Sequence record: PQ632788.1
Reading direction: 5' to 3' (one strand)
DNA length: 53,253 nt
DNA from: Pseudomonas phage Luminis
Part shown: piece after piece, positions 1-53,253 of the stretch
How the letters are laid out: each line of letters starts with the position of its first letter
How positions within the stretch are numbered: the stretch's first letter is position 1
Program-made: the position numbers and the translations under genes
The notes under the pieces: generated by a model
The model's database searches: none
Told to the model about the DNA's origin: nothing
What the model saw: the letters and a program-made list of their open reading frames with translations, nothing else

Positions 1-216
1 AAGCGCGTGGTCGCCGTCGCCTTCGGCAAAGGCGAGGATGAGAAGGCTGACGAACTGCGCCAGCGTCTCGCGGACGAGTTCGAGGTGGACGACAACGCCA
101 GTGTCCATCCTTCGACCCTTGCCGCTTTCGTCCGCGAGAAGCTGCGTGAAGGCGAGGAAGTCCCCCTGGACCTGTTCGGGGTCCATCGTCAGCGCGTGTC
201 CAAGATCGAAGTGTGA
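1..216 (+). CDS. 3' end of a hypothetical protein (start lies upstream of the window)
   Basis: Open frame runs from base 1 to a stop at 214-216. No recognisable motif. Confidence 0.35.
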   Translation, partial: KRVVAVAFGKGEDEKADELRQRLADEFEVDDNASVHPSTLAAFVREKLREGEEVPLDLFGVHRQRVSKIEV

Positions 217-358
217 CCAGAATGCCGGAGGACGGCCCCGGGCCTTCCTCCCAACCGAACCGCCCCGCGGGTGACAGCGGGTACAGCCGGTGAGACGGCA
301 GGGCTATTCGACCGGGGGCCCAATCGACCCGCTCACATTGAACCGAAGGAGCCACACC

Positions 359-1198
359 ATGGCCAAGACCGATAGCAAGACCACCGATGTCGCAGTGAAG
401 GAACAGAACACCGCAATGGCGGAGTACGGCGCATATGCCGACTACGCGGGCGCGGGTTTCGAGAACCAGACCAGCGATGACTACAGCATCCCGTTCCTCC
501 AGATTCTTCAGGCCCTCAGCCCGCAGCTTCAGGAGAACGACAGCCTGCGCCAGGGCATGATCCTGAACACCGTGACCGGCGAAGTCTGGGACGGCAAGAA
601 GGGCATCGCCTTCGTCCCGGCGACCACCCAGCACGTGTACGTGGAGTGGAAGCCCCGCGATGCGGGCGGCGGTTTCGTGGGCATCCACGAAGTCAACAGC
701 GATCTGGTGAACCACGCCAAGGCAGCGTCCTCGGAGTATGGCAAGTACAGCACCCCGGACGGCAACGAGCTGATCGAAACCTTCTATGTGTACGGCATCG
801 CGCTGGATGATGACGGCAACGCCTCGGAAGCGGTCCTGGCCTTCAGCTCCACCAAGATCAAGAAGTACAAGGGCTGGATGACCAAGGCCAAGACCATCCA
901 GATTCCGCTGCCGGACGGTCGCCGCATCCCGGCTCCGTTGTTCGCCCACCGCTACCGCCTCAAGACCGTGAGCGAGAAGAACAACAAGGGCCAGTTCTTC
1001 AACTGGGACGCCATCGCCTTCGACGGCGCGAACGCCCAGGAAGCCCGCCTGCTGCCGGATGATCCGCTGTTCCAGTCCGCTGTGAACATCAAGTCGATGA
1101 TCGAGCAGGGCAAGGCCCGCGCTGCCTATGAGTCGCAGGCTCCGGGCTCCGCGGACGAAGAAGCCCAGGGCGCAGGCGGCGGCAAGCCGGTGTTCTGA
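359..1198 (+). CDS. Hypothetical phage protein. Possibly an ssDNA-binding/annealing protein, since it sits directly upstream of the helicase and has a weakly acidic C-terminal tail ending in Phe, as T7 gp2.5 does.
   Basis: ATG 359 (MAKTDSK) is preceded by GAAGGAG. Upstream ATG 290 lacks an RBS. A terminator follows immediately. Confidence 0.55.
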   Translation: MAKTDSKTTDVAVKEQNTAMAEYGAYADYAGAGFENQTSDDYSIPFLQILQALSPQLQENDSLRQGMILNTVTGEVWDGKKGIAFVPATTQHVYVEWKPRDAGGGFVGIHEVNSDLVNHAKAASSEYGKYSTPDGNELIETFYVYGIALDDDGNASEAVLAFSSTKIKKYKGWMTKAKTIQIPLPDGRRIPAPLFAHRYRLKTVSEKNNKGQFFNWDAIAFDGANAQEARLLPDDPLFQSAVNIKSMIEQGKARAAYESQAPGSADEEAQGAGGGKPVF

Positions 1199-1249
1199 TC
1201 TACCGGGAGGACCGACCCGGACGGCCCGCCCCCTCGGGCCGTACCTTCA

Positions 1250-1276
1250 GGGGGCCTTCGTGGCCCCCTTCTTTTC
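1250..1276 (+). terminator. Rho-independent terminator
   Basis: GGGGGCC-TTCGT-GGCCCCC hairpin followed by TTCTTTTCAT. Confidence 0.7.
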
Positions 1277-1299
1277 ATCAGAAACGGAGAACGATCATC

Positions 1300-2493
1300 A
1301 TGTGGAGTCCGCAACAGCAGACCGCGCTGGACCGGGTTGGGCGTTGGCTCAAGACCCGGGACAAGCCCGTGTTCCAGCTCGCCGGGTACGCCGGAACCGG
1401 CAAGACCACCCTGGCCAAACACCTCGCCGCGACCGTCAACGGTCCCGTGTACTTCGCCGCCTACACCGGCAAGGCCGCTCACGTCCTCACGAAGTCCGGG
1501 GCGACCAACGTGAGTACCATTCACAAGCTCATCTACACGCCCAAGGACAAGTCGCAGCAGCGCCTGAAGGAACTTCAAGCGGAGCGGGCGCGGCTCCTCA
1601 CTCACAAGCCCGTCCCGGAAACCCTCGTGGAGAAGGTCGATGCGGCGATCAAGGCGGAGCAGATCAACCTCGCCCGCCCGATGTTCCAGCTCAACACGGA
1701 GTCGCCCCTGTTCGAGGCCGCGCTGCTCGTGGTGGATGAGTATTCCATGATTGACGAGCAGATGGGGGAGGACTTGCTCAGCTTCGGTTGCCCGATCCTC
1801 GCCCTGGGCGATCCGGGGCAGCTCCCGCCCGTGGGCGGCACCCCCTTCTTCAAGAACAAGCCCGACATCCTGCTCACGGAGATTCACCGCCAGGCCCAGG
1901 ACAACCCGATCATCTGGATGTCCAAGGAGGTCCGCGAGGGCCGCGTGCTCCGCCCCGGCGACTACGGTGCCAGCCGCGTGATTCCCTATGGCCGCCTGCC
2001 ACGCGAAGAACTCCGGGACATGGTACTGTCCACTGACCAGCTCCTCGTTGGCAGGAACGCCACGAGAATCACGAGCAACGGACGTGCCCGGGAACTCCTC
2101 GGGCGGACGAACGCCCTGCCCCAGGAAGGCGACAAGCTGGTGTGCCTCCGCAACAACCACGAGGTGGGCCTGCTCAACGGCCAGCTCTGGAAGGTCCGCC
2201 GTGACACGATCTTCGACGGTGACTATGTCATCATGGACATCGAAGGCGAGGACGGCGCGAAGGTCGAAGTCAGCGCCCACCCCCACTACTTCCACGGCAA
2301 CAAGCCGGAGTATTGGGAGCGGAAGGACGCGGAGGAGTTCGACTATGGCTATGCGCTCACCGTCCACAAGTCGCAGGGCTCCCAGTGGAACAACGTCCTG
2401 CTGTTTGACGAGTGGTACGGGAAGGACCGGAAGGAATGGTTGTACACCGCCATTACCAGGGCCGCGGAACGCATCGACCTCGTTATGATGTAG
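1300..2493 (+). CDS. SF1B DNA helicase, RecD/Dda-like
   Basis: Walker A GYAGTGKTT, Walker B VVDEYSM, LALGDPGQLPPV motif, and C-terminal TVHKSQGSQW typical of Dda/RecD/Pif1-like helicases. Confidence 0.85.
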   Translation: MWSPQQQTALDRVGRWLKTRDKPVFQLAGYAGTGKTTLAKHLAATVNGPVYFAAYTGKAAHVLTKSGATNVSTIHKLIYTPKDKSQQRLKELQAERARLLTHKPVPETLVEKVDAAIKAEQINLARPMFQLNTESPLFEAALLVVDEYSMIDEQMGEDLLSFGCPILALGDPGQLPPVGGTPFFKNKPDILLTEIHRQAQDNPIIWMSKEVREGRVLRPGDYGASRVIPYGRLPREELRDMVLSTDQLLVGRNATRITSNGRARELLGRTNALPQEGDKLVCLRNNHEVGLLNGQLWKVRRDTIFDGDYVIMDIEGEDGAKVEVSAHPHYFHGNKPEYWERKDAEEFDYGYALTVHKSQGSQWNNVLLFDEWYGKDRKEWLYTAITRAAERIDLVMM

Positions 2494-2514
2494 CCCAAGA
2501 ACAGGAGCAACGAT

Positions 2515-4377
2515 ATGATAGAAAGCCCTCAACCCTTCAAGGAGACTCGCAAAATGCACGGTCCTCAAGTACCCTACTCACAAGAACTACACGCCCAGAA
2601 GTACCGCGGCAGCGGCGAGTCCTTCCGCGAGGCCATGAACCGGATCGCCGCGGCCCTGAAGGACGATGACCAGCACTTCGCGGACTTCCGGGACGCCCTC
2701 CTGGGCATGCGCTTCCTTCCGGCGGGCCGCATCCAGTCCGCGATGGGCTCCACTCGCCAGGTCACGCCATACAACTGCTATGTCTCCGGGACGATCAACG
2801 ACAGCTTCGTGGACGGCGAAGGCTCCATCATGGTCCGGGCCGCGGAAGCCGCAGCCACGATGCGGATGGGCGGCGGGATCGGCTATGACTTCAGCACCCT
2901 CCGTCCTCGCGGCGACCTGATCCGCAAGCTCCAGTCCCACTCCTCCGGCCCCATCAGCTTCATGCACATCTTCGACGCGATCTGCAAGTGCGTCGCCTCC
3001 TCCGGCCATCGCCGCGGAGCCCAGATGGGGGTGATGCGCGTGGACCATCCCGACATCGAGGAGTTCATTCACGCCAAGCAACCCGGGAAGGACGTTCAGC
3101 CGCTCTGGGACCTCGTGGCCGAACTCCCGGAAGGAGCCCAGAAGCAGCAGTTGGTCATGTCCCTTCAGCAGACCCTGAAGCTGACCGGCTTCAACGTCTC
3201 CGTCGCCATCACCGACAAGTTCATGGAGTGCGTCGCCTCCGGCGAGCCGTTCCCCCTCACCTTCGAGGGCCGGACCTACCGCGAAGTGGACGCCCGGGCG
3301 CTGTGGGACGCGATCATGCGCGGGACCTGGGACTGGGCGGAGCCCGGGGTGCTGTTCATCGACGCGATCAACCGCATGAACAACCTCTGGTACTGCGAGA
3401 CCCTCGCCGCCACCAACCCCTGCGGTGAGCAACCGCTCCCGCCCTACGGTGCCTGCTTGTTGGGCTCCTTCAACTTGGTCAAGTACATCTTCAAGGACGG
3501 GGCGGGCCGCTACGCCTTCGACTGGGACCAGTACCGCGAGGACATCCCGCAGGTGGTCCGCGCGATGGACAACGTGGTTGATCGCGCGATCTACCCGCTG
3601 CCGCAGCAGAAGCAGGAAGCCAAGGACAAGCGCCGCATGGGCCTCGGGATCACCGGCCTGGCCAACGCTGCCGAAGCCCTGGGCCATGAGTACGGTTCGC
3701 CCGCCTTCCTCGCCTTCGAGGCGGAGGTGCTGGACACGCTGCGTGACGAGTCCTACCTGGCCAGCGCCCACATCGCCAAGGTCAAGGGCTCCTTCCCGAA
3801 GTTCGACAAGGACAAGTACCTTCAGGGCCAGTTCATCAAGACCCTCCGCGAGGACGTGCGGGACGCCATCGCCAAATACGGCATCCGCAACTCCCACCTC
3901 ACTTCCATCGCCCCGACCGGGACCATCAGCCTGTGCGCCGACAACGTCAGCTCCGGGATTGAGCCGGTGTTCGCCTACAGCTTCGACCGCACCGTGATCG
4001 AGTTCAGCGGCCCGCGGGTGGAGACGGTGGAGGACTACGGTGCCCGCGTGTTCGGGGTCCGCGGCAAGGCCTGCTCCCGCGTCACCGTCCAGGAGCACGT
4101 CGCCGCCCTGACCGTCGCGGCCCAGCGGGTCGATTCCGCGGTGAGCAAGACCTGCAACGTGCCTTCCGACATCAGCTGGGAGGACTTCAAGAACGTGTAC
4201 GTGAGCGCCTGGGAAGGCGGGGCGAAGGGCTGCACCACCTTCCGCTTGGGCGGGAAGCGGTCGGGCATCCTCGTGGTGAAGGATGACGGCGGCGAGCCCG
4301 AAGCGGACGCCCCGGCGGAGGAGCCGGCAAGCCAGTGTCGCATTGACCCGGCCACCGGACGGAGGGAGTGCGAGTGA
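2515..4377 (+). CDS. nrdJ: Ribonucleotide reductase, single-subunit, probably class II (adenosylcobalamin-dependent, NrdJ-like)
   Basis: RNR active-site motif NPCGEQPLPPYGACLLGSFNL. C-terminal Cys pair CRIDPATGRREC. No NrdB or NrdG partner in the window. Alternative start ATG 2554. Confidence 0.75.
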   Translation: MIESPQPFKETRKMHGPQVPYSQELHAQKYRGSGESFREAMNRIAAALKDDDQHFADFRDALLGMRFLPAGRIQSAMGSTRQVTPYNCYVSGTINDSFVDGEGSIMVRAAEAAATMRMGGGIGYDFSTLRPRGDLIRKLQSHSSGPISFMHIFDAICKCVASSGHRRGAQMGVMRVDHPDIEEFIHAKQPGKDVQPLWDLVAELPEGAQKQQLVMSLQQTLKLTGFNVSVAITDKFMECVASGEPFPLTFEGRTYREVDARALWDAIMRGTWDWAEPGVLFIDAINRMNNLWYCETLAATNPCGEQPLPPYGACLLGSFNLVKYIFKDGAGRYAFDWDQYREDIPQVVRAMDNVVDRAIYPLPQQKQEAKDKRRMGLGITGLANAAEALGHEYGSPAFLAFEAEVLDTLRDESYLASAHIAKVKGSFPKFDKDKYLQGQFIKTLREDVRDAIAKYGIRNSHLTSIAPTGTISLCADNVSSGIEPVFAYSFDRTVIEFSGPRVETVEDYGARVFGVRGKACSRVTVQEHVAALTVAAQRVDSAVSKTCNVPSDISWEDFKNVYVSAWEGGAKGCTTFRLGGKRSGILVVKDDGGEPEADAPAEEPASQCRIDPATGRRECE

Positions 4378-4559
4378 AAGAACTGGGCCTGAAGGCGGTC
4401 CTGCTGATCGCCGCCGGGTTCTTGCTCATGACCGGGATGCGCCTTGCTGAATGGGCCATCCCGGTCCCGGAGCGGACCCTCAAACTGAACGTCACCCAAG
4501 AAATGGAGGAACCCGAAGATGAACAAGCCCCTGCTGATCGGCCAAGCACCCGGACCTAA
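4368..4559 (+). CDS. Small putative membrane protein
   Basis: GTG start overlapping the RNR stop. One hydrophobic helix LKAVLLIAAGFLLMTGM. Moderate GC3. Overlaps the next gene by 40 nt. Confidence 0.3.
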   Translation: MRVKELGLKAVLLIAAGFLLMTGMRLAEWAIPVPERTLKLNVTQEMEEPEDEQAPADRPSTRT

Positions 4560-5025
4560 CACGGACCCCGACCGGCCCCTGGCTCCCCTCCCGCGGTCCT
4601 CCGCGGGAGGGCGTCTGGCGGAGCTGGCGGGCCTATCGCCCAAGGACTACCTCAAGACCTTCGACCGCACCAACCTGCTCCACACCTTCCCGGGGCGCTG
4701 GAAGCGGGACGACAAGTGGCCCGCCCGGGACGCGGGGATTGCCGCAGCCGCGATGAAGCCCTTGTTGGGCGGTCGGCACGTCATCCTCGTTGGGCGGAAC
4801 GTCGCAGAGGCTTTCGGCTATCCGGCCCAGCACTTGGACTTCCACCAGTGGTTTGCGGATGATCGCTGGGGCTTCGAGGTCGCTGTGGTTCCGCACACCT
4901 CGGGGCGCAACCATTGGTACAGGAAGCCGGGGCACGAGGACGCCGCCCGGGCCTTCTGGGAAGAAGTTGTACAACGGTTCGCCCTCCGCCGCCCAACGGT
5001 TGTTGGCCTTCGGACCGGGACCTGA
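4519..5025 (+). CDS. Uracil-DNA glycosylase superfamily protein
   Basis: UDG motif A-like GQAPG near the N-terminus and motif B-like VVPHTSGRNHWY near the C-terminus. GGAGG RBS. Confidence 0.5.
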   Translation: MNKPLLIGQAPGPNTDPDRPLAPLPRSSAGGRLAELAGLSPKDYLKTFDRTNLLHTFPGRWKRDDKWPARDAGIAAAAMKPLLGGRHVILVGRNVAEAFGYPAQHLDFHQWFADDRWGFEVAVVPHTSGRNHWYRKPGHEDAARAFWEEVVQRFALRRPTVVGLRTGT

Positions 5026-5043
5026 AAAAGTTTAGTCAAACCA

Positions 5044-5075
5044 CTTTACTTCTTCGGGGGCTGGGGTTAAGATTC
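5044..5075 (+). promoter_or_regulatory. Phage promoter copy 1 (conserved CTTTACTTCTTCGG element)
   Basis: CTTTACTTCTTCGG with TTTACT at 5045-5050, a 17 nt spacer, then TAAGAT at 5068-5073. Downstream SD context CAGAAAAGGAG. Confidence 0.6.
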
Positions 5076-5124
5076 TCTCACGGTCGAACAAGATCGCACC
5101 TCAACCCCAGAAAAGGAGCCTACC

Positions 5125-5808
5125 ATGAACGCCATCAACTTCAACAACGTCGCCTACACCGAAGCCTCCCTGAGCGAGCTGTCCGGCCCGGCCCTGGTCG
5201 AGCTGTACAACGAAGTCATCGGCACCTTCCGCAACGGTGAGTCCGTCCCGAACGTCCGCCGCTTTGCCGACAAGACCACCGCCATTGCCCGCACCTGGAA
5301 GATGCTTCAGCGTTATGCCGAAGCGCACCCGGAAGTTGAGGCTGACGAGCAGGCCGAACCCCAGAAGGTCGAAACCGTGAACGAAACCGCAACCCCCGCC
5401 CCCGTCGCTGCTCCGAAGGCCCAGAAGGCTCCGAAGTCCGCGGAGGAGAAGAAGGCCCGCGCCCCGCGCGGCACCAACCTGGCCGCCCCGGGCCACGCCC
5501 CGATCCCCTGCCGCGAGGGCTCGAAGCAGGCCATGCTCCTGGACATGCTGTCCCGCCCGAACGGTGCGACCATGGCTGAACTGATCGAAGCCCTGAGTGG
5601 CGGCAACAAGCCCTGGACCGAAGCCACCGTGCGCTCTGGCTTCGGCTGGGACATGAAGCTGAAGGGCTACGGGGTCCGCTCCGCCTTCGCCGCGGACGGC
5701 ACTGAGCGGTTCCACATCGTGGTCCCGGAAGGCCACGCGATCCCGGCCCACAAGCCGCTGAAGTCCGCCCCGAAGGCTGACGCCCGCCAGACCCGCCTGG
5801 TTGACTGA
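5125..5808 (+). CDS. Hypothetical protein with Ala/Lys/Pro-rich linker and a C-terminal DUF3489-like winged-helix-like domain
   Basis: First gene after promoter copy 1. AAGGAG RBS. C-terminal segment SKQAMLLDMLSRPNGATMAELIEAL...WTEATVRSGF. Confidence 0.6.
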   Translation: MNAINFNNVAYTEASLSELSGPALVELYNEVIGTFRNGESVPNVRRFADKTTAIARTWKMLQRYAEAHPEVEADEQAEPQKVETVNETATPAPVAAPKAQKAPKSAEEKKARAPRGTNLAAPGHAPIPCREGSKQAMLLDMLSRPNGATMAELIEALSGGNKPWTEATVRSGFGWDMKLKGYGVRSAFAADGTERFHIVVPEGHAIPAHKPLKSAPKADARQTRLVD

Positions 5809-5818
5809 GGCAAGGGTC

Positions 5819-6082
5819 ATGGGAGCCTCGGAGCGCACCTATGACTACCTGATCCGCCGGGTGGAGTACCCGGCGGAGCGGGGATACAGAATGGAGCCCT
5901 TCAAGCTACCTCCGTGGATTCACGTGGTGATCACGGAGGACGGCGACAGCAAGTGGCTGACGGTCCATTCCCGTATTCATGTCAACAAAGAAGTCCGCAT
6001 GGAGCCTTCCTTCAGTCGCCAATTCTCTGATTGGGACATCTTGAAGGACCTGAGCGGGAAAATCAGTCACGCATACTTGTGA
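5819..6082 (+). CDS. Hypothetical protein
   Basis: ATG 5819 within ORF 5801-6082. GC3 drops in the second half. Confidence 0.4.
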   Translation: MGASERTYDYLIRRVEYPAERGYRMEPFKLPPWIHVVITEDGDSKWLTVHSRIHVNKEVRMEPSFSRQFSDWDILKDLSGKISHAYL

Positions 6083-6967
<885 letters not shown>

Positions 6968-6968
6968 G

Positions 6969-7805
6969 ATGATCGTCAACAACACCCCGGTCGAAACCTA
7001 TGAGCTCAACGGGGTCCCGATCCTCGTGAAGCGGGAGGACCTGTGCGCCCCGCTCCCGGGTCCGTCCTTCAGCAAGATTCGCGGAGTTGTCGCCCATATC
7101 AAGAACCGGCCTGAGACCACCATCGGCTGTCTGGACACGTACCACTCGAAGGCGGGCTGGGCGGTCGCCTACGTCTGCCAGCAGCTCGGGAAACAGGCCG
7201 TGGACTACTGGCCCCGCTTCAAGCGCGACGGGGCCGCGGACGCCCCGCGCGTCCAACAGCAGCACGCTCGCCAGCTCGGGGCGGACCTCGTGGACATCCC
7301 GGCGGGCCGCTCCGCGATCCTGTACCATACGGCCAAGAAGCACCTGCGGGAGAACTACCACGACAGCTACCTGATGCCGAACGCCCTGAAGCTCCCGGAG
7401 TCGATCACGGAGAACGCCGCGGAGGCCGTCCGCACCGCCCCGCACCTCCCGGACTCCGGGACCCTGGTCATCAGTATCAGCTCGGGGACGGTCGCCGCCG
7501 GGGTGCTCAAGGGCTTCGAGGAGGCGGGCCTGCTCCGCAACTACAACGTCATCCTCCACATGGGATACTCGCGGAGCCAGGACGCCACCCGGGAGTACAT
7601 CGAGAAGGCCGCGGGCCTGACCTTGGGCGACAGGATCAAGTTCATTGACGAGGGCTACGGGTACGCGGACGCGGCCCGGGACGCCTCCGCCCCGTTCCCC
7701 TGCAACCCGTTCTATGATCTGAAGGCTTGGAAGTGGCTGAGTGACCCGCTCAACCTGGCTTCCGTCCATCCACGCCCCATCGTGTTCTGGAACATCGGGT
7801 CATGA
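6969..7805 (+). CDS. PLP-dependent enzyme, fold-type II (ACC deaminase / D-cysteine desulfhydrase / Trp-synthase-beta superfamily)
   Basis: N-terminal ILVKREDLCAPLPGPSFSKIRG matches the PALP family lysine region. ATG 6969 overlaps the upstream stop (TGAGATG). Confidence 0.65.
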   Translation: MIVNNTPVETYELNGVPILVKREDLCAPLPGPSFSKIRGVVAHIKNRPETTIGCLDTYHSKAGWAVAYVCQQLGKQAVDYWPRFKRDGAADAPRVQQQHARQLGADLVDIPAGRSAILYHTAKKHLRENYHDSYLMPNALKLPESITENAAEAVRTAPHLPDSGTLVISISSGTVAAGVLKGFEEAGLLRNYNVILHMGYSRSQDATREYIEKAAGLTLGDRIKFIDEGYGYADAARDASAPFPCNPFYDLKAWKWLSDPLNLASVHPRPIVFWNIGS

Positions 7806-8182
7806 CGGACCGGCTCGCCTACTTCAACGACCGTTATCAGGAGGACCCGGAGACGGGGTGCTGGGTTTGGACCGGCTCTCGGGTCAATGGCCTGTACGGT
7901 TGCGCCAACATCGACTACAAGCAGACGTTGGCGCACCGGCTATCCTTCGAGCTGTTCAACGGCCCGATCCCGGACGGCGACAACGTCTGTCATCGCTGTG
8001 ACCGACCGTTGTGCGTCAATCCCAAGCATCTGTTCCTCGGGTCCCAGAAGGACAACTTGGAGGACATGACGCGGAAGGGTCGCCGCGCGGTGGGGCAGTT
8101 CGCCGGTCGCCGGCACTCGGAGGAGACGAAGGCCAAGATGTCCGCCGCCCGGAAGCGGTGGTGGGCGAGTCGGGCCAATTAA
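7802..8182 (+). CDS. HNH homing endonuclease
   Basis: HNH core AHRLSFELFNG...VCHRCDRPLCVNPKHLFLGSQKDN. Basic C-terminal tail. Inserted between metabolic genes. Confidence 0.8.
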   Translation: MTDRLAYFNDRYQEDPETGCWVWTGSRVNGLYGCANIDYKQTLAHRLSFELFNGPIPDGDNVCHRCDRPLCVNPKHLFLGSQKDNLEDMTRKGRRAVGQFAGRRHSEETKAKMSAARKRWWASRAN

Positions 8183-8187
8183 CGCCG

Positions 8188-8218
8188 CTTTACTTCTTCC
8201 GGGTAAGGCACTAGACTT
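8188..8218 (+). promoter_or_regulatory. Phage promoter copy 2
   Basis: CGCTTTACTTCTTCCGG with TTTACT at 8189-8194, a 17 nt spacer, then TAGACT at 8212-8217. Confidence 0.55.
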
Positions 8219-8244
8219 TTTCGCAATAGATGAGGAGTTGAACT

Positions 8245-9687
8245 ATGGACCACGCAGCATGGCTGAATGAAGAAACCGGCGAAGCCGCTCAGGAGGCTTA
8301 CAAGTATTTCATGCGCCCGGACCCGAACCAACGGGAGTTCCTGGGCCCAATCGAGGAGGAGGATGACCCGCTGACCGGCATGCGCGCGAAGTTCCGCATG
8401 GCCAAGGTGGGGATGGTCCGCAACGCGAAGGATGACGACAAGAAGGAGGTCAAGGTGTATCTTGGCTTCAATGACGTCACCTACCTCCCGCACATCCGCA
8501 TCCCGAACGCCAAGCCCCTTCAGGGCTGGTACCAGGACAAGCACAACGACAAGCGAGGCTCCCGCGCCCGCCCCTGCTTCAGCGAGGCGATCCTGACGGA
8601 GCCTTATGGGGGCTACTGCACCGTGGGTTGCGCCTTCTGCTACGTCAACAGCGGGTTCCGGGGCTACCGCGGCACCGGCCTCATCAGCGTCCCGGTGAAC
8701 TACGGCGAGCAGGTCCGCAACATGCTCTCGAAGTCCCGGACCTCCGCCGCGGGCTACTTCTCCAGCTTCACGGACCCCTTCCTGCCGATTGAGGACGTGT
8801 ACCACAACACCCAGCAGGGGGCGGAAGCCTTCGTGGAGTTGGGCCTGCCCATCTTCTTCCTGAGCCGTCTCAGCTACCCGTCCTGGGCCATCGACCTCCT
8901 GAAGCGGAACCCCTACAGCTACGCCCAGAAGTCGCTGAACACCGGCAACGACCGCGATTGGCACAAGCTGTCCCCCGGGGCCATTTCCCTCCAGGACCAT
9001 ATTGACGAAATCGCGGAGCTGCGCCGTCAGGGCATCTACACGTCCATTCAGGTCAATCCAGTGGTCCCGGGGATCGTCACCCATGACGACATCCGCCACC
9101 TGTTCGAGCGCCTGGCCGCGGTCGGCAACAACCACGTGATCGTGAAGTTTGTGGAAGCGGGCTACAGCTGGGCTCCGGCGATGATCGAACGCCTCCACAA
9201 GCGGTTCGGGCCGGAGCGCACCAAAGCCTTCACGGACCTGTTCACGGAGAACCAGGCCGGAGCCCAAAAGACCATCGCGGAGCCGTACCGGGTCGAAGCC
9301 CACCAGCTGTACCGGAAGTGGGCGACGGAGCTGGGCATGACCTACGCGACGTGCTATGAGTACCGCCGCGGGAAGCCCGGAACCGGCGAACCGGCCTGGC
9401 TTTCGATGGGCCGTGAAATGATCACCGCGGACCAGTGCCACGGCCAGCGCGTCCCGATGTTCACCCGGACCGATCTGGGCCATCCCTTCCAGGAGGTCAA
9501 GGAGTGCGCCCCCACCGGCTGTCTCCACTGCGCGGACGACAACGAGGGCAAGCCCCGCTGCGGTTCGGAACTGTTCGGGGCGGCGAAGGCTCTGCGCTCG
9601 CCCGACTTCAAGAAGATCGTGGAACCGACCCCGCCGGAGGAGGACGGCGGCGAGCGCAAGATCATCCCGATCACGCAGATTGACTGA
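8245..9687 (+). CDS. Radical SAM enzyme, SPL-like (DNA-acting radical SAM family)
   Basis: CxxxCxxC cluster in GGYCTVGCAFCYVNSG. GAGGAG RBS. Confidence 0.8.
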   Translation: MDHAAWLNEETGEAAQEAYKYFMRPDPNQREFLGPIEEEDDPLTGMRAKFRMAKVGMVRNAKDDDKKEVKVYLGFNDVTYLPHIRIPNAKPLQGWYQDKHNDKRGSRARPCFSEAILTEPYGGYCTVGCAFCYVNSGFRGYRGTGLISVPVNYGEQVRNMLSKSRTSAAGYFSSFTDPFLPIEDVYHNTQQGAEAFVELGLPIFFLSRLSYPSWAIDLLKRNPYSYAQKSLNTGNDRDWHKLSPGAISLQDHIDEIAELRRQGIYTSIQVNPVVPGIVTHDDIRHLFERLAAVGNNHVIVKFVEAGYSWAPAMIERLHKRFGPERTKAFTDLFTENQAGAQKTIAEPYRVEAHQLYRKWATELGMTYATCYEYRRGKPGTGEPAWLSMGREMITADQCHGQRVPMFTRTDLGHPFQEVKECAPTGCLHCADDNEGKPRCGSELFGAAKALRSPDFKKIVEPTPPEEDGGERKIIPITQID

Positions 9688-9695
9688 GCAACCCA

Positions 9696-9721
9696 GGCGG
9701 GGCTCCGGCTCCGCCGTTTTC
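9696..9721 (+). terminator. Terminator hairpin with UCCG tetraloop
   Basis: GGCGGGGC-TCCG-GCTCCGCC followed by GTTTTC. Confidence 0.55.
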
Positions 9722-9741
9722 AACTGAAAGGGAGAACCAAT

Positions 9742-10305
9742 ATGAAGTACATCAACGTGCGGGGCTGTAACGGCTCCGGCAAGACCACCCTGCTGCGCTG
9801 CCTGGCCCGCGATCCGCTTTGCCGCGTCATCAACGTCATCGTCCCGGACCACAAGCCGATCCCGGTGACGTATGCCCCGGACGGCATCGCCATCATCGGG
9901 GACTACACCCCCGCCGCCGCCGGAGCGACCACCGCCGGTCTGGACCGGATCAAGACCCAAGCCGCGGCCAAGGCCGTTGCGGAGCTGGTTGGGCGGGACC
10001 CGGACGTGAAGGCGGTCCTGTTCGAGGGCGTGGTGGTCAGTACCATCTACGGTCCGTGGGCAGAGTGGTCGAAGGCGAACGGCGGAATGATCTGGGCCTT
10101 CCTGGACACGCCGCTCGAAGTCTGCCTGAAGCGCATCCAGGAGCGCAACGGCGGGAAGCCCATCAAGGAGGACCAGGTGGCCGACAAGCACCGTACCATC
10201 GCCCGGGTCCGCGAGAAGGCCCTGGCGGACGGCGAGACGGTCCGCGACATCCACTGGGAGACGGCCCTGAAGGACATCAAGGCCGTCATCGAGAATTTGG
10301 GCTGA
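9742..10305 (+). CDS. P-loop nucleotide/DNA kinase (5-hydroxymethyluracil DNA kinase-like candidate)
   Basis: Walker A GCNGSGKTTLL near the N-terminus, about 187 aa. Adjacent to the transferase-like paralogs. Confidence 0.65.
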   Translation: MKYINVRGCNGSGKTTLLRCLARDPLCRVINVIVPDHKPIPVTYAPDGIAIIGDYTPAAAGATTAGLDRIKTQAAAKAVAELVGRDPDVKAVLFEGVVVSTIYGPWAEWSKANGGMIWAFLDTPLEVCLKRIQERNGGKPIKEDQVADKHRTIARVREKALADGETVRDIHWETALKDIKAVIENLG

Positions 10306-10316
10306 GGACCCCGACT

Positions 10317-11306
10317 ATGACCACCCCACGCATCAACGACATCGCCGCCTTCATGAAGGCCCGGCACGACATCTACTTGGACCGCAAGGCCGGGAAGCAC
10401 GGCCCCTGGACCGCGGACCCGGTTCTGCGTGACGGGCGGTTCTGTAACATCTTCCGCGAGCTGGACACCGTGACGATCTGGGTTGAGGAGAACATCCGCA
10501 AGCCCTACGCGGACCACCCGCACCTCTGGTTCATGCTCGCCATCGCCCGCTACATCAATTGGCCGGACACCCTCCGCTATCTGATGGACGAGGCGGAGCC
10601 GGGAACCTGGCCCGATGGGGAGGACTTCGAGCCCGCGAAGCTGACGAAGGCCCTGGAGGACTACGCCGCCGCGGGCAACAAGGTGTACACCGGAGCCTAC
10701 ATGATCCGCGCGGAGTCCGACCCCTCCAAGGAGTGGTACAGCTGGACCAAGCACCGCTACATCGCGGAGATTGTCCTGGGCCGTCTCTGGGAGGACCGCG
10801 AGGAATGGGCACGCGATCTGGAGCCCGCCAAGTCCGGTCTGCCCAAGGTTCCGCGGGCTCCGACCCTCGAAAGCGTGTGGGCCAAATTCCAGCAGCACCG
10901 CTACATCGGCTGGGGTCCGTTCATGGCCTATGAGGTGGTGACCGACCTCCGCCACACCCGCTACCTGCGCAACGCCCCGGACATATACACGTGGGCCAAC
11001 GCCGGTCCCGGGGCGATCCGCGGGCTCAACCGCCTGTATGGGCGCGACCTCGCCGCGAAGCCTCGCCCGGAGCAGACGAACGCGGAAATGATCGAGCTGA
11101 TGCGGGAGCTGAACGCCCTGGACGCCCCGGGCTTCAACGAAACCTTCGGACCGCCGCAGCTCGGGAGCCCGCACGTGGGGCCGCGGTTCGAGGCCCGGGA
11201 CATCGAACACACGCTGTGCGAGTTCGACAAGTATGAGCGCGTGCGCCTGAACGAAGGCAAGATGCGCTCGAAGTATGACTGGCGCAAGGCAACCACCCTC
11301 GCCTGA
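10317..11306 (+). CDS. Hypothetical protein, paralog B of the 6092-6967 protein
   Basis: ATG 10317 with GAGGA RBS. The track ORF 9819-11306 is an artefactual N-terminal extension that overlaps the kinase. Shares the GWGPFMAYEVVTDL motif with paralog A. Confidence 0.65.
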   Translation: MTTPRINDIAAFMKARHDIYLDRKAGKHGPWTADPVLRDGRFCNIFRELDTVTIWVEENIRKPYADHPHLWFMLAIARYINWPDTLRYLMDEAEPGTWPDGEDFEPAKLTKALEDYAAAGNKVYTGAYMIRAESDPSKEWYSWTKHRYIAEIVLGRLWEDREEWARDLEPAKSGLPKVPRAPTLESVWAKFQQHRYIGWGPFMAYEVVTDLRHTRYLRNAPDIYTWANAGPGAIRGLNRLYGRDLAAKPRPEQTNAEMIELMRELNALDAPGFNETFGPPQLGSPHVGPRFEARDIEHTLCEFDKYERVRLNEGKMRSKYDWRKATTLA

Positions 11307-11316
11307 TCGAAACCCC

Positions 11317-11338
11317 GCCGCCGGACCACTCCGGCGGC
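11317..11338 (+). terminator. GC-rich hairpin without U-tract (possible terminator/attenuator)
   Basis: GCCGCCGGA-CCAC-TCCGGCGGC. Confidence 0.3.
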
Positions 11339-11361
11339 ACCAACGAAATGGAGAAACCATC

Positions 11362-11922
11362 ATGGCTGTACGTCTGTCCAATTACATCCGCGAGCAAGTG
11401 CTGAATGCCGTCCTCAAGCACGCCTTCGAGGCCCGCGAAAAAGCCCTGGAGGCGGAGAAGTTCGCCCTGGGGGACGCCGTGTACAACGACATCTACCCGG
11501 AACCGCTCCGCAAGCAGATGGCCGCGCTGCCGGACGGCTTCTTGCCGACCGACAGTGACGTCAAGGTCCAGTTCGAGGGCCAACGCTTCACACACGTGTA
11601 CTTCGGGGAGCGCCGCCGCATCGCCAAGTCCCACGAGTACAGCGCCGCCCGGGTCTATGACGCCAAGCACCCTCTGACCGCCCGCTATGACGCCTGGAAG
11701 AAGGCCCAGGACGATCTGGACGCGGAGAAGTCCAAGGCGAAGTCCTCCGCGGAGGCCGTCCTGAACTCCGTCACCACGGTCAAGAAGTTGATCGAAGTCT
11801 GGCCGGAGGTGGAGCAGTTCGCCCGCCCCTTCGCGGTTGAATCGCCGTCCCGGGCTATCGCCCTGCCGATCCGCGAGCTGAACGCCCGTCTGGGCCTGCC
11901 TCCGCAAACCGCTTCCGCTTGA
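11362..11922 (+). CDS. Hypothetical protein
   Basis: ATG 11362 with GGAG RBS within track ORF 11275-11922. Confidence 0.55.
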   Translation: MAVRLSNYIREQVLNAVLKHAFEAREKALEAEKFALGDAVYNDIYPEPLRKQMAALPDGFLPTDSDVKVQFEGQRFTHVYFGERRRIAKSHEYSAARVYDAKHPLTARYDAWKKAQDDLDAEKSKAKSSAEAVLNSVTTVKKLIEVWPEVEQFARPFAVESPSRAIALPIRELNARLGLPPQTASA

Positions 11923-11935
11923 GTTGGAGTTGAAC

Positions 11936-12991
11936 ATGAAAGTCATCAAAGCCCGCAACGTACAACAGGCCCTCCCGGAGGCCCTGTATCAACTGTCCTT
12001 CGAGGGCGTCCGCCGCGACTCCCGCAACGGTCCCGTGTTCATGTTCCCGGAGCCCGTCACCACCGTGTACCTCCGCCCGGCGGAGCGCGTGCTGTTCTGG
12101 GCGGAACGGGACGCCAACCCCTTCTTCCACCTGATGGAAAGCCTCTGGATGCTGGGCGGACGCAATGACGTGGAGTACGTCGCCCGGTTCGTGGAGCGCA
12201 TGCGCAGCTACTCGGATGACGGCGTGACCTTCCACGGGGCCTACGGCTTCCGCTGGCGCCAGCACTTCTTCGAGGACCAGCTGCCCAGGATCATCGCCGC
12301 CCTGAAGGCGAACCGCGATGACCGCCGCCAGGTCCTTTCGATGTGGGACGCGGACGCGGACCTGGGCCGCCAAGGCAAGGACCTCCCCTGCAACCTTCAG
12401 GCCATCTTCCAGATCGCCTGCGACGGTCGCCTGGACATGACCGTGACCAACCGTTCCAACGACCTGATCTGGGGAGCCTACGGGGCCAACGCGGTCCACT
12501 TCAGCTACCTCCATGAGTACGTCGCCCGGAGTGTCGGGGTGGAACAAGGCATCTACCGCCAAGTCAGCGCCAACTTCCACGCCTATGAGGAGGTGCTGGG
12601 CAAGGTCGCCCCGCTCGCGGACCTCGCCGCCAACCCAATGACCGGGAAGGAGACGCCCGACCCCTACGCCGCCGGGATCGCGGAGCCCTACCCGCTGATG
12701 TCCACGGACCCGGAGGAGTGGAACCAGGAGCTGATGATGTTCCTGAGCGAGCCGGACGCCGTGGGCTTCCGTGACCCGTTCTTCCGTCGCGTGGCGATCC
12801 CGATGTTGAAGGCCCACAAGGCTTTCAAGCAGACCTCCAACCCCTCCCGCTTTGACGCCGCCTTGGCGGAGCTGGACAACGTCGCCGCCACCGACTGGAA
12901 GCTGGCCGGGGTGGAGTGGATCGAACGCCGCCGCGCCGCCTTCGAGGCTCGCAAGGCCCGGGCGATGGACGATGGCGTGGCGTATGAGTGA
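11936..12991 (+). CDS. Thymidylate synthase family enzyme, divergent (candidate dUMP/dCMP hydroxymethylase)
   Basis: ThyA-family motifs DLPCNLQAIFQ (active-site Cys region) and TNRSNDLIWGAYGANAVHFSYLHEYVA. The canonical CHxxFQF is replaced by CNLQAIFQ. Confidence 0.75.
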   Translation: MKVIKARNVQQALPEALYQLSFEGVRRDSRNGPVFMFPEPVTTVYLRPAERVLFWAERDANPFFHLMESLWMLGGRNDVEYVARFVERMRSYSDDGVTFHGAYGFRWRQHFFEDQLPRIIAALKANRDDRRQVLSMWDADADLGRQGKDLPCNLQAIFQIACDGRLDMTVTNRSNDLIWGAYGANAVHFSYLHEYVARSVGVEQGIYRQVSANFHAYEEVLGKVAPLADLAANPMTGKETPDPYAAGIAEPYPLMSTDPEEWNQELMMFLSEPDAVGFRDPFFRRVAIPMLKAHKAFKQTSNPSRFDAALAELDNVAATDWKLAGVEWIERRRAAFEARKARAMDDGVAYE

Positions 12992-13003
12992 GGAGACGGA
13001 ACA

Positions 13004-13639
13004 ATGGGAAGCCTGATGAGCAAGATTCATGACGAGGAGCGCGAGGCGGAGGAGCTGAACCGCCGCGCCGCCCGCCCGCTCCTGACCCGGATCGCCGCGA
13101 CCCGGGAGGCCGGGACGGTCCGCCGGTGCCACATCGTCCCGCACCACGGTCAGTACAACATCGCCCAGCACAGCTACGGGGCCGTGAGCCTCCTCCTGCT
13201 GCTCCACCCGCACCCGTCGCTGAACCTGATCAAGGCGGTCCAGTGGCACGACTGCGCGGAGCGTTGGTTGGGCGACATTCCGGCCCCGGCGAAGTGGACC
13301 CACTCCGAACTCGGGAAGGTGTATGAGGAGGCGGAACGCCGCGTGCTGGCGACCCTGGGCCTGCTCCCGGGCCTTCTCCCTGACGAGGAGGACTGGTTGA
13401 AGGCCGTGGACACCCTCGAACTGTGGCTATGGTGCCGGGAGGAAGAAGCCCTGGGCAACGAAGCGGTCACGGCCATGCGGAGGGCATGCGAGGCGGTGAC
13501 GGAGAAGCGGGGCCTGGAGGGTAGCCTGCCCGAACCCGTCCGCGCCTTCTACGTGGCAGCGAAGCACCAGCCGCATCGCCGTCTCTCGGACTTCTTCGAG
13601 GAGGTGGTGCGCGATGGACTTGGAGAAGCTGCGACGTGA
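13004..13639 (+). CDS. HD-domain phosphohydrolase
   Basis: H..HD-type motifs CHIVPHHGQYNIAQHSYG and QWHDCAERWLGD. Confidence 0.7.
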   Translation: MGSLMSKIHDEEREAEELNRRAARPLLTRIAATREAGTVRRCHIVPHHGQYNIAQHSYGAVSLLLLLHPHPSLNLIKAVQWHDCAERWLGDIPAPAKWTHSELGKVYEEAERRVLATLGLLPGLLPDEEDWLKAVDTLELWLWCREEEALGNEAVTAMRRACEAVTEKRGLEGSLPEPVRAFYVAAKHQPHRRLSDFFEEVVRDGLGEAAT

Positions 13640-13841
13640 TTGGGCGGAGGACCCGCAGCTGAAGTTCTACGCCTTCGACACGGTGGAAGAACTCGCTGCG
13701 CACCTCCGCAAGGTCCATACAGATATGATGAACGGGGAGCACGGGTGTTTTGGGTACTTGTACCGCCAGCAGACACTCCGGCTCCGGGAACTGATGAAGG
13801 AGTTACAAGATGAGCGTGAACGAAAAGCAAGTGGGCGGTGA
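13614..13841 (+). CDS. Hypothetical small protein
   Basis: GAGGAGG RBS. 26 nt overlap with the HD gene end. Moderately high GC3. Confidence 0.45.
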   Translation: MDLEKLRRDWAEDPQLKFYAFDTVEELAAHLRKVHTDMMNGEHGCFGYLYRQQTLRLRELMKELQDERERKASGR

Positions 13842-14196
13842 GCACTACCGCTCGCCCGTCCAACACTGGGACTATGTGGAGCTGAACGGCCTCCGCTACA
13901 CCGAAGGCTGCGCGACCAAGTACGCGACCCGCAACCGCAAGAAGCACGAGGACCCGCGCCAGGACCTTGAGAAGGCGATCCACTACGTGGAGAAGGTCCA
14001 GGACCTGTACCGCAACGGGGTCCTGCTGCCCCGCTCCGCCCCCGTGGTCATTACCCCGGACGCCTTCGCCGCCGCGAACGGGCTGACGGAGGACGAAGCC
14101 GAAGTGGTCCGCATCCTCACCTTCTGGGAGTCCGACCCGGAGCTGACCGCGGCCCTGAACCTCCTCCGCCGGATGATTGCGGAGGTCGGAGCCTGA
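13810..14196 (+). CDS. DUF3310-like phage protein
   Basis: Pattern GGEHY...QHWDY...KYATRNRKKHEDPRQDLEKAIHY resembles DUF3310. Confidence 0.55.
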   Translation: MSVNEKQVGGEHYRSPVQHWDYVELNGLRYTEGCATKYATRNRKKHEDPRQDLEKAIHYVEKVQDLYRNGVLLPRSAPVVITPDAFAAANGLTEDEAEVVRILTFWESDPELTAALNLLRRMIAEVGA

Positions 14197-16190
14197 TGTC
14201 ATACCTCCAACCACCCCTGTTCACGACCGTCTCCAGCGACTGGGTGGCCCCGGACCTCAGCACCCTCCCCTCGTGGGAGGGGGCCAAGCGGGTCGCCATC
14301 GACTGCGAGACGCGGGACCCGGACCTGCGCAAACTCGGGCCGGGGGCGGGCCGTCGCCCGAACAGCTACATCACCGGCATCAGCTTCGCAATCGAGGACG
14401 GCCCGGGCGGGTACTTGCCCATCAGACACGAAGGCGGGGGCAACCTCCCGCTGGAGGGCGTGCTGGCCTACCTCCGCGCCCAGGCAAAGGTGTTCACCGG
14501 CGACCTCGTGGGGGCCAACCTCCCGTATGACCTGGACTTCCTCGCCGGGGACGGCATCGAGTTCGAGCGGGTCCGCTACTTCCGTGACATCCAGATCGCT
14601 GACCCGCTGATCTGCGAACTCCACGACAGCTACAGCATGCAAGCTATCGCGGAGCGGTGGGGCTTCCACGGCAAGGACGAAGCCCTGCTGCGCGCCGCCG
14701 CGGTCGATTATGGGATTGACCCGAAGAAGGACATGTGGATGCTCCCGGCCAAGTTTGTCGGGAAGTACGCGGAGGAGGACACGCGCCTGCCTCTGAACAT
14801 CCTTCGCCGTCAGGAGCGGGAGATTGATGAGCAGGACCTCTGGGGCGTGTACAACCTGGAGTCCAAGCTGCTCCCGATCCTCACCCGCCTTCGCCGCCGG
14901 GGCGTCCGAATCGACTGCGACCGCCTGGACATGATTGAGCGTTGGGCGCTGGAGAAGGAGGCGGAGGCCCTGGCCCAAGTCCGGTCGATCACCGGCCACC
15001 GGATCGCCGTGGGGGATGTCTGGAAGCCGGAGGTGATCGCCCCCGCCCTCGAACACATCGGCATCAAGCTGAACAAGACCTCCCAGGGCAAGCCCAACAT
15101 CGACAAGGAGCTGCTGGGCTCAATCGACCACCCCGTGGCGGACCTCCTCGAACGTGCCCGGAAGGTGAACAAGCTGCGCACGACCTTCGCCAGCTCCGTC
15201 CGGGACCATATGGTGAATGGGCGTCTCCACGGGACGTTCAACCAGCTTCGCCGCCAGAAGGATGACGAAAGCGACGGGACCGCGGGCGCTGCCTACGGGC
15301 GACTGTCCAGCGAACACCCGAACCTCCAGCAGCAACCGGCTCGGGATGAGTTCGCCATGATGTGGCGTGCCATCTACCTCCCGGAGGAAGGCCAACACTG
15401 GGCATCCAACGACTACAGCCAGCAGGAGCCCCGGATGGCGGTTCACTACGCCTGCCTGGCGAAGGACCTGATTGGGCACCAGGCCTGGCTTTCGGCTATC
15501 GAAGCCCGCGACAAGTACCGCAACGACCCGAACACCGACAACCACCAGATGATGGCGGACATGGCGGGGATCAAGCGCAAGGACGCCAAGGAAATCTACC
15601 TGGGCCTGTCCTACGGGATGGGTGGGGCGAAGATGTGCCGCAAGCTCGGACTCCCGACGATGATGGCCGTGCGCGGCCCCCGCTTCCAGCTGTTCGACGT
15701 GAACAGCCCGGAGGGTCAGCGCCTGGTCGCGGAAGGGGCGCGGAGGTTCGAGGCCGCGGGGCCGGAAGGTCAGGCCCTCCTGGACACCTTCGACCGCCGC
15801 GTGCCGTTCATCAAGAAGCTGGCGAAGGCCTGCGAAGCCCGGGCGAAGGCCGTGGGCTATATCACCACGCTGTCGGGCCGTCGCTGCCGCTTCCCGAAGG
15901 ACCGTGACGGGAACTTCGACTGGACGCACAAGGGCCTGAACCGGCTGATTCAGGGCTCCTCCGCGGACCAGACCAAGATGGCTATGGTTGCCTGCGCGGA
16001 AGCCGGACTGGACATCATCATCCAGGTCCATGATGAGATCGCCTTCAGCGTACACGACATGAAGGAGGCCGCGGAAGCCGCCCATATCATGCGGACGTGC
16101 ACGCCGCTCGAACTCCCCTCCAAGGTGGACGTGGAGATTGGGCAGAGTTGGGGTCACTCCATGGGCTGGGACGGGAACCCACCATCATGA
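14196..16190 (+). CDS. DNA polymerase, family A, with 3'-5' exonuclease domain
   Basis: Exo I motif IAIDCETRD. Polymerase motif A DYSQQEPRMAV. Motif C QVHDEIAF. Confidence 0.9.
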   Translation: MSYLQPPLFTTVSSDWVAPDLSTLPSWEGAKRVAIDCETRDPDLRKLGPGAGRRPNSYITGISFAIEDGPGGYLPIRHEGGGNLPLEGVLAYLRAQAKVFTGDLVGANLPYDLDFLAGDGIEFERVRYFRDIQIADPLICELHDSYSMQAIAERWGFHGKDEALLRAAAVDYGIDPKKDMWMLPAKFVGKYAEEDTRLPLNILRRQEREIDEQDLWGVYNLESKLLPILTRLRRRGVRIDCDRLDMIERWALEKEAEALAQVRSITGHRIAVGDVWKPEVIAPALEHIGIKLNKTSQGKPNIDKELLGSIDHPVADLLERARKVNKLRTTFASSVRDHMVNGRLHGTFNQLRRQKDDESDGTAGAAYGRLSSEHPNLQQQPARDEFAMMWRAIYLPEEGQHWASNDYSQQEPRMAVHYACLAKDLIGHQAWLSAIEARDKYRNDPNTDNHQMMADMAGIKRKDAKEIYLGLSYGMGGAKMCRKLGLPTMMAVRGPRFQLFDVNSPEGQRLVAEGARRFEAAGPEGQALLDTFDRRVPFIKKLAKACEARAKAVGYITTLSGRRCRFPKDRDGNFDWTHKGLNRLIQGSSADQTKMAMVACAEAGLDIIIQVHDEIAFSVHDMKEAAEAAHIMRTCTPLELPSKVDVEIGQSWGHSMGWDGNPPS

Positions 16191-16501
16191 AATTCTGCTA
16201 TCAGTGTGACGCGCAGGTCACTTACTTGTTTGCGGACGCACGCTGCGCAAAGTGTACCCGCCTGACCCCGGAGGAAGTCCGGGGCGAACCCCTGGAGAAT
16301 GATATGCGCCGCAGCAACGACAACACCGTGGACCTCGAAGTGGTCATCAAGCGCGAGACAGACAAGGCATACCTCATCGACCACGGCGGTGAGGAGGAAG
16401 TCTGGATGCCCAAGTCACAGGTCCGCGCGGTCGAGAAGAAAGGCCGCACAGCGACCCTGACCGTCACCGAATGGATCGCCAACGAGAAGGGGCTGATATG
16501 A
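16187..16501 (+). CDS. Hypothetical zinc-ribbon protein
   Basis: ATGA overlap with the polymerase stop. N-terminal CYQCD...CAKC motif. Confidence 0.5.
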   Translation: MKFCYQCDAQVTYLFADARCAKCTRLTPEEVRGEPLENDMRRSNDNTVDLEVVIKRETDKAYLIDHGGEEEVWMPKSQVRAVEKKGRTATLTVTEWIANEKGLI

Positions 16502-16959
16502 GCGAGCGCCAGGACCGCTGGGACCGCCGCTATGTTGGGCTGGCCCAACACGTCGCGGGCTGGAGCAAGGACCCCTCCACGAAGGTCGGAGCCGTCCTGG
16601 TTCGGCCTAACAACAGCGTGGCTTCGACCGGGTTCAACGGCTTCCCGCCCGGGCACGATGATTCGCCGGAGCTGTACGCTGACCGCGGGTACAAGTACCA
16701 GCACGTTGTTCACGCTGAGGTCAATGCGCTCAACTTTTTAGGCTCGCCTGCGACTGGCTTCACGCTCTATACTTCTTTCCCCTGCTGTCCGAACTGTATG
16801 GAGGCTGCGGGGAAGGCGGGCGTGAAGCGGGTCGCCTTCCCGGGCATCGACTACACGGGCCGCGATCCGGGGTGGGTTGCTGAGTGGAATCGACGCATTG
16901 ACGAGGCTCTGGAAGTCGCCCGCCGCTACAACATCGAAGTGAGGTGGGTTGATGTCTGA
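16498..16959 (+). CDS. dCMP/cytidine deaminase
   Basis: Zinc-binding deaminase motifs HAEVNAL and PCCPNC. Confidence 0.85.
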   Translation: MSERQDRWDRRYVGLAQHVAGWSKDPSTKVGAVLVRPNNSVASTGFNGFPPGHDDSPELYADRGYKYQHVVHAEVNALNFLGSPATGFTLYTSFPCCPNCMEAAGKAGVKRVAFPGIDYTGRDPGWVAEWNRRIDEALEVARRYNIEVRWVDV

Positions 16960-17350
16960 AGCCGCAATGTGGGATTCCCTCCGCCCCGTCATCCGGTCGC
17001 TGGACCCGGTGCGCGTGGAGAACCCCATTGTGCCCGGGACCCCGGATGTGAACTACAACCAGGGCTGGATTGAATTGAAGTTCGCTGAACGCTGGCCGCC
17101 CAGGGGCGGACCGCTTCGAGTGGACCACTTCACCCGCCAGCAGAGGACCTGGCTGACCCGTCGCCGCAAGGCCGGGGGCCGGGCCTTCCTCCTGCTGAAG
17201 GTCGGGGAGACGGAGTGGTTGCTATTCGATGGAGCGGTGGCCGCTGCTATGCTGGGCCAGGTTCCGCGAGAACGCCTGTATGAGGTCTGTGTCGCACGTT
17301 GGACACGCCTTCCAAGAACCAAGGAGATTTGTACATGTCTGCTACAGTGA
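16952..17350 (+). CDS. Putative PD-(D/E)XK nuclease-like protein (VRR-NUC / resolvase-like)
   Basis: Candidate D...ELK core in PDVNYNQGWIELK. GAGGTG RBS. Confidence 0.4.
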   Translation: MSEAAMWDSLRPVIRSLDPVRVENPIVPGTPDVNYNQGWIELKFAERWPPRGGPLRVDHFTRQQRTWLTRRRKAGGRAFLLLKVGETEWLLFDGAVAAAMLGQVPRERLYEVCVARWTRLPRTKEICTCLLQ

Positions 17351-17661
17351 CACCAACCAAAGGCGAAAGCCTACTGCTACACCGCCGCCGCAAGGGCCTC
17401 AACCAAATTGAGGCCGCGAAGGAGTACGGGGTGCACCCGGACCGCTACCGTGAATGGGAAGCGGACCGCCGCCTGGACGATCAACCGCGCCAGCACCTCG
17501 GACAACTGAAGCCCCACGAGGTCTGCTTGCTGTTCCGCCGCCGCTCGGGTAAGACCCAGCGCGAAATCGCCGCCGCTCTGGGCTGCACTCGCCTCTGGCT
17601 GATTCAAATGGAAAGTGGGAACGCCCCCGTGGAGCGCCTGCGCGAATACTGGGGGTTTTGA
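17335..17661 (+). CDS. HTH (XRE-like) DNA-binding protein
   Basis: ATG 17335 with AAGGAG RBS. Two helix-turn-helix-like segments (LNQIEAAKEYGVHPDRYREWE and TQREIAAALGCTRLWLIQME). Confidence 0.5.
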   Translation: MSATVTPTKGESLLLHRRRKGLNQIEAAKEYGVHPDRYREWEADRRLDDQPRQHLGQLKPHEVCLLFRRRSGKTQREIAAALGCTRLWLIQMESGNAPVERLREYWGF

Positions 17662-17662
17662 C

Positions 17663-18166
17663 ATGACCTGCGGCATCTACTTGATCAACCATAAACCCTC
17701 CGGGCGGAAGTACGTGGGGCAAGCCCGGAACGTGGAAGAACGCTGGGAACGTCACCGCAAGGGCGACACAAACCGCTATCTGCGCGAAATCGTTGCGACC
17801 GAAGGACCGGAGGCCCTGGAGTTCCAGCTGCTCGAAGTCGCGGAGCCGGAGAACCTGAACGCCCGGGAAATCTTCTGGATTGGGCAACACGCCAGTATGT
17901 ATCCGCAAGGCTTCAACCTCACCGCGGGCGGGAAGGTCCCTGACTCGGTTTCGCCGGAGGTCCGCCAGATACTGTCCCAGGCCCAGCGCAAGGCTTGGGA
18001 GGGCGACCCGAAGCGGAAGCAGCGACAAGCTGAATTGGGCCGTCAACGCATGGCGCAGGACGGCTACCGGGAAAGGACTGTCTGTTCACCGGAGGCCCGG
18101 GCGAAGATTGCCGCGGGTATGAAGGAACGGGCAGGTGAGATGAATCGCAAGCGGTGGGGGAATTAA
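17663..18166 (+). CDS. GIY-YIG homing endonuclease
   Basis: GIYLINHKPSGRKYVGQARNVEERWERH core. C-terminal NUMOD-like repeats. Confidence 0.8.
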   Translation: MTCGIYLINHKPSGRKYVGQARNVEERWERHRKGDTNRYLREIVATEGPEALEFQLLEVAEPENLNAREIFWIGQHASMYPQGFNLTAGGKVPDSVSPEVRQILSQAQRKAWEGDPKRKQRQAELGRQRMAQDGYRERTVCSPEARAKIAAGMKERAGEMNRKRWGN

Positions 18167-18168
18167 CA

Positions 18169-20580
18169 ATGGCGGAACTGCCGAAACACAAGACCAAGGA
18201 CGCCATCGACTTCTTGAAGAAGTGGTGCCCGGAAGGGCCGTGGGTCCTGACGGCCATCATCCCGGACGGGAAAACGGAGACGGTCACATTCATGCCCGAC
18301 CGCTGGCAGAAGGCCGCGGAGTGGATCGAAGGACATCAGGGCAAGCGCAACCTGTACTTCCACGTGAACCCGGTCCGCCGGGCGATGGACGTGAAAGCCT
18401 CGAAGGAGGACATGGCCCGCCTCGCCTGGCTTCACGTGGACATCGACCCGCGAGCCGGGGAGGACTTCGAGGAGGAGCGGGCGCGGGCGCTGAAGCTGCT
18501 CCAGTCCTACACGCCCAAGCCCACGGTCATCATCGACTCGGGCGGGGGCTATCAGGGCTTTTGGCGTCTGAATCCGTCCGACAAGCTGGACATCGCCGGA
18601 TCGGTGGCGAAGGCTCAGGAGCTGGAAGCGTACAACATCCAGCTGGAGAAGGTGTTTCAGGCGGACCACTGCCACAACGTGGACCGCATCATGCGCCTCC
18701 CGGGCACGATCAACATGCCCACCGCGAAGAAGGTCAAGAAGGGTCGCCAGCCGACCCTCGCCCGTCTCGTGGAGTGGAATGAGGCCAGCTACCCCATCGA
18801 GCAATTCACCCCCGCGGTTCGAGTCCAGATGGCGGAGCAGGGCCTGGCCGGGGGCCGTCCGAAGGTGAAGATCACGGGCAACGTCCCGGACATCGGGACG
18901 GAGGAGCTGCGGGAGTGGGCCCATGAGCACGGGAAGGCTATCAGCGACCACGTACTGGCGCTGATTGCTACTGGGCAGGACCCGCTGGACCCGACCAAGT
19001 ACCCCTCCCGGTCGGAAGCCCTGTTCAAGGTCTGCTGCGACCTCGTGCGGGCGGAGGTCCCTGATGAAATGATCTTCGCGGTGATCACCGGCTCCAACGA
19101 AATCGCCGCGAGCGTCAGAGACAAGCCGAACTGGGAAGGCTACGCCCTGCGGCAGATCGAACGTGCCCACGAGGAGGCGGTGGACCCTTGGCTGCGCAAG
19201 CTCAACGAGAAGCACGCCGTCATCGCAGACATCGGCGGGAAGTGCCGCATCATCAGCGAGGTCTGGGACCCGGCGATGAAGCGGACCAAAATCAGCAAGC
19301 AGTCCTTCGAGGACTTCCGCAACCGCTACCGCCACATCAAGGTAGTGGTTGGGCACTCGGAGGAGGGCAAGCCCATCGAGAAGGCCGCGGGAGCCTTCTG
19401 GATTGATCACCCCCAGCGCCGCCAATATGAGACCATCGTGTTTGCCCCCGGCCAGGAGGTCGAAGAAGCCTACAACCTCTGGCGCGGGTTCGCGTGCGAC
19501 TCCCTCCCGGGCGAGAAGCACATGCCCTTCCTGAACCACATCCGCGACAACGTCTGCTCAGGGAACCCGGAGCACTACCACTACCTGATCGGGTGGATGG
19601 CGCGGATGGTCCAGCACCCGGACGGCCCGGGCGAAGTGGCCGTGGTCCTCCGCGGTCGCCGCGGCACCGGCAAGTCCTTCTTCGCCAAGGTCCTGGGCGC
19701 GATGTTCGGGCGTCACTACCTCCAAGTCAGCGACTCGAAGCACCTGGTGGGCTCTTTCAACGCCCACCTCCGCGATACCGTCCTGCTGTTCGGTGATGAG
19801 GCTTTCTTCGCCGGGGACAAGAAGCACGAAAGCGTGCTCAAGACCCTCGTGACCGAAGAACACCTGGTGATCGAGGGCAAGGGCGTGGACGCGGAAGCGG
19901 CCCCGAACTATGTCCACCTGGTCCTCGCCTCGAACGAAGATTGGGTGGTGCCCGCGGGTCTGGATGAACGCCGGTTCTTCGTCATGGAGGTGGGCGAGGG
20001 ACACAAGCAGGACCACGCCTATTTCAAGCGCATCAAGGACGATCTGGACAACGGAGGACTTGAGCACCTGCTCCACTTCCTCCTGACCTATGACCTGAGC
20101 GCCTTCGAGGTTCGCCAGGTCCCCCAGACCCGGGCGCTGCAGGACCAGAAGATCATGAGCATGTCGCCGGAAACCCAGTGGATGTATGAGAAGCTGTGGG
20201 AGGGCCGGTTGCTCAAGACCGACCAGGACTGGCGGAACAAGGTGGTGAAGGACAGCCTGTATGACGACTACGTGAACGACCTCCGCGACCAGGGCCGGAA
20301 CTTCCGCATGAGCCGCACCGGCTTCGGCAAGTGGCTTGCCCGGGCCTTCCCGGACGGCTGGCCGCAGTCGAAGCAGGAAATGGCGGAGATTCCATGGACC
20401 AATGAGCACGGCTTCGAGGTCATGATCAAGAAGCGCGTGTACATGTACTACCTCCCGCCGCTGTCCGATGTCCGCAACCACTGGGACAAGAACTTTGGCG
20501 GACCCTTCGACTGGCCCAAGGTCGAGCCCCATCAGGAACCCCTGGCGGACGGCCCGAAGTCGGACAAGCCCCCATTCTGA
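18169..20580 (+). CDS. Primase-polymerase / SF3 (D5/P4-alpha-like) helicase fusion
   Basis: N-terminal prim-pol-like domain. C-terminal Walker A VVLRGRRGTGKSFFAKVLG and LVLASNE Walker B region. Confidence 0.8.
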   Translation: MAELPKHKTKDAIDFLKKWCPEGPWVLTAIIPDGKTETVTFMPDRWQKAAEWIEGHQGKRNLYFHVNPVRRAMDVKASKEDMARLAWLHVDIDPRAGEDFEEERARALKLLQSYTPKPTVIIDSGGGYQGFWRLNPSDKLDIAGSVAKAQELEAYNIQLEKVFQADHCHNVDRIMRLPGTINMPTAKKVKKGRQPTLARLVEWNEASYPIEQFTPAVRVQMAEQGLAGGRPKVKITGNVPDIGTEELREWAHEHGKAISDHVLALIATGQDPLDPTKYPSRSEALFKVCCDLVRAEVPDEMIFAVITGSNEIAASVRDKPNWEGYALRQIERAHEEAVDPWLRKLNEKHAVIADIGGKCRIISEVWDPAMKRTKISKQSFEDFRNRYRHIKVVVGHSEEGKPIEKAAGAFWIDHPQRRQYETIVFAPGQEVEEAYNLWRGFACDSLPGEKHMPFLNHIRDNVCSGNPEHYHYLIGWMARMVQHPDGPGEVAVVLRGRRGTGKSFFAKVLGAMFGRHYLQVSDSKHLVGSFNAHLRDTVLLFGDEAFFAGDKKHESVLKTLVTEEHLVIEGKGVDAEAAPNYVHLVLASNEDWVVPAGLDERRFFVMEVGEGHKQDHAYFKRIKDDLDNGGLEHLLHFLLTYDLSAFEVRQVPQTRALQDQKIMSMSPETQWMYEKLWEGRLLKTDQDWRNKVVKDSLYDDYVNDLRDQGRNFRMSRTGFGKWLARAFPDGWPQSKQEMAEIPWTNEHGFEVMIKKRVYMYYLPPLSDVRNHWDKNFGGPFDWPKVEPHQEPLADGPKSDKPPF

Positions 20581-20590
20581 GGAACCCTCC

Positions 20591-20806
20591 GTGAGCCAGA
20601 CGCTGGAAGCGACAAAGCGCGAGCTGGATGAGGCGGGCATCGCCTACACCGTGGAGCGGGGCAAACGGCACTACAAGGTCCGCTTCATCGTCCGGGGGAA
20701 GCCCCTGATGGTGACCTGCTCCCGGACGGCCTCCGACCACCGCGCGGCACTCAACGCCCGCCTTCAGGTCCGGCGGGAAATCCGCCGGGCGCTGGAAGTC
20801 ACGTGA
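20591..20806 (+). CDS. Hypothetical small protein
   Basis: GTG 20591 after GAGG. The rest of track ORF 20468-20806 overlaps the primase gene. Confidence 0.45.
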   Translation: MSQTLEATKRELDEAGIAYTVERGKRHYKVRFIVRGKPLMVTCSRTASDHRAALNARLQVRREIRRALEVT

Positions 20807-20810
20807 GCCG

Positions 20811-20841
20811 CTTTACTTCTTCGGAACGCCGCACTATACTT
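20811..20841 (+). promoter_or_regulatory. Phage promoter copy 3
   Basis: CCGCTTTACTTCTTCGG with TTTACT at 20812-20817, a 17 nt spacer, then CACTATACTTCTTCAC with TATACT at 20835-20840. Confidence 0.65.
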
Positions 20842-20917
20842 CTTCACACGAGCTGAGAAATGAACCAGACGAACATACTGAATGCACGATTCGAGATTGG
20901 AAAGGAGCTGACCCACT

Positions 20918-21283
20918 ATGAACTACAAGAAGCCTTCCGCCGGATTCATGGCCACCCGATCCCCCGCGGCGCAAAGCCACAGGAAGTCGCCCGCGGACTT
21001 GCTGCGCGAGGCGCACTGCGATTCGAGTTTGAAGTCAATCGCCTTCGAGGCTATGCGTGGGACGCTGACGAGGTTGTGTGACCACGCCCGCTGGGCGGCT
21101 CCGCTTGCCTTCGCCGTCCTGCTGCTCTGGGGCCTGGCGGGGGCCTTTGCGGACTATCTGGACCGCCCGGAGGTTCATATCAGCTACCTGACCCGGGAGT
21201 GCGTGCGCGTGGTGAACGCGGACGGCTCCCCCGGATCGTGCGGAGCCCTCCCGGACCGCTATGAGCGGGTGTGGGTGGAGTAA
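20918..21283 (+). CDS. Hypothetical membrane protein (one transmembrane segment)
   Basis: GC3 about 80% in this frame against about 56% in the overlapping 20860 frame. GAAAGGAG RBS. Hydrophobic segment LAFAVLLLWGLAGAF. Confidence 0.5.
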   Translation: MNYKKPSAGFMATRSPAAQSHRKSPADLLREAHCDSSLKSIAFEAMRGTLTRLCDHARWAAPLAFAVLLLWGLAGAFADYLDRPEVHISYLTRECVRVVNADGSPGSCGALPDRYERVWVE

Positions 21284-21321
21284 GATTCTGTTTCAACAAC
21301 CCTGAGAAAAGGAGCCACAAC

Positions 21322-22500
21322 GTGATCATCTTCCGCAACAAGGGCGTCATCGACCCCAAATCAATCACCACCTTCGGGGTCAGCTCGAAGGAGAACCCGG
21401 GGGCCATCGGCTTCTTCGGGACCGGCCTCAAGTACGCCATCGCCATCCTCCTCCGCGAGGGCTGCGACATCACCATTCACGCCGGGAAGCGCAAGCTGGA
21501 GTTCGGCATCAAGCGGGATCGCGTCCGGGTCGATGACTTCAACGTGGTCACGATGAACAAACGCCGTCTGGGCTTCACCACGGAGGTCGGCAAGACCTGG
21601 GAAGTGTGGCAAGCCTTCCGCGAGCTGTATTGCAACACGATGGACGAACGCGGCGAAGTGTTCGAGGCCGATGAGGTCCCGGAGGTCGCCGCGGACGAAA
21701 CCGTGATTGTGGTCCGGGGCGAAAAGTTCCTGGATGTCTGGGCCTCCCGCTCCGACATCATCCTGTCCAGCGAGCCTCTGGAGCGCCACGAGGCCGTCCA
21801 CATCCATCCCGGCCCGTCGCACTTCGTGTACTACCGGGGCGTGCGAGCCTACCGGCTGGACAACCCATCGCAGTTCACCTACAACATCCAGAAGAAGGTG
21901 GACCTGACGGAGGATCGGACCATCAAGTGGTCCTGGGACATCAGCGCCGCGGTCCGTCGCGGGCTCTGCGAATCGCAGCAGGCTCCCCTGATCAAGAAAG
22001 CCGTCACCGCGCCCAAGGCGACCTTCGAGCATGCGCTGGAGTTCGAGGGCGTGGAGCCGTCCAAGACCTTCCTGGCGACCGTCTCCGAACTCGCCCGCAG
22101 CTTCGACTCCTCGCTGTCCCGCTCCGCGCTGAAGGCTTCGCAGGTCTGGATCATGGACCAGCTCCACGAGGAGGCGACCCCGATGCGCCTGAGCGAGCTG
22201 GAACGGACCCGGCTGGAGAAGGCCGCGGGCTTCTGCGAGCGGCTGGGCTTCGCCGTCCAGGAGTACCCGATCATTGTCAGCGAGTTCCTGGGCGAGGAAG
22301 TCCTGGGCCGGGCGCATGAGGGCAAAATCTACATCAGCAAGCGCACCTTGATGATGGGGACCAAGATGCTGGCCGGGACGCTGATTGAGGAGTTCATCCA
22401 CCTCCGCCACCAGCTGTACGACGAAACCCGCACCATGCAGAACTTCCTGATGGACACCATCGTGTCCTTGGGCGAACAGATCACCGGAGAACCGCTATGA
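21322..22500 (+). CDS. Hypothetical protein (392 aa); N-terminal glycine-rich GFFGTGLKYA segment vaguely reminiscent of GHKL ATP-lid motifs
   Basis: GTG 21322 with AAGGAG RBS. No confident family. Confidence 0.55.
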   Translation: MIIFRNKGVIDPKSITTFGVSSKENPGAIGFFGTGLKYAIAILLREGCDITIHAGKRKLEFGIKRDRVRVDDFNVVTMNKRRLGFTTEVGKTWEVWQAFRELYCNTMDERGEVFEADEVPEVAADETVIVVRGEKFLDVWASRSDIILSSEPLERHEAVHIHPGPSHFVYYRGVRAYRLDNPSQFTYNIQKKVDLTEDRTIKWSWDISAAVRRGLCESQQAPLIKKAVTAPKATFEHALEFEGVEPSKTFLATVSELARSFDSSLSRSALKASQVWIMDQLHEEATPMRLSELERTRLEKAAGFCERLGFAVQEYPIIVSEFLGEEVLGRAHEGKIYISKRTLMMGTKMLAGTLIEEFIHLRHQLYDETRTMQNFLMDTIVSLGEQITGEPL

Positions 22501-22838
22501 GCCGCAAGACCACCATCCGTCTCACCGGAGACGCCCTGACCGCCGCCCGGGCCGTCCACGGCATCCACCAACAAGCCCACGCCCAGAAGGCGGAGCTGGA
22601 GCGCGAGTTTCAGGAGCGACTGAACGAACTCGGGCGGGACGCCCAGGAGCAGATGAGCCGGGCCTGGCCGGTGCTCATGAACGCCGCGGACCTCCCGATG
22701 GAGGAGCTGGGGGAGTGGGAGCTGGACGCGAGCTATCTGGACGACCACGGCTGCGCCTTCCTGAGCAAGCGCGAGGCGGAGGACGCCCGCCCCTCCTTGG
22801 GCGACCTCCTCCAGTCCATGACGGCCTCGAAGCACTGA
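22497..22838 (+). CDS. Hypothetical protein
   Basis: ATGA-coupled ORF. Confidence 0.5.
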   Translation: MSRKTTIRLTGDALTAARAVHGIHQQAHAQKAELEREFQERLNELGRDAQEQMSRAWPVLMNAADLPMEELGEWELDASYLDDHGCAFLSKREAEDARPSLGDLLQSMTASKH

Positions 22839-22849
22839 GGAGCCCGACT

Positions 22850-23119
22850 ATGAAACCGCTGCTGATCTTCGCCCTCGCCCTGCTGCCCCTCGCCACGCAG
22901 GCGGCACCGGAGGACCGCCCCCTGTATAACGCCCAGGAGACGGTCCGGCGTGCGCAGATCGGCAGCAATTCCTCACGCCTCGCCCCTCCGTCCCGGGTCC
23001 TCCCGGCGGAGGTCGGGGCGAAGCCGGACCCGGCCCGCTTCGAGCGGCTGGAGTGCTGGCACGATCCCGCCCGACCCCTGGGCAACCGTATTGTTTGCGA
23101 ACCTCGGAGAACCAAATGA
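22850..23119 (+). CDS. Small secreted protein with N-terminal signal peptide
   Basis: Signal peptide MKPLLIFALALLPLATQAAP. GAGG RBS. Confidence 0.5.
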   Translation: MKPLLIFALALLPLATQAAPEDRPLYNAQETVRRAQIGSNSSRLAPPSRVLPAEVGAKPDPARFERLECWHDPARPLGNRIVCEPRRTK

Positions 23120-23727
23120 GCAACGAAACCCAAGAATCAATCACCCGCTGGGCTGACGACACCTTCGGAGTGAAGCACCCGGCGGAAGTCGCCGCCCGTA
23201 TGAACGTGGAGGTGGCGGAACTGGTCGCGGGCCTCGCCACCGTCGCCGCCGTCCCGGTCGAAGATATGGACCCGGAGCTGGTCCAGGAACTCCAGAAGGA
23301 ATGCGCGGACGTATTCATCATGCTCGCCCAGGTCGCGGAGAAGCTGGACGTGGACCTTCAGACCGTGGTGGACTACAAGATGGGGGTGAACCGCCGCCGC
23401 AACTGGACCCGGAGCCCGTCCGGGAAGATGCAGCACGTTGAGACGTTCCTGGAGCCGGGGAGCGGGCTTGAGATGGAGCTGGACAAGTTCTACATCCTCA
23501 GCGACTCCGGCCACTTCTACACTGACCGGGGCTTCGAGTCCGCGGACGCCGCCCTGAACTGGGCCCAGTCCGCGGAGGGGGTCGCCGCCGGAGCCGAAGG
23601 AGCTGTGGTGCCGACCTTTCGGGCCGGGGGCTTCTTCGAGGGCCAGGACGGCGTGAACATTTACCTGGGCCGCGAGCTGCGCGCCTTCTGGAAAGCCAAC
23701 CCCCTGTGCGAAGGAGAACCGGCATGA
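23116..23727 (+). CDS. MazG-like nucleoside triphosphate pyrophosphohydrolase
   Basis: All-alpha NTP-PPase motifs EVAELVAGL...ELQKECADVFIMLAQVAEKLDVDL. Confidence 0.7.
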   Translation: MSNETQESITRWADDTFGVKHPAEVAARMNVEVAELVAGLATVAAVPVEDMDPELVQELQKECADVFIMLAQVAEKLDVDLQTVVDYKMGVNRRRNWTRSPSGKMQHVETFLEPGSGLEMELDKFYILSDSGHFYTDRGFESADAALNWAQSAEGVAAGAEGAVVPTFRAGGFFEGQDGVNIYLGRELRAFWKANPLCEGEPA

Positions 23728-24200
23728 CCACTACCATCCAGGGCGTCCAGGCCCGCCTCGGGCGCAACCCGGAGGACCCCCGCAAGTACCAAGTGACGGT
23801 CCTCGTGTACAGCCAAGTCCGCCCAGGCCTGAAGTCCTCCACGGACATCGACCCGGGCCAGTGCGCGAGCCAGCAGCACCTCCTCCAGATGATCGGGACG
23901 GCGGGAGCCGCTTGCGCGGAGTACCTGGGGGAGAAGTACGGCGACAACATCGACCCCGTGACGGCCTCCCGGGATGCGGTCCGGGCCTTCGGGGAGGAGT
24001 GCCGCTTGATGGCGGAACTCGCCCGCGACGTACCGGAGAAGCTGAGGCGCCTCGAAGCCAACGTGGCGAAGCTGTCCAACGAGAACCAGGAGCAGCTGCG
24101 CCGCCTCCGCTACCTCGTGAACCACCAAGAGAAGCTGCTGCCGCGGGAAGTCGCGTGGCTGAATCAGCGCCTCGGGGAACTCCACGGAGGTCAGCTGTGA
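23724..24200 (+). CDS. Hypothetical protein
   Basis: GAAGGAG RBS. Confidence 0.5.
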   Translation: MTTTIQGVQARLGRNPEDPRKYQVTVLVYSQVRPGLKSSTDIDPGQCASQQHLLQMIGTAGAACAEYLGEKYGDNIDPVTASRDAVRAFGEECRLMAELARDVPEKLRRLEANVAKLSNENQEQLRRLRYLVNHQEKLLPREVAWLNQRLGELHGGQL

Positions 24201-24526
24201 AAGACCTGGACGAAGCGGCCCTGGCCGTTCTGTTCGAGGAGTACCGGCAACGCCTCCCGGTCGCGGACTGGGAGGAGTTCCTGGACATCGCCCGGGGCGT
24301 CCTCGCCTCGGAGCGGGTCCGGTGCCGGGTCCAGCGCCGGGAGTATTTTGTTGAGGACTACCTGGAAGCCGATCTGCGCCGCCACTTCGACACGCTGGCG
24401 CATCGGTTCGGCTCACCGGCCTTGGCGATCCCGGGACCGCGACCGCTCCTGCTGAAGGAACTCCCGTGGTGGAGACGCTGGGCGCTGATCGCCCTCCTCC
24501 CGAAGCCGAATGACGACAAACCCTGA
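24197..24526 (+). CDS. Hypothetical protein
   Basis: GTGA overlap start. Confidence 0.45.
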   Translation: MKDLDEAALAVLFEEYRQRLPVADWEEFLDIARGVLASERVRCRVQRREYFVEDYLEADLRRHFDTLAHRFGSPALAIPGPRPLLLKELPWWRRWALIALLPKPNDDKP

Positions 24527-24544
24527 TCAACGCGGAGACACTTG

Positions 24545-24841
24545 ATGATTGAGACCAACAACCCGGGCCATGGCTTCTTCGGAACCTACGCCATGAAGAA
24601 GGGCGAGGAGGCCGCGCGCAAGGCTTGGGCCGTCGCCTTCGAGGCAATCGCCGCCGCCGTACCCTCCGCGAAGCCGGAGGAGGTCCGCAACTACCTGGAC
24701 AGCGTGTATGGGCGTCACACCGCGGATGAGGTCCTCAGCGGCCCGTCCGTCGCCCACCAACTCCAGTTCCGCGCGGCCCGCTTCCGTCGCCACTTCGCGG
24801 AGATTCAACGCCAAACCGCCCGCGGGGCCTTCGAGGACTGA
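24545..24841 (+). CDS. Hypothetical protein
   Basis: GGAG RBS. Confidence 0.5.
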   Translation: MIETNNPGHGFFGTYAMKKGEEAARKAWAVAFEAIAAAVPSAKPEEVRNYLDSVYGRHTADEVLSGPSVAHQLQFRAARFRRHFAEIQRQTARGAFED

Positions 24842-24843
24842 CC

Positions 24844-25131
24844 ATGATACCATTTGACCAAGTCGAAGCCTACGTGGGCGACTTCCTGAGCGACCTCCAA
24901 GGACGGGGCCTGGGCGGGAACATCGTGAAGGACTCGCCCACCCAGGTCATGTACCCGGAGCGGGCGCTGTGGACCGGCGAACAACACCAGCTCGCCTTCC
25001 TGGGCGAGCCCGGGGACTACCGCCTGGAGCTGCGCCGGATCGAAGGCGGGCACTGGGAGGCGATCCGCGAGGAGCGCGACCCGGACCGCTTCAACCTGCT
25101 GATCATCGACCTCTGCGTGAAGGAGGGCTGA
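24844..25131 (+). CDS. Hypothetical protein
   Basis: ORF directly after the previous stop. Confidence 0.5.
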   Translation: MIPFDQVEAYVGDFLSDLQGRGLGGNIVKDSPTQVMYPERALWTGEQHQLAFLGEPGDYRLELRRIEGGHWEAIREERDPDRFNLLIIDLCVKEG

Positions 25132-25135
25132 CGCC

Positions 25136-25405
25136 ATGAATCAAGACCCGAACAAGCGGCCCAACGGAACTTACAAGCCCCGGGCCGAACGCATCCCGCC
25201 GATCAACCTGGATTCCGCGGTTCATGGTGGACTGCGCATCCTCGCCTTCGCCCTGTTCCGTCAGGCGGTGGTGGAGGCTCTCGTGGACCAGCGCGAGAAG
25301 GCCCTGGGAATCCCGACTGGCGACGGCTCCGCGGCGACCTCCTGGGAGGAACTGGAGCGGGTCCTGGGCAAGGAGACGGTGAGCAAGATGAGGGCCGGGG
25401 AGTGA
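25136..25405 (+). CDS. Hypothetical protein
   Basis: ORF. Confidence 0.5.
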   Translation: MNQDPNKRPNGTYKPRAERIPPINLDSAVHGGLRILAFALFRQAVVEALVDQREKALGIPTGDGSAATSWEELERVLGKETVSKMRAGE

Positions 25406-25569
25406 AGGAGGAGCGGAGCTGGGAGCTGTGCTGGATTATCCCGGGCGGCACCATCCAAACGAAGAAGGTGGTGGGCGGCTACTCGCGCGCCTGCCAGGAG
25501 GCCCGGAACCTCCGATTCAAGATGCGCAAGACCGAAGGAGTGCGAATATGGATCATGAGCGAGTTCTGA
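25402..25569 (+). CDS. Small hypothetical protein (55 aa), below the ORF-track size cutoff
   Basis: GTGA overlap start. High GC3. Overlaps the next gene by 22 nt. Confidence 0.35.
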   Translation: MKEERSWELCWIIPGGTIQTKKVVGGYSRACQEARNLRFKMRKTEGVRIWIMSEF

Positions 25570-26165
25570 GCTGGCTGCGGAGCCTGTTCAGGCGGACGCC
25601 CGCCGCCCCGCCGCCGGAGTCGGGACCGATAACCTGGCCCGGGATGATGGCCCCGGGCTTCGATCAACAACCCTTACCTGAGAGACACCCTATGGAACTT
25701 GATCATGAACAGTGGGGCAGCGTGGTGAAAAACGACTTCATCAGGACCTTCTTGGGCGACCGCCTGGGGTTCGGAGTCGCCCGCCAGGTGTACGCCCTCC
25801 ACGGACAGACCGCCCTTGTGGCTAAGGTCGAGACCACGGCCCAATCCTTCCAGAACGTCGCGGAGTGGCAGTTGTGGCACGAGGTCCAATTCACCCCCTG
25901 GGCTCGCTGGTTCGCCCCGTGCCGCCGTATCAGCCCCTGTGGTATCGTCCTGATCCAGGAGCGGACGCGACCCCTGCCCCACGGCGAACTGCCGAAGGAG
26001 CTGCCCGACTTCTTCACCGATCTGAAGCCGGAGAACTTCGGCCTGATCGACGGGCAGGTGGTGTGTCATGACTACGCCCTCCACCTCGCCTCCTCGAACT
26101 GGTTGGGCAAGGCGAAGATGAAGAAGGTGAAGAAGGACGAATGGCGACTGCCTGACGAAGATTGA
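25548..26165 (+). CDS. Minimal protein-kinase-like fold protein
   Basis: Gly-rich loop LGDRLGFGVARQVY. Lys in ALVAKVE. Glu in AEWQLWHEV. Catalytic-loop-like FTDLKPENFGLID (compare HRDLKPEN). Alternative start ATG 25692. Confidence 0.5.
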   Translation: MDHERVLSWLRSLFRRTPAAPPPESGPITWPGMMAPGFDQQPLPERHPMELDHEQWGSVVKNDFIRTFLGDRLGFGVARQVYALHGQTALVAKVETTAQSFQNVAEWQLWHEVQFTPWARWFAPCRRISPCGIVLIQERTRPLPHGELPKELPDFFTDLKPENFGLIDGQVVCHDYALHLASSNWLGKAKMKKVKKDEWRLPDED

Positions 26166-26191
26166 CAACCCGACAGAAACGGAGAACAAAC

Positions 26192-26875
26192 ATGGAACAT
26201 ATCGACATGACGGACGCCGCTGCTGAGTTCATCGACAACCAAGGCGTGGCTGACTTCGCGGACGCGATGCGCCGCAAGCTGGAGAAGAAGCGGGCGGAGG
26301 GCCGGGGCGGTTGGCACGACCCCGACCAGTGTCAACTGGACACCCTCGCGGTGATGCTGCTGGATCACCTGGAGAAGGGCGACCCCGTGGACATCGGCAA
26401 CTTCGCCATGATGCTGTACAACCGCGGCGACGGAGCGGACGGTCAGCCCTCCGTCCTCGGGGCGACCTTCCGCGAATGGCTGGATCACCAGCTCAAGGCC
26501 CGGGACATCGTCGCCTCGAACCTCCAAGCCGCTCTGGACAAGGCCGCGGCCCGGATCGCGGAGCTGGAGGGGATCGCCGGACGCCTCGAAGGCGAGCGCA
26601 ACGAGGCCCGCCGGTCGCTGGACAAGGAGCGGGAGGTGTTCCGCAAGGAGCTGGAGGCGGAGCGGGACGCCCGCCGCCGGTCGGAGCTGAACCTGGCCCG
26701 CGCCCAAGGGTACATCGACCGCGTGACGGAAGGCGAACCGCCGCTGCCGGGAGTGCGCAACGAGGTCCATGAGCGGGTCGGACAGGTCGGGGTCAGCTAC
26801 ATCAGCGGACCGGATCGCCGCGGACCGCGCCTTGACCTGGGCGAACCCCTCCGCGACCCCTATCAATTCCGCTGA
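26192..26875 (+). CDS. Hypothetical coiled-coil protein
   Basis: ACGGAGAAC RBS. Central Ala/Glu/Arg-rich coiled-coil region. Confidence 0.55.
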   Translation: MEHIDMTDAAAEFIDNQGVADFADAMRRKLEKKRAEGRGGWHDPDQCQLDTLAVMLLDHLEKGDPVDIGNFAMMLYNRGDGADGQPSVLGATFREWLDHQLKARDIVASNLQAALDKAAARIAELEGIAGRLEGERNEARRSLDKEREVFRKELEAERDARRRSELNLARAQGYIDRVTEGEPPLPGVRNEVHERVGQVGVSYISGPDRRGPRLDLGEPLRDPYQFR

Positions 26876-27156
26876 TGGCCCGCCGGAAACCCCGCCGCGG
26901 GGAGTACGTCTGCACCTGCGGGGCCTATCGGTTCCCACACCGCTTCGGAGGCGGTCGCTGCTCGGGCTACTTCATTGCCGTGGAGCAGTGGGAGTCGCAC
27001 TATGGGACCGGCGACTGCCGCCACTGTAACTGCCTCAACCGGACGGAGGCCGTGCCCTACTGTGAAGTGGTGGAGGGCGGCGAGTCGGTCCAGGAATGCC
27101 CCGTGTGGCAAGAGTTTGTACGATTCAATGAGATCAAACTGAAGAAGGAGAAGTGA
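26875..27156 (+). CDS. Cys-rich (zinc-binding?) small protein
   Basis: Motifs CTCG...CSG...CRHCNC...C. Confidence 0.5.
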   Translation: MARRKPRRGEYVCTCGAYRFPHRFGGGRCSGYFIAVEQWESHYGTGDCRHCNCLNRTEAVPYCEVVEGGESVQECPVWQEFVRFNEIKLKKEK

Positions 27157-27157
27157 C

Positions 27158-27730
27158 ATGAGTGACGACAACACGATGGACAGCGTGATGATTGACCTGG
27201 AGACGATGGCGACCGGCCCCAACGCCGGGGTCATCCAGGTCGGGGCGATCCCGTTCAACAGCCGAACCGGATTGGTGAAGCCGGACCTGTTCGAGGTGGA
27301 CGTGGACCTCCACAGCGCCCTGATGCTGGGCGGCGAGGTCGATGCCTCCACGGTCCAGTTCTGGCGGGACCATGGCGGACTCCAGCCCAAGCGCCCGCCG
27401 AAGGCGATGCGCTCCGCGCTGACCGACCTCGCCCGCTGGTTGGGCAAGTACCCGGACCTGAAGCGGGTCTGGGCCCAGGGGCCGTCCTTTGACGTCGCCA
27501 TTCTTGAGGGTTACTATCGCCGGGCGGGCGTCCCGATTCCCTGGGGATACTCCATGGCCCGGGACACCCGCACCGTGTATGACCTGGCGAAGGAGCGGGG
27601 CTGGTCGAAGCCGGAGGGGACGCAAGCCGTTCACACCAGCCTGGAGGACTGCCGCCGCCAGATCATCTGCCTCATGAGCGCCCTGAACGTCCTCCGGGGC
27701 AACCCTGAAGGAGAACCCAAGATTGGCTGA
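27158..27730 (+). CDS. DEDDh 3'-5' exonuclease (DnaQ/RNase T-like)
   Basis: Exo I MIDLETMATGPNAGVIQVGAI. Exo III-like AVHTSLEDC. Confidence 0.7.
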   Translation: MSDDNTMDSVMIDLETMATGPNAGVIQVGAIPFNSRTGLVKPDLFEVDVDLHSALMLGGEVDASTVQFWRDHGGLQPKRPPKAMRSALTDLARWLGKYPDLKRVWAQGPSFDVAILEGYYRRAGVPIPWGYSMARDTRTVYDLAKERGWSKPEGTQAVHTSLEDCRRQIICLMSALNVLRGNPEGEPKIG

Positions 27731-27914
27731 CGAAATCGACTTGAGCAATGATCGCATCCTCCACGACACGGACCGCGAAGTGGCCCGGATCGCGGAGGCC
27801 GCGGCGAAGATACCGCCCGGGGAGCCGGGCGACTGTGACCTGTGTGGCGAATGGAGTGGGAGGCTGGTGGGAGGAGTCTGTGCGCCCTGTCGGGACCGCC
27901 ACAAGTTGCCGTGA
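27723..27914 (+). CDS. TraR/DksA-family C4 zinc-finger protein
   Basis: CDLCGEWSGRLVGGVCAPC motif. TTG start per ORF track. Confidence 0.6.
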   Translation: MADEIDLSNDRILHDTDREVARIAEAAAKIPPGEPGDCDLCGEWSGRLVGGVCAPCRDRHKLP

Positions 27915-27938
27915 ATCGAAGAAAGTTGTATGAGGGGG

Positions 27939-27969
27939 CTTTACTTCTTCGGGAGCCCCCACTATACTT
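27939..27969 (+). promoter_or_regulatory. Phage promoter copy 4
   Basis: GGGGGCTTTACTTCTTCGGGAGCCCCC with TTTACT at 27940-27945, a 17 nt spacer, then CACTATACTTTCTTCAC with TATACT at 27963-27968. The -35 sits in the loop of a GGGGGCT/AGCCCCC hairpin. Confidence 0.65.
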
Positions 27970-28014
27970 TCTTCACGTTCAACAAGAACGGCAACCGCAG
28001 AAATGGAGAACATC

Positions 28015-28623
28015 ATGACCCGCACCGCCGCCTTCTACACCGACCGCGCCACCGCCCGCTTCGAGGCTGGTTTCACCTCCAAGGCCGCTCAACAAGAAGC
28101 CCTCCGCGACCTCAACAGCGCCTTCGAGCTGCTGAAGCGCGACATCACCGGCCTGGTCCTGGACATCGACCGGGACGCCCGCACCGCGGATCATGATGAC
28201 GTGTACTGGAACCTGGCCGACTACCCCCACAACTGGAAGGCCAAGCACTCCGCCCTCGCCCTCCGCGTGTTCCCGCAGACCGCCGCGACCGTCGCCCAGA
28301 TCGAAGCCCTGGTGGAGTTCCGCGCCGCTGTCAAGGCCGCTCCGGTGGTGAAGATCGAACGCGCCAGCGACAACGCCAAGGTCGAAGCCGTGACCAAGTC
28401 CATCCGCGACCTGATGGAGCTGCGCCAGGAGCAGTACAACAACGCCCTCCGCCTCCACGACATCTTCGGCGGGCTCCCGGTCCACGCCAACGTCCACTAC
28501 GTGACCAACCAGCACGGCACCACCTTCCTCCGGGCCTTCTACTACCTGAACGGCACCCTGACCCCGCTGTCTATCATCATCGCCGCCGCGGAGGCGAAGG
28601 CCCGGGAAGCCGAAGGCAAGTGA
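28015..28623 (+). CDS. Hypothetical protein
   Basis: ATG 28015, 6 nt after the conserved CAGAAATGGAG SD context. In-frame ATG 28003 is the alternative start. Confidence 0.55.
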   Translation: MTRTAAFYTDRATARFEAGFTSKAAQQEALRDLNSAFELLKRDITGLVLDIDRDARTADHDDVYWNLADYPHNWKAKHSALALRVFPQTAATVAQIEALVEFRAAVKAAPVVKIERASDNAKVEAVTKSIRDLMELRQEQYNNALRLHDIFGGLPVHANVHYVTNQHGTTFLRAFYYLNGTLTPLSIIIAAAEAKAREAEGK

Positions 28624-28631
28624 GACGAAGC

Positions 28632-28651
28632 GGGAGGGCTCCGGCCCTCCC
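28632..28651 (+). terminator. GC hairpin GGGAGGGC-TCCG-GCCCTCCC (20-mer that recurs verbatim at 46145)
   Basis: Perfect 8 bp stem with UCCG tetraloop immediately after a stop codon. No U-tract. Confidence 0.4.
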
Positions 28652-28677
28652 CCGAACCCAAGAAAAGGAGCCCGCCG

Positions 28678-29148
28678 ATGCGCCCCAACCTCCTCGAAGC
28701 CCTCCGCGCAATGACGGAGGGCGAGCTGTACGCCGCCCTGTACCAGGACCCCCTCACCGGGGTCCTGAACCGCCGGGCCTTTGCCGGGGCCGTTGAGGAG
28801 GCGCGGGCCGTCGCCCTCGTGGACATGGACTCGCTGAAGTGGATCAACGACAACCTCGGTCACAGGGCCGGTGATCGAGCCCTCCAGGTCCTCGCGGATG
28901 CCCTCGTGCGGTCCTTCGGAGCTGACTGGGTGTTCCGGGTGTCGGGCGATGAGTTCGCCGTCATGGACGGAGACGCTGAACAGCTCACCCAACGGCTCCT
29001 TCTCCTGCGCTGCTCAGTCCCGGGTTTCAGCTTCGGGACCGGATCGGACATGGCGGAGGCGGACCGCGACCTGCGACACGACAAAGCGGAGCGGGAGAAG
29101 TCCGGCCACCGGGCCGCGCGAGGGCTCCGACCGCCGTGGGTGCCTTGA
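28678..29148 (+). CDS. Stand-alone GGDEF-domain protein (diguanylate-cyclase-like; active-site variant SGDEF)
   Basis: DPLTGVLNRRAF, ALVDMDSLKWINDNLGHRAGDRAL, FRVSGDEFAV and SFGTG motifs are collinear with the GGDEF consensus. Only 156 aa, with no sensor domain and no I-site. Confidence 0.7.
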   Translation: MRPNLLEALRAMTEGELYAALYQDPLTGVLNRRAFAGAVEEARAVALVDMDSLKWINDNLGHRAGDRALQVLADALVRSFGADWVFRVSGDEFAVMDGDAEQLTQRLLLLRCSVPGFSFGTGSDMAEADRDLRHDKAEREKSGHRAARGLRPPWVP

Positions 29149-29161
29149 ACACCCGGCGGGG

Positions 29162-29192
29162 CTTTACTTCTTCGGGTCCCGCCACTATACTT
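29162..29192 (+). promoter_or_regulatory. Phage promoter copy 5
   Basis: GGGGCTTTACTTCTTCGGG with TTTACT at 29163-29168, a 17 nt spacer, then CACTATACTTTCTTCAC with TATACT at 29186-29191. Confidence 0.65.
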
Positions 29193-29225
29193 TCTTCACC
29201 TCAATCAGAAATGGAGAACCCCGAC

Positions 29226-29639
29226 ATGAGCAAGATCACCGCAACCCGCATCGACAACGATGACCAGCGGCTCCAGGTCCTCCCGGCCCACTTCGGGGCG
29301 GACTTCCTCCGGGTCGAAATGGCCCTGTATGACCACCTCCAGAAGATGGCCCCGGAGGACTACAACGGCGCGTACTGGTACATGTACAAGCTGTCCAACG
29401 GCGCGATGTACCTGGCCCCGGCGATTGAGAACCGGAAGCTGCGACTGACCGTGGACACCAACGGCTACTCGGGCGAGGTCAGCGGAGACGCCGCGGGCCT
29501 GATCACCTGTCTGTTCGTGTTCAACGCCCTCTGCTGGAAGTACCCGCAGCGCGAGGACTTCGTGGACCTGTTCTACAAGCTGCGTGACTTCGCCTTCGAC
29601 CACCCGGAGGCTGAGGAAATCATCGCCGCCATCGACTGA
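29226..29639 (+). CDS. ArdB/KlcA-like antirestriction protein (family assignment from remembered consensus)
   Basis: QRLQVLPAHFGADFLRVE...YNGAYWYMYKLSNGAMYLAP...DLFYKLRDFAFDHPEAEEIIAAID resembles the ArdB/KlcA (PF03230-type) pattern. About 137 aa. First gene after promoter copy 5. Alternative start 29211. Confidence 0.45.
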   Translation: MSKITATRIDNDDQRLQVLPAHFGADFLRVEMALYDHLQKMAPEDYNGAYWYMYKLSNGAMYLAPAIENRKLRLTVDTNGYSGEVSGDAAGLITCLFVFNALCWKYPQREDFVDLFYKLRDFAFDHPEAEEIIAAID

Positions 29640-29697
29640 TACACCAACCCTGGGGCGGAGCCGATCCGCCCCGAACTTCCCAGAAAAGGAGTCAATC

Positions 29698-30033
29698 ATG
29701 ACCAAATCCGCCAACCCTCCCAAGGCCGTCCTCCTGGAGGAGACCATCAACGAAGGTCGCCAGGACGTGACCGCCCGCCGCATCCTGTCCCTGGGCGACT
29801 TCAAGGTGCGCCTCACGATCAAGTCCGACAGCTACCAATTCCAGTCCTTCGCCCGCGCGGAAGTCTGGAACCCGGCGACCCTGAGCTGGAACCAGGTCCA
29901 CTCCATCCACTACGCTGAAATGGCGACCCCGGAGGGCCTGTGCTACCACCCGAACAAGTCCGGCCTGAAGATCACCCACTTCACCCGCGACTTCGACCGC
30001 CTGCTGACGATGGTCAAGCAGATCATCCTCTGA
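29698..30033 (+). CDS. Hypothetical protein
   Basis: AAAAGGAG RBS. Confidence 0.5.
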   Translation: MTKSANPPKAVLLEETINEGRQDVTARRILSLGDFKVRLTIKSDSYQFQSFARAEVWNPATLSWNQVHSIHYAEMATPEGLCYHPNKSGLKITHFTRDFDRLLTMVKQIIL

Positions 30034-30047
30034 AGGAGAACCCGACC

Positions 30048-30260
30048 ATGGCCAATATGAGCTACTGCCGTTGGGAGAACACCCTCAACGACCTCCGCGA
30101 CTGCGCGGAACACGTGAACGACCCCCTGGGCGGATCGGAAGCCCGCGCCCGGGCGTCCCTCCTCGAACTCGCCGCGGACATGCTGGAGGAGGTCGGGGTG
30201 ACCATCGACCGCCGCGAGCTGGACGAAGCCCTGAGCAACGCCCCGGGAGGTGAGGAATGA
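30048..30260 (+). CDS. Hypothetical small protein
   Basis: GAAGGAG RBS. Confidence 0.45.
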   Translation: MANMSYCRWENTLNDLRDCAEHVNDPLGGSEARARASLLELAADMLEEVGVTIDRRELDEALSNAPGGEE

Positions 30261-30652
30261 GCGGACGCTACAAGGTCCTGGTCGGGTCCCAATCCGGCCA
30301 CTGCTGCTTCGACTACACCGTGGTGGACACCCTCAAGCCCCACCCCGTGTATGCTTCGCAAGGTCTGTTCGACGCGATCTGCGAGACGTTCAGCGAGGAG
30401 GAAGCCCACGCGGTCGCCCGCGCCCTGAACGCCGCGACCACGAACCAGGCGACCCTCGCCCGCGCCGCTCGCCTGTTCGAGGAGGCCCTGCCGAAGTTCA
30501 ACTGGGGCGCGAGCGCCCTGGACGCCAACGCGATCCAGCTGCTCAACGAGGTCCCGGGCGAAGTCCGCGCGGCCCTGAAGGCTTGCACCCTGTGCGGAGG
30601 GGAAGGCCACACGGCCCCGAACTGCCCCTGGGCGAAGGAGGGCGGAGCATGA
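30257..30652 (+). CDS. Hypothetical protein with C-terminal CCHC zinc-knuckle-like motif
   Basis: CTLCGGEGHTAPNC. Confidence 0.5.
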   Translation: MSGRYKVLVGSQSGHCCFDYTVVDTLKPHPVYASQGLFDAICETFSEEEAHAVARALNAATTNQATLARAARLFEEALPKFNWGASALDANAIQLLNEVPGEVRAALKACTLCGGEGHTAPNCPWAKEGGA

Positions 30653-30951
30653 CCCCAGCAAAGGCTGACGCCCTGATCCAGGAGTTCATCGACCTGGGCG
30701 AGCAGATGAAGCGGCTGAAGGACCGCCGGGCGAAGATCGCCCAACAGTTCGCCCCGGGACGGACGGAAGGCGACCGCTTGGCCCTGTACGTCGCCGGGCG
30801 GGGCTACTCCTCCCGCTTCGACGCGGCCCTGCTGCGCCGGTACGTGCCCGCCGCCACGTTGGACCTCTGCCGCGTGACGACCTACAAGAACGGCTCCGCC
30901 CGCGTGGTGCCGAAGTCGAAACCAAGACCCAAGAAGGAGAAGCGAGCATGA
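30649..30951 (+). CDS. Hypothetical protein
   Basis: ATGA overlap. Confidence 0.45.
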   Translation: MTPAKADALIQEFIDLGEQMKRLKDRRAKIAQQFAPGRTEGDRLALYVAGRGYSSRFDAALLRRYVPAATLDLCRVTTYKNGSARVVPKSKPRPKKEKRA

Positions 30952-31277
30952 AGCGGGGAATCTACCGCGGCCCGATCCCGCACCTGATCGGCAAGACCGC
31001 GCTGCTGCGCGAGGCGACCCACGGCCATGTCGTGGCGCAGTTCGATGACTGGAGCCTGACCCGGAGCGGCGACCCGATCCCGGCGGAGAAGCCCGAAGGC
31101 CCGCCCGCGGACGCCCTGGGCTACGGCTGGCACGCCTTCCCGGCGGAGGACTTCGAGGAGAACCGGACCTGCCCGACCTGCGAGGCGACCGGCTTTCAAC
31201 AAAGCACGCTGGGTCCTGACCGCTGTACCTTCTGCGACGGGACGGAAGGCGGGAACCCGCCGGAGGAGGACGCATGA
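30948..31277 (+). CDS. Hypothetical zinc-ribbon protein
   Basis: CPTCE...CTFCDG. Confidence 0.45.
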   Translation: MKRGIYRGPIPHLIGKTALLREATHGHVVAQFDDWSLTRSGDPIPAEKPEGPPADALGYGWHAFPAEDFEENRTCPTCEATGFQQSTLGPDRCTFCDGTEGGNPPEEDA

Positions 31278-31462
31278 ACACGCCCAACACCCCGCCCGAC
31301 CGCCGCGTGCGGTCCATGACCTCCTCCGTGGGCACGACCCGCGACGGCTACCTGGTCCGCCAAGTGGTTGTCGAGTGCGAGGACGGCACGCTGTGGCGAC
31401 TCTGCGACAACGAAGCCGGGACTGATCACTGGGTCCGGCTCCCGGCGATCCCGGGGAGGTGA
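31274..31462 (+). CDS. Hypothetical small protein
   Basis: ORF. Confidence 0.4.
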   Translation: MNTPNTPPDRRVRSMTSSVGTTRDGYLVRQVVVECEDGTLWRLCDNEAGTDHWVRLPAIPGR

Positions 31463-31465
31463 ACT

Positions 31466-31720
31466 ATGTCCCTGGCTGAGTTCGAGGACCGCGTGGCGGG
31501 CATCCCCTGCCTCATCGTGGTCACCTACTGGGAACCCTACGTGCCCGCCCAAATCAGCGGCCCGCCTGAATACTGCTACCCGGCGGAAGGCGGATGCGGT
31601 GAATGGGAAGTCCGCGACCGCCGCGGACGCCCAGCCCCCTGGCTGGAGCGCAAGATGACGGAGGCGGAGCGCGAACGCATCGACCAGGCCGTGTTCGACT
31701 ACATGGAGGACCGGCGATGA
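31466..31720 (+). CDS. Hypothetical small protein
   Basis: ORF. Confidence 0.45.
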   Translation: MSLAEFEDRVAGIPCLIVVTYWEPYVPAQISGPPEYCYPAEGGCGEWEVRDRRGRPAPWLERKMTEAERERIDQAVFDYMEDRR

Positions 31721-31935
31721 CCTGCGTGCGCATCCCGGGCGGCATCGTCTGCCTGTCGCCCTTCTTCCGGCTCCGCCTCGCGGACGGCTCCTGCGTGTTC
31801 ATGGAGTGGCACAACTACTGCGGGCCGACCTTCTTCCGCGACCGGGCGGCACGCCGCATGATTGACGAGTGGTGGGACAACCCCGCGATCTGCGCCGCCT
31901 TGGACTGGTTCCTTCAACGAGGGAAGCGGGCCTGA
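31717..31935 (+). CDS. Hypothetical Cys-rich small protein
   Basis: ATGA overlap. ATG 31717 within track ORF 31603-31935. Confidence 0.4.
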   Translation: MTCVRIPGGIVCLSPFFRLRLADGSCVFMEWHNYCGPTFFRDRAARRMIDEWWDNPAICAALDWFLQRGKRA

Positions 31936-32044
31936 CCACCCCTCACGATCAATGCCCCGCCGGGCGGCAATGGTGCCGACTTCACTACAGGAGGCTCACA
32001 GCTGCGGGAAAACCGGCGGGGCTCCCTCCTCCTTCTCCACTTCG

Positions 32045-32165
32045 ACCGGGTGCGCTTGGGTTACGGGAGTGCGCTTGGGTTCGGCTCCGAAAAAGTATGA
32101 AGCAAGGCGTGGCGGGAAGTCAAGCCCGTCTGGGGTTCCCGCACCTTGCGCTTAGGTTACTTGGG
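32045..32165. repeat. Direct repeats (TGCGCTTGGGTT x2 plus TGCGCTTAGGTT) in the long non-coding region. Coordinates are approximate to within 2 nt.
   Basis: GGGTGCGCTTGGGTTACGGGAGTGCGCTTGGGTTCGG, and about 85 nt later CCTTGCGCTTAGGTTACTTGGG. Confidence 0.5.
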
Positions 32166-32267
32166 ATTCTTACCTGAAATAAATTCGCCCGACAAATCGA
32201 CCCGGCGGACCGGCCCAAGAGAATCCTTGTTGAGGCTTCCGGCTGTCCGAAGGGCTCCCAGGGGGTT

Positions 32268-32325
32268 AAGGTAAGTAAGTTAAGTAAGTTAAGTATCTAT
32301 CTATCTATCTATCTATAAAGGGCTG
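32268..32325. repeat. AT-rich low-complexity tract: (GTAAGTTAA)-type repeats followed by (TCTA)5 microsatellite. Coordinates are approximate.
   Basis: GGTAAGTAAGTTAAGTAAGTTAAGTATCTATCTATCTATCTATCTATAAAGGG inside a roughly 63% GC genome, followed by an imperfect hairpin with a T-run. Confidence 0.6.
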
Positions 32326-32484
32326 TTTTATATGGCCTTTTTGCCCGCTTGACTTTTTACTTTTTCGGACGTGGAAGTGAAGCGCGACCCCTCGAACCTA
32401 AGCGGAGGACGCCGCGTGCCTGCTTGGGCAATCCGCTCCAGCATACACCTGGGCTCATCGACTCCCGCGGGCGCGACCCTCGCC

Positions 32485-32513
32485 CTTGGCTAATGTACAA
32501 CCTCACGCTATAC
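32485..32513 (+). promoter_or_regulatory. Candidate sigma70-type promoter for the packaging/structural operon. Coordinates are approximate.
   Basis: TTGGCT-N17-TATACT about 90 nt upstream of the small terminase start. Confidence 0.35.
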
Positions 32514-32599
32514 TCGCGGCAAGGATGTCCTTGGGCGTGAGGCCGGGGACGGATCGCCGCGTGATGCGCGATTGACGAACAGTACACTGAGAGGGGAGC

Positions 32600-33130
32600 G
32601 TGATGCGCCCGATTGAAAAACTTCAGCGGAAGCCGATGGTGCCCTTCACCTCGGACCGCAAGCAGCAGTTCCTGGACCTGTTCCGGTCGCACCCGGAGTT
32701 GAAGGGGTGCCGCGCCCTTTGCGCGGAGGCGGTGGGCGTCTCCATCACCACTTTGTATGATCATCTGAAGCGTGACCCGGAGTTTGCCGAAGCCTTCGAG
32801 GACGCGCTGCAAGCCTTCATTGACGAGAACATGTTTGCCCCGGCCCTGAAGCGGGCGCGGGACGGCGTGGAGCGCCCGATCATCGGCGGGAAGTTCAAGG
32901 ATGAGATCATCACATATGAGAAGGTGTACAGCGATTCGATGATGCTGGCGATGCTCCGCGCCCACAAGCCGGAGTTCAAGGACAAGGATGGATCGGGCAT
33001 GAGCCAGAGCGGATCGGGCGGGGGCGTGCTCATCGTCCCGGGGGCTCCGGCCACGATCAACGAGTGGCAGAACCAGTTTGGGGACCTCGCCCGCGGGACC
33101 GTGGGCCGTCCGACCGGGGAGGGCAGCTGA
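32600..33130 (+). CDS. Terminase small subunit
   Basis: Position immediately upstream of the large terminase. HTH-like N-terminus CRALCAEAVGVSITTLYDHLKRD. Gly/Ser-rich C-terminal tail. ATG one codon after the GTG track start. Confidence 0.65.
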   Translation: MMRPIEKLQRKPMVPFTSDRKQQFLDLFRSHPELKGCRALCAEAVGVSITTLYDHLKRDPEFAEAFEDALQAFIDENMFAPALKRARDGVERPIIGGKFKDEIITYEKVYSDSMMLAMLRAHKPEFKDKDGSGMSQSGSGGGVLIVPGAPATINEWQNQFGDLARGTVGRPTGEGS

Positions 33131-34677
33131 TGTTTGCCCAGACCGAAGTGAGCAAGGCGGTCGCCATCGCCGCCCGCCCGGACTACCCGATTGAGTGGCG
33201 CGAGGCGGAGCCCGGCGAGCTGCGGGGCTACTACGTGGACCCGGAGACGGGGAAGGAGTCGGAGGCGACCTGGTGCCCGCAGTACGGGTCGCAGCTCGCC
33301 TTCCTCATGGCGCACCCGATCTTCGAGGTGCTGTATGAGGGGACGCGCGGCCCGGGTAAGACCGACTGCCTGCTGATGGACTTCCTCCAGCACGTGGGGA
33401 AGGGCTACGGGTCGGAGTGGCGCGGCATCTTGTTCCGTCAGACCTACCCCCAGCTGTCGGACGTGATCAACAAGACCAACAAGTGGTTCAAGCGCATCTT
33501 CCCGGGGGCCAAGTACAACAAGGTGGAGCACAAGTGGACCTTCCCGGACGGCGAGGAGCTGCTGCTGCGTCACATGAAGTCGCCGGAGGATTATTGGAAC
33601 TACCACGGCCACGCCTATCCGTGGATTGGCTGGGAAGAACTCTGCAACTGGGCCGACGACAAGTGTTACACCGTCATGATGTCCTGCTGCCGCTCCACGA
33701 AGCCGGGGATGCCCCGCTGCTACCGGGCGACCACCAACCCCTACGGCCCCGGCCACAACTGGGTCAAGGCCCGCTTCCGCCTCCCCCACATGCGCGGTCG
33801 GGTGATCCTGGACGCGATGCGAGACGGCGAGCGCGAACCGCCCCGGGTCGCCATCCACGGGTCCATCTATGAGAACCAAATCCTGCTCCACGCTGACCCG
33901 GAGTACATCAGCAAGATTCGAGCCGCGGCCCGGAACCCCTCCGAACTCGCCGCCTGGCTCCACGGCTCCTGGGACATCATCGCGGGAGGTATGTTTGACG
34001 ACATCTACCGCGGGGACGTACACGTGGTGCCCTCCGTCCCGCTGTCGGTGATCCCGAAGCGGTGGAAGATTGACCGCAGCTTCGACTGGGGCAGCTCCAA
34101 GCCCTTCGCCGTCCTGTGGTGGGCGGAGTCGAATGGGGAGCCGTTCGAGTGGAATGGCCGCGTGTACGGGAAGGTGCGGGGCGACTTGTACCTGATCCAG
34201 GAGTGGTACGGCTGGAACGGAACGCGCAACGAGGGCGTCCGCATGCTCGCCTCGGAGGTCGCCCAAGGGGTGAAGGACCGGGAGGAGGACTGGGCGCTGG
34301 AAGGTCGGGTCAAGCCCGGCCCCGCTGACTCCTCCATCTTCGACGTGGAGAACGGCAACAGCATCGCCGTGGACATGGAGAAGAAGGGCGTGCGCTGGAC
34401 GCCCGCGGACAAGGGCCCAGGCTCGCGCAAGCAGGGCTGGGAGCAAATCCGCAAGCTGCTCAAGGGGGCGTTGCCTCCGGCGGGCGGGGGACCGCGCGAG
34501 GTCCCTGGGCTGTTCATCTTCGACTGGTGTCAGCAGACCATCGAGACGGTCCCTGTGCTGCCCCGCGACGACAAGGACCTGGATGACGTGAACACGGAGG
34601 CGGAGGACCATATTGGGGACGCGATCCGCTACCGCGTGCGCAAGAAGCTGCGTGGCGTCAAGCAGGGCAACATGTAA
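33130..34677 (+). CDS. Terminase large subunit
   Basis: ATG 33130 (ATGA overlap with TerS) within track ORF 33064-34677. P-loop-like EGTRGPGKT and a C-terminal nuclease region. Confidence 0.8.
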   Translation: MFAQTEVSKAVAIAARPDYPIEWREAEPGELRGYYVDPETGKESEATWCPQYGSQLAFLMAHPIFEVLYEGTRGPGKTDCLLMDFLQHVGKGYGSEWRGILFRQTYPQLSDVINKTNKWFKRIFPGAKYNKVEHKWTFPDGEELLLRHMKSPEDYWNYHGHAYPWIGWEELCNWADDKCYTVMMSCCRSTKPGMPRCYRATTNPYGPGHNWVKARFRLPHMRGRVILDAMRDGEREPPRVAIHGSIYENQILLHADPEYISKIRAAARNPSELAAWLHGSWDIIAGGMFDDIYRGDVHVVPSVPLSVIPKRWKIDRSFDWGSSKPFAVLWWAESNGEPFEWNGRVYGKVRGDLYLIQEWYGWNGTRNEGVRMLASEVAQGVKDREEDWALEGRVKPGPADSSIFDVENGNSIAVDMEKKGVRWTPADKGPGSRKQGWEQIRKLLKGALPPAGGGPREVPGLFIFDWCQQTIETVPVLPRDDKDLDDVNTEAEDHIGDAIRYRVRKKLRGVKQGNM

Positions 34678-34734
34678 TACAACTTGCCGGGTCCTCGCCT
34701 TCGGGCGAGAATCCGCGAACCAGGAGAACCGACC

Positions 34735-36234
34735 ATGGCCGACAAAGACCCAAAGAGCCCCGCCACGACCAGCGGGGCGTATGACCAGATGCTCCCGCGC
34801 TGGCACGTCATCGAGACGCTGCTGGGCGGGACCGAAGCAATGCGCGAGGCGGGCGAGACGTACCTGCCCCGCCACCAGGAGGAGACGGACAAGGGCTATC
34901 AGGAGCGCCTGGCCTCCGCCGTCCTCCTCAACATGGTCGAACAGACGCTGGACACCCTGAGCGGCAAGCCCTTCAGCGAGCCGATCAAGCTCAACGAGGA
35001 CGTGCCCAAGGCGATTGAGGAGACGATCCTGCCTGACGTGGACCTCCAGGGGAACAACCTGGACGTGTTCGCCCGTCAGTGGTTCCGCGAAGGCATGGCC
35101 AAGGCCCTGTGCCACGTCCTCATCGACATGCCCCGCCCGGCCCCGCGGGAGGACGGCCAACCCCGGACCCTGGCGGATGACCGCCGGGAGGGCCTGCGCC
35201 CGTACTGGGTGATGATCAAGCCGGAGTGCCTGCTGTTCGCCCGGTCGGAGGTGATCAACGGGGTCGAAGTCCTCCAGCACGTCCGCATCATCGAACACTA
35301 CATGGAGCAGGACGGCTTCGCGGAGGTCTGCAAGCGCCGCATCCGCGTCCTGGAGCCGGGCCTTGTCCAGCTCTGGGAGCCGGTGAAGAAGTCCAACGCC
35401 CAGAAGGAGGAGTGGGTGCTGGTGGATGAGTGGGCGACGGGGTTGAACTACGTCCCGCTGGTCACCTTCTACGCGGACCGCCAAGGCTTCATGATGGGCA
35501 AGCCCCCGCTCCTGGACCTGGCTCACCTCAACGTGGCGCACTGGCAGTCCGCTTCCGACCAACGCCACATCCTCACCGTCTCCCGCTTCCCGATCCTCGC
35601 CTGCTCGGGGGCGTCCGGGGAGGACTCGGACCCGGTGGTGGTCGGGCCGAACAAGGTGCTGTACAACCCGGACCCGGCGGGCCGGTTCTACTACGTGGAG
35701 CACACCGGCCAAGCCATCGCCGCGGGCCGCACGGACCTCAAGGACCTTGAGGAGCAGATGGCGGGCTATGGCGCGGAGTTCCTGAAGCGCAAGACCGGCG
35801 GGCAGACGGCGACCGCCCGGGCGCTGGACAGCGCGGAGGCGACCAGCGACCTGAGCGCGATGACGGGGCTGTTCGAGGACGCCCTGGCCCAGGCCCTGGA
35901 CATCACCGCGGACTGGCTCCGCCTCGGGCCGAACGGCGGCACCGTGGAGCTGGTGAAGGACTATGACCTGGAGGAAATGGACGCCCCGGGCCTTCAGGCC
36001 CTCCAAGTCGCACGCGAGAAGCGCGACATCAGCCGCAAGACCTACCTGAATGGCCTCCGCCTGCGCGGGGTCCTCCCGGAGGACTTCGATGAGGATGAGG
36101 ACTGGGAGGAGCTGATGGAGGAAATCAGCGAGGCGATGGGCCGCGCTGGCTTGGACCTGGACCCGGCCCAGAAGAACCCGCCCGAAGGTGGGGAGGGTGG
36201 AGAAGGTGGTGGAAATCCTGGAGGCGAGTCATGA
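34735..36234 (+). CDS. Portal protein
   Basis: Position after TerL. About 500 aa. Acidic Gly-rich C-terminal tail. ATG 34735 with AGGAG RBS. Confidence 0.65.
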   Translation: MADKDPKSPATTSGAYDQMLPRWHVIETLLGGTEAMREAGETYLPRHQEETDKGYQERLASAVLLNMVEQTLDTLSGKPFSEPIKLNEDVPKAIEETILPDVDLQGNNLDVFARQWFREGMAKALCHVLIDMPRPAPREDGQPRTLADDRREGLRPYWVMIKPECLLFARSEVINGVEVLQHVRIIEHYMEQDGFAEVCKRRIRVLEPGLVQLWEPVKKSNAQKEEWVLVDEWATGLNYVPLVTFYADRQGFMMGKPPLLDLAHLNVAHWQSASDQRHILTVSRFPILACSGASGEDSDPVVVGPNKVLYNPDPAGRFYYVEHTGQAIAAGRTDLKDLEEQMAGYGAEFLKRKTGGQTATARALDSAEATSDLSAMTGLFEDALAQALDITADWLRLGPNGGTVELVKDYDLEEMDAPGLQALQVAREKRDISRKTYLNGLRLRGVLPEDFDEDEDWEELMEEISEAMGRAGLDLDPAQKNPPEGGEGGEGGGNPGGES

Positions 36235-36350
36235 ACGTCTGGCACTTCTTGGGGCTTTGGCTCCTCCTGAGCATCGTCCTCGGGCCGCTGATCGGGGCGT
36301 GTATCCACTTCGGCATGAACGGGCCCAAGCCTGAGCCGGAGGAACGCTGA
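36231..36350 (+). CDS. Small hydrophobic protein (39 aa), not in the ORF track
   Basis: ATGA overlap with the portal stop and TGATG overlap with the next start. WHFLGLWLLLSIVLGPLIGACIHF. High GC3. Confidence 0.4.
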   Translation: MNVWHFLGLWLLLSIVLGPLIGACIHFGMNGPKPEPEER

Positions 36351-36937
36351 TGGGGTGCCTGTACCGCGTGTCCTTCCCCAACGGGAAAGCCTACTTGGGC
36401 ATCACGACCCAGACGGCCCAGGCCCGGTTCAAGGACCATTGTTCAGAGGCGGGCCGCTTGAAGCGGGAGAAGTCCCGGGGAGGCTCGCTGCTCCATCACG
36501 CCTTGAACAAGTACCCGGGTCAGGCGCAACTCGAAGTCCTGGTGATTGCGGAGGATTGGGACTACCTTTGCGAGCTGGAGCGAAAGGCCATCCAAGCCTT
36601 CGGGACACGGAAGCCGAACGGCTACAACCTGACCGAAGGGGGCGAAGGCACGCCCGGCTATCGCATGCCGCCGGAGTCCCGGGAGCGTCAACGGCAAGCC
36701 GTTCTGGGATCGAAATGGAAGGAGGACGCCCGGCAACGCTTCTCGGAGCAGTGCCGGGGTCGGATAATCACCCCGGAGACGCGAGCGAAGATGGCGGAAG
36801 CGAAGCGGGGGAACTCCTTGCGGGCTCGCCCGGTCACGTTGGATGGGGTGGCCTATCCCTCAATCAAGATAGCCCAGGAAAAGACCGGCCTGGGTTGGGA
36901 CGCAATCCAGAAGGTACTGAGAAATGGCGACATTTAA
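36350..36937 (+). CDS. GIY-YIG homing endonuclease (second copy)
   Basis: CLYRVSFPNGKAYLGIT core. NUMOD3-like repeats GYRMPPESRERQ and RIITPETRAKMAEAKRG. Inserted between the portal and head-morphogenesis genes. Confidence 0.8.
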   Translation: MGCLYRVSFPNGKAYLGITTQTAQARFKDHCSEAGRLKREKSRGGSLLHHALNKYPGQAQLEVLVIAEDWDYLCELERKAIQAFGTRKPNGYNLTEGGEGTPGYRMPPESRERQRQAVLGSKWKEDARQRFSEQCRGRIITPETRAKMAEAKRGNSLRARPVTLDGVAYPSIKIAQEKTGLGWDAIQKVLRNGDI

Positions 36938-38132
36938 CGAAGAATACAGGGACGCCGCGCTGCGTCACCAAATCGACCTGCGCCGCTACAGCGCGGGCGT
37001 GACCAAGCGGGTCGCCCGTCTCCTGGAGGAGGCGGACCGCGACCTGACCGAACGCCTGCGCACCCGGCTCGCCCGCTTCGAGGGCCGTGACCTGGACTTC
37101 ACCGGCGAACGCTGGAAGGCCCTGCTCACGGACATCCGCGGAGCCCGGGCCGCGGCCCTCGCGGAGTACAAGACCCTGGTGCGGGACGAACTCGGGCAGC
37201 TCGCCGTCCTCGAAGGCCAGGCCGAAATCGACCTGCTGCAGTCCTCCATCACGATTGAGGTGGGCTTCATGGCGGTGAACGCGGACCAGCTCCGGGCCAT
37301 CGCCACCTCCCGCCCGTTCCAGGGCCGGTTCCTCCGGGACTGGTTCAGCACCCTGGAGGCGGTGGACCAGCAGCGACTGACCACGGCCCTTCAGCTCGGG
37401 ATGACGAACGGGGAGCCCATTGACGACATCGTGCGGCGAGTGGTCGGGACGCGCAAGAACGCCTATGCGGACGGCATCTTGTCGATGACCCGGCGGGACG
37501 CCCAGGGGATCGTCCGCACCGCGGTGAACCACGTGTCCAACACCGCGCGGGGCTACGTCTGGGACGCCAACAGCGACATCATCACGGCGAAGGTCTGGGT
37601 GAGCACGCTGGACGGTCGGACCACGGCTGTATGCCGCGCCCGGGACGGCCACGGGAGCCCCGTGGGCGACAATGAGCTGCCCGCGGACATCCCCCTGCTC
37701 CAGCCCAAGGACGCGAAGCCCCCGGCCCACTTCAACTGCCGGTCGGTGATGGTCGCCTACATCGACGGCGTGGGCCTCCTGGGCAATCGCCCGACCGTGA
37801 CGGACACCCGGACCCGCGCCAAGCGTGAAATCGACTTCCGCCGGATGGCGAAGGAGCAGGGCAAGCCGATCCAGGACATCAGGAAGGCTTGGGCCGCGGA
37901 GAACGTGGGCCGGGTTCCGGCGGCGACCACATATCAGGACTTCTTGAAGCGTCAGCCCGCCTCCTTCCAGGATGAGGTCCTGGGCAAGACCAAGGCCAAG
38001 CTGTTCCGGGAGGGCGGGCTGAACGTGGATCAATTTGTGGATCGGGCCGGCAACGAGCTGACCCTGTCTCAACTCGCGGAGCGCAAGCCGGACGCCTTCC
38101 GCAAGGCTGGCCTTGACCCTGAAAAGTTCTGA
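36924..38132 (+). CDS. Head morphogenesis protein (Mu F / SPP1 gp7 family)
   Basis: RTAVNHVSNTARGY and STLDGRTTAVCRARDG motifs typical of the Mu F-like domain. Confidence 0.75.
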   Translation: MATFNEEYRDAALRHQIDLRRYSAGVTKRVARLLEEADRDLTERLRTRLARFEGRDLDFTGERWKALLTDIRGARAAALAEYKTLVRDELGQLAVLEGQAEIDLLQSSITIEVGFMAVNADQLRAIATSRPFQGRFLRDWFSTLEAVDQQRLTTALQLGMTNGEPIDDIVRRVVGTRKNAYADGILSMTRRDAQGIVRTAVNHVSNTARGYVWDANSDIITAKVWVSTLDGRTTAVCRARDGHGSPVGDNELPADIPLLQPKDAKPPAHFNCRSVMVAYIDGVGLLGNRPTVTDTRTRAKREIDFRRMAKEQGKPIQDIRKAWAAENVGRVPAATTYQDFLKRQPASFQDEVLGKTKAKLFREGGLNVDQFVDRAGNELTLSQLAERKPDAFRKAGLDPEKF

Positions 38133-38200
38133 GGCTACAATATGAACCGTGCGTGAGGCACAACACTGGCGGGTGATCCGCCGACAATGAGGATACAATT

Positions 38201-38983
38201 ATGGACTTTGAATTCACTCCGGTCGATTCCATCGACAAGGTCCCGGAACAGTTCCGGGGAATCTACAAGCAGGGCGATGATGGCAAGTACGTCCCGGACG
38301 AAGCCCACAAGGGGATCGTGGAGGCCGTGACCGGCCTGAACCGCTCCCTCAAGGCTGCTCGTGCGGAGGCGAAGGCCAAGACCTCCGTGGACCTGACCCC
38401 GCTGGCTGACTTCGGTGCGACGCCGGAGGAAATCAAGGCCAACATCACCACGAAGCTGACCGAACTCCAGAACGAACTGGCCAAGGGCGGCGAAGCCAAG
38501 CTGAACCTGGACAAGGTTCGCCAGGAGCTGGCCGATGCGCACGCGAAGGACCTGAAGAAGGCCGGAGCCCGCGCCGAAGCCCTCCAGAACCAGCTGTATG
38601 GGCTCCTGGTCGAGAACGCCGCCACTGCCGCCGTCGCGGAGCTGAAGGGCGTCCCGGAACTCCTGCTGCCGTTCATCAAGAACCAGGTCAAGGTTGTCGA
38701 GCAGGACGGTGAATTCAAGGTGTTCGTGGTCGATGCCCAGGGTGACCAGCGTTACTCGGGCGTGACCGGCCAGCCCATGACCATCCGCGAGCTGGTCAGC
38801 GAAATGAAGGCCAACGAGAAGTATGGCCGCCTGTTCGAGTCGGAAGCCCCGGCGGGCGGCGGCATGCCTCCGCGTGGTGGTCAGACGCCTCCGCGCCAGC
38901 AGGGCAAGGTCCTGACCGCCAACGAAAAGATCGCCCAGGGCCTCGCCAAGGGTCAGTTCAAGGCGGGCCGCGGTCGGGCGTGA
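38201..38983 (+). CDS. Scaffolding protein
   Basis: Ala/Lys/Glu-rich coiled-coil composition immediately upstream of the major capsid gene. Confidence 0.6.
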   Translation: MDFEFTPVDSIDKVPEQFRGIYKQGDDGKYVPDEAHKGIVEAVTGLNRSLKAARAEAKAKTSVDLTPLADFGATPEEIKANITTKLTELQNELAKGGEAKLNLDKVRQELADAHAKDLKKAGARAEALQNQLYGLLVENAATAAVAELKGVPELLLPFIKNQVKVVEQDGEFKVFVVDAQGDQRYSGVTGQPMTIRELVSEMKANEKYGRLFESEAPAGGGMPPRGGQTPPRQQGKVLTANEKIAQGLAKGQFKAGRGRA

Positions 38984-38989
38984 CGGATC

Positions 38990-39028
38990 GGGGAGGCCCC
39001 CAAGTTTGGCCAGGGGGCTTCCCTTTTT
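38990..39028 (+). terminator. Hairpin followed by a T-run
   Basis: GGGGAGGCCCCC...GGGGGCTTCCC followed by TTTTT. Confidence 0.5.
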
Positions 39029-39178
39029 CGCAACTTGGTACTATACTGACGTCACTTTTGGTTGTATAGCCAGAGGCGAAGGCCCACAGGAGTGATTCCG
39101 CGGGCCGCGACGGAACACCGGGTGATCCGGCACGGCTGAAAACCGCTTGAGTCATCAACTTCTGAAGGAGGGCCAATC

Positions 39179-40111
39179 ATGGCTTCTGTTACCCTTGCCG
39201 AAAGCGCCAAGCTGGCCCAGGACGAACTGGTTGCTGGCGTGATCGAGAACATCATCACCGTCAACCGCATGTTCGACGTGCTGCCCTTCGACTCCATCGA
39301 AGGCAACAGCCTCGCGTACAACCGCGAGAACGTCCTTGGCGACGTCATCATGGCCGGTGTCGGCACGACCTTCTCCGGCGCTGGCGCTGGTAAGGCCGCT
39401 GCGACCTTCACCAAGGTCAACTCCAACCTCACCACCATCATGGGTGACGCCGAAGTGAACGGCCTGATCCAGGCTACCCGCTCCGGCGACGGCAACGACC
39501 AGACCGCTGTCCAGATCGCCTCCAAGGCGAAGTCCGCTGGCCGCAAGTACCAGGACCAGCTGATCAACGGCACCGGCGCGGGCAACGAGTTCGCGGGCCT
39601 GATCCAGCTGTGCGCCTCCGGTCAGAAAGCGACCACCGGCGCGAACGGCTCCAGCATCAGCTTCGCCATCCTGGATGAGCTGATGGACCTCGTGGTGGAC
39701 AAGGACGGCCAGGTGGACTACATCACCATGCATGCGCGTACCCTGCGCAGCTACAAGGCGCTGCTCCGCGCCCTGGGTGGTGCGTCCATCAACGAGGTTG
39801 TCGAGCTGCCCAGCGGTGCGGAGGTTCCGGCCTACTCGGGCACCCCGATCTTCCGCAACGACTACATCCCGACCAACCAGACCAAGGGCACCGGCACCAA
39901 CACCACCACGATCTTCGCTGGTACGCTGGATGACGGTTCGCGCACCCACGGCATCGCCGGTCTGACCGCGACCCAGGCCGCGGGCATCCAGGTTGTGGAC
40001 GTGGGCGAGTCGGAGGACTCCGATGAGCACATCTGGCGCGTCAAGTGGTACTGCGGCCTGGCTCTGTTCAGCGAGAAGGGGCTTGCCGCCGCAGACGGCA
40101 TCCTCAACTAA
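39179..40111 (+). CDS. Major capsid protein
   Basis: Position after the scaffold gene. 310 aa. GAAGGAGG RBS. Strong terminator downstream. Confidence 0.75.
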   Translation: MASVTLAESAKLAQDELVAGVIENIITVNRMFDVLPFDSIEGNSLAYNRENVLGDVIMAGVGTTFSGAGAGKAAATFTKVNSNLTTIMGDAEVNGLIQATRSGDGNDQTAVQIASKAKSAGRKYQDQLINGTGAGNEFAGLIQLCASGQKATTGANGSSISFAILDELMDLVVDKDGQVDYITMHARTLRSYKALLRALGGASINEVVELPSGAEVPAYSGTPIFRNDYIPTNQTKGTGTNTTTIFAGTLDDGSRTHGIAGLTATQAAGIQVVDVGESEDSDEHIWRVKWYCGLALFSEKGLAAADGILN

Positions 40112-40156
40112 GGCAGTCCCGCCCTCCGGGGAGGGCTCTGCCCCGTAGTACCCGAA

Positions 40157-40193
40157 GGGCGGGCCGGTCTGAGACTGGTCCGCCCTTTGTTTG
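40157..40193 (+). terminator. Rho-independent terminator after the capsid gene
   Basis: GGGCGGGCCGGTCT...AGACTGGTCCGCCC long hairpin followed by TTTGTTTG. Confidence 0.65.
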
Positions 40194-40215
40194 AACGCAT
40201 TCAGGAGAACCCATC

Positions 40216-40788
40216 ATGCCAGCTTACCTTGTAACCCTGGACCGGAACAAGTCCGGCCACAATCTGACGCACGGCGCGGACGCCATGGTGGTGTTCGCCG
40301 CTTCCGACACCATCGCCAAGCAGACTGCTGCCGCGAAGTTCGACGGCGACGGCCTGGCCTGGCTCAACGATTCGACCGTGACCGAAATCACCGCCGGAGC
40401 CGACTGGGACGGTTGGACCTTCAACGTGACGGTCTTGGGCGGAGGCCCGGACGGAGCGCCCATCAGCGTCACCGTGGTCGGAGACGCGACCAACAACACC
40501 GTGGACGAAATCGCCGCGGCCCTGGTCACCGCTCTGAACGCAACCCAGATCAACGCCGCGTCCTATGACGCTGTCACGAACACCCTCACCATCGCGGGAG
40601 CTGCGGACGCCTTGGGCGACCAGCAAGTTGCGGTGCGGATCACGCCGCCCGGGGGCAAATCCCCCATCGACGCCCTGGTGGGCGCGATCACGGACGGCGG
40701 AGCCTCGGGTGACGCCCTCAGCGTGGTTCTGCCTGCCGACGCTGCTGTGGTTCCGCGGGTCCTCGCCGCGGTGAAGCAGGCTGAATAA
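40216..40788 (+). CDS. Hypothetical structural protein
   Basis: AGGAG RBS. Ala/Thr/Val-rich. Confidence 0.5.
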   Translation: MPAYLVTLDRNKSGHNLTHGADAMVVFAASDTIAKQTAAAKFDGDGLAWLNDSTVTEITAGADWDGWTFNVTVLGGGPDGAPISVTVVGDATNNTVDEIAAALVTALNATQINAASYDAVTNTLTIAGAADALGDQQVAVRITPPGGKSPIDALVGAITDGGASGDALSVVLPADAAVVPRVLAAVKQAE

Positions 40789-40807
40789 CCCCAGGAGAAC
40801 CGTACAA

Positions 40808-41413
40808 ATGTCCACCATCATTCAAACAACCTTTGTCCTGACCGGAACCCTCGCAGGTCGCACGATCCGCCTGGGCAGTCAGCCCTACGCCTTCGAGAAG
40901 GGCCGCTTGACCATCACCGCTCCGGCGGAGGAGGTCGCCCTGCACGCCCGCTTCCTCGAACGCAACTGGCAGGCTTACCCGGAAGGACACCCCGCACTGA
41001 AGGAGGTGCCCGATGGCCAGCGTGATCTTCAAGAAGGCTCCCAGCCGGACGGCCAACAGCCGGTACACAGCGACGTTCAGCCCAACGGGGGCGGGACTGA
41101 AGCCGGTGACGCGGCACCTGTCAGCGGCGGAGGTGTCGAAGCCGAAGCCGGGCAAGCCGGGGGTGTACCCGATGGGGACGGACAACCGGCGGTCCTGACC
41201 GATCCGGTGAAGGAGCCGACCGTGGAGCTGAACACCAAGCTCCAGAAGGCGGTCCTGGGCCTGGACCCGGCGGACGACACCCACTGGACCAAGGACGGAA
41301 AGCCCGCGATGACCGCCGTGGAGAAGCTGTATGGCTCCGCCGGCATCACCCGCGCTGACGTGGAAGCCGTCGCCCCGGGCCACACCCGCGAGAAGGCGAA
41401 GGCCGCTCAGTAA
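40808..41413 (+). CDS. Hypothetical structural protein with Gly/Gln/Pro-rich middle region
   Basis: AGGAG RBS. Confidence 0.5.
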   Translation: MSTIIQTTFVLTGTLAGRTIRLGSQPYAFEKGRLTITAPAEEVALHARFLERNWQAYPEGHPALKEVPDGQRDLQEGSQPDGQQPVHSDVQPNGGGTEAGDAAPVSGGGVEAEAGQAGGVPDGDGQPAVLTDPVKEPTVELNTKLQKAVLGLDPADDTHWTKDGKPAMTAVEKLYGSAGITRADVEAVAPGHTREKAKAAQ

Positions 41414-41440
41414 CCCAACCAACTCCGAAGGAGAAGCATC

Positions 41441-41611
41441 ATGGCGAAATCCGGCACCACCAAGGCAACCGCCTCGAAGATGGTCAATGCCTCGAAGTCT
41501 GGCGTGCGTCACGGCCAGAACTCGAAGAACGTGGTCATGGGCGGCAAGTCCGCTCCGGCCCCTTCCGGCCCCACCGCCCCGATCAAGGGCATGGACAAGG
41601 GCGGGGTCTGA
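41441..41611 (+). CDS. Small Lys/Ser/Gly-rich protein (56 aa), not in the ORF track
   Basis: GAAGGAG RBS. GC3 about 85%. Confidence 0.5.
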   Translation: MAKSGTTKATASKMVNASKSGVRHGQNSKNVVMGGKSAPAPSGPTAPIKGMDKGGV

Positions 41612-41614
41612 CCC

Positions 41615-42184
41615 GTGTTCGGCTTCCCCTCCTCCAAGGTCTGGGCCGCGGCGGGCGTCCTGCTCGCCGTCGCCTTGATCGCCTTCGCGGGCTACGGCTA
41701 CGGCTACGGCTCCGGGAAGGCGGACGCGACCGCGGAGGCGGCGGAGGCCATGGACAGATACAAGGAGGAGGTCCGCGCCCGGGAACGGGAGCAGGAACGC
41801 CTCCTGGCTGAGGCCAACGACAAGAACCGTGAACAGGAGAAAGCCCATGAACAGCGTGTCGCAGACCTCCGGGCGGAGTTCGCCCAACAGCAAGCGGACG
41901 CCCGGGCGCGGGATGAGCGCACTATTGCTGATTTGCGGTCTGGCAATCAGCGGCTGCGCCTCCAAGTCTCCTCTTGTGGTGCGGCCCGATCCGGTGCGGC
42001 TGAGTCCGCCCCCGGCGGAGCTGATGGAGCCGGAACAGCCGAACTTGCGCCAGAGACTTCAGCAGCTCTCTGGGGAATCGCCGCAGACGGCGACCGGGCC
42101 ATCAGGAAACTGACCGCCCTTCAGGCTTGGGCGCGGTCCGCCGTCCAGCTTTGTACCATACCGCAACCGGAGAACCAACAATGA
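41615..42184 (+). CDS. i-spanin (Rz-like)
   Basis: N-terminal TM AAAGVLLAVALIAFAG. Long charged coiled-coil. Periplasmic C-terminus. Contains an embedded lipoprotein ORF in the +1 frame. Confidence 0.65.
   Translation: MFGFPSSKVWAAAGVLLAVALIAFAGYGYGYGSGKADATAEAAEAMDRYKEEVRAREREQERLLAEANDKNREQEKAHEQRVADLRAEFAQQQADARARDERTIADLRSGNQRLRLQVSSCGAARSGAAESAPGGADGAGTAELAPETSAALWGIAADGDRAIRKLTALQAWARSAVQLCTIPQPENQQ
41913..42113 (+). CDS. o-spanin (Rz1-like lipoprotein) embedded within the i-spanin gene
   Basis: MSALLLICGLAISGC lipobox, then Pro-rich mature part. Track ORF 41829-42113 gives alternative starts. Confidence 0.6.
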   Translation: MSALLLICGLAISGCASKSPLVVRPDPVRLSPPPAELMEPEQPNLRQRLQQLSGESPQTATGPSGN

Positions 42185-42516
42185 ACATCGCCGTCACCCG
42201 CTTCCTTGCCCGACTGCGCAAGCGCCTCGCGCCCTTCTTCGACATGACGGCTTGGGTTCTGCTCATCGCCAGCATCGTCCCGTTGCTGCTGATCGACCCG
42301 GCCATGGTGGTTACGCTCGCGCAGTGGACAGCGTTTGCCCTCGCGCTGGCGGGAATCACCGTTGTGATCACCCGTGTGGTACTACCCCAGGTGGACCTAT
42401 CGGAATGGCTCGCGCATGCCCGGGAGGGCTCGGTGGCTGGGGGCCTCGTGGTCCTCGCCGTCTCCCTGACCGTCTGCTTCACCTTCCTGGGATTGGTACT
42501 ATGGGCAAAAGCCTGA
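42181..42516 (+). CDS. Holin candidate (three predicted TM helices)
   Basis: ATGA overlap with the spanin stop. Hydrophobic segments VLLIASIVPLLLI, FALALAGITVVIT, GLVVLAVSLTVCFTFLGLVLW. Confidence 0.5.
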   Translation: MNIAVTRFLARLRKRLAPFFDMTAWVLLIASIVPLLLIDPAMVVTLAQWTAFALALAGITVVITRVVLPQVDLSEWLAHAREGSVAGGLVVLAVSLTVCFTFLGLVLWAKA

Positions 42517-43226
42517 TTCACTTCGCCTTCGCGGTCCTCTGCTGGGCCTTCGGCTCCGTCGCCCTCGCCCAGGACGCCCGCACCTTCGTCCCTTCAGGGG
42601 CGAAGGTGTACGCGCCCGTGCTGGTTGAGAAGCAGAAGGCGGTCTGGCCGCAAGCCCCGGAGCCCTGGACCCTCGCCGGTCTGGTGGAGCAGGAAAGCTG
42701 TATCAGCCTGACGCACTCCCGCTGCTGGAACCCGCGGGCGGAGCTGCGCACCCATCGTGAATACGGCTTCGGCTTCGGTCAGGTCACGGTCGCCTATCGC
42801 CCGGACGGCTCCGAACGCATGAACGTGTTCAACGAACTGCGCAACGCCCACGCCTCCCTCCGCGATTGGACCTGGGAGAACCGCTATGACCCGGGCTTCC
42901 AGCTCACGGCCATCGTGGAAATGAACCGGAGCCTGTGGCGGAGGATCGCCGCGAACCCGGGCGCGACGGTCACGGACCAGTGGGCCTTCGTCCTGTCCAG
43001 CTACAACGGCGGGGCGGCGGGCGTCCTACAGGATCGCCGCCTGTGCTCGAACACCCGCGGATGCGACCCGGCCCGTTGGTTTGGGCACGTGGAACGCACC
43101 AGCCTCAAGTCCCGCGTCCCTCAGCCCGGGTACGGGAACCGGAGCTGGTATGAGATCAACCGGAGCCACGTGCGGAACGTCCTGACGATCCGCCGGGCCA
43201 AATATCAAGCCTTCTGGAGGACGTGA
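42501..43226 (+). CDS. Endolysin, lytic-transglycosylase-like with N-terminal signal/SAR sequence
   Basis: MGKSLIHFAFAVLCWAFGSVALA leader. GLVEQES catalytic-glutamate motif of SLT domains. Confidence 0.65.
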   Translation: MGKSLIHFAFAVLCWAFGSVALAQDARTFVPSGAKVYAPVLVEKQKAVWPQAPEPWTLAGLVEQESCISLTHSRCWNPRAELRTHREYGFGFGQVTVAYRPDGSERMNVFNELRNAHASLRDWTWENRYDPGFQLTAIVEMNRSLWRRIAANPGATVTDQWAFVLSSYNGGAAGVLQDRRLCSNTRGCDPARWFGHVERTSLKSRVPQPGYGNRSWYEINRSHVRNVLTIRRAKYQAFWRT

Positions 43227-43744
43227 TGGCCTTGATCGTCCAAGACAACACGGGAGCCGTCGCCGGGGCGAACGCCTACATCAGCGTGGAGGAGTTCAAG
43301 ACCTACCACACTGACCGCGGCAACTCCTTCGCGGGCTACACGGACCCTCAGATTGAGGCCGCGGTCATCCGCGCGACCGACTACCTGGACCAGCGGTTCA
43401 ACTTCGTGGGCAAGAAGCGGCTGGGCCGCGACCAGACCACGGAATGGCCTCGGACGGACGCCTGGGACCGTGACCGCTACTACATCAACGACATCCCGCC
43501 GGAGGTGAAGGAAGCCTGCTGTGAGTACGCCCTGCGTGCCCTCGCCGCGGAGCTGAACCCCGACCCGGAGCGGAACGCCTCGGGCGTGGCGGTCCTGTCG
43601 AAGTCGGAAGCGGTCGGACCCATCAGCGAGTCCGTCACCTTCGTGGGCGGGGCCGTGTTCCAGATGCCCAAATATCCGGCGGCGGACCAGAAGCTGGTCC
43701 GCGCGGGCCTTGTCCGCTCCGGCGGCACGTTGCTGCGGGGGTGA
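43226..43744 (+). CDS. Head-tail connector/adaptor protein
   Basis: Position after the lysis cassette. DPQIEAAVIRATDYLD pattern common in adaptor/DnaT-like phage proteins. Confidence 0.45.
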   Translation: MALIVQDNTGAVAGANAYISVEEFKTYHTDRGNSFAGYTDPQIEAAVIRATDYLDQRFNFVGKKRLGRDQTTEWPRTDAWDRDRYYINDIPPEVKEACCEYALRALAAELNPDPERNASGVAVLSKSEAVGPISESVTFVGGAVFQMPKYPAADQKLVRAGLVRSGGTLLRG

Positions 43745-43747
43745 TCC

Positions 43748-44116
43748 ATGGCACGGTTTGACTCCGCTATCGCGCTGGCCAAGAAGCTGATCAAGAAGAA
43801 CGGCCAGGCCGTGACCCTCCGGGGCTTCACCGCCGGGGCCGCTCCCGATCCGGCGAAGCCTTGGAAGCCGGGCGGCAACGTCGCGGCGGACCAGACCATT
43901 GAGGCGGTGTTCCTGGACTATGAGCAACGCTACATCGACGGCCAGACGATCCGCATGGGCGACCAGCGCGTGTTCATGCCCGCGGAGGGCCTGACGGCTC
44001 CGCCGGAGGTCGAAGGCTTGGTGCTGCGGGGCTTGGAGGTCTGGAAGGTCATCGCCGTGAAACCGCTGAACCCGAACGGGCAAGCGATCATGTATGAATT
44101 GCAGGTGCGCCAATGA
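43748..44116 (+). CDS. Head-tail joining (head closure) protein candidate
   Basis: Size and position. Confidence 0.4.
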   Translation: MARFDSAIALAKKLIKKNGQAVTLRGFTAGAAPDPAKPWKPGGNVAADQTIEAVFLDYEQRYIDGQTIRMGDQRVFMPAEGLTAPPEVEGLVLRGLEVWKVIAVKPLNPNGQAIMYELQVRQ

Positions 44117-44565
44117 CCCTCCCGACCTTTGACAGCGCCCGCGACGAAATCCTTGGGCTGTTCAACACGAAGTGGACCACGGACACCCCGGCCCTCAACG
44201 GCGGGGCTCCGATCCGCGTGGAATGGCCCGGGGTGGACGCGGGCGACCCTCCGCCCGCGGACAAGCCCTATGCCCGAATCACGTTGCGCCACACTATATC
44301 GCGGCAGGCGACCTTCGGACCCACCGGCGGTCGCCGCTTTACCCGTCCCGGACTGATCACGGTACAAGTTTTCACCCCGCTGTCTGGGGGCCAAGGCTTG
44401 TCTCTTGCTGAAAAATGCGCGATAATCGCCCGGGACGCCTTCGAGGGGCGAGGCACCGCGAGCGGCATTTGGTTCCGCAACGCACGCATCCAGGAGATTG
44501 GCCCGGACGGCGCGTGGTATCAGATGAACGTGGTGGTGGAGTTCGAGTATGACGAACTGCGATGA
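44113..44565 (+). CDS. Tail completion / tail terminator-like protein
   Basis: ATGA-coupled. About 150 aa. Immediately upstream of the major tail gene. Confidence 0.45.
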   Translation: MTLPTFDSARDEILGLFNTKWTTDTPALNGGAPIRVEWPGVDAGDPPPADKPYARITLRHTISRQATFGPTGGRRFTRPGLITVQVFTPLSGGQGLSLAEKCAIIARDAFEGRGTASGIWFRNARIQEIGPDGAWYQMNVVVEFEYDELR

Positions 44566-44598
44566 ACCCCTTGCCACTTGAATTGAGGAGTTACAACC

Positions 44599-46131
44599 AT
44601 GGCTAACAAGATTGACTCGAACGTCACCGGCCTCCGCTACGCGGAGGAGGACACGATCAAGAACCTGCCCGTGTCGCCGGTGTGGTATCCGCTGGAGCCC
44701 AACGGCTACAACGACTTTGGTGGTCAGCTGACCACGGTCGCCCGGAACCCCATCAACCCGTCCCGCCAGCGCAAGAAGGGCGTGACCACGGACCTGGACG
44801 CCTCGGGCGGTTTCGGTCAGGACCTGACCCAGAACAACCTGACCCGCCTGCTTCAGGGCTTCTTTTTCGCGGACATCCGCGAGAAGGCCACCAACATCCC
44901 GACCAACGGGACCGCCGTGCCCTTCTCCGGCGTGACGGGCACCAGCAAGACCTACACCCTGGGCTCCGGCTCCGTGGGGTCGCAGTTCCTCGCCGGTGAT
45001 CTGGTCCTCGCCTCGGGCTTCGGCCAGGCCTCGAACAACGGCCTGAAGAACGTCGCCAGCTCCACCGCCACGACCGTGGTGGTGACTCAGACCGCCGTGG
45101 ATGAGACGCCCCCGGCGACCGCGAAGCTGATCAAGGTCGGTTTCCAGTTCGGCTCCGCTGAAATGAACATCGACGTGTCGGGCAGCTATCCGCGCCTGCT
45201 CCGCGCCTCCGGCACGAAGGATCTGACGACCCTGGGCCTTGTGGTGGGCGAGTGGGTGTTCATCGGCGGAGACGCGGCGGCGACCAAGTTCACCAACGCC
45301 GCCAACAACGGCTTCGCCCGCGTCCGCGCGGTCGCGGCCACCTACATCGAGTTTGACAAGACCGCCGGCACCATGGTGGCGGAGACGGGCACGGCCAAGA
45401 CCATCCAGCTGTTCTACGGCAACGTGATCAAGAACGAGCGGGACGCGAACCTGATCAAGCGCCGCACCTACCAGCTCGAACGTACCCTGGGCCAGGACGC
45501 GAACGGCACCATGTCGGAGTACCTGGTGGGAGCGGTCCCGAATGAACTGAGCCTCCAGATTCGCCAGGCCGACAAGGTCACGGTTGATCTGAGCTTCGTG
45601 GCGACCGATAACGAACAGCGCGACGGCTCCGCGGGCGTGAAGTCGGGCACCCGTCCCGACCTCGTGGACGCACCGGCCTTCAACACCTCCTCGGACTTCA
45701 GCCGGATCAAGATGCACCTGCTGACCGCGGGGAACTCGAACCCCACCGCCCTGTTCGCCTTCCTGACGGAGCTGACGCTGACGATCAACAACAACGTCTC
45801 GCCCAACAAGGCGGTCGCTGTCCTCGGGGCCTTCGACGTTTCCGCGGGCACCTTCCAGGTGTCGGGCAACGTGACGGCCTACTTCGCGGACATCGCGGCG
45901 GTCCAGGCGGTGCGCAACAACTCGGACGTGACGCTGGACTTCGCCTTGGTGAAGAACAACGCCGGTCTGGTGTGGGACATCCCGCTGCTCGCCCTGGGCG
46001 ACGGACGCCTGAACGTGGAGCAGGACCAGCCGATCACCCTGCCTCTGTCGGTGGACGCGGCGGAAAGCGCGGCGGGTTACACCCTGCTGCTCAATGAATT
46101 CCCTTACCTTCCGAACGCGGCTGACGTATAA
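44599..46131 (+). CDS. Major tail (tube) protein, large form
   Basis: GAGGAG RBS. Lies before the G/GT chaperone pair and the tape measure gene. Confidence 0.55.
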   Translation: MANKIDSNVTGLRYAEEDTIKNLPVSPVWYPLEPNGYNDFGGQLTTVARNPINPSRQRKKGVTTDLDASGGFGQDLTQNNLTRLLQGFFFADIREKATNIPTNGTAVPFSGVTGTSKTYTLGSGSVGSQFLAGDLVLASGFGQASNNGLKNVASSTATTVVVTQTAVDETPPATAKLIKVGFQFGSAEMNIDVSGSYPRLLRASGTKDLTTLGLVVGEWVFIGGDAAATKFTNAANNGFARVRAVAATYIEFDKTAGTMVAETGTAKTIQLFYGNVIKNERDANLIKRRTYQLERTLGQDANGTMSEYLVGAVPNELSLQIRQADKVTVDLSFVATDNEQRDGSAGVKSGTRPDLVDAPAFNTSSDFSRIKMHLLTAGNSNPTALFAFLTELTLTINNNVSPNKAVAVLGAFDVSAGTFQVSGNVTAYFADIAAVQAVRNNSDVTLDFALVKNNAGLVWDIPLLALGDGRLNVEQDQPITLPLSVDAAESAAGYTLLLNEFPYLPNAADV

Positions 46132-46144
46132 TCAACGGAGCCTG

Positions 46145-46164
46145 GGGAGGGCTCCGGCCCTCCC
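46145..46164 (+). terminator. GC hairpin GGGAGGGC-TCCG-GCCCTCCC (identical to the one at 28632)
   Basis: Exact 20-mer repeat after a stop codon. Confidence 0.4.
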
Positions 46165-46193
46165 TCCCCTCACCCTACGTGGAGAAACAGAGA

Positions 46194-46652
46194 ATGAGCC
46201 TGTACAAACTGTTCAAGACCAACGAGAACCTGGAAACGGACGGCATTTGGCTGGAGTACGGCCAGACCGCGGACGGCAAGCCGATCCGCATCAAGATTGC
46301 GCGTGCCGGGGGCCACAACGTCGCCTTCTCGAAGGCGCTGGAGAAGGCCACCCGCCCGTACAAGAAGGCCATCCAGACCGGGATGCTGGACAACAAGACC
46401 GCGGACCGCCTGTACAAGGAAGTGTTCGCGGAGACGGTGGTGCTGGATTGGATCAACGTGGAAGGCCCGGACGGCCAGCCGATGGACTTCAACAAGGAGA
46501 ACGTCCTGAAGCTGTTCGAGGACCTGCCGGACCTGTTCGTGGACCTCCGCGAGCAGTCCGCCAACGTGGCGCTGTTCCGCGATGAGGTGCGGGAGACGGA
46601 CCTGGGAAACTCTGGGAAGTCCTCTGCTACGGCTTCGAGCAAGGCCCAGTAG
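46194..46652 (+). CDS. Tail assembly chaperone (G-like)
   Basis: ATG 46194 with GGAG RBS. Ends with a stop 40 nt after the slippery site. Confidence 0.6.
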   Translation: MSLYKLFKTNENLETDGIWLEYGQTADGKPIRIKIARAGGHNVAFSKALEKATRPYKKAIQTGMLDNKTADRLYKEVFAETVVLDWINVEGPDGQPMDFNKENVLKLFEDLPDLFVDLREQSANVALFRDEVRETDLGNSGKSSATASSKAQ

Positions 46653-46942
46653 AGCAGAAGATCATCGAGCAGTGTATGCGGTTCGGGATGCCCTTGCCCG
46701 ACCGCATACAGAACGCCCCGGAGTTGACCCTTGGTTCGGAGCTGTACTACATCGGATTTTTGGACCTGACGTCATGTAGGCAAATCGGCACGGGCCTGGG
46801 ACCTATCCCGTTGTTGTCCATACTGGAGTATTGTATGATCAACGGGATCGAGGGCGAGCAGCAGGAGGACTTTGTTTGGTTCATCCAGCGACTTGACCAG
46901 AAGTATCTACAGTGGAGCGCAGCCCGTGCCAAGTCTAAGTGA
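46194..46942 (+). CDS. Tail assembly chaperone G-T fusion via -1 frameshift at 46604-46610
   Basis: Frame switch joins the 46194 ORF to the 46676-46942 frame, the conserved G/GT arrangement upstream of the tape measure gene. Confidence 0.5.
46604..46610 (+). other. Programmed -1 ribosomal frameshift site G GGA AAC
   Basis: X XXY YYZ heptamer in the zero frame of the G-like gene. The -1 frame is open from 46586 to 46942. Confidence 0.55.
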
Positions 46943-47372
46943 GTTCAGCCGACGCATTACCCTCCGGGGCCGAAAGGTCGCGGAGGGCGCTGACGCGCTC
47001 ACTCGCAAGGTCGCCCTCGCCGCGGATCAAGCCGTGGTGTCTGGGACGCCCGTGGACACGGGCCGCGCCCGATCCAACTGGATCGCCGCGATTGGCTCCG
47101 CTCCCTCCTCCGTGATTGATGCCTACTCGCCAGGCGAGGCAGGCAGCACCGAAGCCGCCAACACTCAGGCCGCGATTGACCAAGCTGAATCGGTCATTCG
47201 CGGGTACAATTACGGGGAGGAGATTCACATCACCAACAACCTCCCGTACATCCAACGACTGAATGACGGGTATTCCGCCCAAGCCCCGGCGAACTTCGTG
47301 GAACAGGCGGTGCTCGAAGCCGTCCAGGTTGTACAGTTCGGAAGGGTTGTTGACGGGGACCCGGGGAGCTGA
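46926..47372 (+). CDS. HK97 gp10-like tail component
   Basis: TPVDTGRARSNW motif. GTG 46926 after GGAG. Track ORF starts at 46872. Confidence 0.45.
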   Translation: MPSLSEFSRRITLRGRKVAEGADALTRKVALAADQAVVSGTPVDTGRARSNWIAAIGSAPSSVIDAYSPGEAGSTEAANTQAAIDQAESVIRGYNYGEEIHITNNLPYIQRLNDGYSAQAPANFVEQAVLEAVQVVQFGRVVDGDPGS

Positions 47373-47374
47373 CG

Positions 47375-50197
47375 GTGGCCGAAGAACGCATTGACATAGT
47401 CATCACTGAACGAGGTTCGCGTGTCGTTCAGCGAAACCTGGAGGACATCGGCAAGTCCGGGCGAGGAGCCGCGGGCGGGGTGGACTTCCTCAAGAACGCC
47501 CTGGCCTCCCTGGGCGCGTACCTGTCTGCGCGCGAACTCGTGCGCCTGCTGGACACCTACACCAACCTCCAGAACCGACTCCGGGCGACGGGCCTTGAGG
47601 CCCAGAACCTCGGGGCGGTGTATCGGTCGCTGCTTGACGTCTCGAACTCCACCCGCCAGTCCCTGGAGGGTACGGTGGAGACGTACAGCCGACTGGCCAA
47701 CAGCGCGAAGGACCTGGGCCTGTCGCAGCAGGAGCTGATCGACTTCACGAAGTCGCTGAACCAAGCCATTGCCCTGTCCGGCGCGAGCGCGGGCGAGGCT
47801 CAAGCTGGTATGATCCAGCTGGCCCAGGGCCTCGCCTCGGGCGTCCTCCGCGGCGATGAACTGAACTCCGTCCTGGAACAGCTGCCGACCGTCGCGGACG
47901 TGATCGCCAAGCAGCTGAACGTGACCCGCGGCGAACTCCGTCAGATGGGCCAGGATGGCAAAATCAGCGCTGATATCATCTTCGACGCCTTCAAGAACGC
48001 CCGGACGGAGCTGGAGGAGCGGTTTGCCAAGTCCGTCCCGACCATCGGCCAGTCCTTCCAAGTCCTCCAGAACAACGTGGTGGACCTGGTTGGTAAGTTC
48101 GATGAGGCGACCGGCGCGAGCGAGCTGCTGTCCAAGGCGATCATGTTCATCAGCAATAACCTGGACACCATCGCCAAGGTCCTCCTGTCGGTGGGCGCGG
48201 GCTTCGTGGTCATCGCCGGAGGCGCGGCAGCGTTCAACGCCGTCCGCACCGCCGTTATCGCCCTCAACGCCGCCATCGCCGCGAACCCCTTGGGCGCATT
48301 CCTGATCGTCCTCACCTCCGTGATCACCGCCCTGACCCTGTTCCGGGACGAAATCAAGCTGGGGATTGACGACACGACCACTCTGGGCGATCTGATGCGC
48401 GCCGCCTGGGAGGACATCGGCCCGATCATCACCGGCCTCGCCAATACGGTCGGGGAGTTCTTCAACTGGCTGACCGGCTCCGCGGCGACGGCCTATGAGA
48501 ACATGACCGACCAGGCCGGGGCCAGCGTACAGAACCAGGAAGCCTGGTGGTTGAAGCTGGTGCGCACCGTCCTCCAGGTGTTCGACATGATCGGCGGGAC
48601 GATCCGGGGCGTGATGCGCGGGGTCCTCAATGTCGTGGGCTCCGTCATTGACGCGCTGATGAACAACTTCCGCCAGCTCGGGAACGCCCTGAAGGCCGCG
48701 GTGGACCTTGACGTGGACGGCCTGAAGGCCGCAGTGACCAGCAACATCGAAGGTTGGAAGGCCGTGGGCGCCAACATCGGCACGAACTTTGAGGAAGGCT
48801 TCCGCCAGGAAGTCCTCGCCCAATCCGAAAGCGGGCTGGAGGCGATGCTGGACAGCTGGATCGAACGCGCCCGCGACATTTCCAAGGAGCGGGTCGCCGC
48901 GGCTCAAGTCGAGACGCCGGACCTGGGCGGCGGGGGTGGTCGCCGGACCTCCGGGAAAGGCGATGAGGAGGCGGCCAAGGCCCTCAAGAAACTCCAGGAT
49001 GAGCTCAACCAACTGGTCGGGTCCTATGACCGTGTCTGGGCGGCTCAGCAGGAGTACGCCAACGCCCTCGCCTTGCTCGACAAAGCGGAGCGTGCGGGCC
49101 TGATCACCGCGGAGCGCAAGGCCCAGGTCCTGGCGCTGATCGAGGAGCAGCTGAAGGACTCCCTGGACCCGATGGGCGCGATCAACCGCCAGCTGGAGGA
49201 GGAGCGCGAGCTGCTGCGCCTCACCTCGGAGCAGCGCGAGGTCGAACAGCAGTTGCGCTACATCGAACAGGACCTGCGCTATCAAGGCATCATCCTCGGG
49301 GAGCAGGAGCTGAAGCAGCTCCGCGAGAAGCTGACCCTGATTCAGGCGGAAACCCGGGCGGCGGAAACCCGCAACCAGGTCCTTCAGGCTATCCTCGGAC
49401 CCCAGCAGGAGTTCACCGCCCAGCTCACGGCGATTAACGAGCTGCTGGCCGCGGGGGCGATCACGCAGGCCCAGGCAAACCAGTTCCTGGTGGAGTCCAA
49501 CGCGGACCTTCTCGCCGGTACGGTCGAAGCCCAGCAGGCGATGTTGTCGCAGTATGAGCAGATGTACGCGCGGATTGATGAGATGCGGCAAGCCGACCTC
49601 ATCAGCGAGCAGACCGCCCAGCAATTGAAGGCTCGGGTTCAGGCGCAGATCACTGAGCAGAACCTGTCCACCCAGCGCAACTTCTTCTCCACTCTGTCCG
49701 GGCTGTCCCGGTCGGAGAACAAGAAGTTGGCGGCCATCGGTAAGGCCGCGGCGATCACCACCGCTACCATCGACGGCGTGCTGGCGGTTCAGAAGGCCCT
49801 CGCCTCCGCTCCGCCCCCGGCCAACTACGCCCTCGCGGCGGCGACCGGCGCGGTGGCGGCTGCGAACGTCGCCCAGATCATCGCCCAGACGCCGGGCTTT
49901 GCCTTCGGCGGCGACTTCACCGTGGGCGGGACGGGCGGGACGGACTCGCAGCTGGTCGCCTTCCGTGCTACGCCTGGAGAACAGGTGTCCATCCGTACTC
50001 CGACCCAGGAGCGGGACGAAGCGCGTCAGGGTGGTGGCGAGGGGCAGCAGGGCGGTGGGTCCGCGATCCGGGTTGTGAACGTGATCGACCCGAACCTGAT
50101 GCAGGACTACCTGACCAGCTCCTCGGGCGAGCGGGTCCTGCTGAACGTGATTCAACGCAACGCTGGCGCGGTACGCCAGGTTGTGAACAACGGCTGA
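47375..50197 (+). CDS. Tape measure protein
   Basis: 940 aa. Coiled-coil-rich. Hydrophobic central segments. Follows the G/GT pair. Confidence 0.85.
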   Translation: MAEERIDIVITERGSRVVQRNLEDIGKSGRGAAGGVDFLKNALASLGAYLSARELVRLLDTYTNLQNRLRATGLEAQNLGAVYRSLLDVSNSTRQSLEGTVETYSRLANSAKDLGLSQQELIDFTKSLNQAIALSGASAGEAQAGMIQLAQGLASGVLRGDELNSVLEQLPTVADVIAKQLNVTRGELRQMGQDGKISADIIFDAFKNARTELEERFAKSVPTIGQSFQVLQNNVVDLVGKFDEATGASELLSKAIMFISNNLDTIAKVLLSVGAGFVVIAGGAAAFNAVRTAVIALNAAIAANPLGAFLIVLTSVITALTLFRDEIKLGIDDTTTLGDLMRAAWEDIGPIITGLANTVGEFFNWLTGSAATAYENMTDQAGASVQNQEAWWLKLVRTVLQVFDMIGGTIRGVMRGVLNVVGSVIDALMNNFRQLGNALKAAVDLDVDGLKAAVTSNIEGWKAVGANIGTNFEEGFRQEVLAQSESGLEAMLDSWIERARDISKERVAAAQVETPDLGGGGGRRTSGKGDEEAAKALKKLQDELNQLVGSYDRVWAAQQEYANALALLDKAERAGLITAERKAQVLALIEEQLKDSLDPMGAINRQLEEERELLRLTSEQREVEQQLRYIEQDLRYQGIILGEQELKQLREKLTLIQAETRAAETRNQVLQAILGPQQEFTAQLTAINELLAAGAITQAQANQFLVESNADLLAGTVEAQQAMLSQYEQMYARIDEMRQADLISEQTAQQLKARVQAQITEQNLSTQRNFFSTLSGLSRSENKKLAAIGKAAAITTATIDGVLAVQKALASAPPPANYALAAATGAVAAANVAQIIAQTPGFAFGGDFTVGGTGGTDSQLVAFRATPGEQVSIRTPTQERDEARQGGGEGQQGGGSAIRVVNVIDPNLMQDYLTSSSGERVLLNVIQRNAGAVRQVVNNG

Positions 50198-50206
50198 GGA
50201 TGAGAC

Positions 50207-51727
50207 ATGGCAAACGAAATCGGAACCGCGACGAACTTTGAGGACTTCTTCAGCAAGATCGTCTCCTTTCTTACCACGAATGCGACCCTGGTGGCGGATG
50301 GTCAGGCTTGGCAGGCGCTGCGCGTCCGCCGGGACAACATCGCCACCCATACCAGTAACCTGACGGACCCTACTGCCGTCGCCGCGCGGAAGATGATTCA
50401 CACGTTTCGGTATGACCCGCGAACTCTGAACACGAACAACCCCGCCGATAGTGGCGCAGGGGCCGCTTTCTACGCCTCGAACCTATCCGTGGGGGTCAGC
50501 TTCAATTCGTGGGAAATGAGGACAGCCCGCGAAGTCAAGAACGTGCTGATCAAGTCACATCCGACAAACGGCACGTACAACGGATATGCCCCGCGGTCCT
50601 TCCGCCTTCAATACTCGGACAACGGCACTTCCTGGACTACCGCCTTGACCGTAACGAACACACCCGCCTTTTCCCTCGGGGAGCGGCGGTTGTTCGCGGT
50701 TCCTGGAACTCCCGGGGCTCATCTTCACTGGCGTATTTTGTGGGATGCCGTCCAAAGCGGAACAACGTACATTTCCTGGTCCGAACTCCTCCTGCTGGAG
50801 GCGGACGGAACCGTGGCCAACCACTTCGGCTCGGAGGTCATCCTGAAGGCCCTGGGCAACTCCGGTCTGGATGAAATCTACACGGGAATCAGGTCAGAGT
50901 ACGACAGCGCCGCAGGCTGGTACAACCTGTTCATGAACGGATACACCGGCTATGACGCAAATGAGATGTCTTGGTTCAACCAGCCCGGCGCGCTGTACCA
51001 GTTCGGGACTCAATACCCGCTCGCCGTCCCGATGGTCCCCCTGTGGAACGCCGCGATGCCCTATTGGTTCGTGGCCTCGGGCCGCTCCTTCCGGTTCGCT
51101 GTGAAGGTATCGACCAGCTATGAGGGGGGCTACTTGGGCTTCATCCTGCCGTATGCTACGCCCAACCAGTTCCCCTACCCACTGGCGGTCGGGGGGTCCT
51201 TGGTCCCGCAGGACAACGTCCGTTCTGCGGAGTGGCGCTATTCCTACGCGAACTGGCGCCACGGAGTGTATCCGGGACCTGGCAACGACAGTTATGCGGC
51301 GAACGAAGGCCGTTGGGCTACCCTATACCTGCGCAACCCGGACGGGGAATGGGCGTACTTCGGGAACCGGGGCGACTCGAACCCGCAACCGGAGGACTTG
51401 TATGGGCCGTCACAATCCTACAGCATCCCCTTCTCGCCGTCCGGCGGCTGGCGCTCCGTCTGGCCCCACTGCATGAACGACCAATGGACCGCAGGCAAGC
51501 TCCCATACCGCGATTGCTTGGGCGGCGGGTACGTCCTTCAGCCCTGCGTCCTACTCCAGCGGGCTCCCTTCGCTCAGGTGTTCGGGGAGCTGGAGGGGAC
51601 CTTCAGCATCAGCGGGTATCAGAACGCCGCGGAGAACACGACAACCTATAACGGCAAGACCCACGTGGTATTCCAGCACGCATACCGGAACTCAGTCCAT
51701 GAGTTCTGGGCCTTGTCTATGGACTGA
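50207..51727 (+). CDS. Distal tail / tail tip protein
   Basis: N-terminus MANEIGTATNFEDFFSKIVSFLTTNA is paralogous to the next gene. Confidence 0.55.
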   Translation: MANEIGTATNFEDFFSKIVSFLTTNATLVADGQAWQALRVRRDNIATHTSNLTDPTAVAARKMIHTFRYDPRTLNTNNPADSGAGAAFYASNLSVGVSFNSWEMRTAREVKNVLIKSHPTNGTYNGYAPRSFRLQYSDNGTSWTTALTVTNTPAFSLGERRLFAVPGTPGAHLHWRILWDAVQSGTTYISWSELLLLEADGTVANHFGSEVILKALGNSGLDEIYTGIRSEYDSAAGWYNLFMNGYTGYDANEMSWFNQPGALYQFGTQYPLAVPMVPLWNAAMPYWFVASGRSFRFAVKVSTSYEGGYLGFILPYATPNQFPYPLAVGGSLVPQDNVRSAEWRYSYANWRHGVYPGPGNDSYAANEGRWATLYLRNPDGEWAYFGNRGDSNPQPEDLYGPSQSYSIPFSPSGGWRSVWPHCMNDQWTAGKLPYRDCLGGGYVLQPCVLLQRAPFAQVFGELEGTFSISGYQNAAENTTTYNGKTHVVFQHAYRNSVHEFWALSMD

Positions 51728-51740
51728 GGAGAACTGATCA

Positions 51741-52736
51741 ATGGCTTATGAAACCGGGTCCGCGACCGGACCGAACGACATGTTGATCAAGCTGCGCGAC
51801 TTCGCCACGGCCCAAGGCTGGACCGTGAACCGCGACGTGGCTGCTGGCTCCGGGCGGGAACTTTGCCTCAGCAAGGGTACAGCCTATTTCAACCTGCGCA
51901 GCTACCAAAATGAAAACGTCACCATCAACGGTTCGGGGGCCGCAGGTCGCTACGGGATCGCCATCAACGGCTCGGATGGTTACGCCGGAGGCTCCGCTTG
52001 GGATCGCCAGCCCGGCTACCCTCTGCGCACGTCCTCCTCGGGCGGCGACCAGGGACACGCTAACCTGCCCCTGCCGATCTACTTTGGGCCGTTCCCGTCC
52101 TACCACCTATTTGCGCCAGACAGCAAGACCATCTACCTGGAGCTGGAGGTGGCATCTACCATCTTCCAGCGCCTGGGCTTCGGCTCACTGGACTTGTTCA
52201 ACCCGGCGGCTCCGGGCGGCGGGCGGTTCTTCTACGCTACCGGGGGCGAGCACCCCTCCACGTCCACCGGGAGCAACACCTGGCTTGGTTCTGAAATTGA
52301 CAACGGGAGTCGCTCACTTGAGGAGGTCCCCTTCAGGGCCGCAGACTACACCATGAACAACGGTCACAGCGGCTCCTTTTTGAGGGCTCAGTTCGATTCC
52401 TTCGACAATTGGTGTGGTTCGGCGCGGTCAGCAGCGAACACCCACATGTTCCAGGCTTGCCAAGGTGGCGGGGTTCACGATAAAGTATTGCGGGACTATT
52501 CGCCCAACCCCCTGAACGGGGTCGGGCTTCTCCTCCCCAATATTGTCTCTGTGAACCGCAACAGTGAGTTCCTGAGTCCGGTCGGGGTGGTCCCGGGGAT
52601 GCGGTACATGGACATGACCCTGTACCAGCCGGGGGAGGAGTTCAGCCTTGGTCCAGATACGTGGAAAGTGTTTCCCTGGTACCAGAAAGGCGGACGGAGC
52701 TGGCAACGTGGGATAGCGTACAAAAAGGTGACTTGA
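51741..52736 (+). CDS. Tail protein, paralog of the previous gene
   Basis: N-terminus MAYETGSATGPNDMLIKLRDFATAQG. Confidence 0.55.
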   Translation: MAYETGSATGPNDMLIKLRDFATAQGWTVNRDVAAGSGRELCLSKGTAYFNLRSYQNENVTINGSGAAGRYGIAINGSDGYAGGSAWDRQPGYPLRTSSSGGDQGHANLPLPIYFGPFPSYHLFAPDSKTIYLELEVASTIFQRLGFGSLDLFNPAAPGGGRFFYATGGEHPSTSTGSNTWLGSEIDNGSRSLEEVPFRAADYTMNNGHSGSFLRAQFDSFDNWCGSARSAANTHMFQACQGGGVHDKVLRDYSPNPLNGVGLLLPNIVSVNRNSEFLSPVGVVPGMRYMDMTLYQPGEEFSLGPDTWKVFPWYQKGGRSWQRGIAYKKVT

Positions 52737-52737
52737 T

Positions 52738-53253
52738 ATGGCGGTGATTACCACTAACGCCTTCGTGGGGATCGACACCCAGCGGGGGCCGTCTGTGGAC
52801 TGGTCGAACGGCCTGGACTCCTTCGTCTGGGCTGACCAAAGTCCTCCGTTGGTGACTCCCGAAGTCTCCGCGACGGTCTATGGTCCGCTGACCGACAACC
52901 TCCCCATCAGTGAGCCTGAATACAGCTTCCCGTCCTGGCGGGGCATTAGCTTCCTGGACGACTACTACAACCGCATCCACATCCGCCCCTCGAACGTGAA
53001 TGTGGGCAACCTCGTGAGTGAGCAGCAGTTCGCAATCGAGGTGTGGAACGGCTTTTTCAATAGCCGACAACTCCAGAATATCCAAGTTCAGAACGGCGGT
53101 GGTATTTCCCTTGTGGGGGCCGTCCCGCCCGCGACCTGGGCGGCTCTGGAGACCAAGACCTATCAGCTGACCGTCACCACAGACGGCCCGCCCGACATCA
53201 ACGCCATCTTCCGTTTCGATTGGGACGGAACGGCGGACGACGCCAACTTGACG
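52738..53253 (+). CDS. Tail protein, 5' partial (continues beyond the window)
   Basis: ATG 52738 after GGTGA. Open to the window end. Absent from the ORF track because it has no stop. Confidence 0.5.
   Translation, partial: MAVITTNAFVGIDTQRGPSVDWSNGLDSFVWADQSPPLVTPEVSATVYGPLTDNLPISEPEYSFPSWRGISFLDDYYNRIHIRPSNVNVGNLVSEQQFAIEVWNGFFNSRQLQNIQVQNGGGISLVGAVPPATWAALETKTYQLTVTTDGPPDINAIFRFDWDGTADDANLT

Follow-up and report, generated by a model that had tools for sequence, protein, structure and literature searches.

Between positions 11936 and 16959 of Pseudomonas phage Luminis (PQ632788.1; the window, 53,253 nt) lies a block of genes with apparent functions in nucleotide metabolism, originally predicted to replace dTTP in a phage that excludes thymidine. 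What modification does this locus serve, and does it eliminate thymidine? The window shares ~97% nucleotide identity with the Yuavirus genomes PAE1, MP1412, LKO4 and PSP2 and, judged by sequence, is a Pseudomonas aeruginosa Yuavirus. Identity to phage M6 reaches 97-100% in 12 of the 15 proteins compared (within gp46-gp74), and gene order from the ribonucleotide reductase (RNR) to the MazG-like gene is that of M6. The interval very probably encodes the part of the M6-type Pseudomonas phage thymidine hypermodification pathway that acts on the nucleotide pool, with the post-replicative half upstream. This gene set is already described for M6 and its relatives (Yuavirus), as the means of making DNA with 5-hydroxymethyl-deoxyuridine (5-hmdU) in place of thymidine and of later turning a portion of it into 5-(2-aminoethyl)uridine; the original idea is largely right and not new.

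The interval, together with the RNR and MazG-like genes located outside it, contains the following genes:

2515-4377, + strand: class II (adenosylcobalamin, NrdJ-type) ribonucleotide reductase (TIGR02504 NrdJ_Z 1e-154; Pfam Ribonuc_red_lgC 1e-105)
11936-12991, + strand: ThyA-family protein, predicted dUMP 5-hydroxymethyltransferase (Pfam Thymidylat_synt 1.5e-17; phrog_5131 1.9e-172)
13004-13639, + strand: YfbR-like HD-domain phosphohydrolase (Pfam YfbR-like 33.6 bits, cut-off 25.9, 4e-8)
13810-14196, + strand: all-alpha DUF3310 protein (Pfam DUF3310 21.8 bits, just below the cut-off of 24)
14196-16190, + strand: family A DNA polymerase, 664 aa (Pfam DNA_pol_A 1.9e-46; phrog_17 2.3e-123)
16498-16959, + strand: dCMP deaminase, dCMP to dUMP (Pfam dCMP_cyt_deam_1 2.2e-16; phrog_174 7.2e-51)
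23116-23727, + strand: MazG-fold all-alpha NTP pyrophosphohydrolase (residues 1-95) fused to a ~100-residue C-terminal domain

Four of the five genes named in the original prediction are real: the ThyA homolog, the HD phosphohydrolase, the dCMP deaminase and, at 23116, the MazG-fold protein. The fifth, a class II RNR, had been wrongly placed within the interval. The open reading frame at 14196-16190 was rejected as an RNR by its DNA_pol_A and phrog_17 matches; the polymerase that it encodes is 99.1% identical to M6 gp62 and is the enzyme that must incorporate 5-hmdUTP. The true NrdJ-type enzyme is located ~7.5 kb upstream of the interval, scores 516 bits against TIGR02504 NrdJ_Z (cut-off 400) and is 99.4% identical to M6 gp46. 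The dCMP deaminase, for which 16471 is an alternative start codon, has an HAE motif followed by CPNC in its translation and 96-97% identity to M6 gp65, and its sequence and synteny strongly suggest the assigned activity.

The clustering of these genes is not due to chance. Their order is kept in M6, and the trio of ThyA-like, HD and DUF3310 genes stands uninterrupted in four distantly related phages, the siphoviruses Ab18 and PhiJL001 and the podoviruses MW202655 and P26218. There, the trio is found beside 5-HMUDK and aGPT-Pplase genes and stays constant while the tailoring enzymes vary.

Directly upstream, a post-replicative module (6092-11922) that was absent from the original prediction sets the real end point of the pathway:

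6092-6967, + strand: aGPT-Pplase2, an amino acid:DNA (glycine:DNA) transferase (Pfam ADDT 8e-47)
6969-7805, + strand: PLP-dependent decarboxylase (Pfam PALP 6.4e-10)
7802-8182: HNH homing endonuclease frame between the PLP and radical SAM genes
8245-9687, + strand: radical SAM glycinyl-thymine isomerase (phrog_9252 score 1119)
9742-10305, + strand: 5-hmdU DNA kinase (5-HMUDK), a P-loop kinase (Pfam HMUDK_HMUD1 5.2e-18; P-loop GCNGSGKT)
10302-11306, + strand: HMUDK helical-domain protein, start codon uncertain (Pfam HMUDK_hel 2.2e-57)
11275-11922, + strand: Nmad5, nucleotide modification associated domain 5 (Pfam Nmad5 3.5e-52)

Published work on M6, whose corresponding proteins are 97-99% identical to those of the window, has demonstrated the four post-replicative steps and the chemical identity of 5-NedU, with gp51-gp54 reconstituted in vitro to yield 5-NedU (PMC8989533). 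The kinase is 98.9% identical to gp54, which was demonstrated to phosphorylate 5-hmdU in DNA (PMC8989533), and the transferase is 97.6% identical to gp51, which converts 5-PmdU to N-alpha-glycinylthymidine in vitro (PMC8989533) and whose YuA orthologue has been crystallised (PMC13458397). The isomerase is 99.4% identical to gp53, for which conversion of N-alpha-GlyT to C-alpha-GlyT was reconstituted, and carries CTVGCAFC at residue 125, as published (PMC8989533); databases label it 'DNA repair photolyase'. The decarboxylase, 97% identical to gp52 and with Lys36 present, corresponds to the demonstrated final step from C-alpha-GlyT to 5-NedU (PMC8989533). The remaining two proteins are less similar to their M6 counterparts. 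The HMUDK_hel protein (86-88% identical to gp55) has homologs in Ab18, PhiJL001 and SH-Ab 15599 and is named aGPT-Pplase1 in the phage SN1 cassette (PMC9476957), and formation of N-alpha-GlyT in vitro did not need gp55 (PMC8989533). The Nmad5 protein is only 57-62% identical to gp56 and is counted in the SN1 cassette, which the SN1 genome note places likewise upstream of the polymerase gene (PMC9476957). 5-NedU occupies ~30% of T positions in M6 DNA and was predicted by the same authors also for YuA, MP1412, PAE1, LKO4 and AN14 (PMC5889632). At this end point, where 5-(2-aminoethyl)uridine fills ~30% of T positions and the others keep ordinary thymidine, the notion of a thymidine-excluding genome does not hold.

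The identity of the modified base hinges on the ThyA homolog, which is 97.7% identical to M6 gp58. It retains the catalytic Cys152, Arg173/Ser174/Asp176 (RSND motif) and His215/Tyr217 (HxY), and the Cys, the dUMP-binding arginines and Asn185 all fit the chemistry of an ordinary thymidylate synthase, the label given in most GenBank records. RNR, dCMP deaminase and synthase would then be a generic lytic-phage dNTP supply with no base replacement, a reading that we regard as highly improbable. At 79.9 bits against 174.55 bits at best, the protein falls far under every curated NCBIfam thymidylate synthase threshold; its top PDB match is the CMP hydroxymethylase MilA (2.9e-17), compared with 6.6e-10 for the best thymidylate synthase, and it is 34% identical to SPO1-type gp29 and 28% to the SH-Ab 15599 hydroxymethylase. 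No thymidylate synthase is as close to it in sequence as hydroxymethylases such as MilA and the SPO1 gp29 type. It also lacks a Trp at the E. coli W80 position and the short C-terminal closure, and has a C-terminal extension of ~120 residues like MilA and SPO1 gp29. Moreover, the adjoining 5-hmdU DNA kinase and other 5-NedU machinery require 5-hmdU in DNA, and no oxygenase domain able to make 5-hmdU from T in DNA was found among the window ORFs scanned. Because MilA, the best match of solved structure, hydroxymethylates cytidylate, dCMP might instead be favored as substrate, as for T4 gp42, in a phage that modifies cytosine, but this is barely credible: Asn185 aligns with the uracil-specifying N177 of the E. 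coli thymidylate synthase at the base-specificity position, which is Asp in MilA and T4 gp42 (sequence verified for the latter), the substrate would be destroyed by the dCMP deaminase of the same block, and M6 nucleosides comprise normal dC with only T modified (PMC5889632). Although no testable signature in the sequence can say for certain whether a ThyA-family enzyme hydrates or transfers hydride, sequence and synteny strongly suggest that the homolog is a hydroxymethylase acting on dUMP, which would convert dUMP, CH2-THF and H2O to 5-hmdUMP. This agrees with the original prediction, in which dCMP deaminase feeds the enzyme, and with the published M6-type model of a dUMP hydroxymethylase and replacement of dTTP by 5-hmdUTP (PMC8989533; PMC5889632).

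Whether the HD and MazG-like proteins clear thymidine nucleotides is a separate matter. The HD protein matches YfbR in the PDB (3.9e-5) with H82-D83, E86, D91 and D136 (metal and catalytic residues) aligned, and has a weak PHROG match to 'dATP triphosphohydrolase' (7e-7). It resembles the dNMP 5'-nucleotidase YfbR, a monophosphatase with a broad dNMP range, and not any proven dTTPase. Sequence and synteny hint that it may deplete thymidylate, acting as a dTMP 5'-nucleotidase, a dTTP hydrolase or both. For the MazG-like protein, the fold is supported by PDB matches (MazZ 7ODY 4.9e-6; YpjD 1.1e-3), a conserved ExxE...ExxD motif (E32/E35 and E62/D65) and an AlphaFold model (pLDDT 90) for which Foldseek retrieved MazZ, DCTPP1, YpjD and DR2231 (TM 0.65-0.79 on target for MazZ, DCTPP1 and YpjD). 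Database labels in PaSz-4, Lydia, LKO4 and PAE1 read 'putative pyrophosphatase' or 'MazG-like', and some relatives carry the MazG domain alone (111-118 aa). Of the protein's nearest relatives by structure, MazZ uses purine dNTPs (dGTP/dATP) and DCTPP1 uses dCTP. The protein may be a putative dUTP/dTTP (or dCTP) pyrophosphohydrolase, and dTTP/dUTP clearing by the pair is only an analogy. Alternatively, the pathway could operate as described with dTTP not eliminated: the HD protein would serve as a nucleotidase for dNMPs in general, the MazG-like protein as a dCTP/dUTP pyrophosphohydrolase feeding dCMP/dUMP or a sanitiser of non-canonical dNTPs, and the ~70% virion thymidine would stem from host dTTP competing with 5-hmdUTP. 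We consider this unlikely, if by no means far-fetched. In its favor, Foldseek places the MazG domain nearest to MazZ and DCTPP1 at 26-28% identity, and the protein has no detectable similarity to gp18 of SH-Ab 15599, the only biochemically proven dTTPase/dUTPase of a 5-HMUDK phage. It also draws support from other points: the MazG-like gene lies 6 kb outside the cluster, with no match in the fetched portions of Ab18, PhiJL001, MW202655 and P26218; YfbR, the nearest solved structure to the HD protein, was deposited under the name 5'-deoxynucleotidase rather than dTTPase; and M6 virion DNA retains ~70% ordinary thymidine (PMC5889632). However, in each of five phage lineages (M6, Ab18, PhiJL001, MW202655 and P26218) the HD gene directly follows that of the hydroxymethylase, an arrangement that speaks for a role specific to this pathway. 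Induction of dTTPase and dTMPase by phage is also documented in hmU and PhiW-14 systems (PMC8989533; PMC5977210), and PhiW-14 and SP10 make DNA thymidine from 5-hmdU after replication (PMC5889632). Complete dTTP exclusion in M6-type phages has been asserted from PhiW-14 and the Bacillus hmU phages; the literature searched yielded no such measurement in M6 and no assays of the five originally named genes in M6-type phages.

The third member of the trio is the window's DUF3310 protein. PF11753 is borne by many of its homologs, and DUF3310 spans residues 122-184 of the T7 nucleotide kinase gp1.7. Direct comparison with gp1.7 gave no BLAST match and an hhalign probability of only 6.5% over 31 columns, and the confident AlphaFold model found no fold match in the PDB. 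From sequence and synteny, a 5-hmdUMP kinase is a highly speculative assignment.

Together, these proteins suggest a route matching the published pre-replicative model of dUMP hydroxymethylase, dTTPase, dTMPase, dCMP deaminase and dNMP kinase (PMC8989533). The deaminase would make dUMP, and the ThyA-family enzyme would transfer a one-carbon unit from methylene-tetrahydrofolate to its C5, with the exocyclic methylene intermediate hydrated rather than reduced to give 5-hmdUMP. Conversion to the triphosphate would fall to host kinases, perhaps with the DUF3310 protein assisting, and the phage family A polymerase of the same block would incorporate it. The HD (YfbR-like) and MazG-fold hydrolases most likely keep rival thymidine nucleotides low, return dUTP or dCTP to the monophosphates on which the pathway draws, or both. 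Once the DNA has been replicated, 5-HMUDK would phosphorylate 5-hmdU within DNA, aGPT-Pplase2 would put glycine in place of the phosphate, the radical SAM enzyme would convert N-alpha-GlyT to C-alpha-GlyT, and the PLP enzyme would decarboxylate the latter to 5-(2-aminoethyl)uridine.

Among known systems, the 5-NedU cluster of M6/YuA (Yuavirus) has the same genes in the same order, including the radical SAM CTVGCAFC at residue 125 and the PLP enzyme Lys36 (Lee et al. 2018 PNAS, PMC5889632; Lee et al. 2021 NAR, PMC8989533). The window differs by the added HNH frame, a GIY-YIG frame (17615-18166) and the divergence of its Nmad5 and HMUDK_hel proteins, which leave the pathway unchanged. Ab18 (PaMx11/Ab18, Abidjanvirus) shares the order 5-HMUDK, aGPT-Pplase2, HMUDK_hel, ThyA-like, HD, DUF3310, polymerase and dCMP deaminase, but has a class Ia RNR, and its fetched part gave no Nmad5 or MazG-like match. 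Its pathway yields 5-NmdU / 5-AcNmdU through an FAD lyase and an acetyltransferase, whereas the window encodes PLP and radical SAM enzymes (PMC8989533). Classical exchange of dTTP for 5-hmdUTP, as in Delftia phage PhiW-14 and the hmU phages of Bacillus (SPO1, SP8, phi-e), follows the same logic of dUMP hydroxymethylase, dCMP deaminase, dTTPase, dTMPase and dNMP kinase (PMC8989533; PMC5977210), with 5-hmdUTP in place of dTTP in the Bacillus phages (PMC8989533). No HD, DUF3310 or MazG-like homologs were found in the fetched 13-kb SPO1-type locus. In SPO1, 5-hmU is the final base, whereas 5-hmdU would be only an intermediate in the window's pathway. The dapT pathway of Acinetobacter phage SH-Ab 15599 shares the 5-HMUDK type, dUMP hydroxymethylase, dCMP deaminase and Pplase2; no HD or DUF3310 homolog occurs in its first 40 kb. 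Its gp18, a dUTPase_2 (dUTPase/dCTP-pyrophosphatase-like) protein, cleaves dTTP and dUTP selectively while leaving 5-hmdUTP intact, a precedent for dTTPase/dUTPase activity of an all-alpha NTP pyrophosphohydrolase in a different phage of 5-HMUDK type (PMC13458397), but this kinase-like/dUTPase_2 fusion belongs to a different family from the MazG-like protein. Lastly, the Z-genome phages S-2L and PhiVC8 place the same two enzyme folds, MazG-like MazZ (the nearest solved structure to the window's MazG domain) and HD-type DatZ, beside a base-replacing synthase. DatZ is a dATP triphosphohydrolase, the label also carried by the PHROG family with the weak match to the HD protein. MazZ and DatZ remodel the purine pool in these phages, in which PurZ is the synthase and adenine is replaced by 2-aminoadenine; the likeness is an analogy of design, not membership.

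Directly upstream of the nucleotide-metabolism interval (11936-16959), the window encodes a post-replicative DNA hypermodification cassette that, on all features testable by sequence, is the published cassette of Pseudomonas phage M6 (a Yuavirus), making this phage a member of the M6-type systems for 5-(2-aminoethyl)uridine (5-NedU). The following genes precede the ThyA homolog:

6092-6967, aGPT-Pplase2 (amino acid:DNA transferase)
6969-7805, PLP enzyme
8245-9687, radical SAM enzyme
9742-10305, kinase acting on 5-hydroxymethyl-deoxyuridine (5-hmdU) in DNA (5-HMUDK)
10302-11306, + strand, HMUDK helical-domain protein (HMUDK_hel)
11275-11922, + strand, Nmad5, directly upstream of the ThyA homolog

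The 5-hmdU DNA kinase scores 65.7 bits for the P-loop domain PF18748 (Pfam 5.2e-18; cut-off 27), contains the P-loop GCNGSGKT, and shares 98.9% identity with M6 gp54. The glycine:DNA transferase aGPT-Pplase2 (Pfam ADDT, 8e-47) is 97.6% identical to M6 gp51, the radical SAM isomerase 99.4% to gp53, and the PLP decarboxylase 97% to gp52. The CTVGCAFC motif at residue 125 of the radical SAM enzyme and the retained Lys36 of the PLP enzyme match the positions named in PMC8989533. Both genes lie between the transferase and kinase genes, and the M6 order is kept save for an HNH ORF. In M6, gp54 and gp51 convert 5-hmdU in DNA to N-alpha-glycinylthymidine, which gp53 isomerises before gp52 decarboxylates the product to 5-NedU (PMC8989533). 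This base replaces ~30% of thymidine in M6 DNA and was predicted by the authors for YuA, MP1412, PAE1, LKO4, and AN14 (PMC5889632). The YuA kinase and transferase were later expressed and employed in assays, and the transferase was crystallised (PMC13458397).

The assignment to this phage group extends beyond the cassette. The window has a G+C content of 64-66%, and its credible genes all lie on the + strand. Megablast searches with positions 8000-17500 and 1-25000 matched the genomes of dozens of Pseudomonas aeruginosa siphophages, among them PSP2, MP1412, PAE1, LKO4, Clover, and NEU2024, with 96-98% identity and 96-100% query coverage; the M6 taxonomy line places these relatives in the genus Yuavirus (family Mesyanzhinovviridae). 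The 15 proteins compared with M6 occur in identical order at 96-100% identity, except for HMUDK_hel (86-88%) and Nmad5 (57-62% to gp56). This lower identity is a mosaic exchange limited to the cluster's two uncharacterised proteins. The genes flanking this pair are 97-100% identical to M6. An HNH/NUMOD3 homing-endonuclease ORF (7802-8182, +) separates the gene for the PLP decarboxylase from that for the radical SAM isomerase, whereas M6 has a mere 70-bp gap at this position; the ORF is a mobile insertion within the hypermodification operon. A GIY-YIG endonuclease ORF (17615-18166, +; Pfam 7.1e-10), flanked by a tandem-HTH regulator (17299-17661) and a primase (18154-20580), is probably a second homing endonuclease. 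Farther upstream, a 168-aa protein (4519-5025, +) is 100% identical to M6 gp48 and weakly matches the uracil-DNA glycosylase superfamily (Pfam 0.002, below the cut-off). Such a putative activity would be a good fit for a phage that increases dUMP/dUTP pools.

The gene adjoining the kinase cluster is the divergent ThyA homolog proposed at 11936, a 351-aa thymidylate synthase-family ORF (11936-12991; Pfam 1.5e-17, phrog_5131 1.9e-172) with 97.7% identity to M6 gp58. We aligned it with E. coli ThyA, T4 gp42 (checked against PDB 1B49), SPO1-type gp29, and the hydroxymethylase of SH-Ab 15599, an Acinetobacter phage with a 5-HMUDK-type pathway. The alignment showed retention of the nucleophile Cys152, the phosphate-binding Arg130-Arg131, Arg173/Ser174/Asp176 (the RS-D motif), and His215/Tyr217. 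Asn185 occupies the position of the base-reading E. coli residue Asn177, where T4 gp42 and MilA have Asp, and therefore suggests a uracil nucleotide as substrate. As this Cys/Arg/Ser/Asp/Asn set is common to dUMP hydroxymethylases, it does not discriminate between a synthase and a hydroxymethylase.

In thymidylate synthases, the Trp at the E. coli W80 position shields the methylene intermediate, and the C-terminus is short and closes over the folate. The aligned ThyA homolog has neither a W80-equivalent Trp nor the short closing C-terminus. At the W80 column, this protein, SPO1-type gp29, and the 15599 enzyme all have a gap; in the preceding I79 column, this protein and gp29 have Met and the 15599 enzyme has Ala. 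E. coli W83 pairs with Tyr. A ~120-residue C-terminal extension that aligns with MilA follows the core, and the tail of SPO1-type gp29 is also long. The missing Trp and the extension are suggestive hints of a hydroxymethylase only, and as a signature separating hydroxymethylases from methylases they are not decisive, since T4 gp42 still has the Trp. The choice between the two activities is instead carried by family relationships and genomic context. The best NCBIfam match, TIGR03283, reached 79.9 bits where the cut-off is 174.55, and the six other matched thymidylate synthase models likewise left the protein far under their cut-offs. Among solved structures, it is closest to the hydroxymethylase MilA (2.9e-17), with the top thymidylate synthase at 6.6e-10, and its best phage relatives beyond its own family are SPO1-type deoxyuridylate hydroxymethyltransferases and ViI-like enzymes. 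The SH-Ab 15599 hydroxymethylase, which has been used for making 5-hmdU in E. coli, shares 28% identity with it. A hydroxymethyl product is favored because all seven synthase models failed and hydroxymethylases rank nearest, and also because the neighboring kinase requires 5-hmdU in DNA while no oxygenase domain was found among the window ORFs scanned. Together, these data strongly support a predicted dUMP hydroxymethylase activity.

Four of the five genes named in the original prediction (ThyA, HD, deaminase, and MazG) lie where they had been placed; the fifth, a class II ribonucleotide reductase (RNR) within 11936-16959, does not exist there. The sole large ORF of this interval encodes a 664-aa family A DNA polymerase (14196-16190), and the true class II NrdJ-type RNR is located outside it at 2515-4377. 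The dCMP deaminase, in the frame ending at 16959, is well supported by PF00383 (60 bits; cut-off 25) and phrog_174 'dCMP deaminase' (7.2e-51), and its translation contains the zinc motifs HAE at residues 72-74 and, further on, CPNC (CxxC). The interval also contains two small conserved ORFs, one encoding a gp60-like 75-aa protein that is 100% identical to M6 (13614-13841, +) and one a 104-aa protein that combines a zinc ribbon with an S1-like part, the S1_2 match being only weak (16187-16501, +).

The predicted HD phosphohydrolase (13004-13639) proved to be a YfbR-like enzyme (PF12917, 33.6 bits; cut-off 25.9). Its residues H82-D83, E86, D91, and D136 pair with H68-D69, E72, D77, and D137 of E. 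coli YfbR, and H56 is likely the first His of the metal-ligand set. At the equivalog level, a YfbR match was not reached (NF003009 gave 25.4 bits, with the cut-off at 122), and because the protein is only a distant relative, the YfbR substrate cannot be transferred to it. Given the YfbR active site, and YfbR being a dNMP 5'-nucleotidase, a dTMPase role is the most natural guess. The protein also matches weakly a PHROG family labelled dATP triphosphohydrolase. Its identification as DatZ was rejected, as a phmmer search of the PDB (E up to 1) returned no DatZ chain.

The MazG-like protein (23116-23727), encoded 6 kb away from the cluster, is real. It falls under the Pfam gathering cut-off (PF12643 MazG-like, 13.1 bits against 27), and its assignment rests on a PDB phmmer match to MazZ of cyanophage S-2L (4.9e-6), its fold, and conserved acidic motifs. 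The AlphaFold model (pLDDT 90) has the four-helix MazG fold (helices 2-17, 22-41, 53-76, and 81-94), and Foldseek retrieved S-2L MazZ (TM 0.74-0.79 on target) as well as DCTPP1, YpjD, and DR2231. Of the ExxE...ExxD motifs, E32-x-x-E35 and E62-x-x-D65, the latter pair is invariant and the former at least 90% conserved among 19 homologs. Its closest structural relatives, MazZ and DCTPP1, act on dGTP/dATP or dCTP, so base specificity cannot be read by homology. A dTTPase/dUTPase has been proven in one 5-HMUDK phage: gp18 of SH-Ab 15599, which spares 5-hmdUTP (PMC13458397). Orthology to gp18, a dUTPase_2 protein, was dismissed because no sequence similarity was found, leaving functional analogy alone. 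Residues ~96-203 (23401-23727, +) form a confidently modelled, beta-rich C-terminal domain for which no PDB match appeared among the Foldseek hits. This domain is missing in relatives of 111-118 aa (e.g., in phage Rocky) and preceded by a long insert in others.

Between the HD and polymerase genes, a DUF3310 protein (13810-14196) offers a candidate for a further step. It matches PF11753 at 21.8 bits, just below the cut-off of 24, and T7 nucleotide kinase gp1.7 matches this family at 81.5 bits. BLAST gave no match between the two proteins, and hhalign a weak one (6.5% probability, E 0.0057, 31 columns). Foldseek with the confident all-alpha model did not find a PDB analogue. We tentatively hypothesize that the protein may be a nucleotide kinase. 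The contiguous trio of ThyA-like, HD, and DUF3310 genes recurs in collinear form in four further phages: the Abidjanvirus Ab18, whose tailoring enzymes differ; the P22-like podoviruses MW202655 and P26218; and PhiJL001. In the first three, homologs of 5-HMUDK and aGPT-Pplase directly precede it, while in PhiJL001 it is preceded by HMUDK_hel and Nmad5, and a match to 5-HMUDK or aGPT-Pplase2 was not detected. PhiJL001 also has an annotated glucosyltransferase (13637-14455) alongside these genes, which hints that it may make a different, possibly glycosylated, 5-hmdU derivative. Since the trio is kept across phages with differing tailoring, it is a conserved module tied to the hydroxymethylase and not to a particular final modification.

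These assignments fit the published pre-replicative model from Bacillus hmU phages and PhiW-14, which comprises a dTTPase, a dTMPase, a dCMP deaminase, and a dNMP kinase and comes without gene assignments in M6 (PMC8989533, PMC5977210). In the window, the deaminase would convert dCMP to dUMP, a strong assignment at the family level, and the ThyA homolog would, with similar strength, turn dUMP into 5-hmdUMP. Host enzymes and/or the DUF3310 protein might, speculatively, raise this product to 5-hmdUTP, which pathway logic suggests the family A polymerase would incorporate. By weak analogy, the MazG-like and HD proteins could deplete dTTP/dTMP and recycle dUTP (or dCTP). In the DNA, 5-HMUDK, glycine transfer, radical SAM isomerisation, and PLP decarboxylation would then yield 5-NedU, as shown in vitro with the near-identical M6 proteins.

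In PhiW-14 and SP10, thymidine in DNA is made post-replication from 5-hmdU (PMC5889632). In a more far-reaching view of the present system, the HD and MazG-like proteins would eliminate thymidine nucleotides, virion thymidine would arise post-replicatively, and the trio would be a portable 5-hmdUTP-supply cassette. We consider this combination unlikely. If true, the whole ~70% of ordinary virion thymidine would be made post-replication from 5-hmdU or 5-PmdU, and the fold-orphan DUF3310 protein would be the missing 5-hmdUMP kinase of the trio cassette. As the sole conserved uncharacterised proteins inside the cluster, HMUDK_hel/aGPT-Pplase1 (10302-11306) and Nmad5 (11275-11922) would be prime candidates for the reductive step.

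Thymidine hypermodification provides these phages with resistance to restriction enzymes, and the proteins that carry it out are useful tools for altering DNA chemistry. The window also encodes an ArdA/KlcA-type antirestriction protein (29136-29639, +; Pfam Antirestrict 1.8e-27), so the phage pairs DNA hypermodification with a protein-based anti-restriction function. Nearby are an Rv2179c-like 3'-5' exonuclease (27158-27730, +; 1.4e-29) and a 156-aa protein (28678-29148, +) with only the first half of a GGDEF diguanylate cyclase (Pfam 1.9e-15, profile positions 2-87 of 161), possibly a nucleotide cyclase that has been truncated or repurposed.

The proposal that this gene set replaces dTTP thus captured a known pre-replicative logic, but it misidentified the polymerase, omitted the adjacent post-replicative genes, and overstated what is known of the HD and MazG-like proteins, for which, as for the DUF3310 protein, we found no literature on assays in M6 or YuA. 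Several public records already label these genes deoxyuridylate hydroxymethyltransferase, 5'-deoxynucleotidase, dCMP deaminase, and MazG-like pyrophosphatase. The system is already known, and no new one is added, because its pathway, product, and four enzymes have been published for near-identical phages. For these M6-type phages, the conserved trio narrows the candidates for the enzymes that remove dTTP/dTMP and for the 5-hmdUMP kinase.

Follow-up and report, generated by a model that had tools for sequence, protein, structure and literature searches.

How a phage might use a GGDEF domain that stands alone, with no sensor attached, is the question raised by one gene of Pseudomonas phage Luminis (record PQ632788.1), and with it comes the question of whether the encoded protein is an enzyme at all. 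The window, by which we mean the whole stretch of DNA analyzed (53,253 nucleotides), is that of a Yuavirus, with 96 to 97% identity to PAC7, PAC9, and PaTs-2. The first-pass annotation had described the gene product as a minimal, diguanylate cyclase–like protein and had left its catalytic competence in doubt, as its A-site reads SGDEF instead of GG(D/E)EF.

The GGDEF gene and its transcription unit

The GGDEF coding sequence lies on the plus strand at 28678..29148, from ATG to TGA with the stop included, and encodes a 156-aa orthologue of YuA gp44 and MP1412 gp43. A Shine-Dalgarno sequence read from the DNA, AAGGAG (28665..28670, plus strand), is found 7 nt 5′ of the ATG, and the GC content at third codon positions (GC3 = 0.83) is that of a coding frame. 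A minus-strand ORF at 27979..28992 (337 aa; GC1 0.87) was considered and, on the GC content of its codon positions, dismissed as a shadow ORF such as a genome with 65% GC produces. Measured against Yuavirus and Bordetella phage orthologues, the dN/dS of the GGDEF gene is 0.22 to 0.46, which indicates purifying selection.

Two plus-strand copies of a promoter repeat (TTTACT-17 nt-TATACT; repeat family D2/D3) were located by a promoter scan (2 sites versus 0.1 expected) and by alignment of four copies. The upstream copy (27940..27968) most likely drives both a 206-aa YuA gp42 homologue (28003..28623, plus strand; an ORF syntenic with YuA gp42 and MP1412_42), which is the first gene of the unit, and the GGDEF gene, which follows as the second after a 54-nt spacer. 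The downstream copy (29163..29191) heads an antirestriction gene at 29226-29639 (PF03230; Antirestrict match E = 1.1e-27). Of the earlier claim that the GGDEF gene sits directly after one promoter copy and before another, the latter half holds, the downstream copy being 15 nt past the stop; the former does not, since the 206-aa gene intervenes. The YuA record labels the equivalent repeat a “putative sigma70 promoter” that requires a phage-encoded cofactor. Promoter and terminator scans of the 54-nt spacer gave no match, and an 8-bp GC hairpin at 28632-28651 was rejected as a terminator, being no better than shuffled sequence (z = −0.67) and without a T-run. The gp42-like protein has no match in Pfam or PADLOC, and a search for a conserved partner gene found that the neighbors of distant stand-alone homologues differ.

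Domain architecture and fold

A domain search with the 156-aa protein returned a GGDEF domain alone, with no sensor domain. Pfam GGDEF (PF00990) matches with E = 1.9e-15 and 57.4 bits against a cutoff of 23.8, aligned over profile positions 2 to 87 of 161 only, and TIGR00254 scores 57.9 against a cutoff of 37.4; judged by these profile scores, the assignment is far beyond chance. The initial description of a stand-alone 156-aa GGDEF ORF with three collinear motifs is borne out on both counts, as both profiles exceed their cutoffs with no second domain and all three motifs are present in order. The DxLTGxxNRR turn that opens GGDEF domains reads D24-PLTGVLNRRAF-35 (28747..28782, plus strand) and aligns to PleD D292-R300, with D24, N31, and R32 invariant in 36 family members. 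It is followed by D49-MDSLKWINDNLGHRAGD-66 (28822..28875, plus strand), which holds the metal-binding D49, K54, and the guanine readers N57 and D66 (PleD D327, K332, N335, and D344), and then by the A-site hairpin R87-VSGDEF-93 (28936..28956, plus strand), equivalent to PleD R366-YGGEEF-372, in which G368 is replaced by S89.

An AlphaFold2 model of the 156-aa protein (pLDDT 96.7) adopts the GGDEF palm-like fold, and the top 50 Foldseek matches are all GGDEF enzymes. An mCpol or Cas10 palm cyclase was considered as the closest relative in fold or sequence and rejected, the matches of both kinds being all to ordinary diguanylate cyclases. In the model, residues 3 to 22 (28684..28743, plus strand) form an N-terminal two-helix hairpin (H3-11 and H14-22), and the family profile aligns from position ≈3 to 7, hairpin included, even in the copies found within giant proteins. 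This hairpin is a candidate stalk or dimerization element, the latter role being a presumed one. That isolated GGDEF domains lacking a dimerizing partner are usually weak enzymes counts against an active cyclase. At the other end of the protein, the last part of helix 4 and a family-specific Arg/Pro-rich tail make up K136-AEREKSGHRAARGLRPPW-154 (29083..29139, plus strand), with the consensus DK..RE..G.RA.RG..PP[W/G]; the tail is modeled as an ordered coil (pLDDT ≈92 to 96). In the family alignment, R139, R145, R148, and G149 of this segment are invariant, and K136, G143, A146, and P152 reach 90% conservation or more; the motif is found in polyvalent-protein copies too.

Catalytic, substrate-binding, and inhibitory sites

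We mapped the functional residues on PleD, with sequence and numbering verified against PDB 1w25. PleD D327, K332, N335, D344, R366, G369, E370, and E371 correspond to D49, K54, N57, D66, R87, G90, D91, and E92, and these catalytic and guanine-reading residues are invariant in 36 members of 44 to 83% identity except for R87, which is at least 90% conserved; D49, D51, K54, N57, D66, G90, D91, and E92 are kept down to ≈30% identity (copies 30 to 42% identical). The first A-site residue is Ser in 57, Ala in 31, and Gly in 21 of 120 homologues, and SGDEF is the commonest A-site form in the family. The natural SGDEF or AGDEF enzymes ECA3270, VCA0965, and MbaA synthesize c-di-GMP (PMC3974145, PMC8079147); VCA0965 with Ser at the first A-site position (A-to-S) is inactive (PMC3974145), and the isolated cytoplasmic domain of MbaA is without cyclase activity in vitro (PMC3974145, PMC8079147). 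The doubt that SGDEF had cast on competence is largely answered, because Ser is the family norm, the other catalytic residues are conserved, and enzymes with SGDEF or AGDEF can be active; against this stand the dead A-to-S variant of VCA0965 and the inactive isolated domain of MbaA.

In product-inhibited GGDEF enzymes, the I-site is an RxxD motif placed five residues ahead of the A-site, together with a secondary Arg (PleD R359, D362, and R390). Its absence, claimed at the outset, is confirmed: G81 is found in place of R359 and L109 in place of the secondary-site R390, only D362 is kept, as D83, and the family consensus near the R359 position is Phe. Toward the C terminus, the spacing “AD..L...K” places K136 at PleD K442, and the counterpart of R446 is ambiguous, as alignments disagree; the last helix is one turn longer, and the invariant R139 or R145 could replace R446. 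The trimmed domain and the ambiguous R446 equivalent count against reading the protein as a cyclase.

With regard to the product, the first-pass annotation had offered c-di-GMP, another cyclic dinucleotide, or else a nucleotide-binding decoy. Synthesis of c-di-GMP is the best reading. Hypr GGDEFs, the cGAMP makers that Hallberg et al. reportedly described in 2016, are said to have Ser at the PleD D344 position; this signature Ser is not found here, D66 being invariant in the family, and retention of the guanine-reading N335 and D344 as invariant N57 and D66 argues against another cyclic dinucleotide. The decoy is disfavored as well, because there is no I-site for holding c-di-GMP and the catalytic acids are conserved.

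A viral module shared with polyvalent proteins

The 156-aa unit is a compact, phage-specific module that is almost entirely viral. An exhaustive protein search gave 192 clusters at E ≤ 1e-30. In 185,579 species genomes, only about twenty near-full-length matches were found, mostly on unclassified or gammaproteobacterial MAG contigs, and the other matches are ordinary GGDEF domains that cover residues ≈24 to 102 only; assigning a prophage or host through bacterial genomes was abandoned in view of the number and the mostly MAG origin of the near-full-length matches.

At 55 of 70 viral loci, the module is embedded in polyvalent proteins of 1,000 to over 3,500 aa, where its partners are LPD22, LPD38, ART-PolyVal, RadC-JAB, and inorganic pyrophosphatase (InPase) domains. 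An InPase domain is present in 16 of these 55 giant proteins and, by our own count, lies within ≈20 to 115 residues of the module, on either side, in 11 of the 16. The sequences that flank the module in giant proteins form many small clusters, the InPase group being the largest, and proteins with two modules in tandem exist (P0121-P0123). The Arg of R-x-[SAG]GDEF is His in most polyvalent-protein copies. Polyvalent proteins, which phages and conjugative elements encode and which comprise 2 to 15 domains, are believed to serve in host conflict after packaging and injection, and their GGDEF domains were proposed by Iyer, Burroughs, Anand, de Souza, and Aravind (2017) to interfere with host nucleotide responses (PMC5512222).

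Proposed function and alternative explanations

Taken as a whole, the best explanation, toward which we lean with some reserve, is that the Yuavirus gp44-type protein is a self-contained, compact GGDEF diguanylate cyclase. It builds on what the analyses establish, namely the domain identity, the fold, an intact set of catalytic residues, and the absence of regulatory sites. Enzymatic activity of the 156-aa protein is probable, judging from its residues, and c-di-GMP is the product we infer. The protein would be made as the downstream product of a two-gene unit under a phage-specific promoter; two copies of it would pair, as all GGDEF enzymes do, and convert 2 GTP to c-di-GMP and 2 PPi; the proximity of InPase domains in giant proteins and the tandem modules fit a PPi-releasing chemistry and pairing. 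Because there is neither a sensor nor an RxxD product-inhibition site, output would be set only by the amount of protein, and host c-di-GMP would therefore be expected to rise during infection or carriage.

What the phage would most plausibly gain in Pseudomonas aeruginosa is the loss of its own receptor. Type IV pili are the receptor of MP1412 and YuA (PMC12035536), and c-di-GMP induces the plzR promoter, PlzR in turn blocking pilus assembly and YuA infection (PMC11461919). Pilus loss could proceed by this c-di-GMP–induced PlzR-PilZ-PilB route, together with reduced motility and more matrix, and would exclude superinfecting pilus-dependent phages and keep progeny from adsorbing to infected cells. 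Such a pilus or superinfection consequence is put forward tentatively, as possible but on balance doubtful. Biofilm-type “host conversion,” as the original annotators proposed, would also follow. An orthologue is carried by the related Bordetella phage LK3, whose lysogens form biofilm in excess; their flagellar motility is up, the opposite of a simple high-c-di-GMP phenotype, and the study tied no phenotype to the gene (PMC8471281). Since many phages of unknown host contain the module, as do injected polyvalent proteins, the pilus role, if true, would be only one host-specific use.

The protein could instead be catalytically dead and bind GTP, c-di-GMP, or a host protein (a cyclase, a phosphodiesterase, or a pilus regulator) in the manner of the degenerate GGDEFs of FimX and LapD, and the noncanonical SGDEF A-site, the inactivation of VCA0965 by Ser at this position (PMC3974145), the shortened fold with no obvious dimerization domain, and a conserved Arg-rich tail that could serve as a binding surface all speak for this. 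Degenerate receptor GGDEFs, however, lose metal and substrate residues, whereas the eight listed above from D49 to E92 are invariant to ≈30% identity; nor is there an RxxD I-site for c-di-GMP, and the pyrophosphatase fusions and tandem modules fit an enzyme only, so that a dead domain seems distinctly unlikely. GGDEF enzymes with altered products exist, the Hypr GGDEFs among them, and an active cyclase that makes 3′3′-cGAMP or c-di-AMP as these do, or else linear pppGpG or an oligonucleotide, might be suspected in a divergent subfamily whose C-terminal half falls outside the Pfam alignment, which has a tail motif of its own, and in which most polyvalent copies have His for Arg in R-x-[SAG]GDEF. 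The invariance of N57 and D66, set against the Ser that Hypr enzymes reportedly have at the D344 position, and the sequence and fold matches, all to ordinary diguanylate cyclases, nevertheless make a different product very improbable.

The distribution of the family bears on another use of the enzyme, as a counter-defense or takeover effector whose nucleotide product, c-di-GMP or a related one, would be deployed very early against host cyclic-nucleotide immune signaling or other defense regulation and not for remodeling of pili or biofilm. Such a role would suit a module that is almost entirely viral and that sits, at most of the loci, inside polyvalent proteins with the partners named above, which are thought to be injected and whose GGDEF domains have been proposed to interfere with host nucleotide responses (PMC5512222); in the window, moreover, the antirestriction gene is next to the GGDEF gene. 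Yet the window protein is separately transcribed, outside any polyvalent protein, and jackhmmer searches with its neighbors in the window and with the gp43-type genes of relatives found nothing among giant phage proteins. The GGDEF protein is unmatched by the PADLOC defense and anti-defense models, and the large native c-di-GMP network of P. aeruginosa would be the first target of its product. In hosts with STING-type CBASS, 3′3′-c-di-GMP would trigger defense, and we know of no defense system that it switches off; we consider the effector role unlikely. A more general proposal, which we likewise regard as improbable when taken in full, is that the mini-GGDEF is a distinct, essentially virus-only effector module, made of a helical hairpin, a trimmed core, and the RE..G.RA.RG..PP tail, which phages would move about, now as a free-standing early gene and now as part of an injected polyvalent protein, often pyrophosphatase-paired or in tandem, and which would act as a constitutive cyclase from the very onset of infection, a general takeover or counter-defense weapon that yields an excess of c-di-GMP or else a related product. 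On this view, the Yuavirus gene would be one member, and an accessible one, of a so far unstudied class of phage signaling enzymes.

If the gp44-type protein is an active and unregulated diguanylate cyclase, a lytic or pseudo-temperate phage would plainly be carrying a second-messenger enzyme of its own, with which it could reprogram host surface structures, motility, and biofilm. This is relevant to phage therapy because Yuaviruses and related Bordetella phages are therapeutic candidates, in which a gene that promotes biofilm is unwelcome. To judge from the kinship with polyvalent proteins, making c-di-GMP early in infection may be a tactic of many phages, and the 156-aa protein, which is small, looks soluble, and lends itself to testing, offers a convenient way in.

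Comparison with known systems

The gene and its annotation are already known. The window protein matches MP1412_43 at 100% and YuA gp44 at 96% identity, is of equal length, and shows no difference of substance from them; other Yuavirus and Vojvodinavirus copies share 64 to 95% identity with it. In YuA and MP1412, the gene occupies the same slot between the gp42-like and antirestriction genes, with the same flanking promoter repeats; YuA, PAC9, and AN14 have one or two further genes between gp42 and GGDEF (YuA gp43, or a small hypothetical gene and a ≈290-aa “DNA binding protein”), which the window and MP1412 lack. The MP1412 GenBank record gives “diguanylate-cyclase GGDEF domain” for the identical protein, the YuA gp44 record notes a diguanylate-cyclase domain with a “putative role in host cell conversion,” and a 2025 review table gives “c-di-GMP synthesis” for MP1412. 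Our literature search found annotation-level mentions only (these two records, the Bordetella LK3 paper, and the review table) and no biochemical or in vivo test of a phage GGDEF protein. Added here are the conservation of catalytic residues, SGDEF as the family norm, and a viral module shared with polyvalent proteins.

The window protein has the same catalytic, metal-binding, and guanine-reading residues and signature motifs as PleD, WspR, SadC, GcbC, and XCC4471. It differs from these canonical cyclases in that sensor, receiver, and coiled-coil domains are missing, as are the RxxD motif and the secondary I-site, in that Ser replaces the first Gly of GGDEF, and in being ≈25 to 30 residues shorter. 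Measured on PleD, helix 1 has ≈10 residues fewer and the strand pair before “ISIGVS” is reduced to one short strand; against canonical cyclases in general, one strand precedes the last helix in place of the hairpin, and the tail RE..G.RA.RG..PPW takes the position of the C-terminal “GRNxV” strand. From end to end (≈3 to 153 of 158), the family profile aligns with the polyvalent GGDEF modules, N-terminal helices, [H/R]xSGDEF, and tail motif included, and by this alignment the window protein and the polyvalent modules are one compact subfamily. The window copy, unlike the embedded ones, is a free-standing, single-domain product of 156 aa with its own ribosome-binding site, and it has Arg before SGDEF, where most embedded copies have His, and a PPW rather than a PPG end.

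ECA3270 (SGDEF), MbaA (SGDEF), and VCA0965 (AGDEF) indicate that a cyclase can make c-di-GMP when its first A-site residue is Ser or Ala (PMC3974145, PMC8079147), but these are large, regulated bacterial signaling proteins, some with an I-site, and have no specific kinship to the phage module. The YIP peptides of PB1-like Pseudomonas phages are likewise phage-encoded and raise c-di-GMP in P. aeruginosa; YIP, however, is a small peptide that activates the host cyclase YfiN, whereas the window protein would be the enzyme itself (PMC8085984).

A stand-alone GGDEF gene in a two-gene unit

The 156-residue window protein, encoded at 28678..29148 on the plus strand, is almost certainly a GGDEF protein. 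It matches PF00990 (Pfam GGDEF; E=1.9e-15, 57.4 bits against a cutoff of 23.8) and TIGR00254 (NCBIfam; 57.9 bits against a cutoff of 37.4), and domain searches found no other domain. The ORF runs from an ATG to a TGA codon, is preceded at 7 nt by the ribosome-binding site AAGGAG and has GC1/GC2/GC3 values of 0.76/0.46/0.83, as expected at a genome GC of 65%; it is thus a real gene, as the first-pass annotation had it. A minus-strand ORF (27979..28992) has the mirrored codon-position GC pattern and was rejected as a shadow ORF. At 37024-37046, within a 402-aa gene (36924..38132), the sequence repeats a 23-nt stretch of the GGDEF gene (29051-29073) with a single mismatch; the encoded peptides are EEADRDL and (M)AEADRDL, respectively, and the resemblance is probably chance, reflecting a short peptide and codon usage in common.

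An ≈32-nt phage promoter-like repeat, GCTTTACTTCTTCGG..N..CACTATACTT (TTTACT-17 nt-TATACT), occurs in four copies in the window (20810-20841, 27938-27969, 29161-29192, and 39017-39048), and equivalent repeats in the YuA record are annotated "putative sigma70 promoter requiring phage-encoded cofactor." Similarity between the copies at 27935 and 29158 spans 81 nt, reaching into the 5' leaders. The gene had been placed directly between two copies: the downstream one (TTTACT..TATACT at 29163-29191) does lie 15 nt past the stop codon, in front of an antirestriction gene (PF03230, E=1.1e-27), but the upstream one (27940-27968) precedes the 206-aa gp42-like gene (28003..28623), so that the GGDEF gene is the second of a two-gene unit. 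Promoter and terminator scans gave no match in the 54-nt spacer between these genes, and the hairpin present there is insignificant. Directly 5' of the unit are an Rv2179c-like 3'-5' exoribonuclease (27158-27730; PF16473, E=1.4e-29) and a 63-aa Cys-rich protein (27723-27914) that relatives annotate as TraR/DksA-type; a tie between the exoribonuclease and nucleotide-signal turnover, for example, of pGpG-type substrates, is pure speculation.

Active site and predicted fold

The three GGDEF motifs are present and collinear (D24-PLTGVLNRRAF, D49-MDSLKWINDNLGHRAGD-66, and R87-VSGDEF-93). We aligned the window protein to the GGDEF sequence of PleD, the sequence and numbering of which were verified against PDB 1w25; PleD residues D327, D329, K332, N335, D344, R366, G368, G369, E370, and E371 correspond to D49, D51, K54, N57, D66, R87, S89, G90, D91, and E92, respectively. 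At the level of sequence, the catalytic and guanine-specific residue set is intact and strongly conserved. In the last helix, which exceeds that of PleD by one turn, K136 falls at the position of PleD K442 by "AD..L...K" spacing; alignments disagree on whether R139 or R145 is the counterpart of R446. The lack of a sensor domain and of an I-site, both previously proposed, is borne out: only GGDEF was found, and in the PleD alignment R359 and the secondary-site R390 are replaced by G81 and L109, with only D362 kept (D83).

An AlphaFold2 model built from a 36-sequence family alignment is very confident (mean pLDDT 96.7, pTM 0.89) and has a genuine GGDEF fold. It opens with two short helices at the N terminus (residues 3-11 and 14-22), followed by a helix (32-41), a strand (44-50), two helices (53-60 and 62-80), the A-site hairpin strands (85-89 and 92-97), a helix (100-113), a strand (117-122), a helix (125-142), and an ordered coil tail (143-156). 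Relative to PleD and SadC, the domain is ≈25 to 30 residues shorter: helix 1 is ≈10 residues shorter, the strand pair preceding "ISIGVS" becomes a single strand (GFSFGTG), and a Pro/Arg-rich tail replaces the C-terminal "GRNxV" strand.

Family conservation and occurrence in polyvalent proteins

A word-indexed search returned 248 homologues at E≤1e-5, and almost all of the best 120 of these are 143 to 200 aa long. An alignment of 36 members (44-83% identity) reveals invariant residues D24, N31, R32, A34, D49, D51, S52, L53, K54, N57, D58, G61, H62, G65, D66, G90, D91, E92, G120, A128, D129, R139, R145, R148, and G149, which comprise the catalytic set and a family-specific C-terminal signature, DK..RE..G.RA.RG..PPW. 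The dN/dS ratio is 0.22 to 0.46 among Yuavirus and Bordetella-phage orthologues. The first A-site position varies among 120 homologues (Ser in 57, Ala in 31, Gly in 21, and Thr in 3); with Ser the commonest residue, SGDEF is typical of the family rather than a mark of decay. The earlier doubt over catalytic competence, raised by SGDEF, is eased by this family pattern and by active natural SGDEF/AGDEF cyclases (ECA3270, VCA0965 and, in vivo, MbaA), and it stands insofar as Ser at this position is tolerated in some cyclase backgrounds and not in all (PMC3974145, PMC8079147). The stand-alone family includes members with N-terminal extensions (e.g., locus L016, 5689-6471, and homologous proteins P0069, 264 aa with a Cys-rich N terminus, and P0023, 195 aa), and thus intermediates between stand-alone and multidomain forms exist. 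The phrog_5594 profile has 528 positions, of which 341-525 make up the GGDEF part.

A scan of IMG/VR for the family pattern yielded 70 viral loci. About 15 encode stand-alone proteins of 154 to 260 aa; in the other 55 the ORF that holds the match is 637 to >3,500 aa long and, in nearly every case, >1,000 aa (examples from L019-L077 are L026 3358-11676, L028 118-9861, and L066 1924-12528). Most giant proteins match the family profile end to end (positions ≈3-153 of 158), with alignments covering the N-terminal helices, the [H/R]xSGDEF A-site and the tail motif ending in PPG, and Pfam searches of three of them identified the polyvalent-protein hallmarks LPD22, LPD38, ART-PolyVal, and RadC-JAB. 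Of the 55 giant ORFs, many of them truncated at locus ends, 16 have an inorganic pyrophosphatase domain (InPase, PF18823), which in L026 stops 19 residues ahead of the GGDEF module; by our count it lies ≈20 to 115 residues from the module, on either side, in 11 of these 16. This group is the largest cluster among highly diverse module flanks, and InPase is the commonest immediate neighbor on either side. The relevant sections of Iyer et al. 2017 already note GGDEF and InPase domains in polyvalent proteins and propose interference with host nucleotide signaling and PPi clearance; those sections draw no link to the Yuavirus stand-alone gene (PMC5512222).

Searched exhaustively with an HMM, 1.84 billion representatives yielded 192 clusters at E≤1e-30. 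Besides stand-alone proteins, these contain giants as long as 5,484 aa and proteins in which two complete modules follow each other in tandem (P0121, 487 aa; P0122, 478 aa; P0123, 544 aa). Each tandem module bears the DSLKWVNDN, YHxSGDEF, and RE..G.RA.RG motifs, and the arrangement could represent a built-in cyclase dimer. Near-full-length matches number only ≈20 among 185,579 species (one genome each), mostly on MAG contigs, and so the compact module is essentially viral.

Phage relatives and local gene content

The window region is 95 to 97% identical to Yuavirus (YuA-like P. aeruginosa siphophages), including PaTs-2, PAC7, PAC9, and AN14. The GGDEF gene is already known from public records and reviews: the window protein matches MP1412_43, which bears the annotation "diguanylate-cyclase GGDEF domain," at 100% identity and YuA gp44 (RefSeq note, [quoted passage not shown]) at 96%, the same annotation appears in many further records, and in a 2025 review table MP1412 has "TFP" (type IV pili) as receptor and "c-di-GMP synthesis" as a feature (PMC12035536). 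The first-pass identification was right, the promoter detail excepted. An orthologue in the related Bordetella phages (Vojvodinavirus; 64-70% identity) was singled out, without a genetic link, in the description of hyper-biofilm lysogens, which are also more motile (PMC8471281). We searched the literature for enzymatic or genetic tests of phage GGDEF proteins, this one included, and found none.

Like MP1412, the window lacks genes between the gp42-like and GGDEF genes (28623-28678). Among relatives (comparison loci L001 2624-3952, L002 2624-3960, and L003 2624-3496), PAC9 and AN14 encode an ≈87-aa hypothetical and an ≈294-aa "DNA binding protein" here, and YuA encodes the 250-aa gp43; none of these intervening proteins has a Pfam domain. 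This ≈0.9 to 1.3 kb indel splits megablast matches to relatives in two. The stretch 20000-44000 is mosaic, with a GGDEF protein identical to that of MP1412 and the surrounding 24 kb closest to PAC7, PAC9, and PaTs-2 (96.4-96.8%); the downstream insert of MP1412 differs (394-aa ORF, MP1412_46).

Predicted activity and possible role

A counterdefense or take-over effector, which the polyvalent-protein relatives and the adjoining antirestriction gene would favor, is unlikely: we know of no defense system that is disabled by c-di-GMP, PADLOC gave no match, and the window neighbors have no counterpart in the giant proteins. The Ser in the A-site and the trimmed fold would suit a dead, binding-only domain, the "decoy" entertained previously, yet the invariant catalytic residues, the missing I-site and the pyrophosphatase and tandem contexts make this quite improbable. 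A different product, such as the other cyclic dinucleotide suggested before, is very unlikely, given that the guanine-reading pair is preserved as N57 and D66 and there is no Hypr-type Ser. We favor an active c-di-GMP synthase, which the sequence makes probable; the initial guess of c-di-GMP synthesis is a reasonable prediction.

GGDEF cyclases must pair for catalysis, and the window protein would do likewise; modules in tandem and a conserved hairpin at the N terminus fit this. The predicted reaction would convert 2 GTP to c-di-GMP and 2 PPi, and because such a cyclase releases PPi, the InPase fusions of relatives make sense. As the enzyme would be subject neither to regulatory input nor to product inhibition, its mere expression should increase c-di-GMP in the host. 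Type IV pili are the receptor of MP1412 and YuA (PMC12035536); c-di-GMP induces the plzR promoter, and PlzR, which binds PilZ, stops PilB-dependent assembly of pili and inhibits infection by YuA and other phages that depend on pili (PMC11461919). The most attractive consequence of raised c-di-GMP would be loss of the phage's own receptor, which may lead to superinfection exclusion and spare progeny adsorption to doomed cells; we advance this pilus or superinfection role only tentatively. Biofilm-type "host conversion" in carriage would be a compatible second effect. Tip, Aqs1, and PfsE of other P. aeruginosa phages reach the same outcome by direct pilus inhibition.
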